From an uncultured Bryobacterales bacterium (GTDB lineage Bacteria; Acidobacteriota; Terriglobia; Bryobacterales; Bryobacteraceae): a stretch of 64,000 nucleotides of DNA. Each line of letters starts with the position of its first letter. Positions within the stretch are counted from its first letter, which is position 1. Positions 1-64,000 of this stretch are shown piece by piece. The notes under the pieces were generated by a model, which ran no database searches, had not been told where the DNA came from, and worked only from the letters and a program-made list of their open reading frames with translations. Location of the stretch: contig CALMAV010000178.1 of NCBI GenBank assembly GCA_937859895.1, positions 678 to 64,677 of the forward strand. The letters are read 5' to 3'. The translations under genes were made by a program, and so were the position numbers.

Positions 1-32
1 GAGATAACCAAGAGGCCCGATTAGATCGATTT

Positions 33-57
33 AAAGAGGCTCCTCGTGAGCCTCTTT
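33..57. terminator. Stem-loop with a 10-bp perfect stem, abutting the stop codon of the 58..663 ORF
   Basis: AAAGAGGCTC-ctcgt-GAGCCTCTTT at 33-57. On the + strand it is followed by CTATTTTGG. On the - strand it lies immediately 3' of the stop at 58-60 but has no clean U-tract. Confidence 0.3.
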
Positions 58-663
58 CTATTTTGGTGGCCGGATCGACTTGTTTTGCAGCACGTTGAAC
101 AAGATGATAGGAAGCCCTATGGGTTTCATGTGTGGCCGATTGCCGCGGTGAGTCGGATCGCGCACATAGGCGCTTTGCACAAATAAGTTAACCACGCCTC
201 TTTTGGAAGAGCGCGAGGCTGTAAAGAAGATATCGTATTCAAGCAGAGTGCCGCTTTCGTCGATTACCTCCACGGAGAAGAAATTGCCCTTGCCGGTGTG
301 ATAGCACTTCCGATGCGCAAGATGATCGATAATGGCGGGCAGCCGCTTCGATAGTGCGTAACGTTGAAAATCAAAGACGCGTGTTTCGCGGTCATCGCTA
401 TAAAACAGCGAACGATCCGGCTTCTCACTTGGTGTGAATCCTCGCGTGAAGCAATGCAAGGAGAACAGTACGTCCACGCAGTAGGTGCGGGCAGGCTTTT
501 CACCCTTCGCCGCTTGCTCATACTGGCAAGTGCGAGGATGTAGGTGGCTTAGATCATAGGCTGTGTCTCCTAAACTAAACGGTCTCCATTCTAGCTGTCG
601 GCCTTCACTGCGTAAGTCCAACCCGACATCGTAACTAAGCCCTGCTCGGCAGCACGTGCCCAT
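58..663 (-). CDS. Hypothetical protein (201 aa)
   Basis: Uninterrupted 201-codon ORF followed by a hairpin. No family motif recognised by eye. Confidence 0.5.
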   Translation of the reverse strand: MGTCCRAGLSYDVGLDLRSEGRQLEWRPFSLGDTAYDLSHLHPRTCQYEQAAKGEKPARTYCVDVLFSLHCFTRGFTPSEKPDRSLFYSDDRETRVFDFQRYALSKRLPAIIDHLAHRKCYHTGKGNFFSVEVIDESGTLLEYDIFFTASRSSKRGVVNLFVQSAYVRDPTHRGNRPHMKPIGLPIILFNVLQNKSIRPPK

Positions 664-806
664 AAGCGGAAGATGGTAAGATTTGCAAACACTTTAACGC
701 CTCTCAAACCTTTAAGTCTTTTCTAATCAATAATTTGGTAATCTAGACATCAAAACACACGTATCCTGCTGGCAAAACCGGCCCGCCATGAATCTTCAAA
801 GTCGGA

Positions 807-1046
807 TTAGCGGCCGGGTTTGCAGTTCGAGGAAAGTGACTTCAAAAGTTGCCTCCATTCCTGGCGTTCCTGCATGAGCATGCGCCCGTCTCTGCTCACC
901 TGTCGAAGTGCGGAAAGCACGGTAGACACGGAGCGCAGAAAGGGAACAAGGCAGGTAGTAAAAAGGACGGTAAGTTCAATAAGTAGGCCTGGAATTGTGA
1001 CGGCGAGCTGTTGGAGACTGTGAAGAAGCCCCTGAAGGTCGGCCAT
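807..1046 (-). CDS. Small hypothetical protein (79 aa), possibly membrane-associated
   Basis: ORF with one hydrophobic stretch (AVTIPGLLIELTVLFTTCLVPFL). An equally long antisense ORF (820..1023) makes the strand uncertain. Confidence 0.25.
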   Translation of the reverse strand: MADLQGLLHSLQQLAVTIPGLLIELTVLFTTCLVPFLRSVSTVLSALRQVSRDGRMLMQERQEWRQLLKSLSSNCKPGR

Positions 1047-1067
1047 GAAGAAATGCCTGAAAACACA

Positions 1068-1104
1068 AAAGCCCTGACCGGAACAAAAGTTCCATCAGGG
1101 CTTT
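1068..1104 (-). terminator. Rho-independent terminator candidate downstream of 1165..1953
   Basis: The minus strand reads AAAGCCCTGATGGAAC-TTTT-GTTCCGGTCAGGGCTTT followed by TGTGTTTTC. It is a long imperfect stem 60 nt after the stop codon. Confidence 0.45.
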
Positions 1105-1164
1105 AGTAAAAGGGATTTACCCCTCTAATCATCTAGTGTGTGAAAAGCTGGATTCCGGGACACC

Positions 1165-1953
1165 CTAACCGAGAGTTTTTTTGCCATTGGTAAGCACCGC
1201 TCGCAACTTGGCCAAACCGGTTCGATCCACTCTTTTCCAGGCGGCCTGTAGCTTCTTACGTTCCTCGTCTGAGCCTTGCAATCTGAGCGCGAGTTCGCGG
1301 CTAATGTTACTGAGTCGATAGGCTAGAACAAGCATTTCATATTCGTCTAAGCTCGCCTCGCTTGCAATTGCCTCCCACTCTGGGACGACTCGGGGGCCAG
1401 TTGAAACATGCTGATCGCTATGAGTTGCATTGAATTTTTCCACCAGGCGTTTCAATTCATCAGAGAGATCGACTCGCACCTTAAACTCTTCAGGAACTTT
1501 GTTTAAGATTCGCTCTCGCCTTGTAAGGAGTTCCCCTTCGTTGCCATGCTCATCTTTGTCGTGTAAATCGGGATTCCGAGATCGCCAAGTGCCACCTTCT
1601 ACAACCGGCCCGTCATAAGAAAGATAGTCGATGTAATCGTCATGGGAAAGCGGATGGCCATCTTCGTCGCGGAGATCAGGAACATATAAATGAAGATGCT
1701 CGTCAGGGTAATTGGCAATTTCCATTTTCTTAGCTTCCCGTTTGGCGACCGTCTTCACGTAAGATCTCGGATCGTCTGCATTCCTCCACCGACCTTGCTT
1801 AATGGTTTCGTGCACCGCTTCCAAATAACGCACGACATCCAAACCTAAGACTTCTTTTGTCACCCAGACCCAATGCGCCTCGTGTGCGTTGTCGAAAGGC
1901 GTGTTGACAGATTTTTCGAAAATCTGCTGGTACTCCGCTTTTGTGAAACCCAT
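1165..1953 (-). CDS. Hypothetical protein (262 aa), acidic, with a possible C-terminal helix-turn-helix
   Basis: Clean 262-codon ORF followed by a terminator hairpin. The C-terminal segment LDEYEMLVLAYRLSNISRELALRL resembles a sigma-70 region-4 / LuxR-type HTH, but this is weak. Confidence 0.55.
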   Translation of the reverse strand: MGFTKAEYQQIFEKSVNTPFDNAHEAHWVWVTKEVLGLDVVRYLEAVHETIKQGRWRNADDPRSYVKTVAKREAKKMEIANYPDEHLHLYVPDLRDEDGHPLSHDDYIDYLSYDGPVVEGGTWRSRNPDLHDKDEHGNEGELLTRRERILNKVPEEFKVRVDLSDELKRLVEKFNATHSDQHVSTGPRVVPEWEAIASEASLDEYEMLVLAYRLSNISRELALRLQGSDEERKKLQAAWKRVDRTGLAKLRAVLTNGKKTLG

Positions 1954-2111
1954 ACAACTACCAACTCCTGTCTAAACATATTTATTGAAAAATGTTTTAT
2001 TCTCTGCTATCTTCCATTATGCCTCATAAAAGAGGTTATGAGTCTTCATTTCCGTTGATACAACACCGCTGAACCGGCAAGCTTCGGGTTACCTCCTTTT
2101 CGGAATCCATC

Positions 2112-3080
2112 ATGACCGCCTCTGTTGAACTCCTTCCGGCCGTCTCCCACTCGTCCTTGCCCGTGCCGGCGCTGATTGCCGATGCCGGCCACCAAGCAAG
2201 CGAGCATTTTCTAGAATTCTTTGCCGCCTCCATTCGCAACCGCAACACCCGCGCTGCCTATGTCCAGGCGACCGCGCAGTTCTTCGCCTGGTGCGAGGAG
2301 CGACAGTTGCAACTCGCGAGCATCCGGCCACTGCATGCCGCTGCATATATCGAGGGGAAGCAAAGCATCATGAGCGCGCCCTCAATTAAGCAGCACCTAG
2401 CCGGGCTGCGCTCGCTCTTTAACTGGCTCGTCGTCAAGCAGGTCGTCCCGACGAACCCCATTCTCTTCGTGAAGGGGCCGAAGTTCAGCCGCGAGGTTGG
2501 TGTAACGCCCATCCTTGAACCCGCGCAGATGCGGGAATTGCTGGATTCGATTGAGTTGGATTCAGTAAAGGGCCTGCGTGATCGCGCCGTGATCGCGGTC
2601 ATGGGTTATACCTTCGCGCGCGTCAGCGCCGTCGCCGGTCTGTTACGGAAAGACTATAGCCTGGCGGGAAAACGGCCTCGGCTGTGCTTGGATGAGAAGG
2701 GTGGTAAGGAAAAGATTGTCTGGCTGCATCATCAGGCGGAAGAGTATCTTGATGCTTATCTCGAAGCAGCCGGGCCGCTCGAGGCGAAAGCGCCGCTCTT
2801 CCAAAGCGTCAGCAAAAGTCATCGGCTCACCGGCAACCCGATGAGCCGGACGGATATGCTACGCATGGTGAAAAGCCGTTGCCTCGCGGCCGGGCTGCCG
2901 GGGGAGATTTGTAATCACACTTTCCGTGGAACCGGCATCACCGTCTTCCTCCAAAACGGCGGCGCTCTCGAAGCCGCCCAGGGCATGGCCGGGCATTCCG
3001 ATCCACGCACGACGAAGCTCTATGATCGGCGGAAGGATTTAGCGACCCTCAGCGAAATCGAGCGGCGGATTGCTTTCTGA
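2112..3080 (+). CDS. Tyrosine recombinase / phage-type integrase (322 aa)
   Basis: Catalytic-domain motifs: LRDRAVIAVMGYTFARVS (Arg-I region), NHTFRGTGITVFL (H-x-x-R), GHSDPRTTKLYDRR (His plus Tyr nucleophile). N-terminal SAM-like segment NTRAAYVQATAQFFAWCEE. Confidence 0.9.
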   Translation: MTASVELLPAVSHSSLPVPALIADAGHQASEHFLEFFAASIRNRNTRAAYVQATAQFFAWCEERQLQLASIRPLHAAAYIEGKQSIMSAPSIKQHLAGLRSLFNWLVVKQVVPTNPILFVKGPKFSREVGVTPILEPAQMRELLDSIELDSVKGLRDRAVIAVMGYTFARVSAVAGLLRKDYSLAGKRPRLCLDEKGGKEKIVWLHHQAEEYLDAYLEAAGPLEAKAPLFQSVSKSHRLTGNPMSRTDMLRMVKSRCLAAGLPGEICNHTFRGTGITVFLQNGGALEAAQGMAGHSDPRTTKLYDRRKDLATLSEIERRIAF

Positions 3081-3088
3081 ATGATCTT

Positions 3089-4711
3089 ATGAATATACCT
3101 GTTCCACTTATAAAAGATATTTCGAGGGGAAGATGTTTACCGTTTATAGGTGCAGGATTCTCGAAGAATGCTGATCTACCCGCTGGCATGTCAATGCCAG
3201 ATTGGGCCGAACTAACAGGCACACTGGCTAGAGATGCAGGCACTTCTAAAGGATTAGGCCCGCCGATGGTGGCTCAGCGTTATGAAGAGAAGTATGGGCG
3301 AGTACAACTGATTGAGGCCATACGAGATGAGCTGCACGCCGATAAAGCGCGGCCTGGCCTCGCGCATCGCGCTTTCGCTCGGCTTCCCTTCGATACGGTT
3401 TACACTACAAACTTCGATCTCCTTTTAGAGCACGCATACGGTCAAGAAGGCCGTCCACTGCGTTCCTTAGCAGGTGAACAGCAGATCCCATTTCATGCAG
3501 GTCAAACGGCGGCAAGCACTGTTAAAATGCACGGTGACCTAAGGCATGAAGAACACGTGATCATCACTCAAAATGATTACAATAATTTCTTAACGCGGTA
3601 TCCAGTCATAGCCACGCATCTCTCCGCAATGCTTATCACTAGAACGCCGCTGTTCATCGGTTACAGCCTTTCCGATCCAGACTTTGACAGTATCCGCAAT
3701 GTGGTTAGAAGCCGCTTAGGGCCGTTTGTTCGTATGGCCTATGTGGTTCAATTCGATGCTGATCAAGCAGCGATAGAGGCTGGCTATAAGGAAAACCTTC
3801 ATATCATTTCATTGCCAACTGCAAACCAGCCAAGTCGAGACCATGCGCTTGAGGCATTCTTTTTGCAGATTCAAAGCCATCTCGATAAAAAAGCCACCGC
3901 CGATTTACGAAACTCACGACCGGATGCATTCGAAACTTTAGCGCCGGATGTGGTTATGAACACTCCCGATCAGATGGCCGTGGCTGAGGCTACATCCCGA
4001 CTATGTTTCGTCATGATGGGATTCACCCCGCGATCGGATGAAATATACAGAACTCTGATCACGTCAGCTGTCGAAGCCGCAGGGCTTGCACCTGTGCGAG
4101 CGGATGAAATGATAGGGCAAGGCTTTATTATGGAGCAGATTAAAACCGCCATTCAGCAGTCCAGACTCTGCATAGCTGATGTGACGGGTAGCAATCCTAA
4201 TGTCCTATATGAAATCGGGCTTGCACACGCGATCAAAAAACCCTTAATCTTGCTGGCGCAAGAAGGATCTGTTCTTCCATTTGACATAGCTCACCAGCGA
4301 ACTATTTTGTACGGCTCAGATTTCGCTGCTGCTGGAGAGCTTTTGCAACACTCCATCTCAGTGACGCTTGGCAGCCGTTTGCATGAGGCACATGAATTAC
4401 TTAATATTGGCCAATACCGTGCCGCAATTGCGGTCGCAGCAATCGCGTTAGAGCAGCGACTGATCAGCCTCATCTCGGGAAATACCCAAAGTCTGTTCCG
4501 CCAAGGCGGATTAACGAAGATGATTCGAGAGCTGACAAAACAAAATGTACTTTCTTCTCTTGATGCTGAGCGTTTAAGCTCGGTCATAAATTTGAGAAAC
4601 AAAGCCGTTCATGCTAATACCGGGTCCAATCCTACAAAGGGTGATGCTGAATCTGTTATCCAAACCGTTCAAGCGTTTCTAGCTAGAACGACCATCGACA
4701 ATCATCGGTGA
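3089..4711 (+). CDS. SIR2-family (SIR2_2-like) protein fused to a Rossmannoid sensor-like module and a DUF4145-like C-terminal domain (540 aa); candidate NAD+-consuming defence protein
   Basis: N-terminus: CLPFIGAGFSKNADLP, VYTTNFDLLLEHAY, TVKMHGDLRHEEHVIITQNDY, PLFIGYSLSDPDF (SIR2_2 pattern). Middle: LCFVMMGF...SRLCIADVTGSNPNVLYEIGLAHAIKKPLILLAQEG (nucleoside-2-deoxyribosyltransferase / TIR-like / SLOG-like pattern). C-terminus: YRAAIAVAAIALEQRLISL...VINLRNKAVHA (DUF4145-like). It starts 9 nt after the integrase stop. Confidence 0.8.
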   Translation: MNIPVPLIKDISRGRCLPFIGAGFSKNADLPAGMSMPDWAELTGTLARDAGTSKGLGPPMVAQRYEEKYGRVQLIEAIRDELHADKARPGLAHRAFARLPFDTVYTTNFDLLLEHAYGQEGRPLRSLAGEQQIPFHAGQTAASTVKMHGDLRHEEHVIITQNDYNNFLTRYPVIATHLSAMLITRTPLFIGYSLSDPDFDSIRNVVRSRLGPFVRMAYVVQFDADQAAIEAGYKENLHIISLPTANQPSRDHALEAFFLQIQSHLDKKATADLRNSRPDAFETLAPDVVMNTPDQMAVAEATSRLCFVMMGFTPRSDEIYRTLITSAVEAAGLAPVRADEMIGQGFIMEQIKTAIQQSRLCIADVTGSNPNVLYEIGLAHAIKKPLILLAQEGSVLPFDIAHQRTILYGSDFAAAGELLQHSISVTLGSRLHEAHELLNIGQYRAAIAVAAIALEQRLISLISGNTQSLFRQGGLTKMIRELTKQNVLSSLDAERLSSVINLRNKAVHANTGSNPTKGDAESVIQTVQAFLARTTIDNHR

Positions 4712-4716
4712 TGAGG

Positions 4717-4740
4717 CTGTGATAAAGGTTGTTATCACAG
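4717..4740 (+). terminator. Stem-loop 6 nt downstream of the SIR2 gene stop
   Basis: CTGTGATAA-aggttg-TTATCACAG, a perfect 9-bp stem. No U-tract follows, so it could be a terminator or a protein-binding site. Confidence 0.4.
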
Positions 4741-4899
4741 GTATGAAACTAGTGCGGATTAGTTGTGCTTGTCAAGTTCTGCAATTTGGGTTGGGTGAGA
4801 CTGGACCATCGCATGAAACGTGAACACCATAGAAACAAGGGCAGCGTTGGACCAATCACATTTGCGCCCTTCGGCAGCGTTTTAGCACCAGGCCGCTTC

Positions 4900-5557
4900 C
4901 GCTTAGTCCAATTACCTATGCAGCGGGTTCCAAGGGAATCGAGGGTTGCACCAAGTCCCAGCAGCAGGATCCAGGACTGATTATGATCCGTGCATAAAGG
5001 ATCAGTCTGACCGAGTTCCTAGTCTTCCGCCAACAATGCGTCCGGCAACAACCTGACGACCAAACCATCCACAAGTGAGCTGCAAGCGGAGCTAGCTCCT
5101 GCTAAGGCGGACGCTCAATGGACGTATTCGACTTCTGGATAATGCGATCCACTTGTCAACTCCGAGACAGAAGCCCCTTTCAGATTCACATTAAAGAATG
5201 TACTGATGTAGTGAGCCGTGATGGTGATCTGTTGGCGACCATCCAGGTGCACAATGCCTATTGCGTGGAGCGCGCCCAGCTCCATCTTGCGTCCTGTGCC
5301 TAATTCAGAAAACGATCTACGATCCGCCCGTAAGCCCGCCACGTGTGCGGATTGTTGATGGTGGCTTTGAAAAACTCGTCATAAGCAAGCCGGGCATTCC
5401 CTCCGGCGTTCGTGATGATGGCCGGAACGGTGCAGGTGCCTGGAGAGGGTGAGTTCACTTGCCAGGGGCTTACTAGCCAACAATATACTTTATCGTCTAG
5501 TAAGCTCATTAGTAACTTTCGATTTTTATAAGAGATGTGGCTATGCTTTGTAGCCAA
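4900..5557 (-). pseudogene. Decayed tyrosine integrase, paralog of 2112..3080
   Basis: The 5300..5557 ORF contains VPAIITNAGGNARLAYDEFFKATINNPHTWRAYGRIVDRFLN. This is colinear with VPALIADAGHQASEHFLEFFAASIRNRNTRAAYVQATAQFF of the intact integrase. Similarity then continues in another frame (5115..5342 ORF) and is broken by stops further downstream. The 3' boundary is approximate. Confidence 0.6.
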
Positions 5558-5607
5558 CTTCGTCTGCCGCGCGACTCATTTTGCAATGTCCCTTCTAACA
5601 GTGGAGG

Positions 5608-6042
5608 TTGTACTATGCTGTCGTCATGGTTGCTGCGGCTGAAGCTATCTCTCAGGGGCGCCAGGCTCGAAATGATGGAGATTTGCCTGCCGCGCGTGCA
5701 CATTATGCAGAGGCTGCCAGAATCTACAAGGATCAGAACGACACCTTGGCCTATGCACACACGATCCGCCACATTGCAGATATTTACCAACAAGAATCCA
5801 ATCTCGGCGAAGCCAGGACTCTATACGAAGAGTCTCTGGAGCTTTACCGCAGCAATCTCAATACAAAGCTTCTTGACCTCGCGAATACAGTCAGGCCGTA
5901 TGCGCTTCTCAATAAGGGACAAGGCAATCATGATCTGGCAAAGAAACTCTGGGAAGAAGCCGGCTCTCTTTACGGCTCACTTCGTCTCGACTTAGGCGTT
6001 TCCGAGTGCAAAGCACATATCAGTCAACTGGGGCAATCCTAA
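5608..6042 (+). CDS. TPR-like repeat protein (about 144 aa)
   Basis: Repeated A-x-x-x-Y-x-x-A helical pairs (ARAHYAEAARIYKD; EARTLYEESLELYRS; AKKLWEEAGSLYGS). The start codon is uncertain. Confidence 0.55.
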   Translation: MYYAVVMVAAAEAISQGRQARNDGDLPAARAHYAEAARIYKDQNDTLAYAHTIRHIADIYQQESNLGEARTLYEESLELYRSNLNTKLLDLANTVRPYALLNKGQGNHDLAKKLWEEAGSLYGSLRLDLGVSECKAHISQLGQS

Positions 6043-6090
6043 TGATTAAGTGCTTGCCTTGGCTCCGGATTATTTGATGAGAAAACGGTT

Positions 6091-6834
6091 CTATTCTGCC
6101 AAATACCGGTTCGGCACATTTCGCACTGGTGCCTTCGTGCCATTTAGTTTCCGGTACAGGTATGCGAGATTGCTGTAGATATCTGCTTCGCGCCTTTGAA
6201 ACTGTTTGTGCAGACCGCACTGCGTATAGGACAGTAACGTCACATCAAATAGCGCCGTCTCCCAAGGAAAGTCGCTGCCCCACACCAAACCCTTCAATCG
6301 CACGTCCAACTTCGCGCCCAGCTTCGCTAACAGCTCCATCATCGGACGACTATAGTTTTCGTGACTGTTGACGGTATGGAAAATCGGGGTGTGGCCACCG
6401 AAGCCATCGGCATCTGCGGCAGCACGCGCATTCACGTTTGCCCCTGCCTTGACCAGGGCAGCTGCACACTTCAATGAATTATATTCCGCGCAGATGTGTA
6501 ACGCGGTAGCACCCTTCAACGGAGTGAAAGTGCAATCCAAGTTGAATTTCCTCTCCGTTTTGAAGCCGGGCTTCTTCATCAAGTGCCGCAGCAGGATGAC
6601 ATCGTCCAACAGTACGGCTTGCAGAACTGGATCTTCAATCACTGCGCCAGCTTCGAGCATTACTCTTACGCACTCCCGAAACTGCGAAGAGCGCAGATAC
6701 ATTTCGATCAAGCATTCCATGGGTGTCTTACCCTTGATCGGCTCTATTGGACTCTGGCCCGCTTTCAGCACGGCCCGGATTTTCTCCGCGGAATGCACCT
6801 CAAACGCTCCTAGCAAATCGCCTTTAAGTGACAT
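6091..6834 (-). CDS. Ankyrin-repeat protein (247 aa)
   Basis: Canonical ankyrin motif GATALHICAEYNSLKCAAALVKAGANVNAR and a second repeat GHTPIFHTV...MMELLAKLGAKLD. Confidence 0.8.
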   Translation of the reverse strand: MSLKGDLLGAFEVHSAEKIRAVLKAGQSPIEPIKGKTPMECLIEMYLRSSQFRECVRVMLEAGAVIEDPVLQAVLLDDVILLRHLMKKPGFKTERKFNLDCTFTPLKGATALHICAEYNSLKCAAALVKAGANVNARAAADADGFGGHTPIFHTVNSHENYSRPMMELLAKLGAKLDVRLKGLVWGSDFPWETALFDVTLLSYTQCGLHKQFQRREADIYSNLAYLYRKLNGTKAPVRNVPNRYLAE

Positions 6835-7123
6835 GCTGCCTCACTTGAGAGTTGACGTTCTCGGACTGTCAAACTCGTCCTAACACTTCATGTCCTATTA
6901 GGCCGGAGCGTGATTGCCCAACATTGAAACTGTGTGGACAGAGTCTCCGAGTTCGGCGACGGGTGAAGTTTTCCTCATGGAGATTACATTTTTGCGAGTT
7001 ACCCGATGGAACTGTAGGCGGATTCCCATCGTGGATCGCCCTACCAAAGCCCCCTCCTAACTTCGCAATGAAATCTGTCGACCGCAACGACACTAAAGTT
7101 GCGAGGGAAACATTGACCAAGTA

Positions 7124-7453
7124 GCAGCGCCTGTTTGCGATCCGCAACAAATACACGGCTCTCATCTCAGGCGAACTACTCTGGATCAACAACAGTGAGT
7201 CTGATAACGTCCTGAGCTTCCTATACAAGAAGGGTGATGAAGAGATGTTATGATTCTGAACCTCTCAAATCGCAACACCCACGTCACGATCGATCTTCCG
7301 GTAATAGATTACTCATCAGTGGAAACCTGCTTGAAGGACGGTAAGACGTACTTCCCGCTGTACTCCGGCCGGGGTTTGACGAACCTCACCGCTTACGAAG
7401 CCTTCGTTGGGAAACGGATCCCGCTTGCGCCGCTGCAGCTAGCGGGTCACTAA
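7124..7453 (+). pseudogene. C-terminal remnant of a GH13 alpha-amylase-family gene (5'-truncated, one frameshift)
   Basis: Frame A reads QRLFAIRNKYTALISGELLWINNSESDNVLSFLYKKGDEEML* and, after a 1-nt shift, frame B reads MILNLSNRNTHVTIDLP.... This is the usual pattern of the amylase C-terminal beta-sandwich. No catalytic domain lies upstream. The 3' end overlaps the PQQ dehydrogenase 3' end. Confidence 0.5.
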
Positions 7454-9020
7454 CGTAGCCTTCCGGCAACGCAAACGCGTACAAAACTCCGTGCGCTCCG
7501 CAGACAAGGTATTGGCGGCCGTCTATCTCGTAAGTGATCGCAGGACCTTGCGCTGGACCGCCACCGTACACATGCCATAGGGTCTTGCCAGTGACGGCGT
7601 CAAGCGCGAGCACGTTGCCATGAACGTCGGCTGAGAAGACAAGATCGCCCGCCGTGCTCAAAACTCCTGACCAGTCCCAACCAGAGCCCAAGTCGTGCTC
7701 CCACCTGCTCTTACCGGTTTGATAATCAATCGCCCGCAGATAACAACGGGACCAGACGGTGAGATCGCGTCCCGCAAAACCTTCTGGTTTGCCCGTCGAG
7801 TAAGCGTAATAAAGGCTGAATGACTGGTGCGTGTCTACGAACAAAAGGCCATTGTTCGGATCAAAGCTCGGCGCCATCCAATTGGTCGCGCCGATCGCAT
7901 CCGGCTCCACGAGAGTGCCGGCCGGGCTGGGATACTTCTCCGTTTTGCCAACCGGGCGGCCCTTCGCATCTACGCCTGAACTCCAGTTTGTTTCTTCATA
8001 GGGCGCGGAAAGCAACGCCTTACCCGTTGTTCGATCTAAGACGAAGAGATAGCCATTGCGCGAAGCTTGAATGAGCAGCTTGCGTGGCTGACCATGAAAG
8101 TCGCCGTCAAAGATGACGGGTGTTTGCACCGCATCCCAATCGTGAACGTCGTGGGGCGACGGCTGGAAGTACCATGCCAATTTGCCGGTGTCAGGGTTCA
8201 GCGCAACAATTGAACAGGTATAGAGATTGTCACCTGGCCGAGCGGAGCCGTCCATCACGGGATTCGGATTCGCTGTGCCCCAATACACAAGGTTTGATTC
8301 CGCATCGTACGTGCCCGTCACCCAGGTCATCCCGCCTCCGTGCTGAATGGCATCGCTGTTTGCGGGCCAAGTCTCGGAACCGGGCTGCCCCGGCTTGGGA
8401 AGCGCATCCCACCTCCATTCGAGCTTTCCCGTCTCGGCGTCCAAGGAATCAATGAACCCGTGCAGGTCGTTGAAATCTCCCGACACACCCACTAGTACGT
8501 GATTGCGAATCACAAGGGGCGCCATCGTCGCCCAATATCCCTGCTTGACGTCTGCCAGCACTTTATCCCATTGCACTTCGCCCGAGCGGGCGTCGAGACA
8601 CAGCAGATGCGCATCAGGGGTCTCAAAATACAAATGGCCCTTGTACATGCCCAATCCGCGCTGGCCGATGTGCAGCCCTTCATTGTCGTGGTAATGGTAA
8701 TGCCAATTCTGCTGCCCGGAGCGCGCATCCACCGACCAAACGTCATCCGGCTCGGTGAAGTAGAGTGATCCATCCACCAAGAGCGGCGTCGATTTCAGGC
8801 CGGGCCCTGTGTTCACGTCTGTCTGGAACGCCCAAGCCATGCTCAACATACCGACATTGCTCTTATTGATCTGCCGGAGAAAGCTGAAACGCTTACCGGA
8901 ATAATCGCCGTTATAAGTAGGCCAGCTATCTGCTGAAGGGTGGACAAGCGTTTTCGGATCCAAGCCCTGCGCACTTATGGCCAGCGCAGTGCCTACACAC
9001 GCGAGGAGAATCTTAGTCAT
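7386..9020 (-). CDS. PQQ-dependent dehydrogenase (quinoprotein beta-propeller), secreted (544 aa)
   Basis: Signal peptide MTKILLACVGTALAISAQG. Repeated propeller motifs: VWSVDARSGQQNW, LLCLDARSGEVQW, IDSLDAETGKLEWRW, IVALNPDTGKLAWYF, LRAIDYQTGKSRWEH, VLALDAVTGKTLWHV. It overlaps the upstream cytochrome c gene by 4 nt. Confidence 0.9.
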   Translation of the reverse strand: MTKILLACVGTALAISAQGLDPKTLVHPSADSWPTYNGDYSGKRFSFLRQINKSNVGMLSMAWAFQTDVNTGPGLKSTPLLVDGSLYFTEPDDVWSVDARSGQQNWHYHYHDNEGLHIGQRGLGMYKGHLYFETPDAHLLCLDARSGEVQWDKVLADVKQGYWATMAPLVIRNHVLVGVSGDFNDLHGFIDSLDAETGKLEWRWDALPKPGQPGSETWPANSDAIQHGGGMTWVTGTYDAESNLVYWGTANPNPVMDGSARPGDNLYTCSIVALNPDTGKLAWYFQPSPHDVHDWDAVQTPVIFDGDFHGQPRKLLIQASRNGYLFVLDRTTGKALLSAPYEETNWSSGVDAKGRPVGKTEKYPSPAGTLVEPDAIGATNWMAPSFDPNNGLLFVDTHQSFSLYYAYSTGKPEGFAGRDLTVWSRCYLRAIDYQTGKSRWEHDLGSGWDWSGVLSTAGDLVFSADVHGNVLALDAVTGKTLWHVYGGGPAQGPAITYEIDGRQYLVCGAHGVLYAFALPEGYVSDPLAAAAQAGSVSQRRLRKR

Positions 9021-9784
9021 CTGAGCGTCTCAAGGTAAGCAAAGAGGTCATGCAGATTCGCATCCGTATAGCTCTTCAAAAGCTGCTCATGGGCGGCAAG
9101 AGGATCATGCACTTCCACCCGCACCGTATTGCGCTTCCACGTGTGCACCCAATTCGATTTGTCGCGAAGCGTAACGAGAAACTCATCGGCATACACTTGC
9201 TCACCGCTGAAGGTCTGGCCGGAAGAGTCTTTCACATTCAGCAAAGGCTGCAGGCCGGAAGGAAAAGCGATCCGGGTTTGCAAGTCGAACGGTTTGTATT
9301 TGGATGCGATATGCGCTAAGTCGCCGGTCGACGAGTGGCAGGAGAAGCAGTTCCCGTGGCCGTTGAAATAAGTTTGTCCAGCGGCTGCATCGCCGACCAG
9401 TAATTTCTCCACCGGGTACTCGGAGGGAATGCGCTGCGACACCGAGGCAGCGACTTTAGCCTGCGCATGAAGATATTGCGCGATGTTGCTGATCTGCGTA
9501 TCAGAAAGCTGAAAGGCCGGCATTCCCTTCTCCGGGCGACCCTTGTGAACCACCGGTCCGATCAGGTTGCCGTTCACGTCATGGCTTACCAATGACGACC
9601 GGATCAGGTCCGGGCCACTCGCTCCGCGCGCATCCCGACCATGGCAGAACCCACAAGTCTGTTGGAACTGCGCCTTACCGGCGCCAACGTTCGAAGAATC
9701 CACCTGTCGCGGGCTGACGTTGTCCAAATCCTGCGCCAGCAGCAAGACGGGAACAAAAAGAAAAATTACGAGGACTGTGCGCAT
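9017..9784 (-). CDS. Dihaem c-type cytochrome, probable electron acceptor of the PQQ dehydrogenase
   Basis: Two CxxCH motifs (CGFCHG and CFSCHS). The start is placed at MRTVLVIFLFVPVLLLAQD (signal peptide) rather than at the ORF-track start 9832. The stop overlaps the PQQ-DH start. Confidence 0.85.
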   Translation of the reverse strand: MRTVLVIFLFVPVLLLAQDLDNVSPRQVDSSNVGAGKAQFQQTCGFCHGRDARGASGPDLIRSSLVSHDVNGNLIGPVVHKGRPEKGMPAFQLSDTQISNIAQYLHAQAKVAASVSQRIPSEYPVEKLLVGDAAAGQTYFNGHGNCFSCHSSTGDLAHIASKYKPFDLQTRIAFPSGLQPLLNVKDSSGQTFSGEQVYADEFLVTLRDKSNWVHTWKRNTVRVEVHDPLAAHEQLLKSYTDANLHDLFAYLETLR

Positions 9785-10617
9785 AAAAAGCAGGATTCCG
9801 CAATCTCTTTGAGGATCAGCGACTGCTCCCACCGGTCACTTTCCTCCTTTCCGCGAAAAGAGCGCGCGTAATAGATGTCCTGGGCGAGTAACTCCGGCGT
9901 GAAACAGATGTCGTCCCCAGCGTCAGCGCTCTTCAGGAAGTTGCGGAAACACTCGGTCCACAGCCGCCGGAAATGCGCCACGTACGTTGGCTGATCAAGA
10001 GCATTGCGAAGAACGGCAACCTGAATGCACCCGGGACTTGCGATTCGGCCATGCAAGAAGCGCACTCGCTGTAGCACCGGTTCAATGAAATCGAATTTCT
10101 TATCAAAGCCGCCGTAGACCATTTCCTGGCCGGTGTACCAATGCGAGAAATCACCGTTGAAGCGCATATCAGGAAAGTGATGCACGAAGTTGACCGTGCG
10201 CCACATATCCTGGCAAATAGTCGCTCGATGCGTTTCGACATACAGCGGTATCTTCCAGCGACTGGAAGCTGCTAGGACACTTTCGATGAGTCGGAATGCC
10301 TCCCCGTCGTCTTCGAGTCCCCAACCTACGTGCAACGTGGCAGCCTCGAAGCCGTCTCCCGCAACCTGTTCGGCAAAGGTATCAGCGTCAGCCGGAGCGT
10401 TGACCCGGCCGCTTGCCGCGATTTGCAAATTAAGCGTACGGCAGACAGCCAGTTCAGCCGGGGTGGCCCGTTCGACGAACTGTACACCATCGAATCCCGA
10501 CGCGTGAATGGCTTCGACACAATGTTGAAACGTTCCCTGTGGACCCGCCGAATCGCCCGGCAGAGATTGGAGCGCTAATAAGTTCATCAGGCAGCGAAGC
10601 TGCGTCCCGCCGCTCAT
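9766..10617 (-). CDS. Sugar phosphate isomerase/epimerase (xylose-isomerase-like TIM barrel) family protein
   Basis: 283-aa ORF with a TIM-barrel-type pattern (GFDGVQF..., LHVGWG..., IPLYVETH..., GDFSHW). It overlaps the upstream PhyH gene by 4 nt. Confidence 0.7.
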   Translation of the reverse strand: MSGGTQLRCLMNLLALQSLPGDSAGPQGTFQHCVEAIHASGFDGVQFVERATPAELAVCRTLNLQIAASGRVNAPADADTFAEQVAGDGFEAATLHVGWGLEDDGEAFRLIESVLAASSRWKIPLYVETHRATICQDMWRTVNFVHHFPDMRFNGDFSHWYTGQEMVYGGFDKKFDFIEPVLQRVRFLHGRIASPGCIQVAVLRNALDQPTYVAHFRRLWTECFRNFLKSADAGDDICFTPELLAQDIYYARSFRGKEESDRWEQSLILKEIAESCFLCAQSS

Positions 10618-11471
10618 TGAACCGCGTTGGCATCCAGCGTGGCCAGCCGGAGCGCGCTCTCATCCTTCGACTCGTCCAACCAGGACTCGCTGTCGGCTTC
10701 GCTGAACCGCCGCATACCGGCGTCCAGAATGGCGGAATCTGGAACTTTGCTTAGAGGAGTATAGCGAGGGTGGTGCGCTTCTTTGTAAGGATTATTCCGT
10801 GCGGCGTTGTAGCAGCAGATCATCGCCCAACGCGGATTCTCAGAACGATTCTGGTCAGACCGGTGCAGCAAATTGGCGTGAAAGAAAAGAACATCGCCGG
10901 GCTGCATGTCCACATAGACCAGGTCCAGCCGTTTCTCTGCTTCGTGCACACGCTCCAAGTCCGCGCCGGCCTGATCGCCCGTGAGCACATGATCGATGCG
11001 GCCCATATGATGCGAACCACTCAGCACCTGCATGCAACCGTTCTCGCGCGTGGCTGGGTCAACGGCGATAAAGGCGCTGGTCAGGTCCGGGAACAGAACA
11101 CCATTCTGGTACCAATAGCCATAGTCCTGGTGCCAAGCCCAAGCGCCGCCCACTCTTGCGTCCTTCATGATCATCTTGGAGTGGTAATGATAGACCTCGC
11201 CGTCGAGGAGCATCTCGGCTGAGTTCACGATAGTCTCGCAACGCGCAAACATGCCATAGATGGTGTCGCCGGGATGGTTCCACAAGGACAGTCGAACGGT
11301 ACCGCCTTCGCCGTCGCCCTTGCCGAACGCATGCTGGTCTAGTTGTCTATCCTCTCTTGAAGCACGACGCAGGAGATCAATCTCCTCTGTACTGAACATG
11401 CCTCTTGCGACGACAAAGCCGTTGCGCTCGTAATCGTTTAAAACGTCTTCGCCAAGGGGGCCGGTTGCCAT
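10614..11471 (-). CDS. Phytanoyl-CoA dioxygenase (PhyH) family Fe(II)/2-oxoglutarate oxygenase
   Basis: WAWHQDYGYWYQNG (HxD iron-binding motif) and FFHANLLHRSDQNRS (distal His plus Arg), typical of PhyH-family enzymes. Confidence 0.8.
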   Translation of the reverse strand: MATGPLGEDVLNDYERNGFVVARGMFSTEEIDLLRRASREDRQLDQHAFGKGDGEGGTVRLSLWNHPGDTIYGMFARCETIVNSAEMLLDGEVYHYHSKMIMKDARVGGAWAWHQDYGYWYQNGVLFPDLTSAFIAVDPATRENGCMQVLSGSHHMGRIDHVLTGDQAGADLERVHEAEKRLDLVYVDMQPGDVLFFHANLLHRSDQNRSENPRWAMICCYNAARNNPYKEAHHPRYTPLSKVPDSAILDAGMRRFSEADSESWLDESKDESALRLATLDANAVQ

Positions 11472-11488
11472 AGATGTGTCTCCTCTTC

Positions 11489-12361
11489 TTAAGAACGAAT
11501 CCCGAGCGCATCCATCATGCTGCTACTGGATTGATATGCCTCGCGCACCCAATCCACAATCTTCGCGGGTTCGGGTGAGTATTCTAGTTCGATGCTGACG
11601 GTGCCAGCAAAATTAGCATCAGCGAGAGCTTTCAAATAAGGCGGGAAGTTCACAATTCCCCGGCCAGGAGGCAAATCGCCATGCACAACACCGTTGCAAT
11701 CAGAAAGGTGAACATGCGCAACGCGCCCGGCTAATTTCGCGATCTTCTCTGGCGGATCATGTGCCAACGCTAGGTGCGAGATGTCGACGTTGGCCTTCAC
11801 CTGAGGTTGCGCTACTTCATCCAGAAAGCGGTCCATCTTATCAATTGTGTTGACGATGGATAGCGGAAACGGCTCCAGTTCGAGAGCAATTTCGAGTCCG
11901 AGCTCGTTGGCATAGACGCCGAGTTCGCGAACGCCTTCTACGGCCCAACTCCATTGATCGGGCGGCGCAATTACTTCCCGGTTCCAGATGTATTCGCCGG
12001 CAACCAAGAGGAGATTCTTTGCTCGCAGCGCAAAGCAGAGATCAAGAAAACGCTTGGCGCGCTCGATGTGGAAGCGACGCACAGGTCCATTGAAATCGGC
12101 AATACCGAGAGCGCAGCAAACGGTTGAGATGACGGGCAACTGACAGGCGGAGCAGGTTTCATGAATAATCCGCAGCTCTTGCGGTGATATATCAAGTGGA
12201 TCAGCGAAGATATCGATGGAGTCGAAACCGAGATCTTTGGTGAGCTGAATACCCTGAGCGGTACTGATAGGGGTGCCGAGCCACGCCGAACTAATGAGCC
12301 CAAGCTTCATGGATTGTTCCCAGCTGGAGGAGATAGTATCATAGGGTTCCATTGACATCAT
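11489..12361 (-). CDS. Sugar phosphate isomerase/epimerase (xylose-isomerase-like TIM barrel) family protein
   Basis: MKLGLISSAW..., GFDSIDIF, LEIALELEPF, ANVDISHLALA, HVHLSDCNG are typical AP_endonuc_2 / TIM motifs. The true start may be the internal MKLGL near 12310. Confidence 0.8.
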   Translation of the reverse strand: MMSMEPYDTISSSWEQSMKLGLISSAWLGTPISTAQGIQLTKDLGFDSIDIFADPLDISPQELRIIHETCSACQLPVISTVCCALGIADFNGPVRRFHIERAKRFLDLCFALRAKNLLLVAGEYIWNREVIAPPDQWSWAVEGVRELGVYANELGLEIALELEPFPLSIVNTIDKMDRFLDEVAQPQVKANVDISHLALAHDPPEKIAKLAGRVAHVHLSDCNGVVHGDLPPGRGIVNFPPYLKALADANFAGTVSIELEYSPEPAKIVDWVREAYQSSSSMMDALGIRS

Positions 12362-12396
12362 GAACTTTTAATACAACGTTCATAAACGGAGGTTTC

Positions 12397-13524
12397 GTGG
12401 ATCTCGACCTAAACCTGAATCACCTCGCACCCAAGCCGCCGCGCCACGATTTCGGTATCGGCGCTGTAGGAGCGGGCTTCATCATGCGTGATATGCAATT
12501 GAAAGCGTATGCCGAGGCTGGGCTTAATGTGGTCGGGATAACCTCAAGGACTCCGGAGATCGCGCGCGAAGTGGCGGACCTGCGCGGAATTCCGAAGCTT
12601 TACCATACGCTACCGGAGATGTTGCGGGATCCTGACATTCAGATTCTCGATGTCGCGGTACCACCGCATTTGCAACTGGATATTGTTCGGCAAGCGCTGG
12701 ATCACGGTAAATATCTAAAAGGCATTTTGGCGCAAAAGCCGCTGGCGGTGAACTACGAAGAAGCAGCCGCCATTGTGGAGCTTTGCCAAGCCAGCGGGAT
12801 GACGTTGGCAGTGAACCAGAACATGCGGTATGACCAGTCCATTCGTGCGTTGAAGACGATTCTGGAGCGTGGCTATCTGGGAACTCCAGTATTGGCAACG
12901 ATTGAGATGCGCGCTGTTCCGCATTGGCAAGCCTGGTTGCGCGATTACCAGCGCCTGACCTTATTGAACGTAAGCGTTCACCACATTGACGCCTATCGCT
13001 ATTTGTTCGGGGAGCCAGAATCGATTTTTGTGAGCGCGCGGAAAGATCCGCGTACCAACTTCCCTCACGAAGACGGCATCTGCCTGTACATCCTGGAATA
13101 CGAAAATAGCATGCGGGCAAGCGCCTGGGATGATGTCTGGACGGGACCGCGTAACGGGCAGGATGACCTGAAGCCGTTTATCAAATGGCGGGTAGAAGGA
13201 ACCGAAGGACTGGCCGAAGGCACCATTGGGTGGCCGGAGTATCCGAATCGTACGCCCAGCACATTGACGTTTACGACCACCTTGAAGCCCAATATGTGGT
13301 TCACGCCGCGCTGGAGCGAAGTGTGGTTTCCGGATGCGTTCCAAGGACCGATGGCGGAGCTGATGGGGGCGATTGCAACGAACTCGCAACCGGCTACAAA
13401 CGGCGTTGACAACCTGAAGACCATGGCAATCATCGAAGCCGGCTACCAATCGATAAAGGAGCGCAGGTCAATTGCGGTCGCGCCCGTCCGTCAACAAGAC
13501 TTCGCGGGTTTGATGCACCAATAG
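12397..13524 (+). CDS. Gfo/Idh/MocA family NAD(P)-dependent oxidoreductase
   Basis: N-terminal Rossmann segment FGIGAVGAGFIMRDMQLKAYAE...VVGITSR and the family motif ILAQKPLAVNYEEAAAIVE (E-K-P). Confidence 0.9.
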   Translation: MDLDLNLNHLAPKPPRHDFGIGAVGAGFIMRDMQLKAYAEAGLNVVGITSRTPEIAREVADLRGIPKLYHTLPEMLRDPDIQILDVAVPPHLQLDIVRQALDHGKYLKGILAQKPLAVNYEEAAAIVELCQASGMTLAVNQNMRYDQSIRALKTILERGYLGTPVLATIEMRAVPHWQAWLRDYQRLTLLNVSVHHIDAYRYLFGEPESIFVSARKDPRTNFPHEDGICLYILEYENSMRASAWDDVWTGPRNGQDDLKPFIKWRVEGTEGLAEGTIGWPEYPNRTPSTLTFTTTLKPNMWFTPRWSEVWFPDAFQGPMAELMGAIATNSQPATNGVDNLKTMAIIEAGYQSIKERRSIAVAPVRQQDFAGLMHQ

Positions 13525-13525
13525 G

Positions 13526-14593
13526 ATGCCGCGCCGTTCTTCTTCCTCCCCGACTATGAAAGACATCGCTCGGCATGCGAACGTCTCGATGGGTACGGTT
13601 TCCCGCGTGCTCAACCGCCACCAAGACGTCGACGACGGATTGCGGGAACGCGTAGAAGCAGTGGCCCTGAAGGTCGGCTACCGTTTGAGCGCCCGGACAC
13701 GCAGCGTTGTCTATGACAAGTCTCGAATTATCGGCCTGATTCTGCTGAATGACTTCGGCCTCAGCTCAGCGCAATCGCTATTGCTGCTGGGAGTCGAAGA
13801 GTACTGTTCAAATGCGGGCTATTACCTGCTGTTTGCCCGGCATCAATATCCGGAGACCGCAACGGCCGCCACCTTGGAAATTCCAAACGTAGTGCAGACG
13901 CCCGGCCTCGCGGACTGCGTCATCGTCGCTGGCACAATCCACCAGAACATTCTCAAAGCCCTGGAGAAGCATGGCCTGCAGTATGTCTTTTTGGGCAACA
14001 ATCTAATGGATGCGGGCGCAAGCGTGTCCGGCGTCAACCTGGTTGAATACGACGACACAACAGGGTGTTACCAGGCTACTCAATACCTGGCGCAATTGGG
14101 GCACAAACACATCTGGTATCTGGGCGATGCCTCACGCCCTTGGCACAGGAACCGCTTCAAAGGCTACTCGGAAGCGATCGCCGAGTTAGAGCTGGAGCAT
14201 CATTCGCATACCATCTCGCTCTCTGACGACGAGTTCGAAAGCGGGCAGGCGGCCGTTTCCTACATTCTGGAGCAGGACTGGCCCATGACCGCGGTTCTTG
14301 CGGCTTCCGACGGACTTGCGTTTGGCGCCCGTGAAGGTTTGCGGCAGCATCGGTTGGACGTGCCCAAGCATGTGAGCCTGATCGGCTTCGAGCACGAGAT
14401 GGGACGCGCGCGCGCTTCAAACCTGACGAGCGTCTCAGTAGATATGGCAGAAGTGGGACGGCAGCTTGCTAAGGCCGCAATCGCCCAGATTGAGGATCGC
14501 GAAAAAGGTACTCGCCCCATGGTTGTCCCCACATACTTGGTGAAACGCAGCACGTGCCGTCCGCTGCGCAAAGAGGAACACATGATGCTGTAG
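13526..14593 (+). CDS. LacI-family transcriptional regulator
   Basis: HTH MKDIARHANVSMGTVSRVLN followed by a periplasmic-binding-protein-like sugar-binding core. Confidence 0.9.
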   Translation: MPRRSSSSPTMKDIARHANVSMGTVSRVLNRHQDVDDGLRERVEAVALKVGYRLSARTRSVVYDKSRIIGLILLNDFGLSSAQSLLLLGVEEYCSNAGYYLLFARHQYPETATAATLEIPNVVQTPGLADCVIVAGTIHQNILKALEKHGLQYVFLGNNLMDAGASVSGVNLVEYDDTTGCYQATQYLAQLGHKHIWYLGDASRPWHRNRFKGYSEAIAELELEHHSHTISLSDDEFESGQAAVSYILEQDWPMTAVLAASDGLAFGAREGLRQHRLDVPKHVSLIGFEHEMGRARASNLTSVSVDMAEVGRQLAKAAIAQIEDREKGTRPMVVPTYLVKRSTCRPLRKEEHMML

Positions 14594-14636
14594 CGTAAGG
14601 CATACGCCTTGCGCGGCCATCCACATCACTAAAAAT

Positions 14637-15665
14637 ATGTTGTCTCTATACAGGAAATCTCTCCTGCTCTCCGCTACGCTGCTGGCGGTCGGCAGCTTGC
14701 TGCAAGCGGCTGGTGTCACTTATAGGGGTGGCAACGGCCCAGGCCGCGGCAAGAACATAGTGCTGGTGGCGGGCGACGATGCGGAGTACCACTCCGAAGA
14801 AGCGCTGCCGGCGCTCGCTAAGATCCTTGCTGTGCGGCACGGATTTACTTGTACCGTTCTCTTCTCCATCAATCCCGGCGACGGAACTATCGACCCACGC
14901 GCCAAGCACAACATACCGGGTTTGGAAGCTCTCAAGCAAGCAGACCTGCTCGTCCTGTTTATCCGCTGGCGCGATCTGCCTGATGAGCAGATGAAGTTTT
15001 TCATCGATTACTTCGAATCCGGGCGGCCAATTATCGCACTTCGTACCGGCACCCATCCGTTTGAGCTGAAGACCAGCCAGACGTATGCGCAGTGGTCCTG
15101 GGACAGTAAAGTTCCCGGGTGGGAAGGCGGCTTCGGGCGTAAGATTTTAGGCGAGACTTGGATAAATCATCACGGTAATCACGGCTCGCAGAGTACGCGC
15201 GCCTGGTTTGCGCCCGAAGCGAATCAAAGCCCGATTCTGCGCGGCGTAGAAGACGGAGAGATCTGGGGGCCCACCGATACCTACGAAGTGCGCCTTCCGA
15301 TGCTACCCAGCTGCCATCCGCTGCTATTGGGTCAGGTGCTTTCGTGGTTGAGTCCCGAAGGATCGCCGGTCACCGGGAAGAATGATCCCATGATGCCCAT
15401 CGCATGGACCAACACATTCACGACGGAGTCGGGCAAGACGGCGCGGGTGTTTACCTCCACCATCGGAGCGGCCGACGATATTGAGAACGAAGCCTTGCGG
15501 CGCATGATTACGAACGCGGCCTATTGGGCCGTGGGCCTAGAATCTGTCATTCGGCCCAAAGCAAACGTTGCTTTTGTGGGCAAGTACGATCCGCACTCTT
15601 TTCTCAACGAAATTTATACGGCCGGTCTTAAACCTTCTGATCTGGCGATGACGGCCCCGCAGTAA
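14637..15665 (+). CDS. Secreted ThuA-like (class-I glutamine-amidotransferase-like fold) protein
   Basis: Signal peptide, then NIVLVAGDDAEYHSEEALPALAKIL...ADLLVLFIRWRDLPDEQMKFFIDYFESGRPIIALRTGTH. This is the pattern I associate with ThuA / trehalose-utilisation domain proteins. Confidence 0.6.
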   Translation: MLSLYRKSLLLSATLLAVGSLLQAAGVTYRGGNGPGRGKNIVLVAGDDAEYHSEEALPALAKILAVRHGFTCTVLFSINPGDGTIDPRAKHNIPGLEALKQADLLVLFIRWRDLPDEQMKFFIDYFESGRPIIALRTGTHPFELKTSQTYAQWSWDSKVPGWEGGFGRKILGETWINHHGNHGSQSTRAWFAPEANQSPILRGVEDGEIWGPTDTYEVRLPMLPSCHPLLLGQVLSWLSPEGSPVTGKNDPMMPIAWTNTFTTESGKTARVFTSTIGAADDIENEALRRMITNAAYWAVGLESVIRPKANVAFVGKYDPHSFLNEIYTAGLKPSDLAMTAPQ

Positions 15666-15686
15666 CAGCTTACGGGAGACGGTTGA

Positions 15687-18179
15687 ATGGGGTTGTTTGG
15701 GACGGCAGGCTTGCCCTTAGACAGTCGCGTCTCTGAGGCGTTAGCGCGGAGGGCTTTTAGACATTTTATGGGCTCCCTCCTCAGTCCATCAAAGGCGCAG
15801 ACGATCCTGGTGACCGCCCTTCTGCTCTGCGCGTTGTCGCTGCAATGTTCGTGGGCACAGGAAGAGGCGATCGCGCCTGCCGTTGCCGCGCTCCAGCGCG
15901 GTGACTACCCATCTGCCGAGCAGATTCTGAAAGCCCGGCTGAGCGCGCAGCCTAAGGATGGGGAAGCGCTCGGCATTCTGGCGATTGTGCTGGACCAAGA
16001 GCAGAGATACGGCGAGGCGGACGTAATCTACCGACGAGCCCTAGGGAGTTCGCCACCTGATCCCGCTTTGCTCAATAACTTCGGCAATCATCTACTGGCT
16101 AGCGGCACGGCCGCGGAGGCGCGCAAGGTGTTTCTCCGAGTCATTGCACTCGAGGCCGAGAACGCCAATGCGCTGGTGCAGCTCGCGCGGATTTCTTTAG
16201 AAAGAAAGGCGCCGGGGGAAGCACTGGGTTATCTGAATCGTGTTCGAGCGGCCTTACAAGACCGCCCGGATGCCGTAATTCTGCGCATGCAGGCCAACTA
16301 TCAGTTAGGCCGGCGAAGGGAGGGAGACGCCATTCTGGCGAAGATTTCCGCAAGCGCTTTCTCCAACTTCCGGCAGAGCTTCGCACTGGGTGTAGCACTG
16401 GCGTCCGCCGGGCAGTACGAAAAGGCAGAAGGCTTCTTCTCAAAAACTCTGGAAGCCGACCCGGCAAATTTCGAAGCGGTTTATGATCTCGGGTTAGCGG
16501 CCTCACACGCCGGACATAATGAACGGGCGCGTAGTGCGCTCGAACAGGCGATTGCGCAGCAGCCGCAGAACGTGAACGTGCTTTACGATTTGGCAGCAGT
16601 GAATGTGGCGCTGGACCGGAAGGAAGCCGCGCTCGAATCGCTGGCAAAAGCGTCACGGCTGGCGCCACAGCGGACTGATGTATTGCAGTTGGAGGCGCGC
16701 ACGTCGGCGGCGCTCGGCTATTTCGCGGATGCTCGAAATGCCTGGGACGAATACTTGAAACTTGTGCCGGGCGACGATGTGGCACGCCGCGAGCGAGCGT
16801 TCGCGCAAACGGCGACAGGCGAAAAGATGGAGGAAGCCCTGGGCGCGTTGAACACGTTCGTTCGCAGGCATCCGGCTGATCCAGTCGGTCATTACGAACT
16901 CGGCACCGCCGAGGCAACGCCGCAGCCAAATGACGCGCTGCAGGAGTTGAACCGCGCTCTGCTGCTGAAACCCGATCTCACCGCGGCTCACGGAGCGCGC
17001 GGTCTCTTGCTCTACCAGCAGGGAAAGGCGGAAGCGGCGCTCGCGGATTTTCAGTTCGTCGCGCAAAAAGAGCCGAATAACGGTACTATCCTGGACAGAC
17101 TCGGTGAAACTTATCTGTCGCTGGATCGACCGGACGATGCGTTGCCCCTGCTAAGAAAAGCGGCGGAGCTTCTACCTTCAAATTCCACCGTGCTGCTGCG
17201 TTTGGGTCGTGCTTTGTCAAAGACCGGACAAGAACAAGAAGCCACGGCCGTTTTTGCGCGCTGCCGGGAATTGGGTCCGAACAGATCCGCCTCCCCACAT
17301 CCCGCAGGCTTGGTGGAGTTCCTAGGCCTCTCGCCCGAAGAACAAAACGCCCGATACCGGGCGGGTGTGGAGCATACAGTACAAAATCATCCAGACAACG
17401 CCGAGGCCCAGGTTCGCTATCTCGGCATTCTTTTGAAAGGCGGGGACACAGCGGCCGCTAGCCCGGTGGTTCGCACCTTGGGCACTCTGAAGCTTTCGAC
17501 GCCCTTGCTGACCCAGGCCGCAAGCACACTGCTCGATGCAAGCCAGTACTCATTAGCTAAGCAGCTTCTGGATCAAAACCGCGCCGCAGCCTCACCGGAA
17601 GTGTGCATTGATCGCGCCGTCGCTGAATTGCACGTGACGGGCGCTCAGGCCGGGCTAGACGCACTGAGCAGCATTCCCCTGTCACAGCAGAATGGCGACT
17701 ATTATCTTGCGCGCGCGCAGATGCTAGTTACGCAGGACCGGTCCGAGGACGCGGAGATCTCTATTCAGAAAGCAACGGCTCTGAATCCTACTCGTTCCGA
17801 CCTTTATCGCCAGGCAGCACTGTTTTGGGTTAAGAACCATCGCTTGTCCCAAGCACTCCAGTTACTGATCCAAGCGGCCCGGACGGTTCCGAACGATCCA
17901 GAACTCTCGCTCTTGCACGCCATAACGCTGGAACTGATTGGCAGCCATACCAACGCGGACAGCGAGTTTAAGCAGCTGGAGACTCGCTGGCCGGCATGGT
18001 ACAAGGTCTGGACCGGCAACGCGCTCGTGCTAGAAGCCCGGGGGAGACATGCCGAGGCTGAGACGATGAGGCAGGCCGCAAGCGCGCTCGGCGCGCCTTC
18101 GAACGTCGCCAATGTGGGACGCCAGGCGGGCTTTACCTCCGTAGACCTCGGTACTGCACTGCCAGTTTTATTCCCGTAA
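15687..18179 (+). CDS. Large TPR-repeat protein (830 aa) with an N-terminal signal/anchor
   Basis: More than 10 tandem TPR-type helical repeats (for example YPSAEQILKARLSAQPKDGEALGILAIVL; GEALGYLNRVRAALQDRPDA; NERARSALEQAIAQQPQNVNVLYDLA). Confidence 0.85.
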   Translation: MGLFGTAGLPLDSRVSEALARRAFRHFMGSLLSPSKAQTILVTALLLCALSLQCSWAQEEAIAPAVAALQRGDYPSAEQILKARLSAQPKDGEALGILAIVLDQEQRYGEADVIYRRALGSSPPDPALLNNFGNHLLASGTAAEARKVFLRVIALEAENANALVQLARISLERKAPGEALGYLNRVRAALQDRPDAVILRMQANYQLGRRREGDAILAKISASAFSNFRQSFALGVALASAGQYEKAEGFFSKTLEADPANFEAVYDLGLAASHAGHNERARSALEQAIAQQPQNVNVLYDLAAVNVALDRKEAALESLAKASRLAPQRTDVLQLEARTSAALGYFADARNAWDEYLKLVPGDDVARRERAFAQTATGEKMEEALGALNTFVRRHPADPVGHYELGTAEATPQPNDALQELNRALLLKPDLTAAHGARGLLLYQQGKAEAALADFQFVAQKEPNNGTILDRLGETYLSLDRPDDALPLLRKAAELLPSNSTVLLRLGRALSKTGQEQEATAVFARCRELGPNRSASPHPAGLVEFLGLSPEEQNARYRAGVEHTVQNHPDNAEAQVRYLGILLKGGDTAAASPVVRTLGTLKLSTPLLTQAASTLLDASQYSLAKQLLDQNRAAASPEVCIDRAVAELHVTGAQAGLDALSSIPLSQQNGDYYLARAQMLVTQDRSEDAEISIQKATALNPTRSDLYRQAALFWVKNHRLSQALQLLIQAARTVPNDPELSLLHAITLELIGSHTNADSEFKQLETRWPAWYKVWTGNALVLEARGRHAEAETMRQAASALGAPSNVANVGRQAGFTSVDLGTALPVLFP

Positions 18180-18273
18180 CACGCATTCATCTGCGGCCCT
18201 GATGAAAAGTTCTTGAAGGTTTCATCAACGTTTGATATCGTGTCCAGCAGTACCAACTTAGGAAGGTCATCTC

Positions 18274-21200
18274 ATGGAGGCATGCGTGCGTTTACTCTTC
18301 GACCGAACTAATGCACTGCGCCGACAATTCTCGCCTTTGGGCGCCTTGTTCGCGCTGGCTTTAGCCGTTAATTTCGGTCCCTTTGCTTGGGGCCAAACCT
18401 TTTCATCGTCTATCACTGGCAGCGTCACCGATCCTACCGGAGCCGCCGTACAAGCTGCCAAAGTGCAGCTTAAAACCGTGAGTACCAATGATGTGCACGA
18501 TGAGGTCACGCACGGCGATGGCTCTTATCAATTCAACAATCTATTGCCGGGTACGTATCAAATCAGTGTCACCGCGCCAGGTTTTCAAACATACGTTCGC
18601 GACAATCTGGTGCTACAGGCGCAGATCGCGGCCAGCGTGAATGTTGCCCTTCAGGTTGGGAATGCGCAGCAGCGGGTGGAAGTAACGGGGTCATCGGTTC
18701 TGGTAGATACCGAGACGGCGAACAACACGGTGACGTTGGATAGCCACCTGCTCGCGTCTTTGCCCAACGCCACCAGAAATTCTTTGAACTTCGTTTTTGC
18801 CGTGGCCGGAACAACGGAAGGTCCGGCAGGGGCAACGAACAGGAATGGGACATTGGATCAGAGCTCCAGCAGCTTTGGGTTGAACGGTGGCCGGACGGGT
18901 GAGTCAACCATCCTGATTGACGGTGCTCCTTCCACCGCGGTGGACTGGGGCGGCCTCTTCGTATCCCCGCTGCAAGACTCCGTGCAGGAGCAGCAGATTG
19001 TTACAAACACCTATGACGCTCAATATGAGAGCGGGGGATCGGGTATTGTTACGCTGATCACCAAAGGCGGCGGAAACACGTTTCACGGAGAGGCGTACGA
19101 TTATCTTCAGAATTCGGCTCTCAATGCCAATTCCTGGTCAAATAACAAGAACGGAGCTCTCAAAGGACAGTTCAAGAGGAATCAGTTCGGCGGAAACGTC
19201 AGCGGTCCGATCCTGAAGCGTGCAAATCTATTTTTTTTCGGTGGGTACGAGGGGTTACGACAGCCGACTACGCAGGACAGCGGCTTGCTCTCGGTCCCCA
19301 CACGAGCCGAGCGCAATGGGGATTTCTCCGGTGCGTTGAATGCCGATGGCACGCCGAATCTGATCTACAATCCGTTTACGACGGTGCAACTTCCTGACGG
19401 GAGCTACACCCGTCAACCGTTCGCCGGCAACAGAATTCCACAGAGTCTGTTCAATCCGGTAGGCGCCAGGATTATGAGCCTGTACCCGCTTCCCAACCGG
19501 GCGGGCCAGGGACCAAATCAAATCAATAACTTCTTTGCGCAGGGCGCCGGTAATAGCGTGAACGACAAAATGGATAGCCGAGTGGATTGGGAACAAAGTC
19601 CAGTCCACAGACTGTTCGTGCGCTGGTCGGACCGTTTTCGCCAGGATATTACGAATCCCTGTTATTTCTGTAACGGCGCCGATTCCGGAGTAAATGAGCA
19701 CGACACCGGCTTTCAGGGCGTCTTGAACGATACAGTTACTCCGAGCCCTACTTGGGTAATCAATACGTTCGTCAGCTTTAGCCGGTGGCAAGAGGCGCAC
19801 GTAGCCCAAAGCTTGGGGGTAGCGAATGCATCAACTATCGGGCTCTCGCCGTCATTGTTCCAAGCGCCCATCCTACCCGGAGTTAACGTGCAGAACTATT
19901 CGGGCCTAGGCGTGACTTTCGGGGGAGGATTCCAGAAATACACGCGCTACTCAAACACGGTCGCAATGAACATCACCAAGCAGTTCTCGAAGCACACGCT
20001 GAAATTCGGTGCTAACTTCGACGACCTGAGAATCAACAACACCAATGAGGCGAATGGCGTCAGCACGGGCTCTCCGGCCTTCAACTTCGGAACCGCACTA
20101 ACATCATGCGATCCCAACGTTAACGGGGGTCCCTGCCTTGCCAGCAACAATGGTTCCAGTATGTCGGGTAACGCCCTTGCCTCGATACTGCTGGGGACCG
20201 CAAGCGGTGGCGGGCAGTCTTTCAACATAGATCCCGCTATGGGTTTGCATACCTTTGGAGCCTACATTCAAGATCAGTGGAGAGTCACTCGGCGATTAAG
20301 CGTGAACGTAGGCGTCCGGTATGAGAATCAGCGTCCCGCGACAGAACGGTTCAATCGCCTTGAGTATTTCAACACCACAGTCGTGAATCCTATCAGTTCT
20401 CAGGTCGGGTTAAACGTCCGCGGCGGATTCGAATACGCGGGCGTTAACGGGAATGATAGATACGCCTGGCCGCCCAATGATCTTGACTTCGCACCTCGCG
20501 CTGGAATCGCATTTAAGATCACCGATCGGCTAGTAGCTCGCGCTGGGGCCGGCATATACTTCAGTTCTCCGTCAGCGTTGATCAGTTTCGATAATCCTGG
20601 CCAGTTCTACGGGTTTAGTTCGTCGACACCATATAATGCGACGGCCCAGAATGGATTTGTTCCATTAAACCTAGTCAACAACCCCTTCCCCACTGGCCTT
20701 AATTCGCCTACGAATAGCTCGCAAGGCTTACTTACGCTGGTGGGCGATGGACAAAGTCAGATATGGCCGAAAGCGCCACACCCCACGCCTTACGTCGAAC
20801 AATGGAGCTTCGATCTGCAATACCAGCTCGGTCGAAGTTCAGCGTTTCAGATCGGCTATTTGGGAAATCGAGGACGCAAGTTGCTATATGGTAATCCAAA
20901 TATCAACGCGAACCAATTACCCGATCAGTACCTAAGCCTTCAGTCGCAGCTAGATCAACAGGTAGCTAACCCGTTTTTCGGCGTTCTTGATCCAAGCACC
21001 CCGCTTGGATCGCAGCGCACGATAGCATATAACCAACTGCTGCGCCCATACCCCGAATTTACATACCTCGGGTGGAGTCGTTCTTTACCCGGAGCAAGGT
21101 CCTCCTACAACGCGCTCGACGCAAAATTCACTCACAGCTTCACTGCTGGCTTAAGCCTTTTAACAACGTATCGGTGGTCGAAAGCGTTAGATAACGGTCC

Positions 21201-21855
21201 GGAAGACTTCCTTGGCTACGCGACCGGTAATCAGTGGCGCGACTCCTACAACACCATGCTGGACTACAACATCAGCACGCATGACGTTCCGCAGAGTTTC
21301 GCGACGGCGCTGGTCTATGACCTGCCATACGGCAGAGGCAAACACTGGGGCAACAGTGCTCCAAGGATCGTGAAAGAAGTATTGGGAAATTGGCAGCTTT
21401 CGAGTGTAGTTCGGCTGGCCAGTGGCCTTCCGCTACCCTCGGCAATTTTTTGGAGCAACAACAATCCACTTGGTCCATATGGTTACCCAGGGCCGCAGAT
21501 CGCTAACTTGGGGGGAAACCCGGTGCCCTCAAACCGAACGCCTAATGATTGGATCAACGCCGCGGCTTATACGCAGCCGTCTCAATGGACGTTGGGGAAT
21601 GCACCGCAACGGATGACGCAGCTTCGGGAGCGTGCCGCTCGCAACGTTGATGTTTCAGTCGCGAAGAACTTCGGGGGGGAGCGATATCAGGCCTGGCTCC
21701 GCGCCGAGTTTCTAAATGCGTTCAACTACGCGCAATACAATCTGTCACCGTTCAACAGCGTTCCCCTATGCATAACTTGCGGAGACTTTGGCGATCTCAA
21801 CTCTACGGAGAACAGCCCCCGCACTATCCAGCTTAGTCTAAAGCTGAGTTTTTGA
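18274..21855 (+). CDS. TonB-dependent receptor with an N-terminal carboxypeptidase-regulatory-like domain (1193 aa)
   Basis: ITGSVTDPTGAAVQAAKVQLKTVSTN...GSYQFNNLLPGTYQISVTAPGF (CarboxypepD_reg-like), a plug region, and a long beta-barrel ending RTIQLSLKLSF. Confidence 0.9.
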   Translation: MEACVRLLFDRTNALRRQFSPLGALFALALAVNFGPFAWGQTFSSSITGSVTDPTGAAVQAAKVQLKTVSTNDVHDEVTHGDGSYQFNNLLPGTYQISVTAPGFQTYVRDNLVLQAQIAASVNVALQVGNAQQRVEVTGSSVLVDTETANNTVTLDSHLLASLPNATRNSLNFVFAVAGTTEGPAGATNRNGTLDQSSSSFGLNGGRTGESTILIDGAPSTAVDWGGLFVSPLQDSVQEQQIVTNTYDAQYESGGSGIVTLITKGGGNTFHGEAYDYLQNSALNANSWSNNKNGALKGQFKRNQFGGNVSGPILKRANLFFFGGYEGLRQPTTQDSGLLSVPTRAERNGDFSGALNADGTPNLIYNPFTTVQLPDGSYTRQPFAGNRIPQSLFNPVGARIMSLYPLPNRAGQGPNQINNFFAQGAGNSVNDKMDSRVDWEQSPVHRLFVRWSDRFRQDITNPCYFCNGADSGVNEHDTGFQGVLNDTVTPSPTWVINTFVSFSRWQEAHVAQSLGVANASTIGLSPSLFQAPILPGVNVQNYSGLGVTFGGGFQKYTRYSNTVAMNITKQFSKHTLKFGANFDDLRINNTNEANGVSTGSPAFNFGTALTSCDPNVNGGPCLASNNGSSMSGNALASILLGTASGGGQSFNIDPAMGLHTFGAYIQDQWRVTRRLSVNVGVRYENQRPATERFNRLEYFNTTVVNPISSQVGLNVRGGFEYAGVNGNDRYAWPPNDLDFAPRAGIAFKITDRLVARAGAGIYFSSPSALISFDNPGQFYGFSSSTPYNATAQNGFVPLNLVNNPFPTGLNSPTNSSQGLLTLVGDGQSQIWPKAPHPTPYVEQWSFDLQYQLGRSSAFQIGYLGNRGRKLLYGNPNINANQLPDQYLSLQSQLDQQVANPFFGVLDPSTPLGSQRTIAYNQLLRPYPEFTYLGWSRSLPGARSSYNALDAKFTHSFTAGLSLLTTYRWSKALDNGPEDFLGYATGNQWRDSYNTMLDYNISTHDVPQSFATALVYDLPYGRGKHWGNSAPRIVKEVLGNWQLSSVVRLASGLPLPSAIFWSNNNPLGPYGYPGPQIANLGGNPVPSNRTPNDWINAAAYTQPSQWTLGNAPQRMTQLRERAARNVDVSVAKNFGGERYQAWLRAEFLNAFNYAQYNLSPFNSVPLCITCGDFGDLNSTENSPRTIQLSLKLSF

Positions 21856-22387
21856 CGTGTTCCTAACACAACACGGTCCGGCTGCTTTCAATACCTCCGG
21901 GCCGTTTTCCTTTGCTGCCGAAATGCGTGTCAAGGATCACAGCAGCTACCGCGGGAAGAGCCATATGTGCACTTCCAGATACTCGACTGGCCGGATTATG
22001 AAGGTTGGATGAGGAAGCGAATCAATAAACCGGCGCGATGTTGTCGGATGCTCGATTATTGCCGCAGCTGGTGGATTCAACCACTTCGCACTTGCCTCTA
22101 CGAGCTCATCTGGTTCTGGCAAAGTGAATACAACGGATCGTGGCACACAAAAATTCCGCAGACCTCTGTGGCGCTCGGAATGAGATTGCTCGACGCAATG
22201 TTTGTTGCCGTGCGGCGCCTTGAGACAACGGCATGATACAAATTCCAACGGCGCGAGAAGAGCTTCACCTTCTGTACCCAACTGATCTGGATATTACTCT
22301 TGAACGTCGGAACAGCAAACTAGAGTTTAGCTTCTCGAACTGAGGCGTGCATTCTCAGCATGTGAAAAGTTAGCAGGCTTAGCAGAA

Positions 22388-23947
22388 ATGAAGATACACA
22401 AACGTACAAAAGTAATCGCTTCCCTCAGCGTGAGCTGCTCCATGGCAGCTGCGAGTTGGCTCACTTTCGGCGGAGGACCGCAGCGAAATGGCTGGGCGCA
22501 AGATGAGACTACCATTTCCGCTGACACAGTGAGCGGCATGCAATTGCTTTGGAAGCTGAAGCTAGACAATGAGCCGAAGCAACTGAATGCTTTGACAACC
22601 CCCGTAGTGATCAACCCTGTGTATACGAACAAGGGAGCTGAAACTTACGTAGTGGTCGGCGGTAGTTCGGACAACCTGTACGTGGTGGATGCCGATACCG
22701 GAAAAGTGGCTTGGCAGAAGCACTTCACGAATGAAGCTCCCGCCCCGGCTGGAAACTTGGGAACGGGTTCCTACTTTTGTCCCGATGCGCTAAATGACAC
22801 GCCGCTCATCTTACAAGGCCAGGCGGGTCCGACAGTGTATGTGATTTCGATTGATGGTAAACTGCATGCGCTGAACCTGGTCAACGGAGAAGACCGTTTT
22901 GCTCCACACCAGTTTGTTCCAGCTTACTCTAAGAATTGGAGCCTAAACTCGGCGGGCAACTTTATTTATACGACTACGTCGCAGGGATGCGGCCGCGCCA
23001 AATCGGGCGTTTGGAGCATGGACATCAGCAGTCCGGAGAAGCCTGTTGTCTCTTTTCAATCAGATTCGTCTGGCGGAGGCGTTTGGGGCCGAGGCGGCGC
23101 CTCAGTCGGTCTGAATGGAACGATCTATGCGGAAACAGGAGATGGTCCCTTTGATGCCGCTACCGGCAAGTACGGCAACAGCTTATTGGCGCTCTCGCCG
23201 GGTAATTTGAAATTGCTCGACTATTACACACCTGCGAACGTCACTTACTTGACTCGCAAGGACCTGGATATGGGGAACATCACTCCGGTCGTTTTTCATC
23301 ATGAAGGAAGAGAGTTGGTGGTGGGTTCCGGGAAGGAAGGAGCGCTCTTTTTGGTGGATACGAAATCTCCCGGCGGCGAAACACATCGCAAGCCACTGTT
23401 TCAGAGTCCATTGTACGTCAACCAAGGCGCCGATATCGCGGGGCGCGGATTTTGGGGCGCCTTCGCCACCTGGGAGGACTCCAAAGGTGTTCGTTGGTTA
23501 TATGCGCCGGCTTGGGGGCCTTCCAGCGTGAAAGCTCCAGCATTTCCGATCGGTAACGGGGCTACTCCTGACGGCAGCTTGATGGCTTTTAGGGTTGAGG
23601 ACAAAGATGGCCAGCCGGTTCTGACACCCGCTTGGGTGTCGCACAATATGGCTGTTCCAGAGCCCCCTGTTATCGCGAATGGTGTTGTGTTCTCTGTGTC
23701 CAGCGGCGAGTTTATTCGTCAGGTGAAGGAGAACGGTCAATTGTATACCGCGGACGAGCGCATTGCACAGACGACAGGAAATGCCACCCTGTATGCTTTC
23801 GACGCGCAAACGGGAAAAGAGTTGTTCTCCAGCGGAAAGACCATGACCTCCTTCACGCATTTTGGTGGGGTCGCGGTGAGCGATGGACGTGTGTATGCCT
23901 CGACGCACGATTCCACACTTTACGCCTTCGGAGTGAAGGGAGAGTAG
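22388..23947 (+). CDS. Secreted PQQ-like beta-propeller repeat protein (519 aa)
   Basis: Signal peptide and repeated motifs LYVVDADTGKVAWQ, LHALNLVNGEDRF, LYAFDAQTGKELF, STLYAF. Confidence 0.8.
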   Translation: MKIHKRTKVIASLSVSCSMAAASWLTFGGGPQRNGWAQDETTISADTVSGMQLLWKLKLDNEPKQLNALTTPVVINPVYTNKGAETYVVVGGSSDNLYVVDADTGKVAWQKHFTNEAPAPAGNLGTGSYFCPDALNDTPLILQGQAGPTVYVISIDGKLHALNLVNGEDRFAPHQFVPAYSKNWSLNSAGNFIYTTTSQGCGRAKSGVWSMDISSPEKPVVSFQSDSSGGGVWGRGGASVGLNGTIYAETGDGPFDAATGKYGNSLLALSPGNLKLLDYYTPANVTYLTRKDLDMGNITPVVFHHEGRELVVGSGKEGALFLVDTKSPGGETHRKPLFQSPLYVNQGADIAGRGFWGAFATWEDSKGVRWLYAPAWGPSSVKAPAFPIGNGATPDGSLMAFRVEDKDGQPVLTPAWVSHNMAVPEPPVIANGVVFSVSSGEFIRQVKENGQLYTADERIAQTTGNATLYAFDAQTGKELFSSGKTMTSFTHFGGVAVSDGRVYASTHDSTLYAFGVKGE

Positions 23948-23978
23948 CGCCGTCAGAAGGTCGCCAAGCCAAGGCCAA

Positions 23979-24200
23979 TTGAGGCCCGGCCCGGGATACA
24001 AGGAATGGGCCAGCAAGATGAAAGAGATTGGTTTGCAGCCATCCACTACCGGTGAGGGAGGCGGCAAGGAACCGGCCAGAGCGTCACGCATTACCTCATC
24101 CCGGGTAATCTGTTTACCCGAGGGTACGCCAAGCTGGCCGCGACTGGATCAAATCGAGCTCGTCCTTACGAAAGAATAGCCCACGCTCATGAGCACCGCT
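23979..24200 (+). pseudogene. Remnant of a SprT-like protein gene (5'-truncated, frameshifted)
   Basis: KEWASKMKEIGLQPSTTGEGGGKE continues after a frameshift near 24055 as GTGQSVTHYLIPGNLFTRGYAKLAATG. Together these recall the C-terminal half of SprT-like proteins carried by plasmids and ICEs. No metalloprotease N-terminus is present. The 3' boundary is approximate. Confidence 0.45.
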
Positions 24201-24358
24201 CTTATTTCGCTCGCCCCAAGAAATACGACTGTCATCGTGCAGTTGCAAACGCGTATCTCGGAGTTAGAACGTCTGACCGGAAAGCAAGCGGCGGAACTGA
24301 TTTCTTCGCCGCTTGTAAAACGGTTGTTTGATCTAGCCGCTTAGCAAGTGTACGGTGG

Positions 24359-26392
24359 CTAAGACACCGCATCCCGTGCCTCCTGCATGTCTCCTAAAGT
24401 TACAGGAGGAAGTTGGGAGCCGGCGTTCTGGACCATCGCTCGTTTGGCAGCGTTTCGCTTGGCGCGGCCAACGATTCCCTTGATATCGCTGATGGAAAGA
24501 CCAGCGAGAACTGTGCGGCTGACATGCTCCCTGTGGAACTCGACAACCGTTCCGCCCAGCATAAGGTTCAGGATCCGGTAACGGCTCTCTTCCCCGGGGA
24601 GCGGAATGGACAGGTGCTCGGAGAATCGATCGCCGTTCCGAATGGCCGGGTCGACATCGCCGAAGTGATTCGTGGCCCCGATCAAGAAGACCCGGTGTTC
24701 GGGCCTTAGCGCGCTGACTTCGATGAGGAACTGCTCCACAAAGGTTCGAGCCTGTTCGGTGATGAAGCCCGACGCTCGGTCGGGCGCAATGCCGTCGATC
24801 TCGTCAAAAAAGAGAATGGAGGGAGAATTGCCGACAGCACGGGCAAAGATCCGCGAGAGCCGCTTCGGGTCAAACTGCAGGTCGGAAGGCGTGACAGAGT
24901 AGAAACTGCGCTGGACGGAGGTGGCAATTAGCCGGGCAATCGTGGTCTTCCCGGTTCCCGTTGGACCCAGAAGCAGGAGCCCGTTCGGAACGGGCAACTG
25001 AGGAAAGTCGCCGTTCAGTTGCTGGGTAAGCAGCTTGATTTCGACTTCGGTCGCAGGTTCAAGACAGACATCGGACCAGTGGACTGCGTGGATTGGATCT
25101 CGATCTTGACCGCCACAGGAGGCGAGTGCCGCCGTCATGTCCGCTCCACAAACTTTGCGCCGGTCTTTTGCTGCCAGGGCGCTCGCCCGATTCACTAGAT
25201 CCTGCAAGCGGCGGGCGGAGTAGCCCGGCGTCTTACGAGCAAACTCCAGCAGCGGAAACGGTTCGGCCGGCTTGGCCTCGAGCAGAGAACGAAGAATGGC
25301 TTCTCTGCCTTGCTGGTCCGGATTGTCTACTCGAAGCTGCAAGTCGAATCGACTGCGCAGCGCTTCGTCCAAAGCATCGTAGCGATTGGTCGCGGCACAC
25401 AGCACGAGTCCGGGAAGCGGCCGGCAGTGGGTGATCAAACGCATTAGTTCAAGCACCACACCATTGAACTCACGCCCGGCACCGCCTCCATCCTGACCGC
25501 CCGATTGCCGTTCACTCCCCAGATCATCGATTTCGTCGATGAACAGCACGCAAGGTGCTTGCGCCGCGGCTTGCACAAAAGCGAGACGCAAAGCCTCCCC
25601 GGTTTCCCCGATTAGCCCACCTTTCAATGTCGAGCAATGAACGATTTGCATGTCGATGCCAAACTCGCCGGCGATGGCATCCGCCAACTTCGTTTTACCG
25701 GTTCCGGTGGGACCGTGAAGCAGGATCCCATTCCGAACGATGCCATAGGCGCGATATCTCTCTGGATGGAGGCGTGTCTCTACCAGTTCGCGAATGTCCT
25801 TCTTGAGATCTTCGCGGCCGCCAATGTCAGCAAAGGTAACCCGTCTCCCCGAAGGCACTCGGGGTCTCCGAAACGGAGTTCCGGGAGCCGAAGCGGCGAC
25901 TCGTACCGGTTGTCGCCCCTTCCAGCGACGCACCAGGACCAGAAGGCAAAGGGCGGTGCCGCCGAAAATAAACCGCCAATAGGACGAAACCGTGTACGTG
26001 ATCCCAAACCAGTGAGAGACGAACCAAAACAGATTCGTATTCACCAGTTCATACCAGGCAAACAGGCAGGCAACAGGAATCGCTAGCAGAGTGTAAGTCT
26101 GCAAACGCACACGCTTCTGGACAAAGGGATGGGACGAGAGAAGTTGCAGGCCCAGAGCAATGCCCAGCCAAACAGGAGGGTACCCGCTGAGCCCCTCCAA
26201 CGTGAACCAATCCTCGACGCCGCTTTGCCAACGCTGAACCCACAAATTGATCAGCGAGGAGCCGAACAGGGCAGCAACGATCGCCCACTGCAGTTGTCGA
26301 CGCTCTCGTGCATCGTAGGAGCGAACGGTCTTGAGAAGGGAAAACGGCAGCAGCGTTTCTCCGATCATCGAGAGTAGCCTCCTTGCGGACAA
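24359..26392 (-). CDS. Membrane-anchored protein with two classical AAA+ ATPase domains (Cdc48/FtsH-type)
   Basis: About 4-5 N-terminal TM helices. D1 has GILLHGPTGTGKTKL, VLFIDEIDDL and ATNRYDALDEALRSRFD. D2 has LLLLGPTGTGKTTI, ILFFDEIDGI and GATNHFGDVDPAIRNGDRF. An alternative start at 26368 (MIGETLL) would give an ATGA overlap with the upstream Zn-ribbon gene stop. Confidence 0.85.
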   Translation of the reverse strand: MSARRLLSMIGETLLPFSLLKTVRSYDARERRQLQWAIVAALFGSSLINLWVQRWQSGVEDWFTLEGLSGYPPVWLGIALGLQLLSSHPFVQKRVRLQTYTLLAIPVACLFAWYELVNTNLFWFVSHWFGITYTVSSYWRFIFGGTALCLLVLVRRWKGRQPVRVAASAPGTPFRRPRVPSGRRVTFADIGGREDLKKDIRELVETRLHPERYRAYGIVRNGILLHGPTGTGKTKLADAIAGEFGIDMQIVHCSTLKGGLIGETGEALRLAFVQAAAQAPCVLFIDEIDDLGSERQSGGQDGGGAGREFNGVVLELMRLITHCRPLPGLVLCAATNRYDALDEALRSRFDLQLRVDNPDQQGREAILRSLLEAKPAEPFPLLEFARKTPGYSARRLQDLVNRASALAAKDRRKVCGADMTAALASCGGQDRDPIHAVHWSDVCLEPATEVEIKLLTQQLNGDFPQLPVPNGLLLLGPTGTGKTTIARLIATSVQRSFYSVTPSDLQFDPKRLSRIFARAVGNSPSILFFDEIDGIAPDRASGFITEQARTFVEQFLIEVSALRPEHRVFLIGATNHFGDVDPAIRNGDRFSEHLSIPLPGEESRYRILNLMLGGTVVEFHREHVSRTVLAGLSISDIKGIVGRAKRNAAKRAMVQNAGSQLPPVTLGDMQEARDAVS

Positions 26393-26859
26393 TTTTTACT
26401 GCAGGCGCCACAACCCGAGCAACTTCTCCAGCCGCAGCGGGCACATTTCGGGCTACTCACATCCCGGCTGTCCACTCCGCCGTCGTCACACTTCCAGCAG
26501 TGACTGGCATACCATTTCGCTCTGCACTTGGGACGGAGGCACTCGTGTCTCCCACGCTCCGTATACACGTCGGAGCTGGAACACTCCAGGCAAACATCCC
26601 GCAAGAGCGGCTCATACCGGATTCCGCTACGGTCTTTTCTGTATCTAGTGAGAAGCGACTGCAGGGTGGCCTGCCTCGCTGTCTCGACCGCTGCCTGCTC
26701 CCTTTGAGTCTGAGAAAGCTCACCTAAGTCAGTAAACTCTCCGCAATAGTCGTCAAACGATTCGGAAGAATCGGAGCCGCATAGGGGACAAAACCCGGCA
26801 TGAGACTCGTTATCGAGGTCAACGGAGGCACCACAATCGGGGCAACAATCCGAACTCAT
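26365..26859 (-). CDS. Cysteine-rich multi-zinc-ribbon protein (164 aa)
   Basis: The start is taken at MSSDCCPDCG (26859), which is preceded by GGAG. The longer ORF-track start at 27057 would overlap the divergent XRE gene. There are at least four CxxC pairs: CPDC...CPLC; CLEC...C-x4-C; CWKC...CARC; CSGCGAC-x3-C. Confidence 0.7.
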   Translation of the reverse strand: MSSDCCPDCGASVDLDNESHAGFCPLCGSDSSESFDDYCGEFTDLGELSQTQREQAAVETARQATLQSLLTRYRKDRSGIRYEPLLRDVCLECSSSDVYTERGRHECLRPKCRAKWYASHCWKCDDGGVDSRDVSSPKCARCGWRSCSGCGACSKNCPQGGYSR

Positions 26860-26948
26860 CTTACTTACTCCTGAAGACACCGAACCGAAAACAGGTTCGA
26901 TGAATGTTGTTATTCCAACTATTGTTGGTAGACCACTTCGCCCAAATT

Positions 26949-26965
26949 CTACAGCATGGCTGTAG
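26949..26965. promoter_or_regulatory. Perfect palindrome abutting the XRE start codon; candidate XRE operator
   Basis: CTACAGC-atg-GCTGTAG at 26949-26965, in the 106-bp divergent intergenic region between the Zn-ribbon/AAA operon and the XRE gene. Confidence 0.35.
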
Positions 26966-27235
26966 GTGAGGGCACGATATCGGGTTCGTTCCAAGCAAAA
27001 CAAAGACCCGGAACTGCTCTGGTTTGGCGAGTTCCTCGCCGAACTACGAAGAAGCAAAGACCTGACGCAGGAGAACCTGGCCGAAGCGAGTGGGTATACG
27101 CGAAACTACATCAGCCTTCTCGAAGGTGGAGAGCGTAGCCCTACTCTAACCGCGCTCCTCAAGTTGGCTCTCCCGTTAGGAGTGCGCGCCTCCGAAATGG
27201 TCCGTCATGTTGAATCGCGGAAGGCCAATCCATAA
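26966..27235 (+). CDS. XRE-family helix-turn-helix transcriptional regulator (89 aa)
   Basis: FGEFLAELRRSKDLTQENLAEASGYTRNYISLLEGGERSPTLTALLKLALPLG is a canonical HTH_3 / Cro-C1 pattern. Confidence 0.8.
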   Translation: MRARYRVRSKQNKDPELLWFGEFLAELRRSKDLTQENLAEASGYTRNYISLLEGGERSPTLTALLKLALPLGVRASEMVRHVESRKANP

Positions 27236-27587
27236 GTGGTTCACTTTGAGTGATGGGCGTGAACGGCTTGCGTCGTTGCAAGGAAAGCTGATTCTCCTAG
27301 AGGAGTCGGAAGCAGTTTGGATAGCCGAGTTGCGCTCGAAATAACAATCTGCTGACGGCAGAATAGTTCCCGAATCTATGAACCGTAGCGACTTTTCAGA
27401 TCGGGATGGACTCCTGACTTACCCCCAGGGCTGAACTGAGTCGATTAGATGGAACGCTTCCTTTCTCAAGGCTGCCATGAAGGCTTGACTGAAAAAGAGA
27501 AAGAGAAGGGGCGAACGGCGGCTGCTTTGCTGCACAGGCTAGCTCGCCTACAAAGAGTCGTTCCGATTCATGGATCGGTAGAGGCAG

Positions 27588-27827
27588 CTAATTCAGCGGC
27601 GAACCAGAAATCATCTCGATGATCTTTCCACCTTGCACTTGAAAGATGCGGAACTCGGGATGCAGCCGGACCATGTAGTCGATTGCTTCTTCAATTCGAT
27701 GGGAGGCGATGTAGAGCGTTTGCGACTGGCCCTCCGAATTCGGCCAACTGACAAACTCCCATAAGATTGCTTCACAAGCTCCACTCCGGCCCGGCCGGAA
27801 TGAACCCGGAGAGACCTTCTTTGACAT
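27588..27827 (-). CDS. Small hypothetical protein (79 aa)
   Basis: Isolated ORF in an otherwise non-coding stretch. No motif recognised. Confidence 0.3.
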   Translation of the reverse strand: MSKKVSPGSFRPGRSGACEAILWEFVSWPNSEGQSQTLYIASHRIEEAIDYMVRLHPEFRIFQVQGGKIIEMISGSPLN

Positions 27828-28015
27828 TCAGATTTTCCTTTCGTAAATAACCTCGTCGCACTGGGGCGGACGAGCGGCCATATGATTTTTTGGCTGGTCT
27901 GCCCTACTGGCAGTTCTGTAGCTCTCCGTTGTTCGTCACTACTGAGATAACTGCGAAGTTGCTTTGTAGTCTGTGCGTTATTTTGTGTCGAAGCTAATGT
28001 TGATTAGCACGATCT

Positions 28016-28321
28016 ATGGCGATACACTCGATCATGCCGCTTTTTGCATCCTCCCCCTTCCGTCTTCTTTCGCCCGGTGACTCGGTCCGGTTCGCTCTGG
28101 TTCAGTCGTTGTATCGCTGCCACAGGCCGGAACTCGCCGATCTGGTGGAGTCAGCCGAGTTGGGGCTTGACCTTCCTGGTCTCTGGCTACGGCCTGCTGA
28201 ATCTTTTGCCGATGTTGCTCCCCAAGCGATTGAGGCTGTCCTTCTGGAAGCAAGTACCGAAGCCGGGTTGCCGCTCACCTGGATTCGTCTGCTGGTCCGG
28301 TCCTCCTTTGCTGCGGCATGA
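28016..28321 (+). CDS. Hypothetical protein (101 aa), first gene of the HNH-integrase operon
   Basis: The ORF's stop overlaps the next start (ATGA at 28318-28321). Confidence 0.45.
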   Translation: MAIHSIMPLFASSPFRLLSPGDSVRFALVQSLYRCHRPELADLVESAELGLDLPGLWLRPAESFADVAPQAIEAVLLEASTEAGLPLTWIRLLVRSSFAAA

Positions 28322-28680
28322 GACAGGGTGCGTTTTGGTGTCGGCACTGCGCTAACACTCGTCTCTGCGCCCTTGGCTTATGCCGCTCTTGTTACGATCG
28401 AAAGCGCCATTCTCGTCTTCGGTTTGGCGGCTATCGCGAGCAGGTCTTGTCGCGGGACCGTTGGTGCCGCCTCTGTCAGACCGACCGGCGATTAGCCGTT
28501 CACCATAGACGCCCTGGTCTCAATCGGGCTGCTTGGCAGATCACTGTTTGCCTGGGCTGTCATGCCCAGCTTCATCGCCGGCTTCGCTTGCCTCCCCAGC
28601 CCTCCCACCTCTTCCTTCTCTTGTGGCAGGAACAGCATCCTGGGTGGCCCGTTCAGTTGACTCTGCCCCTCGCGGCATGA
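28318..28680 (+). CDS. HNH-endonuclease-like zinc-finger protein (120 aa)
   Basis: CRHC...CRSC, then CRLCQTDRRLAVHHRRPG...VCLGCHAQLH (C-x2-C ... HH ... C-x2-C-H-x3-H pattern of HNH nucleases). ATGA overlaps on both sides. Confidence 0.6.
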   Translation: MRQGAFWCRHCANTRLCALGLCRSCYDRKRHSRLRFGGYREQVLSRDRWCRLCQTDRRLAVHHRRPGLNRAAWQITVCLGCHAQLHRRLRLPPQPSHLFLLLWQEQHPGWPVQLTLPLAA

Positions 28681-29627
28681 AGCGGACTTCTCGAACTCCT
28701 CTATTTACACCCCAAGCGGCTCAGAGGCTGCTTCGATCGGTTCTGGCTACCCTCGCCTCGCCTAAAACCGCTGCAGCCTATCGCACTGCCATTCTGGACT
28801 GGCTGGAATGGTATGAATCGTCCTCTCCCTCGCTGACCAAGTTTTCGGTCGGAGCTTGGCGCGATACGTTAGTCCAGCGCGGGTTAGCACCTTCTTCGGT
28901 CAATCAACGTTTAAGTGCCGTGCGACTCTTCTTTTGGCATGCCGGCGAACGCGGCCTGCTGCCAAAAAGTGAAGTGGCCGATCTAACGGCGGTGCGCAAC
29001 GTGAAGCGGAGCGCCCGTCCTCCAAGTCCTGGGCTGACGGCTGATCAGGCCGGACGGTTGCTCCGTGTTCCGGATCCGCACACTATTCTCGGCAAACGCG
29101 ACCGCGCTCTCTTAGCCCTGATGGTGGGCTGCGGCCTGGCGCGGCAGGAGGTGGTTCACCTGGAAATGCGCAACCTGCGGCGGCGCGAGAAGCGTTGGGT
29201 GTTACTCGACTTGGGCGGCCACGGGCCTAGCCGACGAATCGTTCCTCTTCCTTTCTGGGTGAAACGACTGTTGGACCGGTGGCTGGCGGCAGCCGGAATT
29301 GCCCAGGGACTCTTGTTCCGTCCGCTGCGGAAGAACGGAACGGTCGTACCCGAAGAGAAAGCGTTGAGTAACGATTCGGTCTACTCCCTCGTAAAACGAG
29401 CTGGCGCAGCCATCGGAAAGCCGAAGCTGACGCCCAATGATCTCCGCTGGACCTGCGCCTATCTCTGCAAGCAAGCGGGCGGCGAACTGGAACAAATTCA
29501 GCTCTTGCTGGGGCACGCGAGCGTGCAGACCACCGCCCGCTACCTCCGAACTAAACAGGATGTAGGGCGGGCGGTTAACGATCGGATCAAGATTGGAGTG
29601 AAGCCCGGACCCGATTCCTGCTCGTAA
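28677..29627 (+). CDS. Tyrosine recombinase / integrase (316 aa)
   Basis: The start is set at MKRTSRTP (ATGA overlap with the HNH stop). Motifs: KRDRALLALMVGCGLARQEV (Arg-I), RIVPLP (Lys strand), LRWTCAYL, LLGHASVQTTARYL (His/Tyr). Confidence 0.9.
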   Translation: MKRTSRTPLFTPQAAQRLLRSVLATLASPKTAAAYRTAILDWLEWYESSSPSLTKFSVGAWRDTLVQRGLAPSSVNQRLSAVRLFFWHAGERGLLPKSEVADLTAVRNVKRSARPPSPGLTADQAGRLLRVPDPHTILGKRDRALLALMVGCGLARQEVVHLEMRNLRRREKRWVLLDLGGHGPSRRIVPLPFWVKRLLDRWLAAAGIAQGLLFRPLRKNGTVVPEEKALSNDSVYSLVKRAGAAIGKPKLTPNDLRWTCAYLCKQAGGELEQIQLLLGHASVQTTARYLRTKQDVGRAVNDRIKIGVKPGPDSCS

Positions 29628-29901
29628 CTGCTAAGAACCTAGTGAGTCAGTTCAAAAATGATTGTTTTCGCGAACGACCATAGCTTCCTGCTTAATAATC
29701 TACTCTTTGCTGAAACGACGATTCTCCATCCCTCTTCCTTTTTGAATCCTATCGAATTGTGAACCGGGTTCAAGGGTGCATGCACGTCGCCCGACCCAAC
29801 CTCCAGCAATCAGCCTTGAGCAAGATCAAAGGCTATTGAATCGCTTAAAAAGATACTCAGGATTTTTCGTGATATGCCGATAAGGACGATAGAGGTCACA
29901 G

Positions 29902-30528
29902 ATGCGTAAAGCCCGCTACCGCCAAAATAAAAACTCCGTTGCAATTCACTCAAAACTGGCAGATGTAAGTGAACAGCCGTCAAAAGAAAACTCTTCTCCG
30001 TTCAATAACAATTCACACGTTTACAAACTCGAGCTAAACGATCGCGCCTTACTCACCTGCGCGAAACTCCTTCTTGAGAAAGTTATTGTTTGCCGCTTGG
30101 TTGACCCTGCTGAATGTGTAAGTATCGCAAAATTAGTTGATGTTTTTTCTCGGCTCCCGGAAATGACGAAGGAGCACAATATTTCCGTTTCTATCGGAAA
30201 TCCTCTGTCCCACTTTGGAGATGTAGAGGTCTTCCATTATTGGGAACTCGCAGTAAAAGGTACGCGCCTTTCTATCACAGGAGGCGGATACTTTGATCAG
30301 CTGCAAACAGAGAGTGACAGGTTCCTAGTGAAATGGACCGCAAGCCCAAACACCTCGCCAGAGTTTAGAGACTTTCTTTCCACCTTCTCAGAGGTTCCCG
30401 AAATTCGACCATTATTGGATATGGTGATGAAGATAGATTTTGGTTCCCGCTTGTTCCACGTTCACGTTACGGACCCGGACAATTTATTGCTACGAAAGGC
30501 GTACCAAATTTGGGCGCCACCTATTTAA
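29902..30528 (+). CDS. Hypothetical protein (208 aa) in an AT-richer patch
   Basis: Clean ORF. Its composition is visibly lower in GC than the flanks. No motif recognised. Confidence 0.5.
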   Translation: MRKARYRQNKNSVAIHSKLADVSEQPSKENSSPFNNNSHVYKLELNDRALLTCAKLLLEKVIVCRLVDPAECVSIAKLVDVFSRLPEMTKEHNISVSIGNPLSHFGDVEVFHYWELAVKGTRLSITGGGYFDQLQTESDRFLVKWTASPNTSPEFRDFLSTFSEVPEIRPLLDMVMKIDFGSRLFHVHVTDPDNLLLRKAYQIWAPPI

Positions 30529-30757
30529 GTAACATTGATCTTGTCAAAGAGGTACGACTTTATCAACTTAAATCGGGACTGTGGCTCCTTGGCCCCCAAG
30601 CATACACAGAAGCGTGAACACAGTTAGTTCAGCTGTTAGTTAGGCACGCAAGCAGGAGCGTGAATGTGTAAGAACCTCCAGTAAGCGAAAGCTACTTTCG
30701 GAAAACTCTTAGTCGGGTGCAGCTGTTATTAAACTCCGTCCTGCCGATAAAGCAGGC

Positions 30758-31633
30758 ATGAGATTTCCTAGGGGCGAGATTGCGTTGAATTTGGATCGGG
30801 ATCGTCCACTTTTACGACTTATTTGGCAAGCGGAGATCGCAACATCCAGGCAGCTCTTTGAGCTGCGAAGGCTCGCCGAGAGAAGACTGGAAAGGTCGTA
30901 CGATGCGTTTTCGAATCGGCTGCGACGCTTAGTAGAAAATGATTTTCTATCGAAACAATCCATCTATGCTCCAGCCATAACGAAGGGTTACAAGATCACG
31001 TCAAAAGGGATTTCGCAATTGCGCGATTGGGGTGAGTTGCCACATGACCTTTCTGGAGGAAGTGCTATGACACCCATTCCTGAATGCATTTATCTAAATG
31101 CCATTCGGATTAAGTTCTGGAACCAGCAAGCAGAAAATGGATGGGTCTCGCGGCGAGAACTGGTGAGTCACGATCAATACTTCCAGCTGGCCAATGGCAA
31201 CCCCGAGTTGTCGGCTTGGGTCAATCTTGACGGGAAGTCCGGTTTCGCACGGCTAGGCATCATTTATACAGTGCCGACTAGATCGCTTCCGGATTATCGC
31301 TGCTTACTTGCGAAGTGGGCTTCGGTTAGATCCGTGAATTGGATCATTTGTATTGTCCCGTCAGAACAGGAAGCACTTTGGCTAGCGAAGCAGCTGCACC
31401 CCTGCGCTATTCAAGTGATTTTGACGAGCCGTGATGAGTTCCAGGCCAAGACTCTCGATTGTCGAGCCTACCTGCTCGGTACCGTTCAACCGGTCCCGCT
31501 GAGGAAGCTGATTTTGGAAAATCAACAGCTGCTGCTTGACTTCCCTATTGATGCAAGCCATTGCTCCGGAGAATGCATCCTGAATCCGGGTAACGTGGGC
31601 AGCTTTGGAGAGAACTGGCCAACGGTTTCTTAG
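30758..31633 (+). CDS. Hypothetical winged-helix protein, possibly of the replication-relaxation family (291 aa)
   Basis: The N-terminus LDRDRPLLRLIWQAEIATSRQLFELRRL...FSNRLRRLVENDFLSKQ matches the pattern (RD..iL..l....T..Ql..L ... RL.rL...g.l) that I associate with Replic_Relax wHTH proteins. This assignment is weak. Confidence 0.5.
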   Translation: MRFPRGEIALNLDRDRPLLRLIWQAEIATSRQLFELRRLAERRLERSYDAFSNRLRRLVENDFLSKQSIYAPAITKGYKITSKGISQLRDWGELPHDLSGGSAMTPIPECIYLNAIRIKFWNQQAENGWVSRRELVSHDQYFQLANGNPELSAWVNLDGKSGFARLGIIYTVPTRSLPDYRCLLAKWASVRSVNWIICIVPSEQEALWLAKQLHPCAIQVILTSRDEFQAKTLDCRAYLLGTVQPVPLRKLILENQQLLLDFPIDASHCSGECILNPGNVGSFGENWPTVS

Positions 31634-31670
31634 GTATCTGCTCGGGCGGTGGCTCTGGAGCAACATAGCA

Positions 31671-34600
31671 CTACCCTAACGAGAAAGGATTTATCAGCAC
31701 AGATGATTGGGCTGCAGCTTTTTGACCATGCAGGAGGATGTCGGTCATGACGAGTAAGAACCTAAATCCGGAAGATCCGGTTTCATTGTTCATGATTTTA
31801 CGTTCGGAATCACTGTTCTGAAATTGAGGCTCGATTCCGATCCATTTAGCAGAAGCGCGCTGGCGCGCATTGGGATAGTTCCAGACTTGAATCGGATAGC
31901 GCGGGCTTAAGTGGAGCGCCTCACGCCAGAGTGAGCGCCATCTTGAACGCTGACTTTTATCAAATGACACAAAGCGAGTCTGGTCCCGGCGAATTCCTAA
32001 TTGGTCCAAGAATGCAAGGTATTCCTGGGTATCCTCTGGAGCGTTCGGGTGCTCGAAGATCCGGAAGTTTTCTTCTAACCAGATGGACCGAACATACTCG
32101 CCGATAATTTTCTCCCCCAACTCAGGCTGTTGCTTGAGGAATACCGCAAGCTTGGGTGCCAGCACGTTCATCACGTTCTGATCGGCCTGCAGATGCGACT
32201 TGATTGGACAGCATAACCGCCGCTCGTCCGACAATGGTTGATGGGATAGTCCCCGGTTCGACAACCAAACAATCATTCTGTGACGGGGCCCCCTTCGCCG
32301 ACCCGAACGCAGATCGCGCAACTGACAAGCTCGCGCCAGCATGCCTTCGAGCTCCGCAATCGTAAACTCAAAGTCTGCCTGTAGTTGCCCTACTGGTGTT
32401 CCTGTTGTTTGGTGTAAATACAAAAAGTCCCAGGCTGCTTGTATTCGATCGATAGCGGCCGAAGCGTCTGGTTTGAGCTCTCGTGTGACTGCCCGCATGG
32501 CGGGGGGAGCTAGGCTTGGATATAGTTGCTGCACGAGATAGGCGGGACCGCCCCGCTGGAGCCAGCTGTAGGCTGTACTGGATGAATGGCCGCTGGCCAG
32601 AACTAACTGTCGCTGAGAGGGTGCCAAGGTGGGTGTTCCTGCCAGATAGGCCGGAAGAATCCAGTCAAGACAGTGAATGTAATGCTCCAGGCTGACTTGT
32701 GGACTCGAATGCCCTAGCAGCGCAGCAACGGCAAACCCGTGCTTTCGCGTGACATGCCCATGCTCGTAGAGCTTGGTCCTGAAGTCTCGGGCTGTTTTTA
32801 ACCAATCTGTTGTAGCAGGAAGATAAGAAAAACTTGGCGGAGTTGTAGGAAGGTCTGCCAAAAGCAGGCGCGCCAGGGTCCAGGTGCCGAAACTATGCCG
32901 AAGATGGTGAAAGCGTACACTCTGGTCTCCTGTCACCTCACGCATTGCCTGGTGAATGAGCGGAAAGAGAAGCCGCTCGGAAAGCACGTCCGCCGACAGT
33001 TCTGGGATGGAGAAAACAAAGGGTGGCTCTGACTCAATTCGATTGGCAACTCGCTCCTTCTTCCACTCGCGGAGCATCTCCAACTCCTCTTCGGTGAGTA
33101 AACTATCCAGGGGTAAACTGCGGGTGGCCGCTGGGGTTTTCAGGTCGCGAAACTCGGAGACACGGACCAGCAGGGTACCCGGACCCCGCAAGTGTAAGTC
33201 AGCTAGCTGCAGCATCAACACTTCCATCTGGCGCAATCCGCAACGAAAACCCAGGATCGTAATGAGCTTTGCAGCCCGCCTTAGTTTAGGGTGCACGCGC
33301 AAACGGTCTATCTGGCGCAAGATCTCCTGGAACTCGTCGAGACTAAAAATGTTTGCGTCCACCGGCACTAATCCGCCCCGAGTACCCAGCAGATCGCGAT
33401 CCTGCAGAGCACCCACCGAGTAACGTGTCATCAGAAACTCGTGGAAGCGACGCAAGTGGCGACATACCGCTTTTCGGACTCCAGACGATTGATTTAGGTC
33501 TAGGTTTTCGAATATCAGGGTGTACAACACTTCCAGCTCCGAGATGGTCATCCCTTTCGGATCTTGGCCGTCCAGCAGGCACCCAAAATGAACAGCAACG
33601 GATGAGGCATAAATTCGAGCTGTGCTCAGCTTAGTTGAGTGAATCGTAGTAGCGCCAGTCAGCAAAAATTCAGCGAATTCAATCATCCTTTGTCCTGCTG
33701 AAGAGTAAACAGAGCCTTGAGATTGCAGTTTATTCAGAAGTGTTCTTGCTTCTTCTTTGGTGGGTGCTCGGAGTGCCGCTCGCAGGGCGCGCAACCAGGG
33801 TGGCTCGACATCTGCACCAGCTTCGGACCCTGAACGACGGGAAGAGCTCGGGGGTGCCCTCTCCTGATGAGCCATTTGGGACGACAAAGCAAAAGGGTCG
33901 GTCGAATCTCCGTTGCTGCTTCGGATGCCGGCAAGCCGTTGGGTCACCTGCGGTTTCAGTGAATGAGAGACAATCCGGCGGGCCGCGTACGCGAGCAGAA
34001 CGGGGGGCAACTCTGTCGAGTAGGCGAGGACGGCGGTGGTCATCAATTTGTTTAAGTTTGGTGGGCGGTCTCCCCGAGCAAGGTTGGTCGAAGTGCGCAG
34101 CGCGCCGGCTACTTCTCGCCAGAGGATCCGTTTGATCAGTTTCCGCGACACCACCGGAGACGCTCCATCTTCCCCGCCCGTCTGACCCTGAAGCAATTGA
34201 CGGAAGGCTTGCTCGGGCAAGCGTGCGAGCAATGCAGCTGTGAGAGGATCGGGGAGCCAGCGCCGCTTTTCCATGTCGGCCTGACCGTTTTTGGCAAGCA
34301 AAAGATTGATTTGCAGTTGGCCATCGACTAGCCCTAAAGCATCTGGCGAAGCAGCCAGTGTCTCAACAAGTGCTACGAGGGTACTAGGATGGAGGAGCCC
34401 TCCATACAAGACCGCAGAGAGGACTACGGAAGGAATGTCTGAGTGTTTTTTACGTTGGCTTGCTTCGACCCATTCGTCTAGAAGTTCGCGCCATTTCCGC
34501 ACCCGCCTTTTAGCGCTGACAAAATCCTGATGAAAAAGATTCCGTGGTCGGCGTGGTAAGACCGGAATGCGCGGCACAAACAGCGGGCAGCCGAGCAGTT

Positions 34601-34895
34601 CCGCGGCCCGGGTTAACAACTTTCCGCAGATCCGTAAGGCATGCTGGAACACTCGATTGTGGCGGAGATGCAAGGCCGCTGATCGCTCGAGTTCAGCGAC
34701 TTCCTCGGCCGTCCAAGCCGACCAGACCTCACGACCCGATAGGAGGCGAGCTAAACGAAACCTCTTCCGCCGGAGCCACCGTTTGATGTCGTCTACCTTT
34801 GCCTGCTGCTTCTTAGTCAGGTCACCAAGAGTAAGCTCCCACAGCTGGGAGCTGGTGAGAGGCGTAGCTGGAGTTGGCAGCGAAATATTACTCAT
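31671..34895 (-). CDS. Giant tyrosine-recombinase-domain protein (1074 aa)
   Basis: The catalytic core sits mid-protein: ILGFRCGLRQMEVLML (Arg-I), LKTPAATRSLPL (Lys), VRFHHLRHSFGTW (H-x-x-R), LLGHSSPQVSLEHYIH (His/Tyr). The start is set at MSNISLP, where ATG 34895 overlaps the upstream stop (ATGA). The ORF-track start is 35006. Confidence 0.85.
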   Translation of the reverse strand: MSNISLPTPATPLTSSQLWELTLGDLTKKQQAKVDDIKRWLRRKRFRLARLLSGREVWSAWTAEEVAELERSAALHLRHNRVFQHALRICGKLLTRAAELLGCPLFVPRIPVLPRRPRNLFHQDFVSAKRRVRKWRELLDEWVEASQRKKHSDIPSVVLSAVLYGGLLHPSTLVALVETLAASPDALGLVDGQLQINLLLAKNGQADMEKRRWLPDPLTAALLARLPEQAFRQLLQGQTGGEDGASPVVSRKLIKRILWREVAGALRTSTNLARGDRPPNLNKLMTTAVLAYSTELPPVLLAYAARRIVSHSLKPQVTQRLAGIRSSNGDSTDPFALSSQMAHQERAPPSSSRRSGSEAGADVEPPWLRALRAALRAPTKEEARTLLNKLQSQGSVYSSAGQRMIEFAEFLLTGATTIHSTKLSTARIYASSVAVHFGCLLDGQDPKGMTISELEVLYTLIFENLDLNQSSGVRKAVCRHLRRFHEFLMTRYSVGALQDRDLLGTRGGLVPVDANIFSLDEFQEILRQIDRLRVHPKLRRAAKLITILGFRCGLRQMEVLMLQLADLHLRGPGTLLVRVSEFRDLKTPAATRSLPLDSLLTEEELEMLREWKKERVANRIESEPPFVFSIPELSADVLSERLLFPLIHQAMREVTGDQSVRFHHLRHSFGTWTLARLLLADLPTTPPSFSYLPATTDWLKTARDFRTKLYEHGHVTRKHGFAVAALLGHSSPQVSLEHYIHCLDWILPAYLAGTPTLAPSQRQLVLASGHSSSTAYSWLQRGGPAYLVQQLYPSLAPPAMRAVTRELKPDASAAIDRIQAAWDFLYLHQTTGTPVGQLQADFEFTIAELEGMLARACQLRDLRSGRRRGPRHRMIVWLSNRGLSHQPLSDERRLCCPIKSHLQADQNVMNVLAPKLAVFLKQQPELGEKIIGEYVRSIWLEENFRIFEHPNAPEDTQEYLAFLDQLGIRRDQTRFVSFDKSQRSRWRSLWREALHLSPRYPIQVWNYPNARQRASAKWIGIEPQFQNSDSERKIMNNETGSSGFRFLLVMTDILLHGQKAAAQSSVLINPFSLG

Positions 34896-37546
34896 GCGAG
34901 TCGACTTCGCACAGGACCAAACCCCAGCTCGGCGAGAAGGGGAACCAGGTAGTCCTTCAAACTCTGGCAGCACTCGCGATAGAGAAAACTGGAATACGTA
35001 CCCCACGGCTCTTCGCCTCGGTACCAGTGACCCATCCAGCTATCGATCACTTCGGGTGAACACTGCCGAGCCTGTAGCTCACTCCGTACAAAACGCCGAT
35101 GGACGTTGGCCGGAAACGGCAGGAACTCGTGCATTAGAGGCAAAATTGTACGAGGCCTCACGTCGACCGGTGTGCCATCCGGGCGCAGAAAAAAGCATGA
35201 CCGTTCCACCACGGGGCTGGCCGTTTTCGATCTCAGGGTAGTGCGAATGAACGCCAAGTGATCCTCATAGTGGCGCATCTGCCGGAGGGTTTGAGGAGGG
35301 ATCCAGAGCAGCCTGGTCTTGTACCCGGAGCGGTCTCCTTTATCCAGAATCTTGGTGTAGCCCGAATCGCCATCGACCTCCGACAGGCTCAGATAAGGCG
35401 TGACAATTCCTCGCATTCCGGTTGAATAGTTAAAGAACGCAATCGTGTATAAGGAGTAGTAATTATGGTAGGCTGCCCGGGTCTCTATGTCTGTGCGATC
35501 CACAGGCAAGGTACGAACCTTCTTGCGCAGAGCCTGATTCGCCCGCACTAAAGCTTCTTGGGTGGGACAGCGTCGGCTGCCGACATAACGCATGTCTGGA
35601 GGTGACCGAGCAACGATGGGAGGCGATACAAACTCTTCCGGTACTGGGCACGACAGGAGGCCACGCACAAGGGCGAGGGGTCTTGAGACGGCTTGACAGT
35701 AGGTGTCCCTCAACAACGACAAAGACGGGGTGTTGTAATAAGAGCGGACATGAGCCAGGGAATGGGTACGCGCAGTCAAAACAGACGCAAGTGCAACGTC
35801 TCCGCCTGTGGTAGCAATCACCCGCAAGAAAAGCCAGTTCGCGACTTTGGTTGTGGTCAGGCGACCGGTCGGGTCAAACTCGGATAGCAGTTTCTTCAGC
35901 CGTTCTCGATAGAGAGTCAGAGCCTGGGGAGACCCGCGGAAGACCTTGTTCCGTCGACTTGCTTCTTCTACAGCTTTCGTCCTCCTAGCTGCTCGAGCAG
36001 CTAGGAAGCGGTGAACGAAGTAGCTGCCACCGGTCTCATCCGGAAAGAACACGTAATTCTGAAGGACACGCTCGTCAGCATTCGGAAGATGCTGCTCGCT
36101 GGCGTATCGTACCCGCAAAGCACGCACACGCCAAAGAGGAGCAACCGGTAAAGACACACGGTCAGACGCTTGCGGAAGCAGCGCAAGATCGAACTCCTCT
36201 TCACTCCGCTCGGCCGACAAGATGCGGAGGTCCGATGCACGCTCCAACTCACTGCTGGTCCCCAGCATAGTATGTAGAAGAGCGATCGTCTCGAGGCGAT
36301 TGATCTCCGCTGTATTCCAGTCAGCAGGATTGGGGGGAAGCGTCTCGACATAACGCAAGGACTGTTCCAATAGCTCGGTCAGCTCATCGATGGTGAGCAC
36401 CTGAGGTGCCCACCTAAGTAACTGATTGGCCATGGCAACATGGGCTACCTGCGCCCGCGCGATTCTACTTCGTTCGCCCGGGTGTCGGCGCATTCTATCA
36501 GGATTAAGATTCTCTCTCTCTTCCTCTCCGGCAAATGGATCAACCAGGAAAAGATCCCCGGGGCGCTGATCTTCCCAAGGATGGTCGTCGACACTCAGCA
36601 GTCTTCTCCGGTTGTTCTTGCTGTGCCTTGTTCGACGGATCTCAAATGGCCTTCCCAATTGGTCATGGGGATCGTCCGGATCGCCTGCCAGCGGCCATTC
36701 TTGGACAGTGCCGCCCATACCGACATATCCTTTCAGCCACGGTTTGCCTCCTGTACCGGCGCCATGCGAACGACCCTTTCTCTGGCGGCGCCAGCCAAGT
36801 AGGTCAGCAGCCTTTCCTAGAAACTTGGCAAGGGCAGAATGGCGATTACGGACCTGCTTTGTGCCTTGCGGTTTCTGTTGCAAAATCTGCTCGGCGAATG
36901 CAGTAGGTAACAATTCGACACGATACGAACTAAAAAGCTTTTGCAGAGAAGCATTGCGTTCCTCGCTCAGCTGGCGAACAGCAAGGGCGGCCGAGTAAAT
37001 GGAGTTGGGCGAGCCGTTCCATTCACTGGCGCCTTCATGATTCTCATACGTGTCTCGATGGGAAAATTTTCGCAGTGTCAGGACTTGAGCTACTAGCAGG
37101 TGAGCCTGCAGCAAACGGTAGTTTTGTGCCTGGTGCCGATTTTGATGGCGGTTTAGCAGCACCGCGTACAACGGATATCGTACCGATCCTCGGCCAATTA
37201 CCGTGTTGTCGCCTGGGTCTTTCGGGCGCAGATCAAAAAGTCCGCCGATTGCTGCTCCCAGCTCTTCGCGACTGTCAATCACCCACTGCAGAATGGGTGG
37301 CCATTCCTCTAGGCCCCAGTCCGCCAGAGGTGTATTCCAGACTGTGGCTAGCGTTGACAGAATAGAGGCTAGATTCTCGCAGATCTGCGGAAACGATACT
37401 AACTGGTCATGAGCATTGATCAGCCAGAGCAGACTCCGTAAGTGATCGACAGAGCCGCCTGTTTGTGCAAATCGGCTCTTCAATTCCATGTGAGCTGGAC
37501 TTTTGAGTGGGGACAGTGTCGCCATTGTGCTCTTTCTTACATACAC
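34892..37546 (-). CDS. Giant tyrosine-recombinase-domain protein (884 aa)
   Basis: C-terminal catalytic core: FFNYSTGMRGIV (Arg-I), GYKTRLLWIP (Lys strand), NVHRRFVRSEL (H-x-x-R), WMGHWYRGEEPWGTYSSF (His/Trp plus Tyr). The roughly 600-aa N-terminal region has no recognisable motif. Confidence 0.8.
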   Translation of the reverse strand: MYVRKSTMATLSPLKSPAHMELKSRFAQTGGSVDHLRSLLWLINAHDQLVSFPQICENLASILSTLATVWNTPLADWGLEEWPPILQWVIDSREELGAAIGGLFDLRPKDPGDNTVIGRGSVRYPLYAVLLNRHQNRHQAQNYRLLQAHLLVAQVLTLRKFSHRDTYENHEGASEWNGSPNSIYSAALAVRQLSEERNASLQKLFSSYRVELLPTAFAEQILQQKPQGTKQVRNRHSALAKFLGKAADLLGWRRQRKGRSHGAGTGGKPWLKGYVGMGGTVQEWPLAGDPDDPHDQLGRPFEIRRTRHSKNNRRRLLSVDDHPWEDQRPGDLFLVDPFAGEEERENLNPDRMRRHPGERSRIARAQVAHVAMANQLLRWAPQVLTIDELTELLEQSLRYVETLPPNPADWNTAEINRLETIALLHTMLGTSSELERASDLRILSAERSEEEFDLALLPQASDRVSLPVAPLWRVRALRVRYASEQHLPNADERVLQNYVFFPDETGGSYFVHRFLAARAARRTKAVEEASRRNKVFRGSPQALTLYRERLKKLLSEFDPTGRLTTTKVANWLFLRVIATTGGDVALASVLTARTHSLAHVRSYYNTPSLSLLRDTYCQAVSRPLALVRGLLSCPVPEEFVSPPIVARSPPDMRYVGSRRCPTQEALVRANQALRKKVRTLPVDRTDIETRAAYHNYYSLYTIAFFNYSTGMRGIVTPYLSLSEVDGDSGYTKILDKGDRSGYKTRLLWIPPQTLRQMRHYEDHLAFIRTTLRSKTASPVVERSCFFLRPDGTPVDVRPRTILPLMHEFLPFPANVHRRFVRSELQARQCSPEVIDSWMGHWYRGEEPWGTYSSFLYRECCQSLKDYLVPLLAELGFGPVRSRLA

Positions 37547-38059
37547 AGACGCTTGCCACTACGGAGACTGTTGAAAGGAATTTCCAGTCTTCTACGTTTT
37601 TATTACATGCGCGTGGAAGATTAGTTTTTGGGTTAGGAAACTTCCTACATTTCGTCGAATGCAGCAGTAATACTTTCCCGGTATTGACGGTGGAAACCGG
37701 AGATTGTCAAAGTGACTTACTTTCAGTAATCTCAGCTCCAGGAAACAAGAAGCTTATAAGGTAGCTGGGATTATTCCGCTGCTAGGAGGCTGAGAGCGAA
37801 TACTATTAACGCTACGTAACCTAAGTATTAAGGAAAGCTGGATAACGCTGTGAGGTTCGACAACAAAAAACTTCCCCTCCCTCCTACTTATCGGGTCTAT
37901 GCAATCAGTTTGTAGGTGCCAGGATACGCTGCGGAAATTGCCGCATTTTCGCTAAAGTCACCTCGTTTATAGATTTATTAATAAATATGATGACCAATAC
38001 CGACTAATATCGAGACAACCTTTTTTTGACATGTCTTTGACGTGTTTATGATGATCTAC

Positions 38060-38520
38060 CCTCCAGCACAATGGGTAAGAAGGCTCTTACAGCTTGCGAT
38101 TATGCGCATGACCTCAATTCCTTTGAGCGTGGTGTAAGCCATTCGCCAATTTGAGGCCGAGCATGGATCGGATACGGCGTTTAATGACGCCATGATCCGC
38201 TTCTATTGGGTTGTTCAGATACTTTTACTTGGCGGTGATCGACGAGTCGTTAATCAGCTTCGAGCTTTGGAGCTTGCGGATCGCTTCGCCGTACGCCGGA
38301 TTGCGATCTATGTTGATTACTGTGGGCTCCCAATCACGACGTACCCGGAGCGCCTTGGCCAAGAACCGTCGCGCTGCCCCGGCATTGCGACGCTGGAACA
38401 AGTAGAAGTCCACCGTGCCCGCGGCTATCAACGGCTCGAAACAGGTATAACCATTGCCCTCATACGCTGATGTACGTTTTGTCGATGCGCCCAGGAGGAA
38501 CTCGTATAATCAGGCGATTT
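38060..38520 (-). pseudogene. IS6-family transposase remnant (5'-truncated, in-frame stop and at least 3 frameshifts)
   Basis: Minus-strand pieces read GRIDKTYISV*GQWLYLFRAVDSRG / TVDFYLFQRRNAGAARRFLAKAL...NIDRNPAYGEAI / YLNNPIEADHGVIKRRIRSMLGLK / TTLKGIEVMRII. They are colinear with the IS6/IS26 DDE transposase consensus (W.VDETY..V.G.W.YL.RAVD, D.......Y, N..E..H...K.R, GIE.M.MI). Confidence 0.7.
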
Positions 38521-38540
38521 GCTGTTCCCGGCCATCCGCG

Positions 38541-39110
38541 TTATCCAACCAGACGCTGATGTAGTTCTGAAAGCAATCGATCACGATTGATAACAGTGAC
38601 ACTTCCTTCAGGTGCATTGCTAAGGTAAACCACTAAATTCTTACCATGACCGGTGGCGGATCGAAACATAAGACTTTCTATGCCTTCACTAATCCAGCTG
38701 TCAGCCACTTGCTGAGATGCACTGTGATCGCCCGGCTGAGAACACGCTGTAATTACTGAATCTAAGTCGCTCGGCAGGCCGCCGGAGAGATCTAGGTGTT
38801 TGTCTGTTTTGATGTTCAAAGCATAGGTCATGCGAGGATATTCAAGGAAGTCTATTTCCGAGTTGCCTTTCAGCATCAGCTGCCTCGCCCTAACCTCCTG
38901 CACTGCTGTGGACTCGTCTACGCTTCCAAATACCGCTGATACGCCAATAGGGACGAAGCGACCGCCGTATCGTCGCGTCCCTTCACCACTGATCACGTCG
39001 TCTGGATGGAAGTACTGATACGCCACCGAGCGAAAGACTGTCGCTTCCAATGGTTGCGCGTGAGTTATACGATAGTCTAGTTGCTCACGAGCATCAAGAC
39101 TCAGGTTCAA
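38541..39110 (-). CDS. RES-domain toxin (189 aa)
   Basis: GTRRYGGRFVPIGVSAVFGSVDESTAVQEV is a typical RES-domain core. The upstream Xre-type antitoxin stop overlaps this gene's start by 4 nt. Confidence 0.8.
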   Translation of the reverse strand: MNLSLDAREQLDYRITHAQPLEATVFRSVAYQYFHPDDVISGEGTRRYGGRFVPIGVSAVFGSVDESTAVQEVRARQLMLKGNSEIDFLEYPRMTYALNIKTDKHLDLSGGLPSDLDSVITACSQPGDHSASQQVADSWISEGIESLMFRSATGHGKNLVVYLSNAPEGSVTVINRDRLLSELHQRLVG

Positions 39111-39793
39111 ATTGCATCACCTGCCTGAAGCCGCTGAAACTCGTGAATGATGTCCCTAGCCCTGCCATCCAGGATCAGATCTTTCGGGCGTTCACCACCG
39201 AAGGAAGCATTTTCTGAAACAAGCCACTGTGGAATCTGCGCTTCCGGGACAGAAGTTGAAAGCAGAAATGAGAGCTCCTCTAGATCACGTAATTGATGCC
39301 GCCCCCTTGCTATTCTCAGCTGCTCCCAGTTTTGAATGGTTCGGAGACTGACTCCTAAGGCCCGACCCATCTCAGTTTGTGTCAACCCAAGGCACGTCCG
39401 AATTCCGAGAAGGCGATTTTCTACGTCATTCCTGTGCCTGCCATGATGAGGAACCTGCAAGGCATGCAGTGCAGCAGTGGCCTCGAACACCAGCTCTGTA
39501 TGCCGCGGTCGAACTTCTCCTATGAGGCGGCCGAGGCGCGCAGCTTCTTCCAACGCCGTGTGATGCTGGGCGCAGTACACCACCACGTTTACAGTGCGTC
39601 GTAGCTCTTTGAGCAGAGAGGAAACGTCATCTTCGTCTGAGTGACCTACGTACACGAGAACTGAGTGAGCGGAAGCGTTCCGATCAACTCTATCGAATGT
39701 CCGGAGCTCGGCATGTTGAAGACATTTCTGCGCGAATTGGCCAGCTTCGGCCAAGTTCTGCTCATTCGAGTAGACAAGAATATCTTCGCCCAT
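39107..39793 (-). CDS. Xre/MbcA/ParS-type antitoxin with an extra ~120-aa N-terminal region (228 aa)
   Basis: HTH LGLTQTEMGRALGVSLRTIQNWEQ, then a DUF2384-like toxin-binding tail WLVSENASFGGERPKDLILDGRARDIIHEFQRLQAG. The N-terminal 120 aa are unassigned. Confidence 0.75.
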   Translation of the reverse strand: MGEDILVYSNEQNLAEAGQFAQKCLQHAELRTFDRVDRNASAHSVLVYVGHSDEDDVSSLLKELRRTVNVVVYCAQHHTALEEAARLGRLIGEVRPRHTELVFEATAALHALQVPHHGRHRNDVENRLLGIRTCLGLTQTEMGRALGVSLRTIQNWEQLRIARGRHQLRDLEELSFLLSTSVPEAQIPQWLVSENASFGGERPKDLILDGRARDIIHEFQRLQAGDAI

Positions 39794-39950
39794 ACTGCTA
39801 AAATAGCATAATTACATATGCAAAACTGCGTTCTGATAGCTTTGTTACTCCTCTCTCATATAGACCCGCAACACGTCTCTGAGTAGTTAGCGGCCCTATA
39901 TATAGTATTTACGAGATACAGCCACACATTATGGAGTAGGTCTAGTTCAG

Positions 39951-39956
39951 TATAAT
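39951..39956 (+). promoter_or_regulatory. Candidate -10 box (TATAAT) for the MBL / E2-E1-JAB operon
   Basis: cagTATAATgtca lies 19 nt upstream of ATG 39975, inside a 180-bp AT-rich divergent intergenic region. There is no convincing -35 box or SD, so the transcript would be near-leaderless. Confidence 0.3.
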
Positions 39957-39974
39957 GTCATCTGAGATACCTTT

Positions 39975-41108
39975 ATGCCGAGATTAACTTTTTACCCGCT
40001 CGGTAATGCCGATTGCTGCCTAGTTGGACTGGTAGACGGCACTCAAATCTTGTTCGATTACGCTGCTACGCGAGATTCGAACAATAAACAAGACAAACGG
40101 ATCGATTTAGCCGTCGAGCTAAGGCGCGATCTAAAGAAGGCCAAACGCGACAGTTTTCGTGCAGTGGTCTTTACTCACCTCGACAACGATCATGTGAAGG
40201 GTGCTCAAGATTTCTTTTTCTTAGACCATGCCGAGTGTTATCAGAAAGGCGATCGGTTCAAGATTGAAGAGCTCTGGGTACCCGCAGCAGCAATCATTGA
40301 GGAAGGGTGTGAAGATGACGCCCGGATCGTCCGCGCAGAAGCGCGACATCGTTTAAAGAAAGGGTACGGAATCCGAGTTTTCTCCCGGCCTGAGAAGTTA
40401 AAGATGTGGCTTGAGGATCAAGGCATACCGTTTGACTCTCGGAAACATCTTTTCGTTGATGCCGGCCAGCTGGTGCCATCGTTCAGCATCCCTACAGATG
40501 GAGTTGAGTTCTTCGTTCATTCACCGTTTGCATCCCGCCTTAACGACACAGAAGTAGTTGATAGAAATATCGATTCGATCTTTATTCAGGCTGTTTTCGC
40601 GGTCGAAGCGAAAACAACAAACGTCATTTTGGGGTCGGATCTCCCTTACGAGGCCCTAGCTGAAATAGTCAAGATTACGAAAGCAAGAGGGCGCGCGAGC
40701 CGGCTCGAGTGGGACGTATTCAAAATGCCGCACCACTGTAGCTATAAGTCAATCGGTCCAGATCGTGGAGCTGAGAAGGCAAAACCAACGGAAGAGACAA
40801 AGTGGCTGTTCGAAGAGCAAGCTCTTCCAGGTGCGATTTTGATTTCTACTAGCGACCTCATTCCGGCAAAGGGCTCCGAAGCAGACAAAGGGAAGCAGCC
40901 TCCACACCGACAGGCGTACAACTATCACAAAGGGCACATAGACGACAACTCCGGAGAGCTGCACGTAACGATGCAGCATCCGAAAATTACTGCACCCGAG
41001 CGACTGACCATTGAAATTGACAATACAAAAGCCCGAGTGGTGAAGGGCGGTTCGAGCGGGGTACAAATCATCACCTCGCAATCTGCTCCGCGCGCCGGAA
41101 CTATCTAG
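39975..41108 (+). CDS. Metallo-beta-lactamase-fold protein (377 aa), partner of the E2-E1-JAB fusion
   Basis: LTFYPLGNADCCLV (beta-strand plus Asp), VVFTHLDNDHVKGA (HxHxDH-like metal motif, here H-L-D-N-D-H), FFVHSP, ILGSDL and FKMPHHCSY (ComEC/MBL-like late His motif). The C-terminal tail is ...ARVVKGGSSGVQIITSQSAPRAGTI. Confidence 0.75.
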   Translation: MPRLTFYPLGNADCCLVGLVDGTQILFDYAATRDSNNKQDKRIDLAVELRRDLKKAKRDSFRAVVFTHLDNDHVKGAQDFFFLDHAECYQKGDRFKIEELWVPAAAIIEEGCEDDARIVRAEARHRLKKGYGIRVFSRPEKLKMWLEDQGIPFDSRKHLFVDAGQLVPSFSIPTDGVEFFVHSPFASRLNDTEVVDRNIDSIFIQAVFAVEAKTTNVILGSDLPYEALAEIVKITKARGRASRLEWDVFKMPHHCSYKSIGPDRGAEKAKPTEETKWLFEEQALPGAILISTSDLIPAKGSEADKGKQPPHRQAYNYHKGHIDDNSGELHVTMQHPKITAPERLTIEIDNTKARVVKGGSSGVQIITSQSAPRAGTI

Positions 41109-43335
41109 TGTTCCTTGAAATTCCTGGCGAACGGGTGCTTGCCGAAGCGCTCACGATTTCTAAAGCGGCAGATCTGGGCCAGTTCTTGCTGGCCCAAGTC
41201 AGCCCATACGCTCGCCTTGTGGACTGTTCTCACAAACTCCGGAGAACACCGAAACAGTCGTCGTAGATCTCGATGTTGAGGTTGGACAGCAGCCAATTCA
41301 CCCAATCCAAAAAACGGAACGTGTCGCGATTACATTCCGATCTGAAGACATTTCCTACCCTGAGATCGTTTCACTGCGGCCGGATTTCCCTAGTGTTCCT
41401 CATCTCAATCCCAAGGATGCAGAGTTTCCTCGCAGCCTATGTCTATTCGAAGAACCCTACTCTCAAGTCGGAATCTCCTGGACATCGGCACGGCTCATCC
41501 ACCGACTCCGAAGTTGGCTGCGTGAAACGGCCCGCGGCGCATTGCATCAACTCGATCAGCCTTTAGAGCCTATTCTCCTGCCCGGTTCGCGACATTTAAT
41601 TGTTCCTTCAGACCTCTTTTCCAACCTGGACGAACAGCCAGAACAATTGATCGTTGAACTCGTTACGTTTCCTCCACATGAAACCCTGATTACCAGGCGC
41701 ATAAATAATAATTCCGGGGAACAAGCATCGTCTGTTCCATTCGCCGCAATCACCTTCCGTTGTCCTCCTCAGACGCATGGCGTAGTCAGGCTACTTCCAA
41801 AAAATTTAGAGATACTGCACCAGCTAGTCCAAGCGAGCGGCCTGGACCTTATCCACTTCGTCCGAGACCGACTCCGAAATTGGAGTCCAAAAGCCTTACC
41901 GCGAGATGCTCGTCTTATCCTAATCGGTCATTTCCCCAAAATGCGTGATTCTACCTCTCACCCTGAGGTTTCGGACATTTGGGGATTTGTGACGTTGTCA
42001 ACGATCAAAGAGATCGGATGCGCTGTTGGTGCCTGGAGTGCTGATGGCAACTCGGTGGGTGCCCTTATTGGGGGTCAGGTTGATCTGGAGAAATCCCGAT
42101 CCGTTGAGATTCACGTTCTAAATGTTCACTTCGCATTGTCGCGCTCGCAAGCCGCTGAACTGAACGGTCTACAACCTGATGAGACTGCGATTGTTGCAAT
42201 CGGTCTAGGCGCACTAGGATCGCAAGTCGTTCCGAAGCTGATCCGATCTGGTTTCGGCCAGTGGCGATTCCTTGATGAAGATATAGTGCTTCCGCATAAT
42301 CTCGCACGATATGAGCTGTCAAGCCACGCTGTAGGACACCCAAAAGCTCTTGTGTGTCGCTCCGTCTTCAACCACATTTTAGAGAGACCAACCGTCGATG
42401 ATGCCCTAGTCGTGGACGTATTGCAATCTAAAGACAAGCACGAGCGGCTTCGGTCAATGCTGGCGGAATCTGAGCTTGTCGTAGATCTCTCAGCATCGGT
42501 CCCTGTTGCGCGTTCGTTAGCACGTGACTTTGATGCACCGGCGAGGAGAATCTCGGCCTTCTTAAACCCTTCCGGTAAAGATTTGGTTGTATTAGCCGAA
42601 GATGAGAAAAGGAACGTCCGCCTCGACTGGTTGGAAATGCAGTATTACCGGGAGTTGCTCTCGCGAACCGAATTCGCAGACCACCTGGTTGTCAATGAGG
42701 CCGGTGGACTGAGGTACGCACGAAGTTGCCGAGATCTCACGGCTCGAATCCCCGAAGACTTGGTCGGCTTACACTCAGCGATAGCGTCCAGAGCAATTCG
42801 GCAAGTAAAGGCCAAACCAGAGGCCGTACTTTGCTTTTGGAAGAGTCACTCCGACCTAAGTGTTGAATCTCTTCGAGTGGAAGGAAGCGCCGTTTTTGAG
42901 CAGCAACTAGGCAACTGGCTCCTTTGCACTGATTCCGTTTTGCTCGCAAAGCTCGCATCGCATCGTCTCGCCCGTCTCCCTAGAGAGACCGGCGGTGTGA
43001 TGATCGGCTCCCACGACTTTCAAAGACAGATCGTGTATGTGGTGGACTTGATTCCCTCGCCCCCAGACAGTGAAGAGTGGCCGACGCTTTACATTCGTGG
43101 GTACGAACAATTGGCAGACTACCTGGGCGAGGTAAGCGCGCGAACTGCGGGCATGCTTCACTATGTGGGCGAGTGGCATTCTCATCCGAACGGAAGCAGC
43201 ACTCAGCCCAGCCGTGATGACCGAAAGGTCTTCGCTTGGCTCGAAACGTATATGAAAAGTGATGGCTTGCCGCCGCTTATGGCCATCGTTGGCGACATCG
43301 ATGTTTCCTGGTATCTTGGGACGCTGAGTGGATAA
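41108..43335 (+). CDS. E2(UBC-like)-E1(ThiF-like)-JAB/MPN triple-domain protein, interrupted by a -1 frameshift near 41240
   Basis: GTG 41108 overlaps the MBL stop (TAGTG). Frame 2 gives MFLEIPGERVLAEALTISKAADLGQFLLAQVSPYARLVDCSHKL and stops at 41264-41266. Frame 1 is open from 41164 and gives ENTETVVVDLDVEVGQQPIHPIQKTERVAITFRSEDISYPEIVSLRPDFPSVPHLNPKDAEFPRSLCLFEEPY (E2-like, Cys codon 41440-41442). Next come IVAIGLGALGSQVV...FLDEDIVLPHNLARY (E1 Rossmann, 42190-42300). The JAB motifs are RETGGVMIG (Glu 42985-42987) and HSHPNGSSTQPSRDD (43177 onward). Total length is 2228 nt, which is 3n-1. Confidence 0.8.
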
Positions 43336-43346
43336 GCGAGTCGGCG

Positions 43347-44018
43347 CTAAGGTTTGGCAGAAGCCGTTACCTTAGCATCATCAACAGCATTCTCGGCGAC
43401 TTGCAAAATTTCTCGGACGTAATAAAACGCTCGTTGTCGGCATCGGTTCCAAAATAAGAGAAACATGGCCGTAACTGGAATTACCAGCAAAACCAATGTT
43501 GATTTTGGCCGAGTGGACAACGTTCCTACAAAAGCGGAGGCTTCGGTCACGAACAGCGCGATTAAAGAGAGAACAATCAGAGCTCGATGGTAGGCGTAGA
43601 GGGCGTTGAACTTCGTCGCCCGGATAGAACCTTTTTTCTCGGCAAGTTGCATTGCGAGACGGAACAGCGCTTCGGTACTTGCATCCGCACCAAGGTTGCT
43701 GGTCAGCTTCGCTCGAACTCTTTTGGCTTCCGCTGCCGACCAGTAACGTTCTCCCAGGCCATTCGTCAGAGCAAGCGTAGACGGCTTTCCACCCCAGCTT
43801 TTAAAAAGCAATGGCTCCAAAGAACTTGATAGAGCTTGAACAATTTGGCCGATCAAAATGCCGAGTGCGGTAAACGCAAGAGCATTCAGGGTGTCGCCCA
43901 TTTTCGGAACAAGAGATAGAACATTTGGGAAGCAGAAAACGCAAATGTACGTGACCAGGATGCCCGGAACCAAAATCGCCAGGACATCATACAATTCGAA
44001 CTTGTCAGTCATAGTCAA
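43347..44018 (-). CDS. Hypothetical integral membrane protein (223 aa, about 4-5 TM helices)
   Basis: Hydrophobic helices VLAILVPGILVTYICVFCF, LNALAFTALGILIGQIVQAL, ALIVLSLIALFVTEASAFVG and LVLLVIPVTAMFLLFW. It is convergent with the E2-E1-JAB gene, with an 11-nt gap. Confidence 0.6.
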   Translation of the reverse strand: MTMTDKFELYDVLAILVPGILVTYICVFCFPNVLSLVPKMGDTLNALAFTALGILIGQIVQALSSSLEPLLFKSWGGKPSTLALTNGLGERYWSAAEAKRVRAKLTSNLGADASTEALFRLAMQLAEKKGSIRATKFNALYAYHRALIVLSLIALFVTEASAFVGTLSTRPKSTLVLLVIPVTAMFLLFWNRCRQRAFYYVREILQVAENAVDDAKVTASAKP

Positions 44019-44488
44019 AGTTCCAGCTGAGTTCCTTACCCGGCCATGCTCATAGAGACGTACCCAAGGTCTAACACCTTATTGTCTCGACCTCGTCCAA
44101 CAAAATCTCACCGTTAAGGGCATTTGGACGTCTGAGCTTGGTAAACGGGGTGCCGGTATCTTAAACGACGTGGCTTTGACAGCATTTTGGTGACCGACAG
44201 TCTGGCTATGGAGCTGTTCCAGGCTGCTGATAGAGAGAAACTACTCTTCGTAAAAGGCCCGGACTTCCAGCCACCCATAGAGATCGCGCAACGCCGTGAC
44301 CTATCGTGCACTATCGCTTCTTGTGCTTTTTGACAAGGTGGTCATTCATAACCTATCCCCTTAACGGTCATCGGCGCGGCTGCTTCACACCGAGCCGAAA
44401 AGAGCAACGAATGCGTGCTGTTCGGATCATGAAGTGTGGGGCAAATCGCAGCGCAGATGAAGATACCCGAGTATTCCGGTGGCCCTTG

Positions 44489-45495
44489 CTAATAGGAGAT
44501 CCGCTCCACCTCGTCGAAGGAAATCTCATCCCCGCATCGGTTATAGAGCCCAGTGGTCCGGGAACTCTCGTGACCGGCCATTTGCTGGGCGACCTTGAGA
44601 CGGCCGCCATTCTGCAAATAATTCGTGATCCCCGTTGCCCGGAACTGTGACAACCGATCTTGGTTTGGATCCCTGCCTGCCGGCAGCGCCGCCGGATCAT
44701 TATGGACATTGGACTGGTTCAGGGGCCGGGCTGCAGTTGTCCCTGCCGCCAGGCACAGAACAATTGGAAGCTGCCCTTTCCTGCCAAGCCAGAGGCGGAG
44801 AGGTATTCCTCTAAATACTGCTCCAACGTGTGGTGACAAGGGATCTCCGACACCTTGCCGCCCTTCTCGCGCAGCCGAAGCCAGCCGCGGCGGCGCTGGA
44901 CGTAGTAGTCTTCGACTTCCAAGCTGAAGACTGTTCCAATCCGGGCAAAGGTGTAGGCTATGACACCGAGCAGGGCCCGATCGCGCAGGCGCAGGACCGT
45001 ATCTGTCGGAAGGCTGCCAGGAACTCGCCCATCTCTTCGCTCGAAAGCACCGGGGTCTTGCCCCGCTCGACGGTATGCTTCGGCCCGCGGACGGAGGCGG
45101 CCGGGTTGACTGGCAGGAACTGGCCGAGGATCATCCGGTCGAAGAGCATCGGGACGGCCGCCAGATGTTGCTTCACTATGAGCCGGGAGCGAGCCCGGCC
45201 GGAGTCCTGCACCCAAGCTGCCACAGGGATCGGCTCCACTAAGGTGAACTCCTCGATGCCGCGCCGCTGGCACCAGGCGGAGAACTGCCAGTCGGCGCCA
45301 TAACAACCGCGCCTGGTATTCGGGTTCGGGATCTGAGCGGTGAAGAACTCCCAAAGCGTTTGGCCGTTCGCGCATTTTGCAGGAAGAGGTGGGGCCGAGC
45401 CGTTCGACTTCCCTGTCCTCGACGTCCGGGGTAAATGCCGAGCCCGCGACCGCCGGAAGCGGGACGAGGGGACCAGGGTCAGGCGTGGACCTCAT
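44489..45495 (-). pseudogene. Frameshifted tyrosine integrase, paralog of 2112..3080
   Basis: Three minus-strand frames are colinear with the intact paralog. First: WEFFTAQIPNPNTRRGCYGADWQFSAWCQRRGI...VKQHLAAVPMLFDRMILGQFLPVNPAASVRGPKH...PVLSSEEMGEFL. Second: LRLRDRALLGVIAYTFARIGTVFSLEVEDYY...REKGGKVSEIPCHHTLEQYLEEYL. Third: FRATGITNYLQNGGRLKVAQQMAGHESSRTTGLYNR. There are at least two frameshifts. Confidence 0.8.
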
Positions 45496-45581
45496 ACCTG
45501 AAAACGTCTACTATCATCATCTATCACTGAGCTGTTCTTGGTGGAAGCAGGACCGTCTTATGACACCTTGCAAAGCAAAGC

Positions 45582-46673
45582 TTACAATCCCAATTTTCCG
45601 ATCGCGTGGTTGCGGAGCACATTGGCATCGCGGATGTAGCGGCGTAGGATGGGGAGGCTTTTGTGCCCGCTCTGTTCGGCAATGGAGCGTTCGTCGGCGC
45701 CCGCTTCGGCCGCCGCGGTACAAAAGCCGGCGCGCAGGCTATGACCTGAGAACCCAAGAAGTTCCCGGCTTTCGAGCCGGTCGTGCGCCATCGCTACCCC
45801 GAGCCACTGTTTGACGGCGCGCGCCACGGCTTTATCGGACAACGGCAGAGTTGTCGGTTTCCCGCGCCGGCCCACTTGCCGAAACACGGGACCGGTGAGC
45901 GGCAGACCGTAGCGGCGCAACCAGTGCCGCCAGGTTTTCAGAGCGGTGACCGGACAGAGTTCGGGATGGGCCTGGGCCGGCAAGAAGCCTTTCCAAAAAC
46001 CTTCGCCTTCCTGGTCCGATTTCGAGCGAGGGACCAGAATCGCGAGCCCCTCGTCCCGCCACTCGAGATGCTCCCACCCGATGGCCACCAGTTCTGAGCG
46101 GCGAAAGGCGCCGGCAAATCCTAAGAGCAGCAGCGCCCGGTCGCGTACCCCAATTGCGGTCTCCGGCAAGGAGCCGATCATGGCCCCGATCTCGCGCACC
46201 CGCACCGGTTTCTTCTCGCGCGTAGGCCGCCGCCCTTTGGCGCGCAGAACTCCTTTCAGGGTTTCCCGCACGGCGAGCGAGCGGGTGGGCGAATCGAGTC
46301 CGGACGCCTCGTGCACCTGGCTGATGGCAGCCATGCGGCGCTGCAGTGTCGCCGCCGACAAGATCTGGGCCCGGTCGGCCAGGTAGCCGCGCACCGTATC
46401 GGAGTGGGTGGGAAAAGCCCGGCGCCGATGCGTCTGGCACCAGAGGAGAAAATCAGCCCAGTCCGCCTGGTAGGCCTTCCAGGTCGCCGCCGACTTAGAT
46501 TGCTGGAGGAATTCTTGCACTCGCGCTTCGACCGCAGGCGGAAGCGGGGCTTCGTCGGCCCCCAGTTCCGCTGGAAGAACCAGGGGCACGGGAGTGCCTT
46601 CAACCAAATCTTTGGTGCTTGAACGACCCAAGTCGATCGGTTCTGGGGAAGCAACGGCGTCCGGAAGAGCCAT
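45582..46673 (-). CDS. Tyrosine recombinase / site-specific integrase (363 aa)
   Basis: N-terminal SAM-like segment TWKAYQADWADFLLWC. Catalytic motifs: VRDRALLLLGFAGAFRRSEL (Arg-I), ILVPRSKSDQEG (Lys), GHSLRAGFCTAAA (H-x-x-R), SGHKSLPILRRYIR (His/Tyr). Confidence 0.9.
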   Translation of the reverse strand: MALPDAVASPEPIDLGRSSTKDLVEGTPVPLVLPAELGADEAPLPPAVEARVQEFLQQSKSAATWKAYQADWADFLLWCQTHRRRAFPTHSDTVRGYLADRAQILSAATLQRRMAAISQVHEASGLDSPTRSLAVRETLKGVLRAKGRRPTREKKPVRVREIGAMIGSLPETAIGVRDRALLLLGFAGAFRRSELVAIGWEHLEWRDEGLAILVPRSKSDQEGEGFWKGFLPAQAHPELCPVTALKTWRHWLRRYGLPLTGPVFRQVGRRGKPTTLPLSDKAVARAVKQWLGVAMAHDRLESRELLGFSGHSLRAGFCTAAAEAGADERSIAEQSGHKSLPILRRYIRDANVLRNHAIGKLGL

Positions 46674-46685
46674 AGGGGAAGGCTA

Positions 46686-46718
46686 ACATGTCCGATAAGC
46701 TTTCCTTATCGGACGTGT
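46686..46718. promoter_or_regulatory. Inverted repeat upstream of the 45582..46673 integrase; candidate recombinase-binding site or operator
   Basis: ACATGTCCGATAAG-ctttc-CTTATCGGACGTGT has 14-bp arms with 1 mismatch (the inner 10 bp are perfect). It lies 13-45 bp upstream of the start codon. Confidence 0.4.
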
Positions 46719-46853
46719 CCCGACAACCCTTCGCCAACACGCAGCCGTTCGCCCTATACTGAGGGTTTAGCTGCTCGGAATACGCTGAGACGCCTGTAGG
46801 AAGGCTTTCCGGGACCTCTGCAGGGGTTTAAAGCTCTGAGCCAGGGGAGACAC

Positions 46854-47366
46854 GTGGCAGGTCGGAAACAATGGTTAGACCGGCTCGGGGGAGTGGGCGA
46901 GAAGCTCGCGGCACTTCCGCCAGACTTATCCCTAGACCGAGAACTGCTGGAGAAGTTGCTGGGCGTGCCGGGACGCACCGCCCTCCGCATCCTGGTTGAG
47001 CTCGGCGCGACTAAGGACGAGAGTGGACGCTTGGTCTTATCGCAGTCGGCCTTTCGCCAGGCCCTGGACTCGCCGGATATCCGGGAAAGCGTGGAGGCGC
47101 GTCAGGCTCGACGGCACGGCACCGAGGATTTGCTGGCTTTACAGAGCCGGTTTCGGCGCGGATACAACCACCGGTTTCCCTTGGTGGAAAACCAGGAACG
47201 CTGGTCCCTCGATGCGTTACCCGAAGCGATTGAGCTGACTCCGGGCCGGTTGAGCATCGAGTTTGCCGATCTGCCGGATTTGCTTTGGCAGCTGGAAGTG
47301 CTGGTGGCTACCCTCATTGACGATCGAAGCACAGCCGAAGCCCGGGTAGGCGAAGGAGGGACTTGA
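46854..47366 (+). CDS. Hypothetical protein (170 aa), possible winged helix
   Basis: The ORF's stop overlaps the start of the ScpA-like gene (TTGA). The segment LLEKLLGVPGRTALRILVELGATKDESGRLVL looks wHTH-like. Confidence 0.5.
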   Translation: MAGRKQWLDRLGGVGEKLAALPPDLSLDRELLEKLLGVPGRTALRILVELGATKDESGRLVLSQSAFRQALDSPDIRESVEARQARRHGTEDLLALQSRFRRGYNHRFPLVENQERWSLDALPEAIELTPGRLSIEFADLPDLLWQLEVLVATLIDDRSTAEARVGEGGT

Positions 47367-48166
47367 AGCATCCCTTGCCTGTCCCTCGAACGGCTGCCCG
47401 CCTGCCGCTTTGTCTGACCGGCGAAGAAGGATTCGAAGGACCTTTGGACGCGCTGCTCGCGTTGCTCGACGGACAGCCGGATCGGATCCTCCAGGTCCCG
47501 GTGGCCGAGCTCACCGAGCAGTATCTGGCCTGGCTGGAAAGCGCTCAGGACCGGGGATTGGCTGAGCAGGTGGAGTTCGTAGAGACAGCTGTGTCCCTCA
47601 TCCGGCTCAAGACGGAGGTGTTGCTGCAGCAATGGGGATGTACGGAGGAGGAGCAAGCAGCGCCCGAAAGCGCCTTGGCCAACAGGGAGAAAGACCCCCG
47701 CGAAGATCTCCGGCGGCAATTGCAGGCGCATCAGGAGCAACTGGTACGCTGGCGCGATTCGCTACAGGAGGCGGCCCGAGAACTCGGGAGTGGGTTCTTC
47801 GGGGGCGCCGCTTCCCTCCCCCGCGGGCGGGATCTGCAAGCTGAGGAGAAGCGACAGGCTACTGCCACGGAGCTGCTAGTCCGGATCCGGGAGGCCCGAC
47901 GTCTTTATGCTAAGCGCTTCCCCGGAATCGAGATCGAGCACGAGCCGCTGACCGAGGCGCGCCTAGCCGACTGGCTGGGGGAGCAGCTGGAAGAGCGGGG
48001 AGAGCCAGTAGACTTTGAAACCCTGCTGGAGGCGCAGGAGCTGCCGGGGGAGGGGTGCCTGTTGTTCTTGGCTTTATTACAAGGCTGCAAGGCTGCAAAG
48101 TGGACGGTCCGGCAAGCGGAAGCTTTTGGGGTAATTCAGGTTGATCTCCGTACTCTCAGCAGCTAG
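47363..48166 (+). CDS. ScpA-like (segregation and condensation protein A / kleisin) protein (267 aa)
   Basis: GFEGPLDALLALLDGQPDRILQVPVAELTEQYLAWL...QVEFVETAVSLIRLKTEVLL matches the ScpA N-terminal consensus (F.GPLDLLL.LI.....DI..I.I..IT.QYL.Y.....EFL.MAA.L...KS..LL). The C-terminal winged helix is less clear. Confidence 0.6.
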   Translation: MKHPLPVPRTAARLPLCLTGEEGFEGPLDALLALLDGQPDRILQVPVAELTEQYLAWLESAQDRGLAEQVEFVETAVSLIRLKTEVLLQQWGCTEEEQAAPESALANREKDPREDLRRQLQAHQEQLVRWRDSLQEAARELGSGFFGGAASLPRGRDLQAEEKRQATATELLVRIREARRLYAKRFPGIEIEHEPLTEARLADWLGEQLEERGEPVDFETLLEAQELPGEGCLLFLALLQGCKAAKWTVRQAEAFGVIQVDLRTLSS

Positions 48167-48544
48167 GAGGGATGAGCATTTCACGAGTCCAATCCTCCTT
48201 CCCTGAGGTTTCGGTCGATCTCGCCCAGTTGGTCGCGATACCTATGAGATATCCGAGAGGTAGTCCCTTCTCTTTTGCCGCACCACAACACACTGGGTTT
48301 CATGCTGGTTGCGTGTTGGCTAGTCGATAGACGCCCGATATGGGCTCGATACCCTTTCAGTTCCCTTCCCTGCCCCTCATTACTTTCTCGCTTATTTGGA
48401 CAGGCAGCCGTGCCCTATCTGGCTGCCGTCTTATGAGTATCCTCCGCTAGCGAACAAATAGCGTCTTTATCCAACGGCTTGAATAGCGAGCTCAATTCCA
48501 AAGAAGCACAATCGTGATCCGCTGGGGCGATCGGTAGCTATATG

Positions 48545-49050
48545 ATCGCTGATAGCTGATAGCCTGCCGAAACCAATAAAATAGCCCTTGATCAACCTTG
48601 TACCCGGCGTATCCGTATCTTCATCTGCGTGATCAGGAATCAAGTATCTTGTTGCTATCTGCCAGGCAGGCACCCTGCATCCTTCAGGTACCCGCCCGAT
48701 CAACAGAGGCTAGCTTGTAGATATCTGATAGTCAAACGATACTAATTGGATAGCCCACTGGTTAACCCAGTGCGGCGTACCCATATCTCTATCTGAGTGA
48801 CCAGGAATCGTACCTTGTTGCTATTTCCAGGTAGACACCCTGCAACCATCAGATACTCGCCGATCTACAGAGGCTAGCTTACAGATATCTGATAGTCAGA
48901 CGATACTGATTGGATAGCCTATTGGTCAACCTCTGCACGGCGTACCCATATCTCTATCTGAGTGATCAGGAATCGGGTATCTTGCTGCTATCTTCCCAGG
49001 TAGGCATCCGGTATCCGTTAGGTAGCTGCCCGTTTTACAAAGCAGTGAGC
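48545..49050. repeat. About three tandem copies of a ~164-bp repeat
   Basis: The anchor ATATCTGATAGTCA(A/G)ACGATACT(A/G)ATTGGATAGCC occurs at 48721 and 48885, giving a 164-bp period, with a more diverged copy from about 48547. Each unit shares GGCGTA(C/T)CC(A/G)TATCT.(C/T)ATCTG(A/C)GTGA(C/T)CAGGAATC. ORFs 48467..48703 and 48910..49104 fall inside it and are probably spurious. Confidence 0.7.
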
Positions 49051-49085
49051 TCCCATGATCATCCACCACGTCCTGCAACAATCTC

Positions 49086-49656
49086 CTATCGGATAGCTAT
49101 CTGATAGCCTTCTACTTTCCACCTTAGTCAGGAATGCTATTAGATATCCTATCGCCAGCTTACTTCGCCGCAGCCGGATTTACGCTCCGCAACGTGTCGC
49201 CCTGGATTGCCGAGCCGCCACCAAACGGCTAGTAGCAGATGGCTATCCGATAGCTCCCGCTCTACGATAGCTATCCGATAGCTACTCCGGCGGTTTTTTG
49301 GAACCATGCACGAACGAAAGACAGACTTAACCGAAAACATTGAGATCGTACCGGCCGAGGTCATGCTCGCTGACCACAATAAACATATTTTTCTTTCTCC
49401 GCGATTGGCGCTCAATAAGCTGAAACATCTTTAAGCGGAGACATTACTAAGGTAAGTTGGCGATCAGGTGTCCCTGTGTCCAGGGGAGCAGAGCGGCTCA
49501 ACCAAGAGATAGCTAACCGGCTCCTTGCTGTAGCCTTTGGCTCTGTTTCTTTGTGTCTGACCGATGTATTCGGCGCAAGCGACAGGCTTTCGTTATCCAA
49601 ATGCTATCTAAACGATATCGATTGTAATTGACTATCGGTTAGCTATCGGCTATCCT
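49086..49656. promoter_or_regulatory. Cluster of GATAGC / GCTATC boxes upstream of parA; candidate centromere / par operator
   Basis: CTATCGGATAGCTATCTGATAGCC (49086-49109), GGCTATCCGATAGCTCC (49241-49257), CGATAGCTATCCGATAGCTAC (49265-49285) and GACTATCGGTTAGCTATCGGCTATCC (49631-49656, about 30 bp before the parA RBS GGAGGA). The core palindrome is GATAGCTATC. Confidence 0.5.
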
Positions 49657-49688
49657 AGATCGATATTGAAAGCTGGAGGACCTGTTTT

Positions 49689-50405
49689 GTGCCCGTAATC
49701 GCGTTCGTGAATCCGAAAGGAGGGGCAGGGAAGTCCACTTCCGCTGTTGTCCTCGCGACTGAGTTGGCGATCAAAGGTGCCGGAGTGGTCATGCTTGATG
49801 CCGATCCCAACAGGGCGATAACACAGTGGTCAAAACTAGCAGGTTGTCCGCCAAGTATTTCGGTTGTGAGCACCGTTAGCGAGGCTACAATCATCGATGA
49901 AATAGACAGAGCGAGCGCCAGCCAACCCTTCGTCGTCGTGGATCTCGAAGGCACGGCATCAATGACAGTTGCGTATGCAATTAGTCGTTCAGACCTAGTC
50001 ATTATTCCAATCCAGGGATCTCAACTGGACGCGAAGGAGGGCGCAAAAGCGATCACTCTCATTCGGCAACAGGAGAGAGCCTTTGGAAAAACCATTCCTT
50101 TTTCAGTACTGTTCACCCGAACTAGTTCGGCGATCATTCCGCGCACCCTCCGTCACATCCAAGAGCAATTCATAAACAATGCGGTCAGCTCATTCAAGAC
50201 ACAACTTCACGAACGAGAAGCCTACCGGGCGCTCTTCTCCTTTGGCGGAACACTCGAGAGCTTAAACAGTAAAGAAGTGAGCGGTTTAACCAAGGCGATC
50301 GAGAATGCACGCGCATTTACAGCAGAGGTGATCGGTCATCTCAGAGAGTGCTCGGAAATCCAGTCGCAGAGAAAGGCGAAATCCGCAGAGGTTGTTTACA
50401 AATGA
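49689..50405 (+). CDS. parA: ParA-family partition ATPase (238 aa)
   Basis: Deviant Walker A IAFVNPKGGAGKSTSAVVLA, MLDADPN and VVVDLEG. It has a GTG start preceded by GGAGGA, and its stop overlaps the partner gene start (ATGA). Confidence 0.9.
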   Translation: MPVIAFVNPKGGAGKSTSAVVLATELAIKGAGVVMLDADPNRAITQWSKLAGCPPSISVVSTVSEATIIDEIDRASASQPFVVVDLEGTASMTVAYAISRSDLVIIPIQGSQLDAKEGAKAITLIRQQERAFGKTIPFSVLFTRTSSAIIPRTLRHIQEQFINNAVSSFKTQLHEREAYRALFSFGGTLESLNSKEVSGLTKAIENARAFTAEVIGHLRECSEIQSQRKAKSAEVVYK

Positions 50406-50848
50406 GCGAGAGGGTAAACATCTTCGACGACTCCGAGATTGACATAAGTGGATTTGAACCTCGTCCAGCTGGAAACCGGCAGCCAGGGCCATCCCAAGCT
50501 GACCTCCGACGCATCTCAGAGGGTTCTAGCTTCGTCAGCAGAGATCCGCAACGAACAGCGGCCCCAACACCAGGGGAGGCGGCAGTTACAGTTAGAAAAC
50601 AGCGAACGTATAGGACAGGACGGAACGTTCAGTTCAATACAAAGGCAAAGGCCACAACGGTAGAGGCCTTCGACAGATTCATGGATGAGCTACGGCTATC
50701 GAAAGCAGAAAGTCTGGAGTTTGCTGCGGCGGCATTGAACTACTTTGTTGGCCTACAGAATCTCGATCCTGAGCTTTCAGCTGATTTTAAGGAGAAGATT
50801 TCTGAACTACGACGTCGTTTCCAGGGCAGGGAACAGGCGGATCACTAG
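50402..50848 (+). CDS. Small partition partner, probably a ribbon-helix-helix centromere-binding protein (148 aa)
   Basis: The start is set at MSERVNIF (ATGA overlap with parA). The motif YRTGRNVQFNTKAKATTVEAFDRFMDEL...ESLEFAAAAL is the pattern I recall from type-Ib ParG/ParB-like RHH proteins encoded after plasmid parA genes. Confidence 0.6.
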   Translation: MSERVNIFDDSEIDISGFEPRPAGNRQPGPSQADLRRISEGSSFVSRDPQRTAAPTPGEAAVTVRKQRTYRTGRNVQFNTKAKATTVEAFDRFMDELRLSKAESLEFAAAALNYFVGLQNLDPELSADFKEKISELRRRFQGREQADH

Positions 50849-50867
50849 CAGTTCTCGCCCAAAGCAA

Positions 50868-52373
50868 CTATCTTAGTATGCGCTGAGTTTGTGATGTACG
50901 CCATTCGTCAAAAGTTGGCAAAGCCAGACTTTCCCTGATTTCCGAGGCTATTTGCTCTCGGCCGATTTGAAAAGCGTGCATCGGGAATGCCGAATCAAAC
51001 TCTTTCTCTTGCGGAGAGCGACGCTCAAGTATCTCTTCGACCTTCTCAACCAACGAAGATCCAGGAAAACGCCGCTCGATCTCCGGGTCCACGTAACGGT
51101 TGATCATAGCTCTGTAGTCGCTATGCAATTCCGCCAACTCCTGAGCCGCAACCGGGCGAGATTCTGAGTCTTGCTTCTTGCGAGGACTTACAAACTCGTC
51201 TGGTATTGGTAGGGCTGATTCTATCGAGTAGATGACGAATCCAGCTCGGTTTTTTATCTTTCCCCTTTGATCTGAGTCGATCAGATGCACTGCATATTCG
51301 CACTGCCGGCTTACGAACTCAGCAGAGTATCGACGCACCAAGCTTTCAGCCTTTGTTGCAGTAATTCCAACGCTCACAAGCGCCGAGAGCGCTGAAGCTT
51401 GAATGCTGGATAGAGAAAGCTCCGGGTTACCACTAAAAGTTTCGTTCAATCCACGCCGCTGAAAGACTGACAACAAGCGGAGGATTTCCTCACCAGGCGT
51501 AAGGACAACCTTGTAACCTTCCTTCGTAATCATCGGCAGGATACTCCATTTTGAGAGGTAGCCGATTGAGATTAATTCGTCCAAGGCCTTTCCCAGAGTA
51601 CTTTGGATTTTGGAGACAAATCGGTAGCAAGGAATCGCCAACATCATACAGAGATCGGCGTAGTCACGCTCGACATCTCGCCCTCGGCTAGCGTGGAACC
51701 ACAGATGAAGAAAGCCGAAGATGCCCTTTGCAGTAGGCCGTTTCAGCCTGCAATAGGCGTTGAAGTCCTCTGGCACCACATAGTTCGAGTTCAGATTCTC
51801 AAGTAGCCAATCTTCAAGTTCGATCTCGAAGAGCTCCGATCTTCCACTACCATCCGAATTGCTTCTTCCAACGCGCGTGAACCTCCTAAATACATGGACC
51901 GTTGTATTCGCATACTTCTTACGGGCTGCCATGTATATGACCTTTTCGGATGTAATTGTTGTGTCTGCCATCCGTTGACCCCAAACATTGATGTCTTCAT
52001 AGTTGGGGCCCGCGTCTGTTACCCCGAGCTCTTTAAGCAGATGAAAACCGCTAAATCGGACAGGGTTCTGAACAGAACCCTGCTTCAGCTTCATGCGCAT
52101 GGCTATCCTCATGAAGGCCAAGTATTTGTCGCGATCCGAAGTAGAAGGAAGACCCAGCGAGCTTCTGAAGACCGCGGAAACCTTAATTTTCTGACCCTCT
52201 CTGGTTACGGTTTGCTCAATACGACGCATAGTGTTGCTATTGCGTCTAACATCGTTAGCCCCGAAGAAGCCCATTTGCAGCAGGTTCTTCTCGAATCTGA
52301 CGAGGTCAACACCAACAGGAATTGATAAACTTTCTTGTTTACTTCCGTTCGAGGGTACCTTCGCAGCGGTCAT
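50868..52373 (-). CDS. Plasmid replication initiator-like protein (RepA / RPA-like, 501 aa)
   Basis: N-terminal pattern LLQMGFFGAN...KIKVSAVFRSSLGLPSTSDRDKYLAFMRIA...VRFSGFHLLKELG...GPNYEDINVWGQRMADTTI resembles replication-initiator-protein-A-type proteins (GLPT..D.d.l..L ... F....lL..lG....G..Y..l...l.RL..T.I). An iteron array lies directly upstream and the par genes are adjacent. Confidence 0.65.
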   Translation of the reverse strand: MTAAKVPSNGSKQESLSIPVGVDLVRFEKNLLQMGFFGANDVRRNSNTMRRIEQTVTREGQKIKVSAVFRSSLGLPSTSDRDKYLAFMRIAMRMKLKQGSVQNPVRFSGFHLLKELGVTDAGPNYEDINVWGQRMADTTITSEKVIYMAARKKYANTTVHVFRRFTRVGRSNSDGSGRSELFEIELEDWLLENLNSNYVVPEDFNAYCRLKRPTAKGIFGFLHLWFHASRGRDVERDYADLCMMLAIPCYRFVSKIQSTLGKALDELISIGYLSKWSILPMITKEGYKVVLTPGEEILRLLSVFQRRGLNETFSGNPELSLSSIQASALSALVSVGITATKAESLVRRYSAEFVSRQCEYAVHLIDSDQRGKIKNRAGFVIYSIESALPIPDEFVSPRKKQDSESRPVAAQELAELHSDYRAMINRYVDPEIERRFPGSSLVEKVEEILERRSPQEKEFDSAFPMHAFQIGREQIASEIRESLALPTFDEWRTSQTQRILR

Positions 52374-52483
52374 GTAGTTGTCTTGTTGTTGAGAATACTA
52401 TGAGAAGCAATCTCTGAAACACATTTTAAAACCTGTGGCTTTTTGGTAAGTGGCTAAAACAGAGGGCATAAGGAATGTTTTTT

Positions 52484-53934
52484 GCCATCCAGGTACGGTA
52501 TTACTGCCAACCGAGTACGGTATCGCTACCATTCGGATACGGGCTGTCCTACCAACCGGGTTCGGGCACAGTTGAAACTTGCTACGGATTCCATGCCAGC
52601 CGGGTACGGCGTTTGTCTATCTACTTGTCATTTCCGCAGCTTTCTAACCACACATCGCCGCTTTCACTACAAGCCTGCCGGGGCGACAACCTAACGCGGC
52701 ACGAACAGTGAGCTTTCCGAACTTGGCTGCATACCGCCCAGAGCTGAGACCGCAACTGAAAACCTCCTGCATCGAAGTGATCTTGGCCTTTCCAACCAGC
52801 TACGGAACAGATCTACCGTACTTGGTTGGTAGCGGTATGAGGTCCCAAGGCAGTATACGAAGGGAGATGGGCAACGGCCGTAGCTGGTTGGCAGACAATC
52901 TACTCCGTAGCCCGTTGGTAGATCCTTGCCTTTAAAGATCCCCTCCTCGAGGCAATTAGCTCCGTAGTGCTGAACGAATCACAATAGACAACCCGCAAAC
53001 CTATGTGAGTGAGCCGTTTGAGGCATCTACTCCACCCCGTAGCCGGTTGGCAGTCGTCGGCCTCTATTGGATGCGGAGCGCGACGACGATCCGCGTTTAG
53101 GTGAACTTCTGTGCATGATAGGAGCGGGGCAACCCATGCCAACCGGCTACGGACAGATCGGTTTCGAAGCTGTACGACAGAGCCTATGGCCTACAGTTCA
53201 GCTTTAAGTCGAAGCTTGCCAATGTTTCGTTGGCAGTCCGCATTGGCCTCGACTGGTTAATCCCCCGGCAAACGACAGGTACGGTTCCGATACACCAATT
53301 ACTCCGCAAACGGTTGGTAGAGCCTTCTTGACCAAGGGGCGACAGACGGAACACGAAATTGCTGTTCTCCGTTGCTGGTTGGCAGTGTTAGTGATACCCC
53401 GACAATCTAAACTCTGCGCCGTAGCTAGTTGGCAGTTTCATCCTGGACTTCCGACCCGCCGCCTTGAAATAGATGACCACCTAATTAATCACTTCCACCC
53501 GGCTACGGAAGGACGCTTTACTCCAGGCTAGAACGGCCGTGACCGGCAGCTTGCATTGATTTGATTGCGCCACTGACTGAGCATCCCTACGCGCTTCCGT
53601 AGCTGGTTGGCAGCGTACCGGAGAACCAGAAATGTTACGACTGTTCTCCAGGTCAGCTTCTGGCGACCAATCCGTACCGGGTTGGCAGTACGCCGCTTCG
53701 ACCATCTGTGTCCCTTTAGTTGCTGCTATCAGGTCCGTACCTGGTCGGCATTTTGGCACCTGCTGCTCCAACTGTGCTCCTTCAAATCGGCTGTGCGGTT
53801 TTGATGACCGGAATTGGAAGTGATATCTCAGCCGGAATTTGGGGTCGCATTCCCACCCTCCCGTAACCTGTGTGCCGTGCCAACTGGGTACGGAAATGTC
53901 GTTCAAAAGTTCTATCGTCGTACCTGGTTGGCAG
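52484..53934. repeat. Field of about 18-20 copies of a 17-bp iteron, consensus CCGTA(G/C)C(T/N)GGTTGGCAG
   Basis: Forward copies start at 52816, 52878 (exact), 52905, 53037, 53304 (weak), 53369, 53419, 53597 (exact), 53672, 53735 and 53918. Reverse copies (CTGCCAACC.G.TACGG) start near 52484, 52504, 52525 (weak), 52548, 52593, 52790, 53136 and 53876. The first five lie 110-240 bp upstream of repA at about 20-23-bp (or 45-bp) spacing. Confidence 0.8.
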
Positions 53935-54538
53935 AGCGACTCCCGGTTCCGAACCGTTGCGCTTCATTGCAAAGAATCAGATCTAATAAACACCGCCGGT
54001 TGACGACCCGAAAAAATCTGCGGTAAACCGCTACATCAGAGAGGTTTTGCAGGCACGGCTTATCCCCGGTATTGCGTAGCTACATACAATGCAAGAGAGC
54101 AGTTCACATGTTAGCGAACGATAATTCCTACTTGTCGTTAGCTATTTTCACTCCCCTCGCAGCAGGGGCGACAGAACTTCGCCAGACCGTCTAGACTGAA
54201 AGCAATTAGCCTATTAGGCCACAGTATCTGCCTTCAGTGTTGAAAAAGGAATGGTCTTGCGAAAGAGAGGCGGCGCCTTTCTCAAGGCTTTGAACGCGCC
54301 GAAGGCAACCGTTCGTTGCTGTTAAGTTGTGATCACATAAGAATCGACTGCTCCGGTATTGCCAGGCTTACGCGGATTGATTTTCGCCGCCCTGCATTCT
54401 GGCGCTTAGCGAAAATCTTGGGAGAGGTGCTGGCGGAATGGTGTCCGAAAGTGACCCTCAAACTTGCGAACGGCTATTACCGACTGTGTTTCCATTGCGC
54501 GATAAACCTCCAGCAAAGCGACAAGGCAAGCCGGAATC

Positions 54539-57500
54539 TCAGAACAGCAGCTTAAGAGCGAACTGGATTTGACGGGGATTCGATCCAGCAGCCGTAGAGC
54601 TGATTGTGCCGAAGTCGCTGTTTCCAAACGTAGAGGCCGGTGTAGCAAAATTCGCTGTGTTGGTGAGATTGAATGTCTCCGCCCTAAATTGAACGGTATA
54701 ACGCTCCCGGAAAGGAAACTGCTTAAAGAGCGAAAGATCAAGGTGGCGTTGAGATGGACCGAAGAGCCGGTTGCGCCGTTCGTCGCCGAGCGTTCCCGGT
54801 GTTTGCAAGGCGAAAGCTGCGGTGTTGAAGAACTCGGCGATGCTCCGGTTAGAGATCGAGGTCGACGCAATCTGATCCGGGCGATCGCTCCCGATGCCGG
54901 GTATACCGCTTTGATTTTGGTTATTTGTGACGGTGAAAGGCTGGCCGGTATCCCATTGTGCAATCACGTTGACAGCCCAGCCTTGACCGAGTGCGCGAGC
55001 GACTCCCGTTAAATTACTGCCAAAGGGAAGTTCATAATTCACCATCGCCGAAAAAGCGCTTCGAACGAAGGAGTCAGTGTAGCCCATATCGTACTGTTGC
55101 CAGCCGTGAAAGATCAAGGGGCTGCTCGGATTAGCTCGGTTATCAACTGAGCATAAGCCGACGCAGTTGTAGGCGGCGCCGGGGCCTTCGTCAATCACCG
55201 GCGTATTGCCGGTCGCGCTCGCGTAGGCGTAATTCACGTTAGCCGCCAGGCCATGGGTGAACCGCCGTTGAAACTGAAGCTGAAGAGCGTTGTACTCCGA
55301 AACGCCGCCGGTCGCCCGCTGATTAATTGCGGTACCCACTAAATTCGGGAACGGTAGAGGAAGATTGGGATTGCCCGGCAAGTTGATATTGGGATTGGCG
55401 GTCAGGTGCCGGCCGAGATTGCCCACATAACCTACCATTAGAATATTTGCGCCGACTTGCTTCTGTACCTGCAACGTATATTGTTCGAGGTAACTGGATT
55501 GCGCATGGAAGTCGGTAGCGTTAATGGTCGTGCCCTGGTACAGAAGCGGGTTGGTAGCCAAAGCGGGATTGATGGTCGGAACCGGAAGCGCCGCAGAAAT
55601 AAGTGCCGCGCCTTGCAGGTTTGCTTGGTAAGGACCGGCACAGGGCGATTGATTGTAGGGAAGCTCGCCGCATCCATAGATGAAGGTATATGGAGCATTC
55701 TTCATAGCAGCGCCTGAGGCCGAGTTGCCGGGCCAGAAGGTCATGCCAAAACCGCCGCGAATCACCAGGTTATGCGGAAGCGTCGCGGCGAACCCGATGC
55801 GGGGCGCCACGTTGCCATAATCGGTGTTCACCCCAGCAGTGGCTCCGCTATGTTGCACGCCGGGCAAGTTCGGGCCGTAGAGCAGTCCTAAGTTCGAGTT
55901 AAAGTTCGCGAACTGGCCATGATGTTCGGTGAAGGGCGTGAAAATGTCATAACGTAGTCCGAGGTTCAGCGTGAGCCAGCGGCGTACGCGCCAGTCGTCC
56001 TGTCCGTAGAAGTGTGGTTCCCAGGACCGGTATGAGGGAAAGTTCAGGGTTTCGTTGCGCGCCTCAGTCGATGCGATTCCGGTCAGCAGGTCAGTCAGCA
56101 CCTCTACGTTGCTGCCGTTCAGATCAAACTCGCCGCGCGGCTGAGCGCTTTGGCCCGACGATAACTGCCGGCGAATGAACCCAGCACCGAATTTGAAGTT
56201 ATGCGCGCCGGTCGTCCATCCGACAGATCCTTGATAGATGAAACTGTTATCGATGGTGACAAGCGGGATGTAGTTCGCGTCGCCCAGGCTCTCGTATCCG
56301 CCGCCCATGCTGATGAAGGGCAGACCACTCGAGGCAAGATCTCCAGGAATGTTGATGCAGCTGGCGGGATTGCAGGTAAAGCCTAAGGCATTAGCGGAGC
56401 TTGATCCAGAGTTGAGCGGGTTCGACCTGATCGCCGTCCGCAGGTACCCAGCTTTAAGTTCCAGCACAACACTTGGACTGAGAACATTGACGTAGCCCAA
56501 CATCACGTTTTGAGCGCGCTCCTTGGCTGTACCGGCAAAGCTCTGGCCGCCTGCCGCGTTGTATCCGTCACCGGGGAATAGGGTCACGCCGTCCACCGAA
56601 GTCTTCGGCAGGATGTTGGGAGTGAACGTAGTCACATCGTTGAATGAATACCGGCTGAAGATCGTTTGCTGCGAGTTGATGTGATGATCCACCCGGCCAT
56701 CGAAAGTGGAGCTGTACTGGGTTCTACGAGGGCTCGTGGTGAAGTTGTTCACGGTGCCGGGACCATTCGGTGACGGATACAGACTAAAGAGAGTGGCACC
56801 CAAGGGACTAAGCTGAGAGGCTGGAATGGAAGGCCCGCCAATATCGGTTAAGTTGCCTGGATTGGCATGTTCAAACGCGGTCGGCACGGTGACCGTGGAA
56901 GTCGTGCCGGCGACTTGCCGGTATCCCTCGTAGTCACCAAAGAAAAAGGTTTTGTCTTTGATGATGGGTCCGCCCACGCTGCCGCCGAATTGATTTTGAC
57001 GGAGTTCGTTGCGGGGCAGACCGGCCGTGTTCGCAAAAAAGTCATTGGCGTCGAGAACGTCGTTACGCAAGAATTCAAAGACCGACCCATGTAACTGGTT
57101 CGTGCCGGATTTGGTAATCAAATCGACGACTGCGCCGGCTGTACGGCCCAGTTCCGCCGGGGGAAGGTTGGTGGTGACTCGCACTTCCTGTACGGCATCA
57201 ATGGAAGGACGCACGCCGATGGTGCCGATGAATCTTTCGTTATTGTCCATGCCGTCCAGCAAATTGTTATTCACTTCGTCGGTTTGACCATTGGCTGAGT
57301 ACGAGGACGACAACCGCCGGTCATCAGGCCGCGCGCCGCTGCTCAACGAATTCGACAGGCCTTGCGACACGCCCGCCGACAGCTGCACCAGATTAATGTA
57401 GTTGCGCCCGTTCAATGGGAGATCCTGGACGGCCCGATCAGTAATCATGGTGCCGACTGAAGAACTGTCGGTTTGTAACGCCGCAGCGGTAGCACTTACA

Positions 57501-57871
57501 TCGACTTCGACTGCCTGCTGTCCTACCACAAGCGTGGCATCTACGCGCAAACGATCGCCCACGGCGAGCTTAATTGAATGCGCTTCGAAATTAGCAAAGC
57601 CTTTCGCTTTTACTGTCAGATTGTAAGAGCCCACCTCGAGACCAGAGAAGCCGTAATCCCCGTTGGAGCTGGTGTTGGTTGTGCGCGTCGTTCCGGTCCC
57701 GGTGTTTACAACGGTTACTGGAGCATCGGCGATAAGGGCTCTGGAGGCGTCGGTCACTGTTCCGATTACGTCGGCTGTCGTTAGCTGAGCGTAGCCTTTA
57801 TTTGTCGCTGCAGCTAGTAGAAAGAAGCAAAACAAACAGGTGTGCCGCGTACATGGCGATGCAATAAACAT
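54539..57871 (-). CDS. TonB-dependent receptor with an N-terminal carboxypeptidase-regulatory-like domain (1110 aa)
   Basis: Signal peptide, VIGTVTDASRALIADAPVTVVNTGTG...GDYGFSGLEVGSYNLTVKAKGF, a plug and a long barrel ending RQIQFALKLLF. Confidence 0.9.
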   Translation of the reverse strand: MFIASPCTRHTCLFCFFLLAAATNKGYAQLTTADVIGTVTDASRALIADAPVTVVNTGTGTTRTTNTSSNGDYGFSGLEVGSYNLTVKAKGFANFEAHSIKLAVGDRLRVDATLVVGQQAVEVDVSATAAALQTDSSSVGTMITDRAVQDLPLNGRNYINLVQLSAGVSQGLSNSLSSGARPDDRRLSSSYSANGQTDEVNNNLLDGMDNNERFIGTIGVRPSIDAVQEVRVTTNLPPAELGRTAGAVVDLITKSGTNQLHGSVFEFLRNDVLDANDFFANTAGLPRNELRQNQFGGSVGGPIIKDKTFFFGDYEGYRQVAGTTSTVTVPTAFEHANPGNLTDIGGPSIPASQLSPLGATLFSLYPSPNGPGTVNNFTTSPRRTQYSSTFDGRVDHHINSQQTIFSRYSFNDVTTFTPNILPKTSVDGVTLFPGDGYNAAGGQSFAGTAKERAQNVMLGYVNVLSPSVVLELKAGYLRTAIRSNPLNSGSSSANALGFTCNPASCINIPGDLASSGLPFISMGGGYESLGDANYIPLVTIDNSFIYQGSVGWTTGAHNFKFGAGFIRRQLSSGQSAQPRGEFDLNGSNVEVLTDLLTGIASTEARNETLNFPSYRSWEPHFYGQDDWRVRRWLTLNLGLRYDIFTPFTEHHGQFANFNSNLGLLYGPNLPGVQHSGATAGVNTDYGNVAPRIGFAATLPHNLVIRGGFGMTFWPGNSASGAAMKNAPYTFIYGCGELPYNQSPCAGPYQANLQGAALISAALPVPTINPALATNPLLYQGTTINATDFHAQSSYLEQYTLQVQKQVGANILMVGYVGNLGRHLTANPNINLPGNPNLPLPFPNLVGTAINQRATGGVSEYNALQLQFQRRFTHGLAANVNYAYASATGNTPVIDEGPGAAYNCVGLCSVDNRANPSSPLIFHGWQQYDMGYTDSFVRSAFSAMVNYELPFGSNLTGVARALGQGWAVNVIAQWDTGQPFTVTNNQNQSGIPGIGSDRPDQIASTSISNRSIAEFFNTAAFALQTPGTLGDERRNRLFGPSQRHLDLSLFKQFPFRERYTVQFRAETFNLTNTANFATPASTFGNSDFGTISSTAAGSNPRQIQFALKLLF

Positions 57872-58061
57872 CTTGGATAACCTCTATGGCGTTTGACTTC
57901 GGATTGAGTCTACCCCGATGTCATAAGACTGTCAATAAAGCTCGCGCATTTTTATGCTTGAAGTGCCGCGATCCGATCATTCGAGTACTTCGAGCTGGCT
58001 ACCCCCGGTAGGCTTCCAGCCTAGTGTTCGGCGCATGCACTGCCAGAATGGGTACGTTCCC

Positions 58062-58850
58062 ATGCCGCGCCAAGCCAAAGTTGAGGATCGAAAACAGCGA
58101 ATCTTGCTGGATCTAGCGAGAAACGGTCGGCTCTCGGCTGAACGGATCTCTGCTGAGTTAGGTATTTCCATCGCGACCGTACGCCGGGATCTAAATGAGC
58201 TGGAAAGCGAGGGACGGTTAAGGCGCACGCACGGCGGAGCGATCCCGCTAGAACCGCTCAACTATGAAGCCTTCAAGCACGATTCTTCATTCCAGGAGCA
58301 GATCGGGCAACACGCGGATGAGAAACGGCAAATTGCTTCGGTGGCAGCAGAACTGGTCCGAGAATCCGATACGATTGCCATGACGCCTGGCACGACCACG
58401 ACACAGATTGTACGAAGTTTGCCTTTAAAGGCGGGCTTGACCGTGGTCACCAACACGATCAACGTACCGATGGAGCTTAGTAACCGTTCGGATATCAGCG
58501 TTCTGGTTATTGGTGGTTTTCTGCGCGGGGGCTGGTTTTCACTGGTCGGTCCATCAGCCTTGCAGCAGATTGCTCATCTGATTGTGAATCTCGTTTTTAT
58601 CGGCGTAAACGGCATCGATACCAAATGGGGTTTGACATGCTTTAACCCGGACGAGGCGGCTTTTAACCGCGCGTTGATTGGACGGGCGCAGCGCAGAGTC
58701 GTTGTCGCCGACCGGAGCAAATTAGGAGTGACGGCCACATATGAGTTCTGGCCCATCGACCAGATCGATATGCTGATCACCGACGGGGGGGCAGATGATG
58801 AACAGATTGCGCCGTTTATGGCGCGCGGTATCGAGGTCAGGCGAGCGTAA
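58062..58850 (+). CDS. DeoR/GlpR-family transcriptional regulator
   Basis: The start is set at MPRQAKVEDRKQRIL. HTH is RILLDLARNGRLSAERISAELGISIATVRRDLNELESEGRLRRTHGGA, followed by a DeoR C-terminal sensor domain. Confidence 0.9.
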   Translation: MPRQAKVEDRKQRILLDLARNGRLSAERISAELGISIATVRRDLNELESEGRLRRTHGGAIPLEPLNYEAFKHDSSFQEQIGQHADEKRQIASVAAELVRESDTIAMTPGTTTTQIVRSLPLKAGLTVVTNTINVPMELSNRSDISVLVIGGFLRGGWFSLVGPSALQQIAHLIVNLVFIGVNGIDTKWGLTCFNPDEAAFNRALIGRAQRRVVVADRSKLGVTATYEFWPIDQIDMLITDGGADDEQIAPFMARGIEVRRA

Positions 58851-58954
58851 TTACCGCTCATTTCTCTGCTTGTTTGGTTTGTATTAGCGCATTTTACTTG
58901 ACACACTGCTGGGTTCGTGGCAATCTGTGGAACGTTGACGGCCCTTGACGGCAA

Positions 58955-61186
58955 ATGCTGAACCCTAAACGCGCTTTTCTTGCTTGCTTTCTTCTTTTTG
59001 TTCCGGGCTGCTTCGGCCAGCGGACTACCATTTTGCTGGACGGGGTCTGGAACATCGACGATTCGGTGTCTGCGACCGAGCGGCCCACCCGATTCACCCA
59101 TCATGTTCCGGTTCCAGGCCTGGCCCATTCAGCCGAGCCTGGCTTTTCGGATGTGGATTTGTTCGACAGCCGGGAGCACATTGTCAACCAGGTTGCGAAC
59201 GGCATGCTGCCTCGTTCGGCTCTGGTGAATCATACGGGCGTATCCCATCAGAAGAGAAATTATTTCTGGTATCAGCGGACAATTGATGTCCAGCCAGAGA
59301 AGGCAGCAGTCGCCGTTCTCAAAATCAACAAAGCCCAGTTCGGGGCCGCGGTCTGGGTAAACGGGCAACTGGTGGGCGAACATCTACCCTGTTTCACGGC
59401 TGCGTTGTTCGACGTTACTGGAGCGCTTCGTCCGGGCTCAAACGAGATTCTAATTCGGATCGGCGCACATCCGGGTGTTCTCCCGTCGAATGTCTCGGCA
59501 GGAACTGATTTTGAAAAGGTTCGTTGGACTCCCGGAATTTACGATGATGTTTCTCTTCTCTTGAGCGGCAATCCGGTCATTGAGACGGTTCAAGTGGCCC
59601 CTCACATTTCGCCCGACACCGGAATTACGGTTCAGACGAAGCTCAAGAATTACGGCGTCTCGGCAGCACGCTTTGAGTTGAAACAGCAGGTGCACGGCTG
59701 GAAGCAGTCGAGTGTTGAGGCGAAAGCCAGTCTGCGCGGTTCACTTGCTCCGGGAGAAGAGAAGATTGTCAATCAGACACTGGCAATCCCTCGTGCACGC
59801 CTTTGGTCCCCGGAGACGCCCGATCTTTACGTTCTTGAAAGCAGCACCGGCGCAGACAGTGCAACGACCCGTTTCGGCGTTCGTGAATTCCGGTTCGATA
59901 CCGCCACGCGGCGAGCCTATCTGAACGGGAAACCGATCTTCATGCGGGGGTCGAATATCACGCTTCACCGCCTGTTTGAGGACCCTTTGTCCGGCACCTT
60001 GCCCTGGAATGACGAGTGGGTGCGGAAAGTGTTAGGCGTGATCCCGAAGCAGATGCACTGGAACAGTCTCCGGTTTTGTATCGGTCCGGTACCGGAGCAT
60101 TGGCTGCAAGTGGCTGATGAGACAGGATTGCTGATTCAGAATGAGTACTTCGTCTGGGTTGGCGGAGGCTGGTTCGGCAAAGATTACCAGCCACATCTGG
60201 ATAACAACGAACTTATCGGCGAGCTGAAAGAGTGGATGCGCGATAACTGGAATCACCCGAGTGTTGTGATCTGGGACGCAAACAATGAGAGTACTTATCC
60301 GGACTTCACGACGAAGATCATTCCGGCCGTCCGCTCGCTGGACCTGTCGAACCGGCCATGGGAGAACAGCTACAATCCGCCAGTCGGGCCAAACGATCCG
60401 GTTGAAGTGCATCCGTATCTGTTCAGCAAGCTGCATTCTTTCGAAGCACAAAATGTGGAGAAGCCGCGAAACGAATCTTCATTCAGCATGGCTGACCTGC
60501 AATATGATTCGCCCACGCGATCCGCTGAGGCGACAGGGCATGCGGAGATCGTGAACGAGTATGGCTGGCTTTGGCTGAACCGGAACGGTAGCCCCACAAA
60601 GTTGACGAACGACGTTTACCCCAAAATACTCGGCGGCAAGAACACAGCAGAGGAGCGCCTGAAGTGGAATGCCTATCTTCTAGCGGGACTCAGCGAGTTT
60701 TGGCGGGCTTACCGGCTTTTTGCAGGAGTCGATCATTTTGTCTACCTGACTGGGTGCGATCCCGAAGGATATACCTGCGACAACTTTCGCGATATTCGCA
60801 CGCTGGAGCTACAGCCGCACTTCGTCGATTATGTCGGTAACGCGTTCGCGCCTCTTGGCGTGTATCTCAACTTCTGGCAACCGGCTCTTGACGCATCGAG
60901 CCACCAGTCTTTCACCGTCATGATGGTCAATGACGACGATTCAGCTACGGCAGGCACGCTTAGCCTGATTCTGGAAGATGCTCAAGGGCGGACCCTGGCC
61001 AGGCGGGAACAACCGTTTGCAGTGCCGGCTCTTGGCCAGATGACCACCATGCTGGATCTCGATGTTCCGGCAGTGACCGGCCAGTGCACCTTAAAAGCGG
61101 TCGCCGAACCGCACACCGGAAAGCCATCGACGCCCACAACGAGTCGGCGCTGGGTAGAGATGGTGAAGACTCAGGTAAAACAATAG
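58955..61186 (+). CDS. Secreted glycoside hydrolase, GH2-like (beta-mannosidase / beta-galactosidase type, 743 aa)
   Basis: Signal peptide. N-terminal sugar-binding-domain pattern (YFWYQRTIDV..., AVWVNGQLVGEH, NEILIRIG), a TIM-barrel part with IRGSNI..., NSLRF and VIWDANNES (acid/base NE-type motif). Confidence 0.7.
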   Translation: MLNPKRAFLACFLLFVPGCFGQRTTILLDGVWNIDDSVSATERPTRFTHHVPVPGLAHSAEPGFSDVDLFDSREHIVNQVANGMLPRSALVNHTGVSHQKRNYFWYQRTIDVQPEKAAVAVLKINKAQFGAAVWVNGQLVGEHLPCFTAALFDVTGALRPGSNEILIRIGAHPGVLPSNVSAGTDFEKVRWTPGIYDDVSLLLSGNPVIETVQVAPHISPDTGITVQTKLKNYGVSAARFELKQQVHGWKQSSVEAKASLRGSLAPGEEKIVNQTLAIPRARLWSPETPDLYVLESSTGADSATTRFGVREFRFDTATRRAYLNGKPIFMRGSNITLHRLFEDPLSGTLPWNDEWVRKVLGVIPKQMHWNSLRFCIGPVPEHWLQVADETGLLIQNEYFVWVGGGWFGKDYQPHLDNNELIGELKEWMRDNWNHPSVVIWDANNESTYPDFTTKIIPAVRSLDLSNRPWENSYNPPVGPNDPVEVHPYLFSKLHSFEAQNVEKPRNESSFSMADLQYDSPTRSAEATGHAEIVNEYGWLWLNRNGSPTKLTNDVYPKILGGKNTAEERLKWNAYLLAGLSEFWRAYRLFAGVDHFVYLTGCDPEGYTCDNFRDIRTLELQPHFVDYVGNAFAPLGVYLNFWQPALDASSHQSFTVMMVNDDDSATAGTLSLILEDAQGRTLARREQPFAVPALGQMTTMLDLDVPAVTGQCTLKAVAEPHTGKPSTPTTSRRWVEMVKTQVKQ

Positions 61187-61188
61187 GC

Positions 61189-61755
61189 ATGGAAATAGAA
61201 CCTGACTGCAGCATTTCGGTTAACCTTGCCAGCGGCCTGATGAGCGGCCGGAGAGTGGGCGAGATCGTTCGAACGTTGGCCGATTTGGCAGGCATCTTTG
61301 CCGACGAGCAGGCGCGCCGCTCAATGCCTCAGGAGCAACCGGTGTACCGGGTGCAAAGCTACACACCGGTGGAAGAAGGAGTGAATGGCGGCCTTTTCTG
61401 GGGGGTCACTTTCTTATATCCGGGACGGGTCGGCGACGAATACTTCATGACCAAAGGTCATTTTCATACGATTCGGAATCGCGCGGAGTACTACGTCACA
61501 GTGAACGGTTTTGGCGCCCTTATTTTAATGGAGGAGGACGGCAGCACACGTCTGGACTGGATGATGCCCGGCACCGTTCATTACATTCCCGGGCACACTG
61601 CCCACCGCGTTGCTAATACCGGTTCGACTACACTCTCGTTCCTCGCATGCTGGCCCAGCGACGCCGGCCACGATTACGGAGTAATTGCCGAACATGGTTT
61701 CGGCGGCCGCGTTATGTGCGTAAACAATGCACCGGCGCTCGTTCCCCAATCATGA
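61189..61755 (+). CDS. Cupin-type glucose-6-phosphate isomerase (cPGI, 188 aa)
   Basis: GDEYFMTKGHFHTIRNRAEYYVTVNG matches the cPGI signature T-x-G-H-x-H-x(6-8)-E-x-Y, and a later HYIPGHTAHRVANTG is present. The start is set at MEIEPD, 3 nt after the GH2 stop. Confidence 0.8.
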   Translation: MEIEPDCSISVNLASGLMSGRRVGEIVRTLADLAGIFADEQARRSMPQEQPVYRVQSYTPVEEGVNGGLFWGVTFLYPGRVGDEYFMTKGHFHTIRNRAEYYVTVNGFGALILMEEDGSTRLDWMMPGTVHYIPGHTAHRVANTGSTTLSFLACWPSDAGHDYGVIAEHGFGGRVMCVNNAPALVPQS

Positions 61756-62708
61756 AGGTGCTGGCCGTAGATCTTGGCGGCAGTCACGTCGCTTGTGCTC
61801 TGGTAGAAGACGATTCCATTGTCAAATCAGAGTCATTCCAACTGCCTCCCGCGGCACGGATGAGTGATGTGCTTGCTCTAGTAGAGCAGCCTTTGCTCGC
61901 CTTGCGCGAAATGGCTTCGCACTCGGGCGCCGAGTGCAGCGGACTTGCCTTCAGCTTTTGTGGATTAGTGAATCCGCTGGCTGGGCGTATTGTTTCAACA
62001 AATGGCAAATACGACGATGGCCGGGAGCTAGATCTGGGCAAGTGGGCGCTCGAGCGGCTGAGCTTACGCCTGCTGCTTGAAAACGATGCCCGAACCGCGC
62101 TGCTAGGAGAGTATTATGCGGGCGCAGCACGCGGTTTCGATGACGTGGTCATGATGACCTTGGGCACGGGCGTTGGCGGAGCGGCCATGATAAACGGCAG
62201 GCTGCTGCACGGCAAGCATTTTCAGGCAGGCTGTCTAGGCGGGCATTTGGGGGTCAACTATCGGGGCCGGGTCTGTACCTGCGGCAATGTGGGTTGCCTC
62301 GAATCGGAAGCTTCGACCTGGGCTCTCCCTGCAATCTGCACAGCTACTCCCGGCTTCGAAGAGAGCGTGCTTCGGCACGCTCCCAAACTAGACTTTCAAA
62401 CGGTCTTCGCAGCATCGGCTGAAGGCGACGAGTGCGCAATACGAGTGGGCGACACTTGCGTCGAAGCGTGGGCTGCCGGTTGTGTCACCATGATTCACGC
62501 TTATGATCCGGAGGTCGTGGTAGTAGGAGGAGGAACGATGCGTGCCGCCGAGCAGATTCTGCCCGCGCTCGGGGCGCACATCTCCCGTTGCGCGTGGACA
62601 CCGTGGGGCAAAGTGAAGGTGCGCGCTGCGAAACTGGGCTCGGCGGCTTCTCTGCTGGGTGCGGTACCGCTTTTCCGAATGAACTCTCAAATGGACGCTC
62701 GAAAGTGA
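61752..62708 (+). CDS. ROK-family sugar kinase
   Basis: MKVLAVDLGGSHV (phosphate-1), ENDARTALLGEY, LGTGVGGA and the ROK zinc motif CTCGNVGCLES. ATGA overlap with the cPGI stop. Confidence 0.9.
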   Translation: MKVLAVDLGGSHVACALVEDDSIVKSESFQLPPAARMSDVLALVEQPLLALREMASHSGAECSGLAFSFCGLVNPLAGRIVSTNGKYDDGRELDLGKWALERLSLRLLLENDARTALLGEYYAGAARGFDDVVMMTLGTGVGGAAMINGRLLHGKHFQAGCLGGHLGVNYRGRVCTCGNVGCLESEASTWALPAICTATPGFEESVLRHAPKLDFQTVFAASAEGDECAIRVGDTCVEAWAAGCVTMIHAYDPEVVVVGGGTMRAAEQILPALGAHISRCAWTPWGKVKVRAAKLGSAASLLGAVPLFRMNSQMDARK

Positions 62709-64000
62709 CTGATTCGCCATACGACAAATACCCGGTGATCCGCACCGGTATTGACGGTGATGTGTTGTCGCTCGGATGGAATGACATACTCGAACGCGTT
62801 CGCGGCGAGGTGTCGAGAGGCGCACGAAAGATTGTGATCGAGTGCTACCCGGGTGTTTTCACCGATGATATCCGGCTCGCGTTTAACCAAAGCGAAACTG
62901 CCTGGACCGTCTTCGATACAGCAGCTCCTTTCAAGGCATCCAGCGAAATTGAGCGACTGGTGTCGCGTGATCTGACGAACGATCCCGTTTTCGGGCGAAT
63001 GAACGGCCTCACATTGGCGGATTTCATCGATCATCGCCGCCTGTCTGAGCTCAGCGGCCAAGTCAACGGTGACAGACCGGTTGTGGTGATTGGCACGGGG
63101 GCAACGCTGGTCTTACCGGAACCTGATCTGCTCATCTATGCAAACCTGCCGCGCTGGGAGATTCAGAAGCGGCAGCGCGCCGGATCAATCGGCAATCTCG
63201 GAGCGGAGAACCAGGGGGAACGGCCCTCTCTGAAGTACAAGCGAGGATTTTTCGTCGACTGGCGCGTTGCCGACCGGATCAAACAAGCACTGCTCGGAAA
63301 GCTTGATTACCTGCTCGATACCACCGATGAAAAGCTACCCAAGATGGTAACCGGGAATGCCTATCGTGCCGGGCTCAACGCTCTCACCAGGCGGCCCTTT
63401 CGAGTAGTCCCGTTCTTCGATCCGGGGCCATGGGGCGGGCAGTGGATGCGCGATGTGTGCGGGCTGCCGTCCGGTGAGCCTAATTATGCGTGGTGCTTCG
63501 ACTGCGTGCCGGAAGAAAACAGCCTCCTGCTCGAATACGGCAGCACGACAATCGAGGTTCCCGCCATAGACCTGGTGTTCCAGCACCCTCGTGAGTTACT
63601 GGGTGATCCGGTACACGCGAGGTTCGGCACAGAGTTCCCCATCCGGTTCGACTTTCTCGACACGATGGAGGGCGGAAATCTTTCTTTGCAAGTGCATCCG
63701 TTGACCGAGTACATACAGGAAGCATTCGGCATGGCATACACACAGGACGAGAGCTATTACTTGCTTGATGCGGCGCCGGATGCCTGCGTCTACCTCGGTT
63801 TGAAACCAACAGTCAATCGCAATGCCATGCGGCAGGAACTCCAGGAGGCGCAGGCAGGAGGCGCTCCTTTTGATGTGCCGAAGTACGTCAATCGATGGCC
63901 GGCGCGCAAACATGACCACTTTTTGATCCCGGCCGGAACAGTGCATTGCTCAGGCCGTAACAGCATGGTTCTCGAAATTAGCGCAACACCTTACATATTT
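62705..64000 (+). CDS. Class-I mannose-6-phosphate-isomerase-like protein, 3'-partial (runs off the window)
   Basis: Open frame from GTG 62705 (GTGA overlap with the ROK stop) to the window end. It is absent from the ORF track because no stop is reached. Motifs: PWGGQWM, FPIRFDFLDTMEGGNLSLQVHP, QDESYYLLDA and FLIPAGTVHCSG (type-I PMI-like zinc/active-site pattern). Confidence 0.7.
   Translation, partial: MTDSPYDKYPVIRTGIDGDVLSLGWNDILERVRGEVSRGARKIVIECYPGVFTDDIRLAFNQSETAWTVFDTAAPFKASSEIERLVSRDLTNDPVFGRMNGLTLADFIDHRRLSELSGQVNGDRPVVVIGTGATLVLPEPDLLIYANLPRWEIQKRQRAGSIGNLGAENQGERPSLKYKRGFFVDWRVADRIKQALLGKLDYLLDTTDEKLPKMVTGNAYRAGLNALTRRPFRVVPFFDPGPWGGQWMRDVCGLPSGEPNYAWCFDCVPEENSLLLEYGSTTIEVPAIDLVFQHPRELLGDPVHARFGTEFPIRFDFLDTMEGGNLSLQVHPLTEYIQEAFGMAYTQDESYYLLDAAPDACVYLGLKPTVNRNAMRQELQEAQAGGAPFDVPKYVNRWPARKHDHFLIPAGTVHCSGRNSMVLEISATPYIF

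Follow-up and report, generated by a model that had tools for sequence, protein, structure and literature searches.

[quoted passage not shown] This question is raised by a two-gene locus in a window of 64,000 nucleotides, i.e., the whole stretch of DNA analyzed here, from an uncultured Bryobacterales bacterium. A preliminary description of this DNA had presented the locus as an uncharacterised system. This is outdated, as the locus corresponds to operon type 6a, which was defined as an MBL gene together with E2-E1-JAB and described as "usually two genes" (Iyer, Burroughs and Aravind, 2006; PMC1779556). Under the name 6A-MBL it appears in later papers (PMC11601596; 10.1101/2025.09.30.679545; PMC13276650), which refer to van den Berg et al. 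(2024), as a validated defence of Pseudomonas aeruginosa against (jumbo) phages. It is likely that the locus represents a decayed copy of 6A-MBL on an integrated element with the mode of action proposed below. Its membership rests on the architecture and on the 2006 definition. An anti-phage function would be transferred from the literature on the P. aeruginosa homologue, and a frameshift predicts that the copy in the window is inactive. The window would hence hold one more, broken copy of a class that was defined in 2006 and for which, as far as the citing papers state, phage defence was demonstrated in 2024.

The MBL-fold protein encoded by gene 1

Both genes are codirectional, and gene 1 ends one base into the start codon of gene 2. 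The open reading frames, the motifs and the TAGTG overlap were found at the places given in the preliminary description. The features of gene 1 are the following:

39975..41108, + strand: gene 1, MBL-fold binuclear-metal hydrolase, 377 aa (ORF, PADLOC, AF2, Foldseek)
40002-40016, + strand: motif GNADC
40176-40193, + strand: motif HLDNDH
40728-40742, + strand: motif PHHCS
41106-41108, + strand: stop codon TAG, one base in common with the GTG at 41108 (TAGTG)

By Pfam the assignment to the MBL fold is weak (Lactamase_B, E=0.0046, under the cut-off). It is nevertheless firm by the PADLOC models RTasMBL (2.7e-12), LmuA (8.9e-11) and Avs1a (6.2e-07), reflecting sequence homology to MBL modules in the PADLOC models of Lamassu, Avs1 and DRT, and it is borne out by structure: the AF2 model (pLDDT 89.6) finds the MBL domain of ComEC as top PDB match in Foldseek (9ic4, E=8e-13), with Pce (2bib/1wra) also among the top matches. 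A structure of a 6A-MBL protein was not found in the PDB copy searched. In an alignment of 37 homologues the residues N11, D13, H68, D70, D72, H73, H182, D222, H253 and H254 are invariant, the HxDxDH motif is retained in 70 of 73 homologues, and all metal-binding motifs are intact in the protein of the window. Judged by its predicted fold, the MBL protein belongs with the phosphodiesterases of the ComEC/Pce-like clade and would most likely act as a nuclease.

The E2-E1-JAB protein encoded by gene 2

Gene 2 comprises the following features:

41108..43335, + strand: gene 2, E2-E1-JAB triple-module gene in two frames, probable pseudogene (translations, Pfam, homologues)
41228..41237, + strand: deletion of one nucleotide at about codon 42, the gap being aligned between 41230 and 41231
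41233..41616, + strand: E2/UBC-like domain Prok-E2_A (Pfam, E=9.7e-24), without in-frame start codon
41401-41403, + strand: catalytic His of E2
41440-41442, + strand: catalytic Cys of E2
42184..42738, + strand: E1/ThiF adenylation domain (Pfam ThiF, E=6.6e-10)
42202-42222, + strand: Gly-rich ATP loop GLGALGS of E1
42727-42729, + strand: crossover-loop Cys of E1 in SCRDL
42940..43296, + strand: JAB/MPN metalloprotease domain (Pfam Prok-JAB, E=9.2e-15)
42985-42987, + strand: Glu of JAB
from 43177, + strand: HSH of JAB
43216-43218, + strand: Asp of JAB

The matches to Prok-E2_A, ThiF and Prok-JAB all lie above the Pfam cut-offs, and the domains follow each other in the order E2, E1, JAB on the frame-3 ORF, as had been proposed. 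The proposal of a single polypeptide does not apply to the window, where the frameshift splits gene 2 into two frames, a point to which the preliminary description merely alludes and which its title and hypothesis pass over. The JAB domain is also matched by the CBASS JAB models of PADLOC (down to 1e-20), and CBASS E1-E2 models match as well. In the alignment of fusion homologues (A1), which have a length of 740-760 aa, H99 and C112 of the E2 and E627, H691, S692, H693, D704 and D705 of the JAB domain are invariant. Gene 2 of the window keeps every family-invariant catalytic residue of E2, E1 and JAB. A model of an intact relative yields full-length Cap2 as top Foldseek match (7to3_A, E=3.5e-23, 637 aligned columns), followed by Atg7, with BubCD among the weaker fold matches; the best PDB sequence matches of the fusion are Cap2, too. 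The product of gene 2 is a Cap2-like E2-linker-E1 protein with a Cap3-like JAB domain.

The C-terminal tail of the MBL protein as candidate substrate

The C-terminus of the MBL protein carries the following features:

41049..41105, + strand: disordered C-terminal tail, residues 359-377 (pLDDT <50)
41088-41099, + strand: conserved P-R-A-G within the tail
41100-41105, + strand: two-residue extension T-I after PRAG

The glycine of this motif, G375, is invariant in the 37-homologue alignment, and the motif xR[AVM]G was found within the last 14 residues in all of 120 MBL homologues. In 65 of these the glycine is the terminal residue, and in the others it is followed by one to six variable residues. 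The motif co-varies with the presence of an E1: comparing E1-linked with E1-less proteins, xRxG is absent from 22 paralogous MBLs without an E1 partner and from one PDC-M48-type MBL, and MBLs of other lineages that are paired with ThiF/JAB end in RPMG plus two residues. The preliminary description had suggested that E1-E2 act on the MBL C-terminus and that the JAB domain trims it. The comparative data strengthen this suggestion, because the tail is conserved, co-varies with the E1 and is predicted to be disordered, and because the model of the fusion resembles Cap2. Adenylation and conjugation of the MBL as well as its trimming by JAB thereby gain in-silico support, and PRAG-TI is a candidate site for both E1 adenylation and JAB processing. 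The invariant C-terminal glycine and its optional extensions, being specific to E1-linked MBLs, provide experimental handles.

Relatives, conserved neighbourhood and a third gene

More than 1,500 homologues of the fusion and more than 4,000 of the MBL were found. In 79 of 81 loci the MBL gene directly precedes the fusion gene in the same orientation, the other two being cut at the fusion gene, and the loci span about 20 phyla. To define recurrent neighbours, every ORF with 60 aa or more and a distance of up to 3 kb from the pair was clustered by BLAST for 79 loci. The recurrent families were only TM proteins, Peptidase_M78/CapP-like proteins, patatins and second MBLs. As already stated in the preliminary description, no CD-NTase is present among the neighbours in the window, and none forms a recurrent cluster in the 79 loci. 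Likewise no Ubl or beta-grasp gene lies between the genes of the window and none recurs in the 79 loci, at a sensitivity of BLAST clustering that a very divergent Ubl might escape. A hidden CD-NTase or Ubl partner was rejected, nothing nucleotidyltransferase- or beta-grasp-like having clustered in these loci.

In the preliminary description the MBL had been regarded as the only partner of the conjugation module. This does not hold, as the family of a convergent membrane protein recurs next to the pairs:

43347..44018, - strand: putative third component, 4-TM protein of 223 aa; convergent with gene 2, whose stop lies 11 bp away

An HMM built from the TM proteins flanking MBL/E2-E1-JAB pairs in 33 other loci, with the protein of the window left out, matches the latter with E=6.8e-31. 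Four of its homologues were looked up and all four adjoin an MBL gene. Furthermore, small TM ORFs are enriched 7-fold near MBL/E2-E1-JAB pairs. Either a TM protein (40 loci) or a patatin (18 loci) is encoded beside the pair in 58 of 78 relatives, both together in none (p=1.6e-7), and neither of them within 1.5 kb in the remaining 20. The two kinds of genes occupy the same slot, and many overlap the stop codon of the fusion gene by 4-8 bp. Because 58 of 78 relatives have one or the other and never both, the gene neighbourhoods suggest that the system usually consists of three parts, and reconstructions of 6A-MBL with two genes may miss a component. The TM protein of the window is a putative member by homology and position, and its gene is encoded on the strand opposite to gene 2, unlike in most relatives. 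In the nearest relative the TM gene is mostly lost. Pfam searches with the TM families gave no significant family, and no recognisable ligand-binding domain was found in the TM proteins.

The TM protein also invites a comparison with PDC-M48, a PADLOC candidate consisting of a small 4-TM protein and an MBL-fold protein, for which a literature search returned no papers. In PADLOC it matches Csx27 (6.4e-9) and, weakly, PDC-M48A (0.007), making it a weak relative, and in both systems a TM protein is paired with an MBL. PDC-M48 differs in having no E2-E1-JAB gene and an MBL without xRxG tail, and the MBL of the window has no match to PDC-M48B while matching other PADLOC MBL models. In several loci a true PDC-M48A/B pair (PDC-M48A, 1e-61; PDC-M48B, 1e-44) follows immediately downstream of the fusion gene, and PDC-M48-like pairs of TM and MBL also occur without any E1.

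The regulators encoded upstream in the relatives are CapP-like or WYL proteins. They and the mutually exclusive TM and patatin neighbours are further handles for experiments. In summary, the locus shares with 6A-MBL a specialised MBL gene directly upstream of one E2-E1-JAB polypeptide, the absence of Ubl and nucleotidyltransferase and the location on mobile elements. It deviates by the frameshift detaching the E2 domain, by the convergent 4-TM gene compared with the "usually two genes" of 2006, and by an upstream neighbour that is a RES-Xre pair instead of a CapP-like or WYL regulator.

Proposed mode of action

6A-MBL was grouped with type II CBASS and Pycsar as E2-E1 conjugation pathways (PMC11601596), and the mechanism of Cap2 was described before (10.1101/2022.03.31.486616). 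By analogy, the MBL would be a metal-dependent phosphodiesterase of the ComEC/Pce type, most likely a nuclease, with a flexible tail of about 19 residues ending in x-R-A-G. The JAB domain would trim the residues following the glycine, here T-I, whereupon the E1 would adenylate the exposed glycine and bind it as a thioester at its crossover-loop Cys, from where the glycine would move on to the E2 Cys. Its final ligation to some acceptor would prime or activate the MBL as Cap2 primes cGAS in type II CBASS, and the JAB domain may also reverse the conjugation. The small membrane protein, encoded at 43347-44018 in the window, or the patatin phospholipase of other lineages might act as partner, anchor or second effector.

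The likeness to type II CBASS comprises Cap2 as the best structural and PDB sequence match of the fusion, a candidate substrate with a disordered C-terminal tail ending in glycine, a JAB peptidase as proposed trimmer and eraser, and patatin or TM genes as well as CapP-like or WYL regulators nearby. However, the candidate substrate is an MBL hydrolase instead of a nucleotidyltransferase, the JAB domain forms one polypeptide with E2-E1, a CD-NTase is absent from the window and the 79 related loci, and no cyclic-nucleotide sensor domain was seen in the neighbours. A literature search combining lactamase, Cap2 and Cap3 returned no papers. Bil/Bub operons share the E1, E2 and JAB chemistry and the role in phage defence (PMC11601596); they differ in conjugating a dedicated Ubl and in having E1 and E2 as separate proteins, whereas the window lacks a beta-grasp gene at this locus.

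An MBL that is not the killing effector would likewise be compatible with the frequent TM or patatin neighbour. In this alternative the MBL would be an upstream enzyme primed by E1/E2, which replaces the CD-NTase or Pycsar cyclase and might detect infection or else produce or convert a small phosphodiester signal, and the membrane protein or patatin would kill the cell. Type II CBASS and Pycsar show a corresponding gene order, [enzyme][E2-E1(-JAB)][patatin or TM protein]. Also the mutual exclusion of TM and patatin genes in the same slot, their frequent overlap with the fusion stop codon and the upstream CapP-like or WYL regulators, as in CBASS, agree with this alternative, and the wording "respective signaling enzymes" was used for the CBASS, Pycsar and MBL pathways (PMC11601596). 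On the other hand, the 20 of 78 loci with neither neighbour, the sequence homology of the MBL to the PADLOC LmuA, Avs1a and RTasMBL modules, its structural likeness to a nuclease domain, and TM proteins devoid of a recognisable ligand-binding domain speak against it. Moreover, the existence of TM and MBL pairs without any E1 suggests a direct partnership of the two proteins and not signalling. We therefore regard an upstream, signalling MBL as possible and rather doubtful. Equally tentative is its generalization, that 6A-MBL is a three-part system with an overlooked third gene. This gene would encode a membrane-acting protein, either a patatin phospholipase or a member of one of several small 4-TM families unrelated to each other, would be exchanged like the CBASS effector module and would provide the actual killing effector or an indispensable partner, with the MBL as E1/E2-primed counterpart of cGAS and not a simple nuclease effector.

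The frameshift in gene 2

The frame starting with the GTG at 41108 terminates at 41266. The E2-E1-JAB frame is open from 41164 to 43335, its first start codon being the TTG at 41542, and public gene calls contain nothing but the 597-aa ORF starting there. Compared with an intact relative of 83% identity (P0002/L001; DNA alignment L001, protein comparison P0002), a single base is missing at about 41230/41231. Because this 1-nt deletion severs the E2 domain from the start codon, the operon copy in the window is probably inactive; with the E2 removed from translation by the deletion at about codon 42, the proposed cascade would most likely be dead.

Alternatively, the frameshift might have arisen as an artefact during sequencing or assembly, with an operon that is intact and functional in the organism. 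The difference concerns a single base adjoining a short A run (cacaaac, about 41231-41237), every catalytic residue downstream of the gap is intact, and the MBL and TM genes have full length, all of which would be expected for an artefact. However, the same truncated 597-aa product is recorded twice, on contigs of 81,481 and 80,782 bp with MBL genes that are one residue apart, and the assembly is not indel-ridden, as other long genes of up to 1,193 aa in the window show no interruption. The element contains other decayed genes, namely an IS6 relic and a split integrase, which together with the loss of most of the TM gene in the nearest relative suggests relaxed selection in this lineage and likewise argues against an artefact, rendering it unlikely. 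Programmed -1 ribosomal frameshifting to regulate the E2-E1-JAB dosage would agree with the direction of the required shift and its position early in the gene, but was rejected as next to inconceivable, because no X XXY YYZ slippery heptamer is present at the site and because the relative of 83% identity and over 100 further homologues each consist of one continuous ORF.

The mobile element carrying the locus

The probably decayed locus is part of an integrated element of plasmid or ICE type, in which five tyrosine-recombinase genes or fragments are accompanied by ParA, RepA and a RES-Xre toxin-antitoxin pair, the latter being the upstream neighbour of the operon. The preliminary description had rightly placed the operon in a mobile-element setting. 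No tRNA genes as integration sites were found in the window, the att-like repeats flanking the element are only weak pairs at chance level, a promoter and terminator scan of 39000-44700 gave no more sites than shuffled sequences, and Pfam assigned no significant family to an 884-aa neighbour.

This setting allows for a module that is not primarily directed against phages and serves the mobile element itself, e.g., in plasmid/ICE competition, addiction or entry and establishment. In line with such a role, homologues are present on 257 plasmid records, of which 132 are conjugative, one of them is encoded on an E. coli IncF plasmid near ardA and umuD, and many are labelled "integrative and conjugative element protein TIGR02256" by JGI. 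Nevertheless, plasmid- and ICE-like elements are typical carriers of defence systems. Experimentally confirmed anti-phage activity of 6A-MBL is reported in the citing papers, and viral carriage is restricted to 10 matches in 2.9 million viral contigs. A primary role other than phage defence is accordingly very unlikely, and also the CapP-like and WYL regulators upstream of the related pairs are typical of defence operons.

The MBL/E2-E1-JAB pair as a member of operon type 6a

As described preliminarily, two genes encoding a metallo-beta-lactamase (MBL)-fold protein and an E2-E1-JAB fusion were found at 39975-43335, the TAG stop of gene 1 overlapping the GTG at 41108 by one base:

39975-41108 (+), gene 1, MBL-fold protein of 377 aa with the motifs GNADC, HLDNDH and PHHCS

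The pair belongs to operon type 6a as defined by Iyer, Burroughs and Aravind (2006). In 10.1101/2025.09.30.679545 and PMC13276650 this type, later named 6A-MBL, counts as an anti-phage system of Pseudomonas aeruginosa with experimental confirmation, and the former lists it among the known jumbo-phage defences. The locus is a decayed member of an already known system, neither uncharacterised, as the preliminary description had it, nor new, and its interest lies mainly in the family-level patterns found alongside it. The later papers all cite van den Berg et al. 2024 as the source for the anti-phage activity of 6A-MBL. The preliminary observation holds, and its interpretation holds in part.

Along the gene 2 frame, Pfam profiles match in the order Prok-E2_A (E=9.7e-24), ThiF (6.6e-10) and Prok-JAB (9.2e-15), all scoring better than the curated cut-offs, and the CBASS 'E1-E2' and 'JAB' models of PADLOC also match. 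The model of P0002, the nearest relative of the fusion among the matches listed (contig L001, intact, 742 aa, 83% identical), reaches a pLDDT of 81.8 and has full-length Cap2 as its top structural match (7to3_A, E=3.5e-23, 637 aligned columns), followed by Atg7 and BubCD. Profiles and structure thus support the proposed E2, E1 and JAB assignments. For gene 1 the Pfam Lactamase_B match is weak (0.0046, under threshold), and the PADLOC MBL models RTasMBL, LmuA and Avs1a give a solid MBL call. In its AlphaFold2 model (37 homologues as input; pLDDT 89.6, pTM 0.90) the closest PDB folds are the ComEC MBL domain (9ic4, E=8e-13) and the pneumococcal phosphorylcholine esterase Pce, which belong to the phosphodiesterase/nuclease branch of the fold; together with the PADLOC models, this prediction argues solidly for an MBL fold.

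The family is very large, with over 1,500 homologues of the fusion protein and over 4,000 of its MBL partner, both being lower bounds, and relatives occur in at least 485 species-representative genomes of Acidobacteriota, Planctomycetota, Chloroflexota, Bacteroidota, Verrucomicrobiota, Cyanobacteria, Patescibacteria and other phyla. A homologue is present in 257 plasmid records and in 31 of 5,426 complete E. coli genomes. The adjacency of the two genes is conserved elsewhere, the MBL gene lying directly upstream on the same strand in 79 of 81 loci and the remaining two being cut at the fusion gene. Upon clustering of all ORFs of 60 aa or longer found up to 3 kb from the pair, neither a CD-NTase nor a Ubl gene recurred, in line with the absence of both proposed for the window; the only recurrent neighbour families were a transmembrane (TM) family, Peptidase_M78 (CapP-like), patatin and additional MBLs.

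The C-terminal tail of the MBL protein

The last glycine of the gene 1 product, G375, is invariant, and x-R-[A/V/M]-G occurs within the final 14 residues of 120/120 metagenomic MBL homologues, of which 65 end exactly on the glycine and the rest carry 1-6 unconserved residues beyond it. The window protein ends in PRAG-TI and its final 19 residues are predicted to be disordered in the AlphaFold2 model. In three other lineages, MBLs with a ThiF/JAB partner have the tail RPMG plus two residues. An x-R-x-G ending is missing from two controls lacking an E1 partner, namely 22 paralogous MBLs from the same loci and a PDC-M48-type MBL (PDC-M48 being a PADLOC candidate system of a small TM protein and an MBL) within a type I restriction-modification operon. 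A C-terminal glycine, bare or behind a short removable extension and found only with an E1/JAB partner, is the signature of a ubiquitin-like substrate. The same signature marks the CD-NTase tail of type II CBASS, which is adenylated by Cap2 and cleaved by Cap3 (10.1101/2022.03.31.486616). The invariant glycine, the motif in all homologues and the E1-less controls thus lend strong comparative support to the earlier proposal that the MBL C-terminus would be the E1-E2 substrate and be trimmed by the JAB domain.

A putative third component: TM protein or patatin

We think that the convergent membrane protein also belongs to the system:

43347-44018 (-), 4-TM protein of 223 aa, 11 bp from the gene 2 stop

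In 33 other loci TM proteins of ~240 aa flank the pair, and an HMM made from these, with the window protein left out, matches it with E=6.8e-31, a recurrence that contradicts the view of the MBL as sole partner and of the membrane protein as mere setting. There the TM gene is mostly the immediate neighbour of the pair, on its downstream or upstream side and on the same strand, with gaps of -46 to +176 bp and several overlaps of 4 or 8 bp; the inverted orientation seen in the window is common to L001 and two further loci (L031, L060). Elsewhere the slot holds other small multi-TM proteins, such as true PDC-M48A (E=1e-61) and a TM family also encoded beside a WYL regulator on E. coli IncF plasmids, or, in 18 loci, a patatin-like phospholipase in place of the TM protein. 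Compared to distances of more than 3.5 kb, the stretch within 1.5 kb of the pair shows a 7-fold enrichment of small multi-TM ORFs (p=6e-11). Of 78 loci, 40 have a TM protein and 18 a patatin, 58 in all, and 0 have both (p=1.6e-7). Each of the four window-TM homologues looked up adjoins an MBL gene, three with ThiF/JAB genes as well and one without, and therefore TM-MBL looks like the core partnership and E2-E1-JAB like a regulatory layer over it.

Proposed mechanism and assignment of roles

In the best account, whose locus identity and conjugation logic we regard as likely, the JAB domain would trim the MBL tail and the E1 domain would adenylate Gly375. The tail would then be handed by thioester from the E1 cysteine (SCRDL) to the E2 cysteine (SLCL) and ligated to an acceptor, which would activate the ComEC-like phosphodiesterase, i.e., the MBL; the JAB domain would reverse the ligation and the TM protein would act as partner. 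The main rival, which we find possible yet rather doubtful, swaps the roles within the same family, so that the TM protein or patatin would be the effector, with the MBL as a primed enzyme upstream of it, akin to cGAS. In its favour, the gene order resembles CBASS, and TM protein and patatin share one slot in a mutually exclusive manner; against it, the MBL has homology to proteins of the MBL fold that the PADLOC models LmuA, Avs1a and RTasMBL match, 20 loci are without a third gene, and TM+MBL pairs exist without E1.

Variant loci were also observed. In L087 (5001-6480) and L088 (3567-5046) a type I restriction-modification operon carries a window-TM homologue and a 282-aa MBL between its hsdS and hsdR genes; the two form a PDC-M48-like pair without an E1/E2/JAB gene. 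L084 (1157-5127) encodes TM and MBL (tail RPMG-AN) followed by three separate genes, for products of 235 and 168 aa and a 344-aa ThiF, which may represent a split E2/JAB/E1 module. In L085 and L089 there are fusions of ThiF and JAB (777-804 aa) in which no Prok-E2_A match can be recognised.

A frameshift in gene 2

Of the three-domain polypeptide described preliminarily, the E2, E1 and JAB domains stand and the single ORF does not, the sequence being spread over two frames. The frame from GTG 41108 ends at 41266; the E2-E1-JAB frame is open from 41164, and its first ATG/GTG/TTG (41542) lies past the E2 domain. In the DNA alignment with L001, exactly one base is absent from the window at ~41230/41231 (codon ~42). 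Public gene calls hold only the 597-aa remainder of the fusion; it is found on two contigs, of 81,481 and 80,782 bp, with a one-residue difference between their MBL genes. Other long genes of the window are free of interruptions. Together with the one-base gap, these findings make it probable that the 1-nt deletion is real; an assembly artefact is improbable. The catalytic residues 3' of the frameshift are all still intact, and therefore the lesion would be recent. It most likely disables the pathway in the window copy. That the pair serves a mobile element instead of defence is very unlikely, and programmed frameshifting in gene 2 can practically be dismissed.

In L001 the TM gene (4235-4453, -) is reduced to its last 64 codons and the fusion gene is intact, the window being the reverse case; the two members known from this sub-lineage have thus lost different components.

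Upstream toxin-antitoxin pair and, in relatives, regulators

A toxin-antitoxin pair lies upstream of the MBL gene and divergent from it:

38541-39793 (-), RES toxin of 189 aa (Pfam RES 7.6e-19) and Xre-type antitoxin of 228 aa, with a 4-bp overlap

In the antitoxin an unusual N-terminal extension of ~120 aa precedes the HTH (~123-175), and the C-terminal domain is a weak MbcA/ParS match; the antitoxin gene is kept at the same place in L001 (E=2.6e-129). This position is taken by a CapP-like M78 peptidase in 30/79 relatives and by a WYL protein on plasmids, both being regulator types known from CBASS. On enterobacterial IncF plasmids, as in E. coli plasmid pKMi029_1 (L082, 2204-3590), the pair (MBL tail PRAG-VINQ) has, divergent from it, an operon of a WYL-domain gene and the gene of a 172-aa TM protein. 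It lies near ardA and umuD, the latter an SOS-response peptidase gene.

Mobile-element surroundings

The surroundings of the pair are a mobile element:

28533-29627, tyrosine recombinase
31671-35006 (-), tyrosine recombinase of 1,111 aa with a mid-protein Phage_integrase domain
34892-37546 (-), 884-aa ORF overlapping the 1,111-aa ORF, C-terminus recombinase-like by eye
38225-38431 (-), IS6-family transposase fragment of 68 aa (DDE_Tnp_IS240, 1.7e-9)
44489-45495 (-), split tyrosine recombinase in two overlapping ORFs (258-aa N-terminal, 116-aa C-terminal catalytic)
45582-46673 (-), intact integrase (tyrosine recombinase) of 363 aa, adjoining the split recombinase
48605-49003, 2.4 iteron-like repeats of a 165-bp unit (84% match), upstream of the ParA and RPA genes
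49689-50405, ParA/VirC1-type ATPase
50868-52373, Replication initiator protein A (RPA) homologue

The IS6 relic noted before was confirmed and sits between the large recombinase and the RES gene. The 884-aa ORF has no Pfam or PADLOC match, and both it and the 1,111-aa ORF are unusually long for tyrosine-recombinase-like proteins. The split recombinase looks like another frameshifted gene; together with the 363-aa integrase it lies in a block (~45000 to 48000) whose GC of 0.63, well above the 0.51 of the flanks, suggests a nested insertion. Repeats, ParA and RPA constitute a plasmid-like replication and partition module (48605-52373), which may mean that a plasmid has integrated here or that the contig is itself a plasmid.

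Farther away, adjoining another integrase (2112-3080), lies what looks like a second, separate defence-type gene:

3089-4711 (+), 540-aa protein, SIR2_2 at the N-terminus (Pfam 5.4e-25; PADLOC ThsA-type SIR2 3.2e-35), DUF4145/HEPN at the C-terminus

What the first reader, a model, noticed from the sequence alone, without database searches (positions are those of the whole stretch)
41108..41545. The E2 domain is invisible in the ORF track: about 145 codons upstream of the annotated TTG start, split by a -1 frameshift
The ORF track starts the E1-JAB protein at TTG 41542. Yet the same frame is open back to 41164 and contains no ATG, GTG or TTG at all. This stretch translates to a convincing UBC-like fold pattern, with beta-strands VVVDLDVEV and ERVAITF followed by PSVPHLNPKDAEFPRSLCLFEEPYSQV...LIHRLRSWL. 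A 52-codon ORF in the adjacent frame starts at GTG 41108, overlapping the MBL stop. It reads MFLEIPGERVLAEALTISKAADLGQFLLAQVSPYARLVDCSHKL and stops at 41264-41266. Joining the two frames near 41238-41242 (..CAC AAA CTC C|CG GAG AAC..) gives a continuous 742-aa E2-E1-JAB protein. The total length of 2228 nt (3n-1) fits a 1-nt deletion. There are three possible explanations: a recent inactivating mutation, a sequencing or assembly indel, or programmed -1 frameshifting. No canonical X XXY YYZ slippery heptamer is evident, so I consider programmed frameshifting least likely. If the frameshift is real, the cell would make an E1-JAB lacking the E2, or nothing at all.
Basis: seen in the sequence. Interest (0 to 1): 0.6.

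Follow-up and report, generated by a model that had tools for sequence, protein, structure and literature searches.

The report
Frameshift-broken E2-E1-JAB defence gene
A bacterial ubiquitin-like conjugation gene (E2-E1-JAB, partner of a metallo-beta-lactamase-fold enzyme) has lost one T, which cuts off its start and splits its E2 domain; this looks like an ordinary recent gene-killing mutation in a known type of operon.

Summary
Frame 1 is open from 41164 and has no ATG, GTG or TTG before TTG 41542. It carries a Pfam Prok-E2_A domain (E 1e-23) that lacks only the first ~26 profile positions. Those positions lie in the 52-codon GTG 41108 ORF, which matches residues 1-40 of an intact 742-aa homologue (P0003, E 1e-16).

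Read through with X at the break, the gene is 742 aa. It aligns to P0003 without gaps (81% identity) and keeps all 87 family-invariant residues.

The lesion is a single missing T in a T run: the window has TGTTC at 41225-41229, and a ~93%-identical contig from another study has TGTTTC.

Logan contigs from two runs of two different studies reproduce the window exactly across the site, so the allele is in the reads. Both runs may be source data.

Programmed frameshifting is rejected. There is no slippery heptamer, no homopolymer, no downstream structure, and 80 of 82 related loci have one continuous frame.

The locus is the known two-gene "6a"/"MBL pathway" operon related to Type II CBASS (Iyer 2006). 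It sits in a mobile island and was not found in 24 same-genus species. Most likely reading: a recent inactivating deletion. Low interest.

The parts
39975..41108 (+). MBL-fold gene (377 aa), first gene of the two-gene operon. It is intact, has an HxDxDH-type motif (THLDNDH), and ends ..SAPRAG-TI.
   Evidence: Translation. Weak Pfam Lactamase_B hits; PADLOC MBL-type effector models RTasMBL, LmuA and Avs1a. 86% identical, without gaps, to P0122, which is listed with the same longest-contig length (11,420 bp) as P0003. An MBL gene sits directly upstream of E2-E1-JAB in 79/79 related loci that have upstream DNA.
41108..41266 (+). N-terminal fragment of the E2-E1-JAB gene. GTG start overlaps the MBL stop. 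Codons 1-40 (41108-41227) are homologous to the family N-terminus; codons 41-52 are out-of-frame read-on ending at TAG 41264-41266.
   Evidence: BLASTP against P0003 residues 1-40, E 1e-16. The family N-terminal motifs ..PGE.. and ..KA.. are present.
41227..41228 (+). Site of the 1-nt deletion. The window has a TT run in GGACTGTTC where an intact relative has TTT (GGACTGTTTC = ..D C F..).
   Evidence: The X4 contig piece aligns from 41227 onward. Its 30-nt loose end matches 41198-41227, so base 41227 is used twice and the relative has one extra T. P0003 reads ..ECF.. at the same place.
41227..43335 (+). Remainder of the E2-E1-JAB gene in frame 1: E2 (Prok-E2_A, catalytic ..HLN..SLC..), E1/ThiF adenylation domain and JAB peptidase (..EWHSHP..), then the stop.
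   Evidence: Pfam PF14457, PF00899 and PF14464. PADLOC CBASS E1-E2 and JAB models. 82% identity to P0003 from residue 41. 87/87 invariant family columns kept.
41542..43335 (+). The ORF as gene callers see it (TTG start, 597 aa). It begins at the end of the E2 domain, and there is no evidence that this start is used.
   Evidence: ORF list. The identical 597-aa product is in the protein collection as P0002. No homologue among the top 120 hits is this short apart from the window's own.

Best explanation
The locus is a two-gene 'MBL pathway' operon (Iyer et al. 2006 type 6a, a relative of Type II CBASS). It comprises an MBL-fold enzyme gene followed by a translationally coupled gene for a triple-domain E2-E1-JAB protein.

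In this organism the second gene has lost one T from a TTT run (TGTTTC to TGTTC, 41225-41229) at codon 41. Ribosomes starting at GTG 41108 therefore read 40 correct residues, then 12 wrong ones, and stop at TAG 41264. The rest of the gene has no canonical start codon until TTG 41542, beyond the E2 domain.

The most likely result is loss of the conjugation enzyme, that is, a very recent pseudogene. This leaves the MBL enzyme without its priming and processing partner.

Shown here: the frames, the homology on both sides of the break, the position and size of the indel, its presence in read-derived contigs, and the lack of any other damage. Inferred: that no functional product is made, and that the operon acts in phage defence by conjugating the MBL protein through its C-terminal glycine.
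For: - The frames and stops are as described.
- Prok-E2_A, ThiF and Prok-JAB lie in frame 1, with the first ~26 E2 profile positions missing. Those residues are encoded in frame 2 from GTG 41108.
- The read-through with X at the break is 742 aa, aligns without gaps to the 742-aa P0003 at 602/742 identity, and keeps 87/87 invariant columns.
- Logan contigs of runs X1 (2019, study P1) and X2 (2022, study P2) cover 40780-41800 with 0 differences and 0 gaps. Neither contig breaks at the site.
- A ~93%-identical contig from a further study (X4) carries the extra T that restores the frame.
- The partner MBL gene is intact and about as diverged from the same relative (86%) as the broken gene (81-83%), so there has been no long period of decay.
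- Context is a mobile or accessory island: an Xre-RES toxin-antitoxin pair and tyrosine recombinases nearby, one of which also looks frameshifted. The gene was not found in 24 same-genus species.
- The operon type is described in PMC1779556 and named 'MBL pathway/operon related to Type II CBASS' in PMC11601596 and PMC13373217.
Against: - X1 and X2 may be the very samples the genome was assembled from. They exclude an assembler artefact but not a systematic read error.
- Depth is low (word depth ~6-7).
- The extra T in the relative rests on one contig of depth 2.6.
- No raw-read pile-up, RNA or protein data could be examined.
- A second frameshift-like split 3.5 kb away could mean an indel-prone assembly rather than a decaying island.
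- Loss of function is inferred, not shown.
Confidence: 0.8

Rival explanations
1. Sequencing or assembly indel. The organism has an intact TTT and a whole 742-aa gene, and the missing T is an error in the consensus.
For: - The genome is a fragmented metagenome-assembled genome: 616 contigs, 73.6% complete.
- Local word depth is only ~6-7.
- A second frameshift-like split lies nearby in a recombinase gene.
- Every other feature of the gene is intact.
Against: - An independent assembler (Logan) gives the identical sequence in two runs of different size, year and study. There are no gaps, no differences and no contig break at the site.
- A 2- versus 3-base run is not a typical indel-error context, and no homopolymer of 4 or more lies within 41100-41300.
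Confidence: 0.13
2. The split is functional. Either a programmed -1 ribosomal frameshift (or re-initiation) yields the full protein, or a stand-alone E1-JAB from TTG 41542 works without the E2 domain.
For: - Both frames overlap for 100 nt (41164-41263), so a -1 shift anywhere there would restore the protein.
- All catalytic residues downstream are intact.
Against: - There is no X_XXY_YYZ heptamer in the zero frame and no homopolymer of 4 or more.
- The downstream 120 nt fold no better than shuffles (z +0.61), and there is no Rfam match.
- The split is not conserved. The 83%-identical homologue and 80 of 82 related loci have one frame, and the two exceptions break elsewhere.
- The top 119 homologues are 710-785 aa.
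- Frame 1 has only near-cognate start codons before 41542.
Confidence: 0.04

Closest known systems
Operon type '6a' of Iyer, Burroughs & Aravind 2006 (PMC1779556), called 'MBL pathway/operon related to Type II CBASS' by the Corbett laboratory (PMC11601596, PMC13373217)
   Same: Two genes: a specialised MBL-fold protein and a triple-module E2-E1-JAB protein in that domain order. They are adjacent and on the same strand, with overlapping stop and start. The MBL C-terminus carries the family's conserved ..PRAG glycine.
   Different: Here the triple-module gene is interrupted at codon 41 by a 1-nt deletion. Relatives have one uninterrupted ORF of 710-785 aa.
Type II CBASS Cap2 (E2-E1) with Cap3 (JAB), e.g. 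PDB 7TO3
   Same: The same Prok-E2_A and ThiF-type E1 domains and the same JAB peptidase type. The best PADLOC matches are the CBASS E1-E2 and JAB models, and the closest solved structures are Cap2. By analogy, the partner enzyme's C-terminus is the conjugated end.
   Different: There is no CD-NTase and no cyclic-nucleotide effector. The partner is an MBL-fold enzyme, and JAB is fused to E2-E1 rather than being a separate gene. Sequence similarity to Cap2 is weak (E ~3e-5 over the E1 core only).
Frameshift pseudogenes of accessory or defence genes in bacterial genomes
   Same: A single-base indel in a short run, an otherwise intact gene, and a location in a mobile island absent from sister species.
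   Different: Nothing notable. This is the ordinary case.

Membership tests
Type 6a / MBL-pathway operon (MBL + E2-E1-JAB) | Triple-module protein with E2, E1 and JAB domains in that order | tested here: met
   Pfam PF14457 (res 24-151), PF00899 (341-443) and PF14464 (593-711) on the frame-1 read. The N-terminal 40 residues are supplied by the frame-2 ORF.
Type 6a / MBL-pathway operon (MBL + E2-E1-JAB) | Adjacent gene for a specialised MBL-fold protein | tested here: met
   The gene at 39975-41108 is 42-55% identical to the gene directly upstream of E2-E1-JAB in 79/79 related loci. It gives weak Lactamase_B hits and matches PADLOC MBL effector models.
Type 6a / MBL-pathway operon (MBL + E2-E1-JAB) | Conserved catalytic residues (E2 His/Cys, E1 motifs, JAB ExnHxH..S..D) | tested here: met
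   87 of 87 invariant alignment columns are kept, including H99, C112, C541, E689, H691, H693, S702 and D705 in P0003 numbering.
Type 6a / MBL-pathway operon (MBL + E2-E1-JAB) | E2-E1-JAB encoded as one uninterrupted reading frame | tested here: not met
   The frame changes at 41227-41228, the upstream ORF stops at 41264-41266, and frame 1 has no canonical start before 41542. The locus is a broken member of the family.
Type 6a / MBL-pathway operon (MBL + E2-E1-JAB) | Protein conjugation of the MBL enzyme and anti-phage activity | not testable with these tools
   Only statements in the literature (PMC11601596) and the conserved C-terminal Gly of the MBL proteins bear on this.
Programmed -1 ribosomal frameshift site | Slippery heptamer X_XXY_YYZ in the zero frame | tested here: not met
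   None in 41108-41264, and no homopolymer of 4 or more in 41100-41300.
Programmed -1 ribosomal frameshift site | Stable stimulatory structure downstream | tested here: not met
   41228-41347: MFE -22.6 kcal/mol against a shuffle mean of -24.8, z +0.61. No Rfam family matches.
Programmed -1 ribosomal frameshift site | The frameshift is conserved among relatives | tested here: not met
   P0003 (83% identity) and 80/82 loci have a single frame. L013 and L062 are split at other positions.

The most novel reading that the evidence does not exclude
The TT/TTT difference could be a reversible on/off switch, or a tolerated split, of a costly MBL-type conjugation defence system. Cells carrying the TT allele would then either still make some full-length protein by non-canonical frameshifting or re-initiation, or run the MBL enzyme in an unprimed state that is selectively useful.
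Probability: 0.03. Interest if true: 0.5.

Novelty: new member of a known kind. Interest (0 to 1): 0.15.

Why it matters
Mainly for annotation. Gene callers report a 597-aa 'E1-JAB' protein and miss the E2 domain, which could be misread as a new E2-less architecture. It is in fact a broken copy of the standard 742-aa protein.

It also gives one example of a ubiquitin-like (CBASS-related) operon inactivated by a point indel in an environmental genome. That fits the rapid gain and loss expected of accessory defence genes.

The by-product has wider use. The strictly conserved C-terminal ..PR[AVM]G of the partner MBL proteins is the likely conjugation handle for this still poorly characterised pathway.

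Tried and rejected
The DNA of the 83%-identical homologue P0003 could not be fetched for a nucleotide alignment, so the indel was located from a relative's contig in read laying instead.
- No RNA holder was listed by the look-up of sequencing runs, so nothing can be said about expression.
- Contigs of run X3 cover 41237-41391 only and do not reach the indel site.
- A single-protein scan of genome contigs gave only 2 loci. A profile scan was needed.
- Programmed frameshifting was rejected: slippery-site scan, RNA fold, Rfam.
- I tried to gauge the assembly's general indel rate through rpoB and rpoC. rpoB was not found and rpoC is only a 272-aa fragment in this 73.6%-complete genome. This was uninformative, and the genome-wide frameshift rate remains unmeasured.
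- The two recombinase genes downstream are not paralogues of each other.
- Several literature searches for an experimental paper dedicated to the MBL pathway found only passing mentions. Ledvina et al. 2023 was not held.
- The separate first-reader idea of a KGG handle at 41046-41051 was rejected because it is not conserved even in the 86%-identical orthologue.

Full report
**1. Observation**

- The MBL gene (39975-41108) ends in TAG at 41106-41108.
- GTG 41108 shares that G and opens a 52-codon ORF that stops at TAG 41264-41266.
- The neighbouring frame has a TAA at 41161-41163 and is then open to the stop at 43333-43335.
- The first ATG, GTG or TTG in that frame is TTG 41542, which is why ORF callers report a 597-aa protein. 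That product is in the protein collection as P0002.
- 41108-43335 is 2228 nt, which is 3n-1.

**2. Both pieces belong to one gene**

- Pfam finds Prok-E2_A (PF14457, E 9.7e-24) at residues 24-151 of the frame-1 read, followed by ThiF and Prok-JAB. The E2 match starts at profile position 27 of 163, so the N-terminal part of the domain is missing from that frame.
- A database search found 1511 relatives. The top 119 are 710-785 aa (median 749) and all carry the three domains.
- The 52-codon ORF matches P0003 residues 1-40 (E 1e-16). Frame 1 matches from residue 41 onward (82% over the E2 domain).
- Read through with X at the break, the window's gene is 742 aa and aligns to P0003 without a single gap (602/742 identical). 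It keeps all 87 invariant columns of a 27-sequence family alignment, including the E2 His and Cys, the E1 motifs and the JAB metal site.
- The frameshift is therefore the only visible lesion.

**3. Where the lesion is**

- P0003 reads ..ECF REA PEN... The window reads ..VDC in frame 2 (TGT 41225-41227) and F SQT PEN.. in frame 1 (TTC 41227-41229).
- Laying Logan contigs on 40700-41800 showed a relative in run X4 (13 differences over 187 aligned nt, ~93% identity; an independent study). Its contig aligns from 41227 onward and has a 30-nt 'loose end' in front.
- That loose end matches the window at 41198-41227 with 3 mismatches, so base 41227 is used twice. The relative therefore reads GGACTGTTTC where the window reads GGACTGTTC.
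- The lesion is the loss of one T from a TTT run at 41227-41228.
- Caveat: the X4 contig has a depth of only 2.6. However, an 'error' that exactly restores the family's frame and the conserved Cys-Phe is unlikely.

**4. Real allele or artefact**

- The genome is a fragmented metagenome-assembled genome: 4.38 Mb, 616 contigs, 73.6% complete.
- Logan contigs of two runs reproduce the window over 40780-41800 with 0 differences and 0 gaps. The runs are X1 (2019, study P1) and X2 (2022, study P2), which differ in size and in contig lengths. Neither has a contig break at the site, which a co-existing intact allele of appreciable abundance would tend to cause.
- This rules out an artefact of the original assembler and shows that the allele dominates in the reads.
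- Both runs are flagged as possible sources of the DNA, so they are not fully independent, and depth is low (~6-7).
- A TT/TTT context is not a typical indel-error context.
- I put a real mutation at about 0.8 and an artefact at about 0.13.
- I could not measure the genome-wide indel rate. rpoB and rpoC were absent or fragmentary.

**5. Programmed frameshifting**

This reading is rejected on four grounds.
- There is no X_XXY_YYZ heptamer in the zero frame and no homopolymer of 4 or more in 41100-41300.
- The 120 nt downstream fold no better than shuffled sequence (z +0.61), and there is no Rfam hit.
- The split is not conserved. In 82 loci from other genomes the gene is a single frame in 80, and the two exceptions (L013, L062) break at other positions.
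- Frame 1 offers only near-cognate codons (CTG, ATT, ATC, ATA) before 41542.

**6. What the locus is**

- An MBL-fold gene lies directly upstream of the E2-E1-JAB gene in 79 of 79 related loci that include upstream DNA, across many phyla. Start and stop typically overlap or are separated by a few bases.
- This is the two-gene operon 'type 6a' of Iyer, Burroughs and Aravind (PMC1779556). It is now referred to as the 'MBL pathway/operon' related to Type II CBASS, in which a fused E2-E1 protein is said to conjugate the pathway's enzyme to targets (PMC11601596, PMC13373217).
- PADLOC's best matches are the CBASS E1-E2 and JAB models. The MBL protein matches MBL-type effector models of other defence systems.
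- The closest solved structures are Cap2, at weak E-values. No structure matches the MBL protein by sequence.
- The locus sits between an Xre-RES toxin-antitoxin pair and tyrosine recombinase genes. It was not found in the 24 same-genus species searched, so it is accessory and probably mobile.

**7. Consequence (inferred)**

- Translation from GTG 41108 gives a 52-residue peptide. The E2 core, E1 and JAB are not translated unless an unsupported internal start is used.
- The MBL gene is intact and as similar to its orthologue P0122 (86%) as the broken gene is to P0003 (81-83%). P0122 and P0003 are both listed with the same longest-contig length (11,420 bp), so they probably lie on one contig. 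The event is therefore recent.
- By analogy with Type II CBASS, loss of the E2-E1-JAB partner should abolish priming and processing of the MBL enzyme. The operon is probably inactive.

**8. Verdict**

The finding is a frameshift-broken copy of a known operon type, most likely a recent pseudogene. It matters for annotation: the '597-aa E1-JAB' is not a new architecture. Otherwise it is ordinary.

The scan's other notes on this window were consulted.
- The operon note agrees with what I found.
The conserved handle is the C-terminal ..PR[AVM]G.

Noticed in passing
window 41085-41108 (MBL C-terminus ..SAPRAG-TI); loci L012-L093: MBL proteins of this operon family carry a conserved C-terminal ..PR[AVM]G motif. 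61 of 79 genomic loci and 64 of 119 database homologues end exactly at that Gly, and the rest have tails of 1-20 residues. Some tails end in a second RAG (L012, L037, L071, L074, L093). The window and its 86% orthologue have a 2-residue tail (TI / GI). This looks like the conjugation handle, with JAB trimming the tails. The KGG at 41046-41051 is not conserved (it is KAD in P0122).
   Followed up: partly
window 44489-45495 (-): A second frameshift-like split. A tyrosine recombinase catalytic domain (PF00589) is divided between ORF 44719-45495 (profile 20-105) and the overlapping ORF 44489-44839 in another frame (profile 128-167). The break lies between about 44656 and 44734. This is either island decay or a sign of indels in the assembly.
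   Followed up: partly
window 40772-40779: Logan contigs of both runs X1 and X2 break at the same place inside the MBL gene, with pieces ending at 40771 and restarting at 40780. This suggests a branching point (strain variant or repeated word) there in both data sets.
   Followed up: no
window 38541-39793 (-): An Xre-type antitoxin (HTH plus a weak Xre_MbcA_ParS_C match, 228 aa) and a RES-domain toxin (189 aa) lie directly upstream of the operon on the opposite strand, with a 4-nt overlap between them.
   Followed up: partly
L013, L062, L056, L091: A few other metagenome-assembled genomes also show frameshift-like or stop interruptions in the E2-E1-JAB gene or the MBL gene, at unrelated positions. 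That is roughly 5% of the 82 loci examined.
   Followed up: no
window 43347-44018 (-): A 223-aa ORF directly downstream of the operon, on the opposite strand, has no Pfam family above threshold.
   Followed up: no
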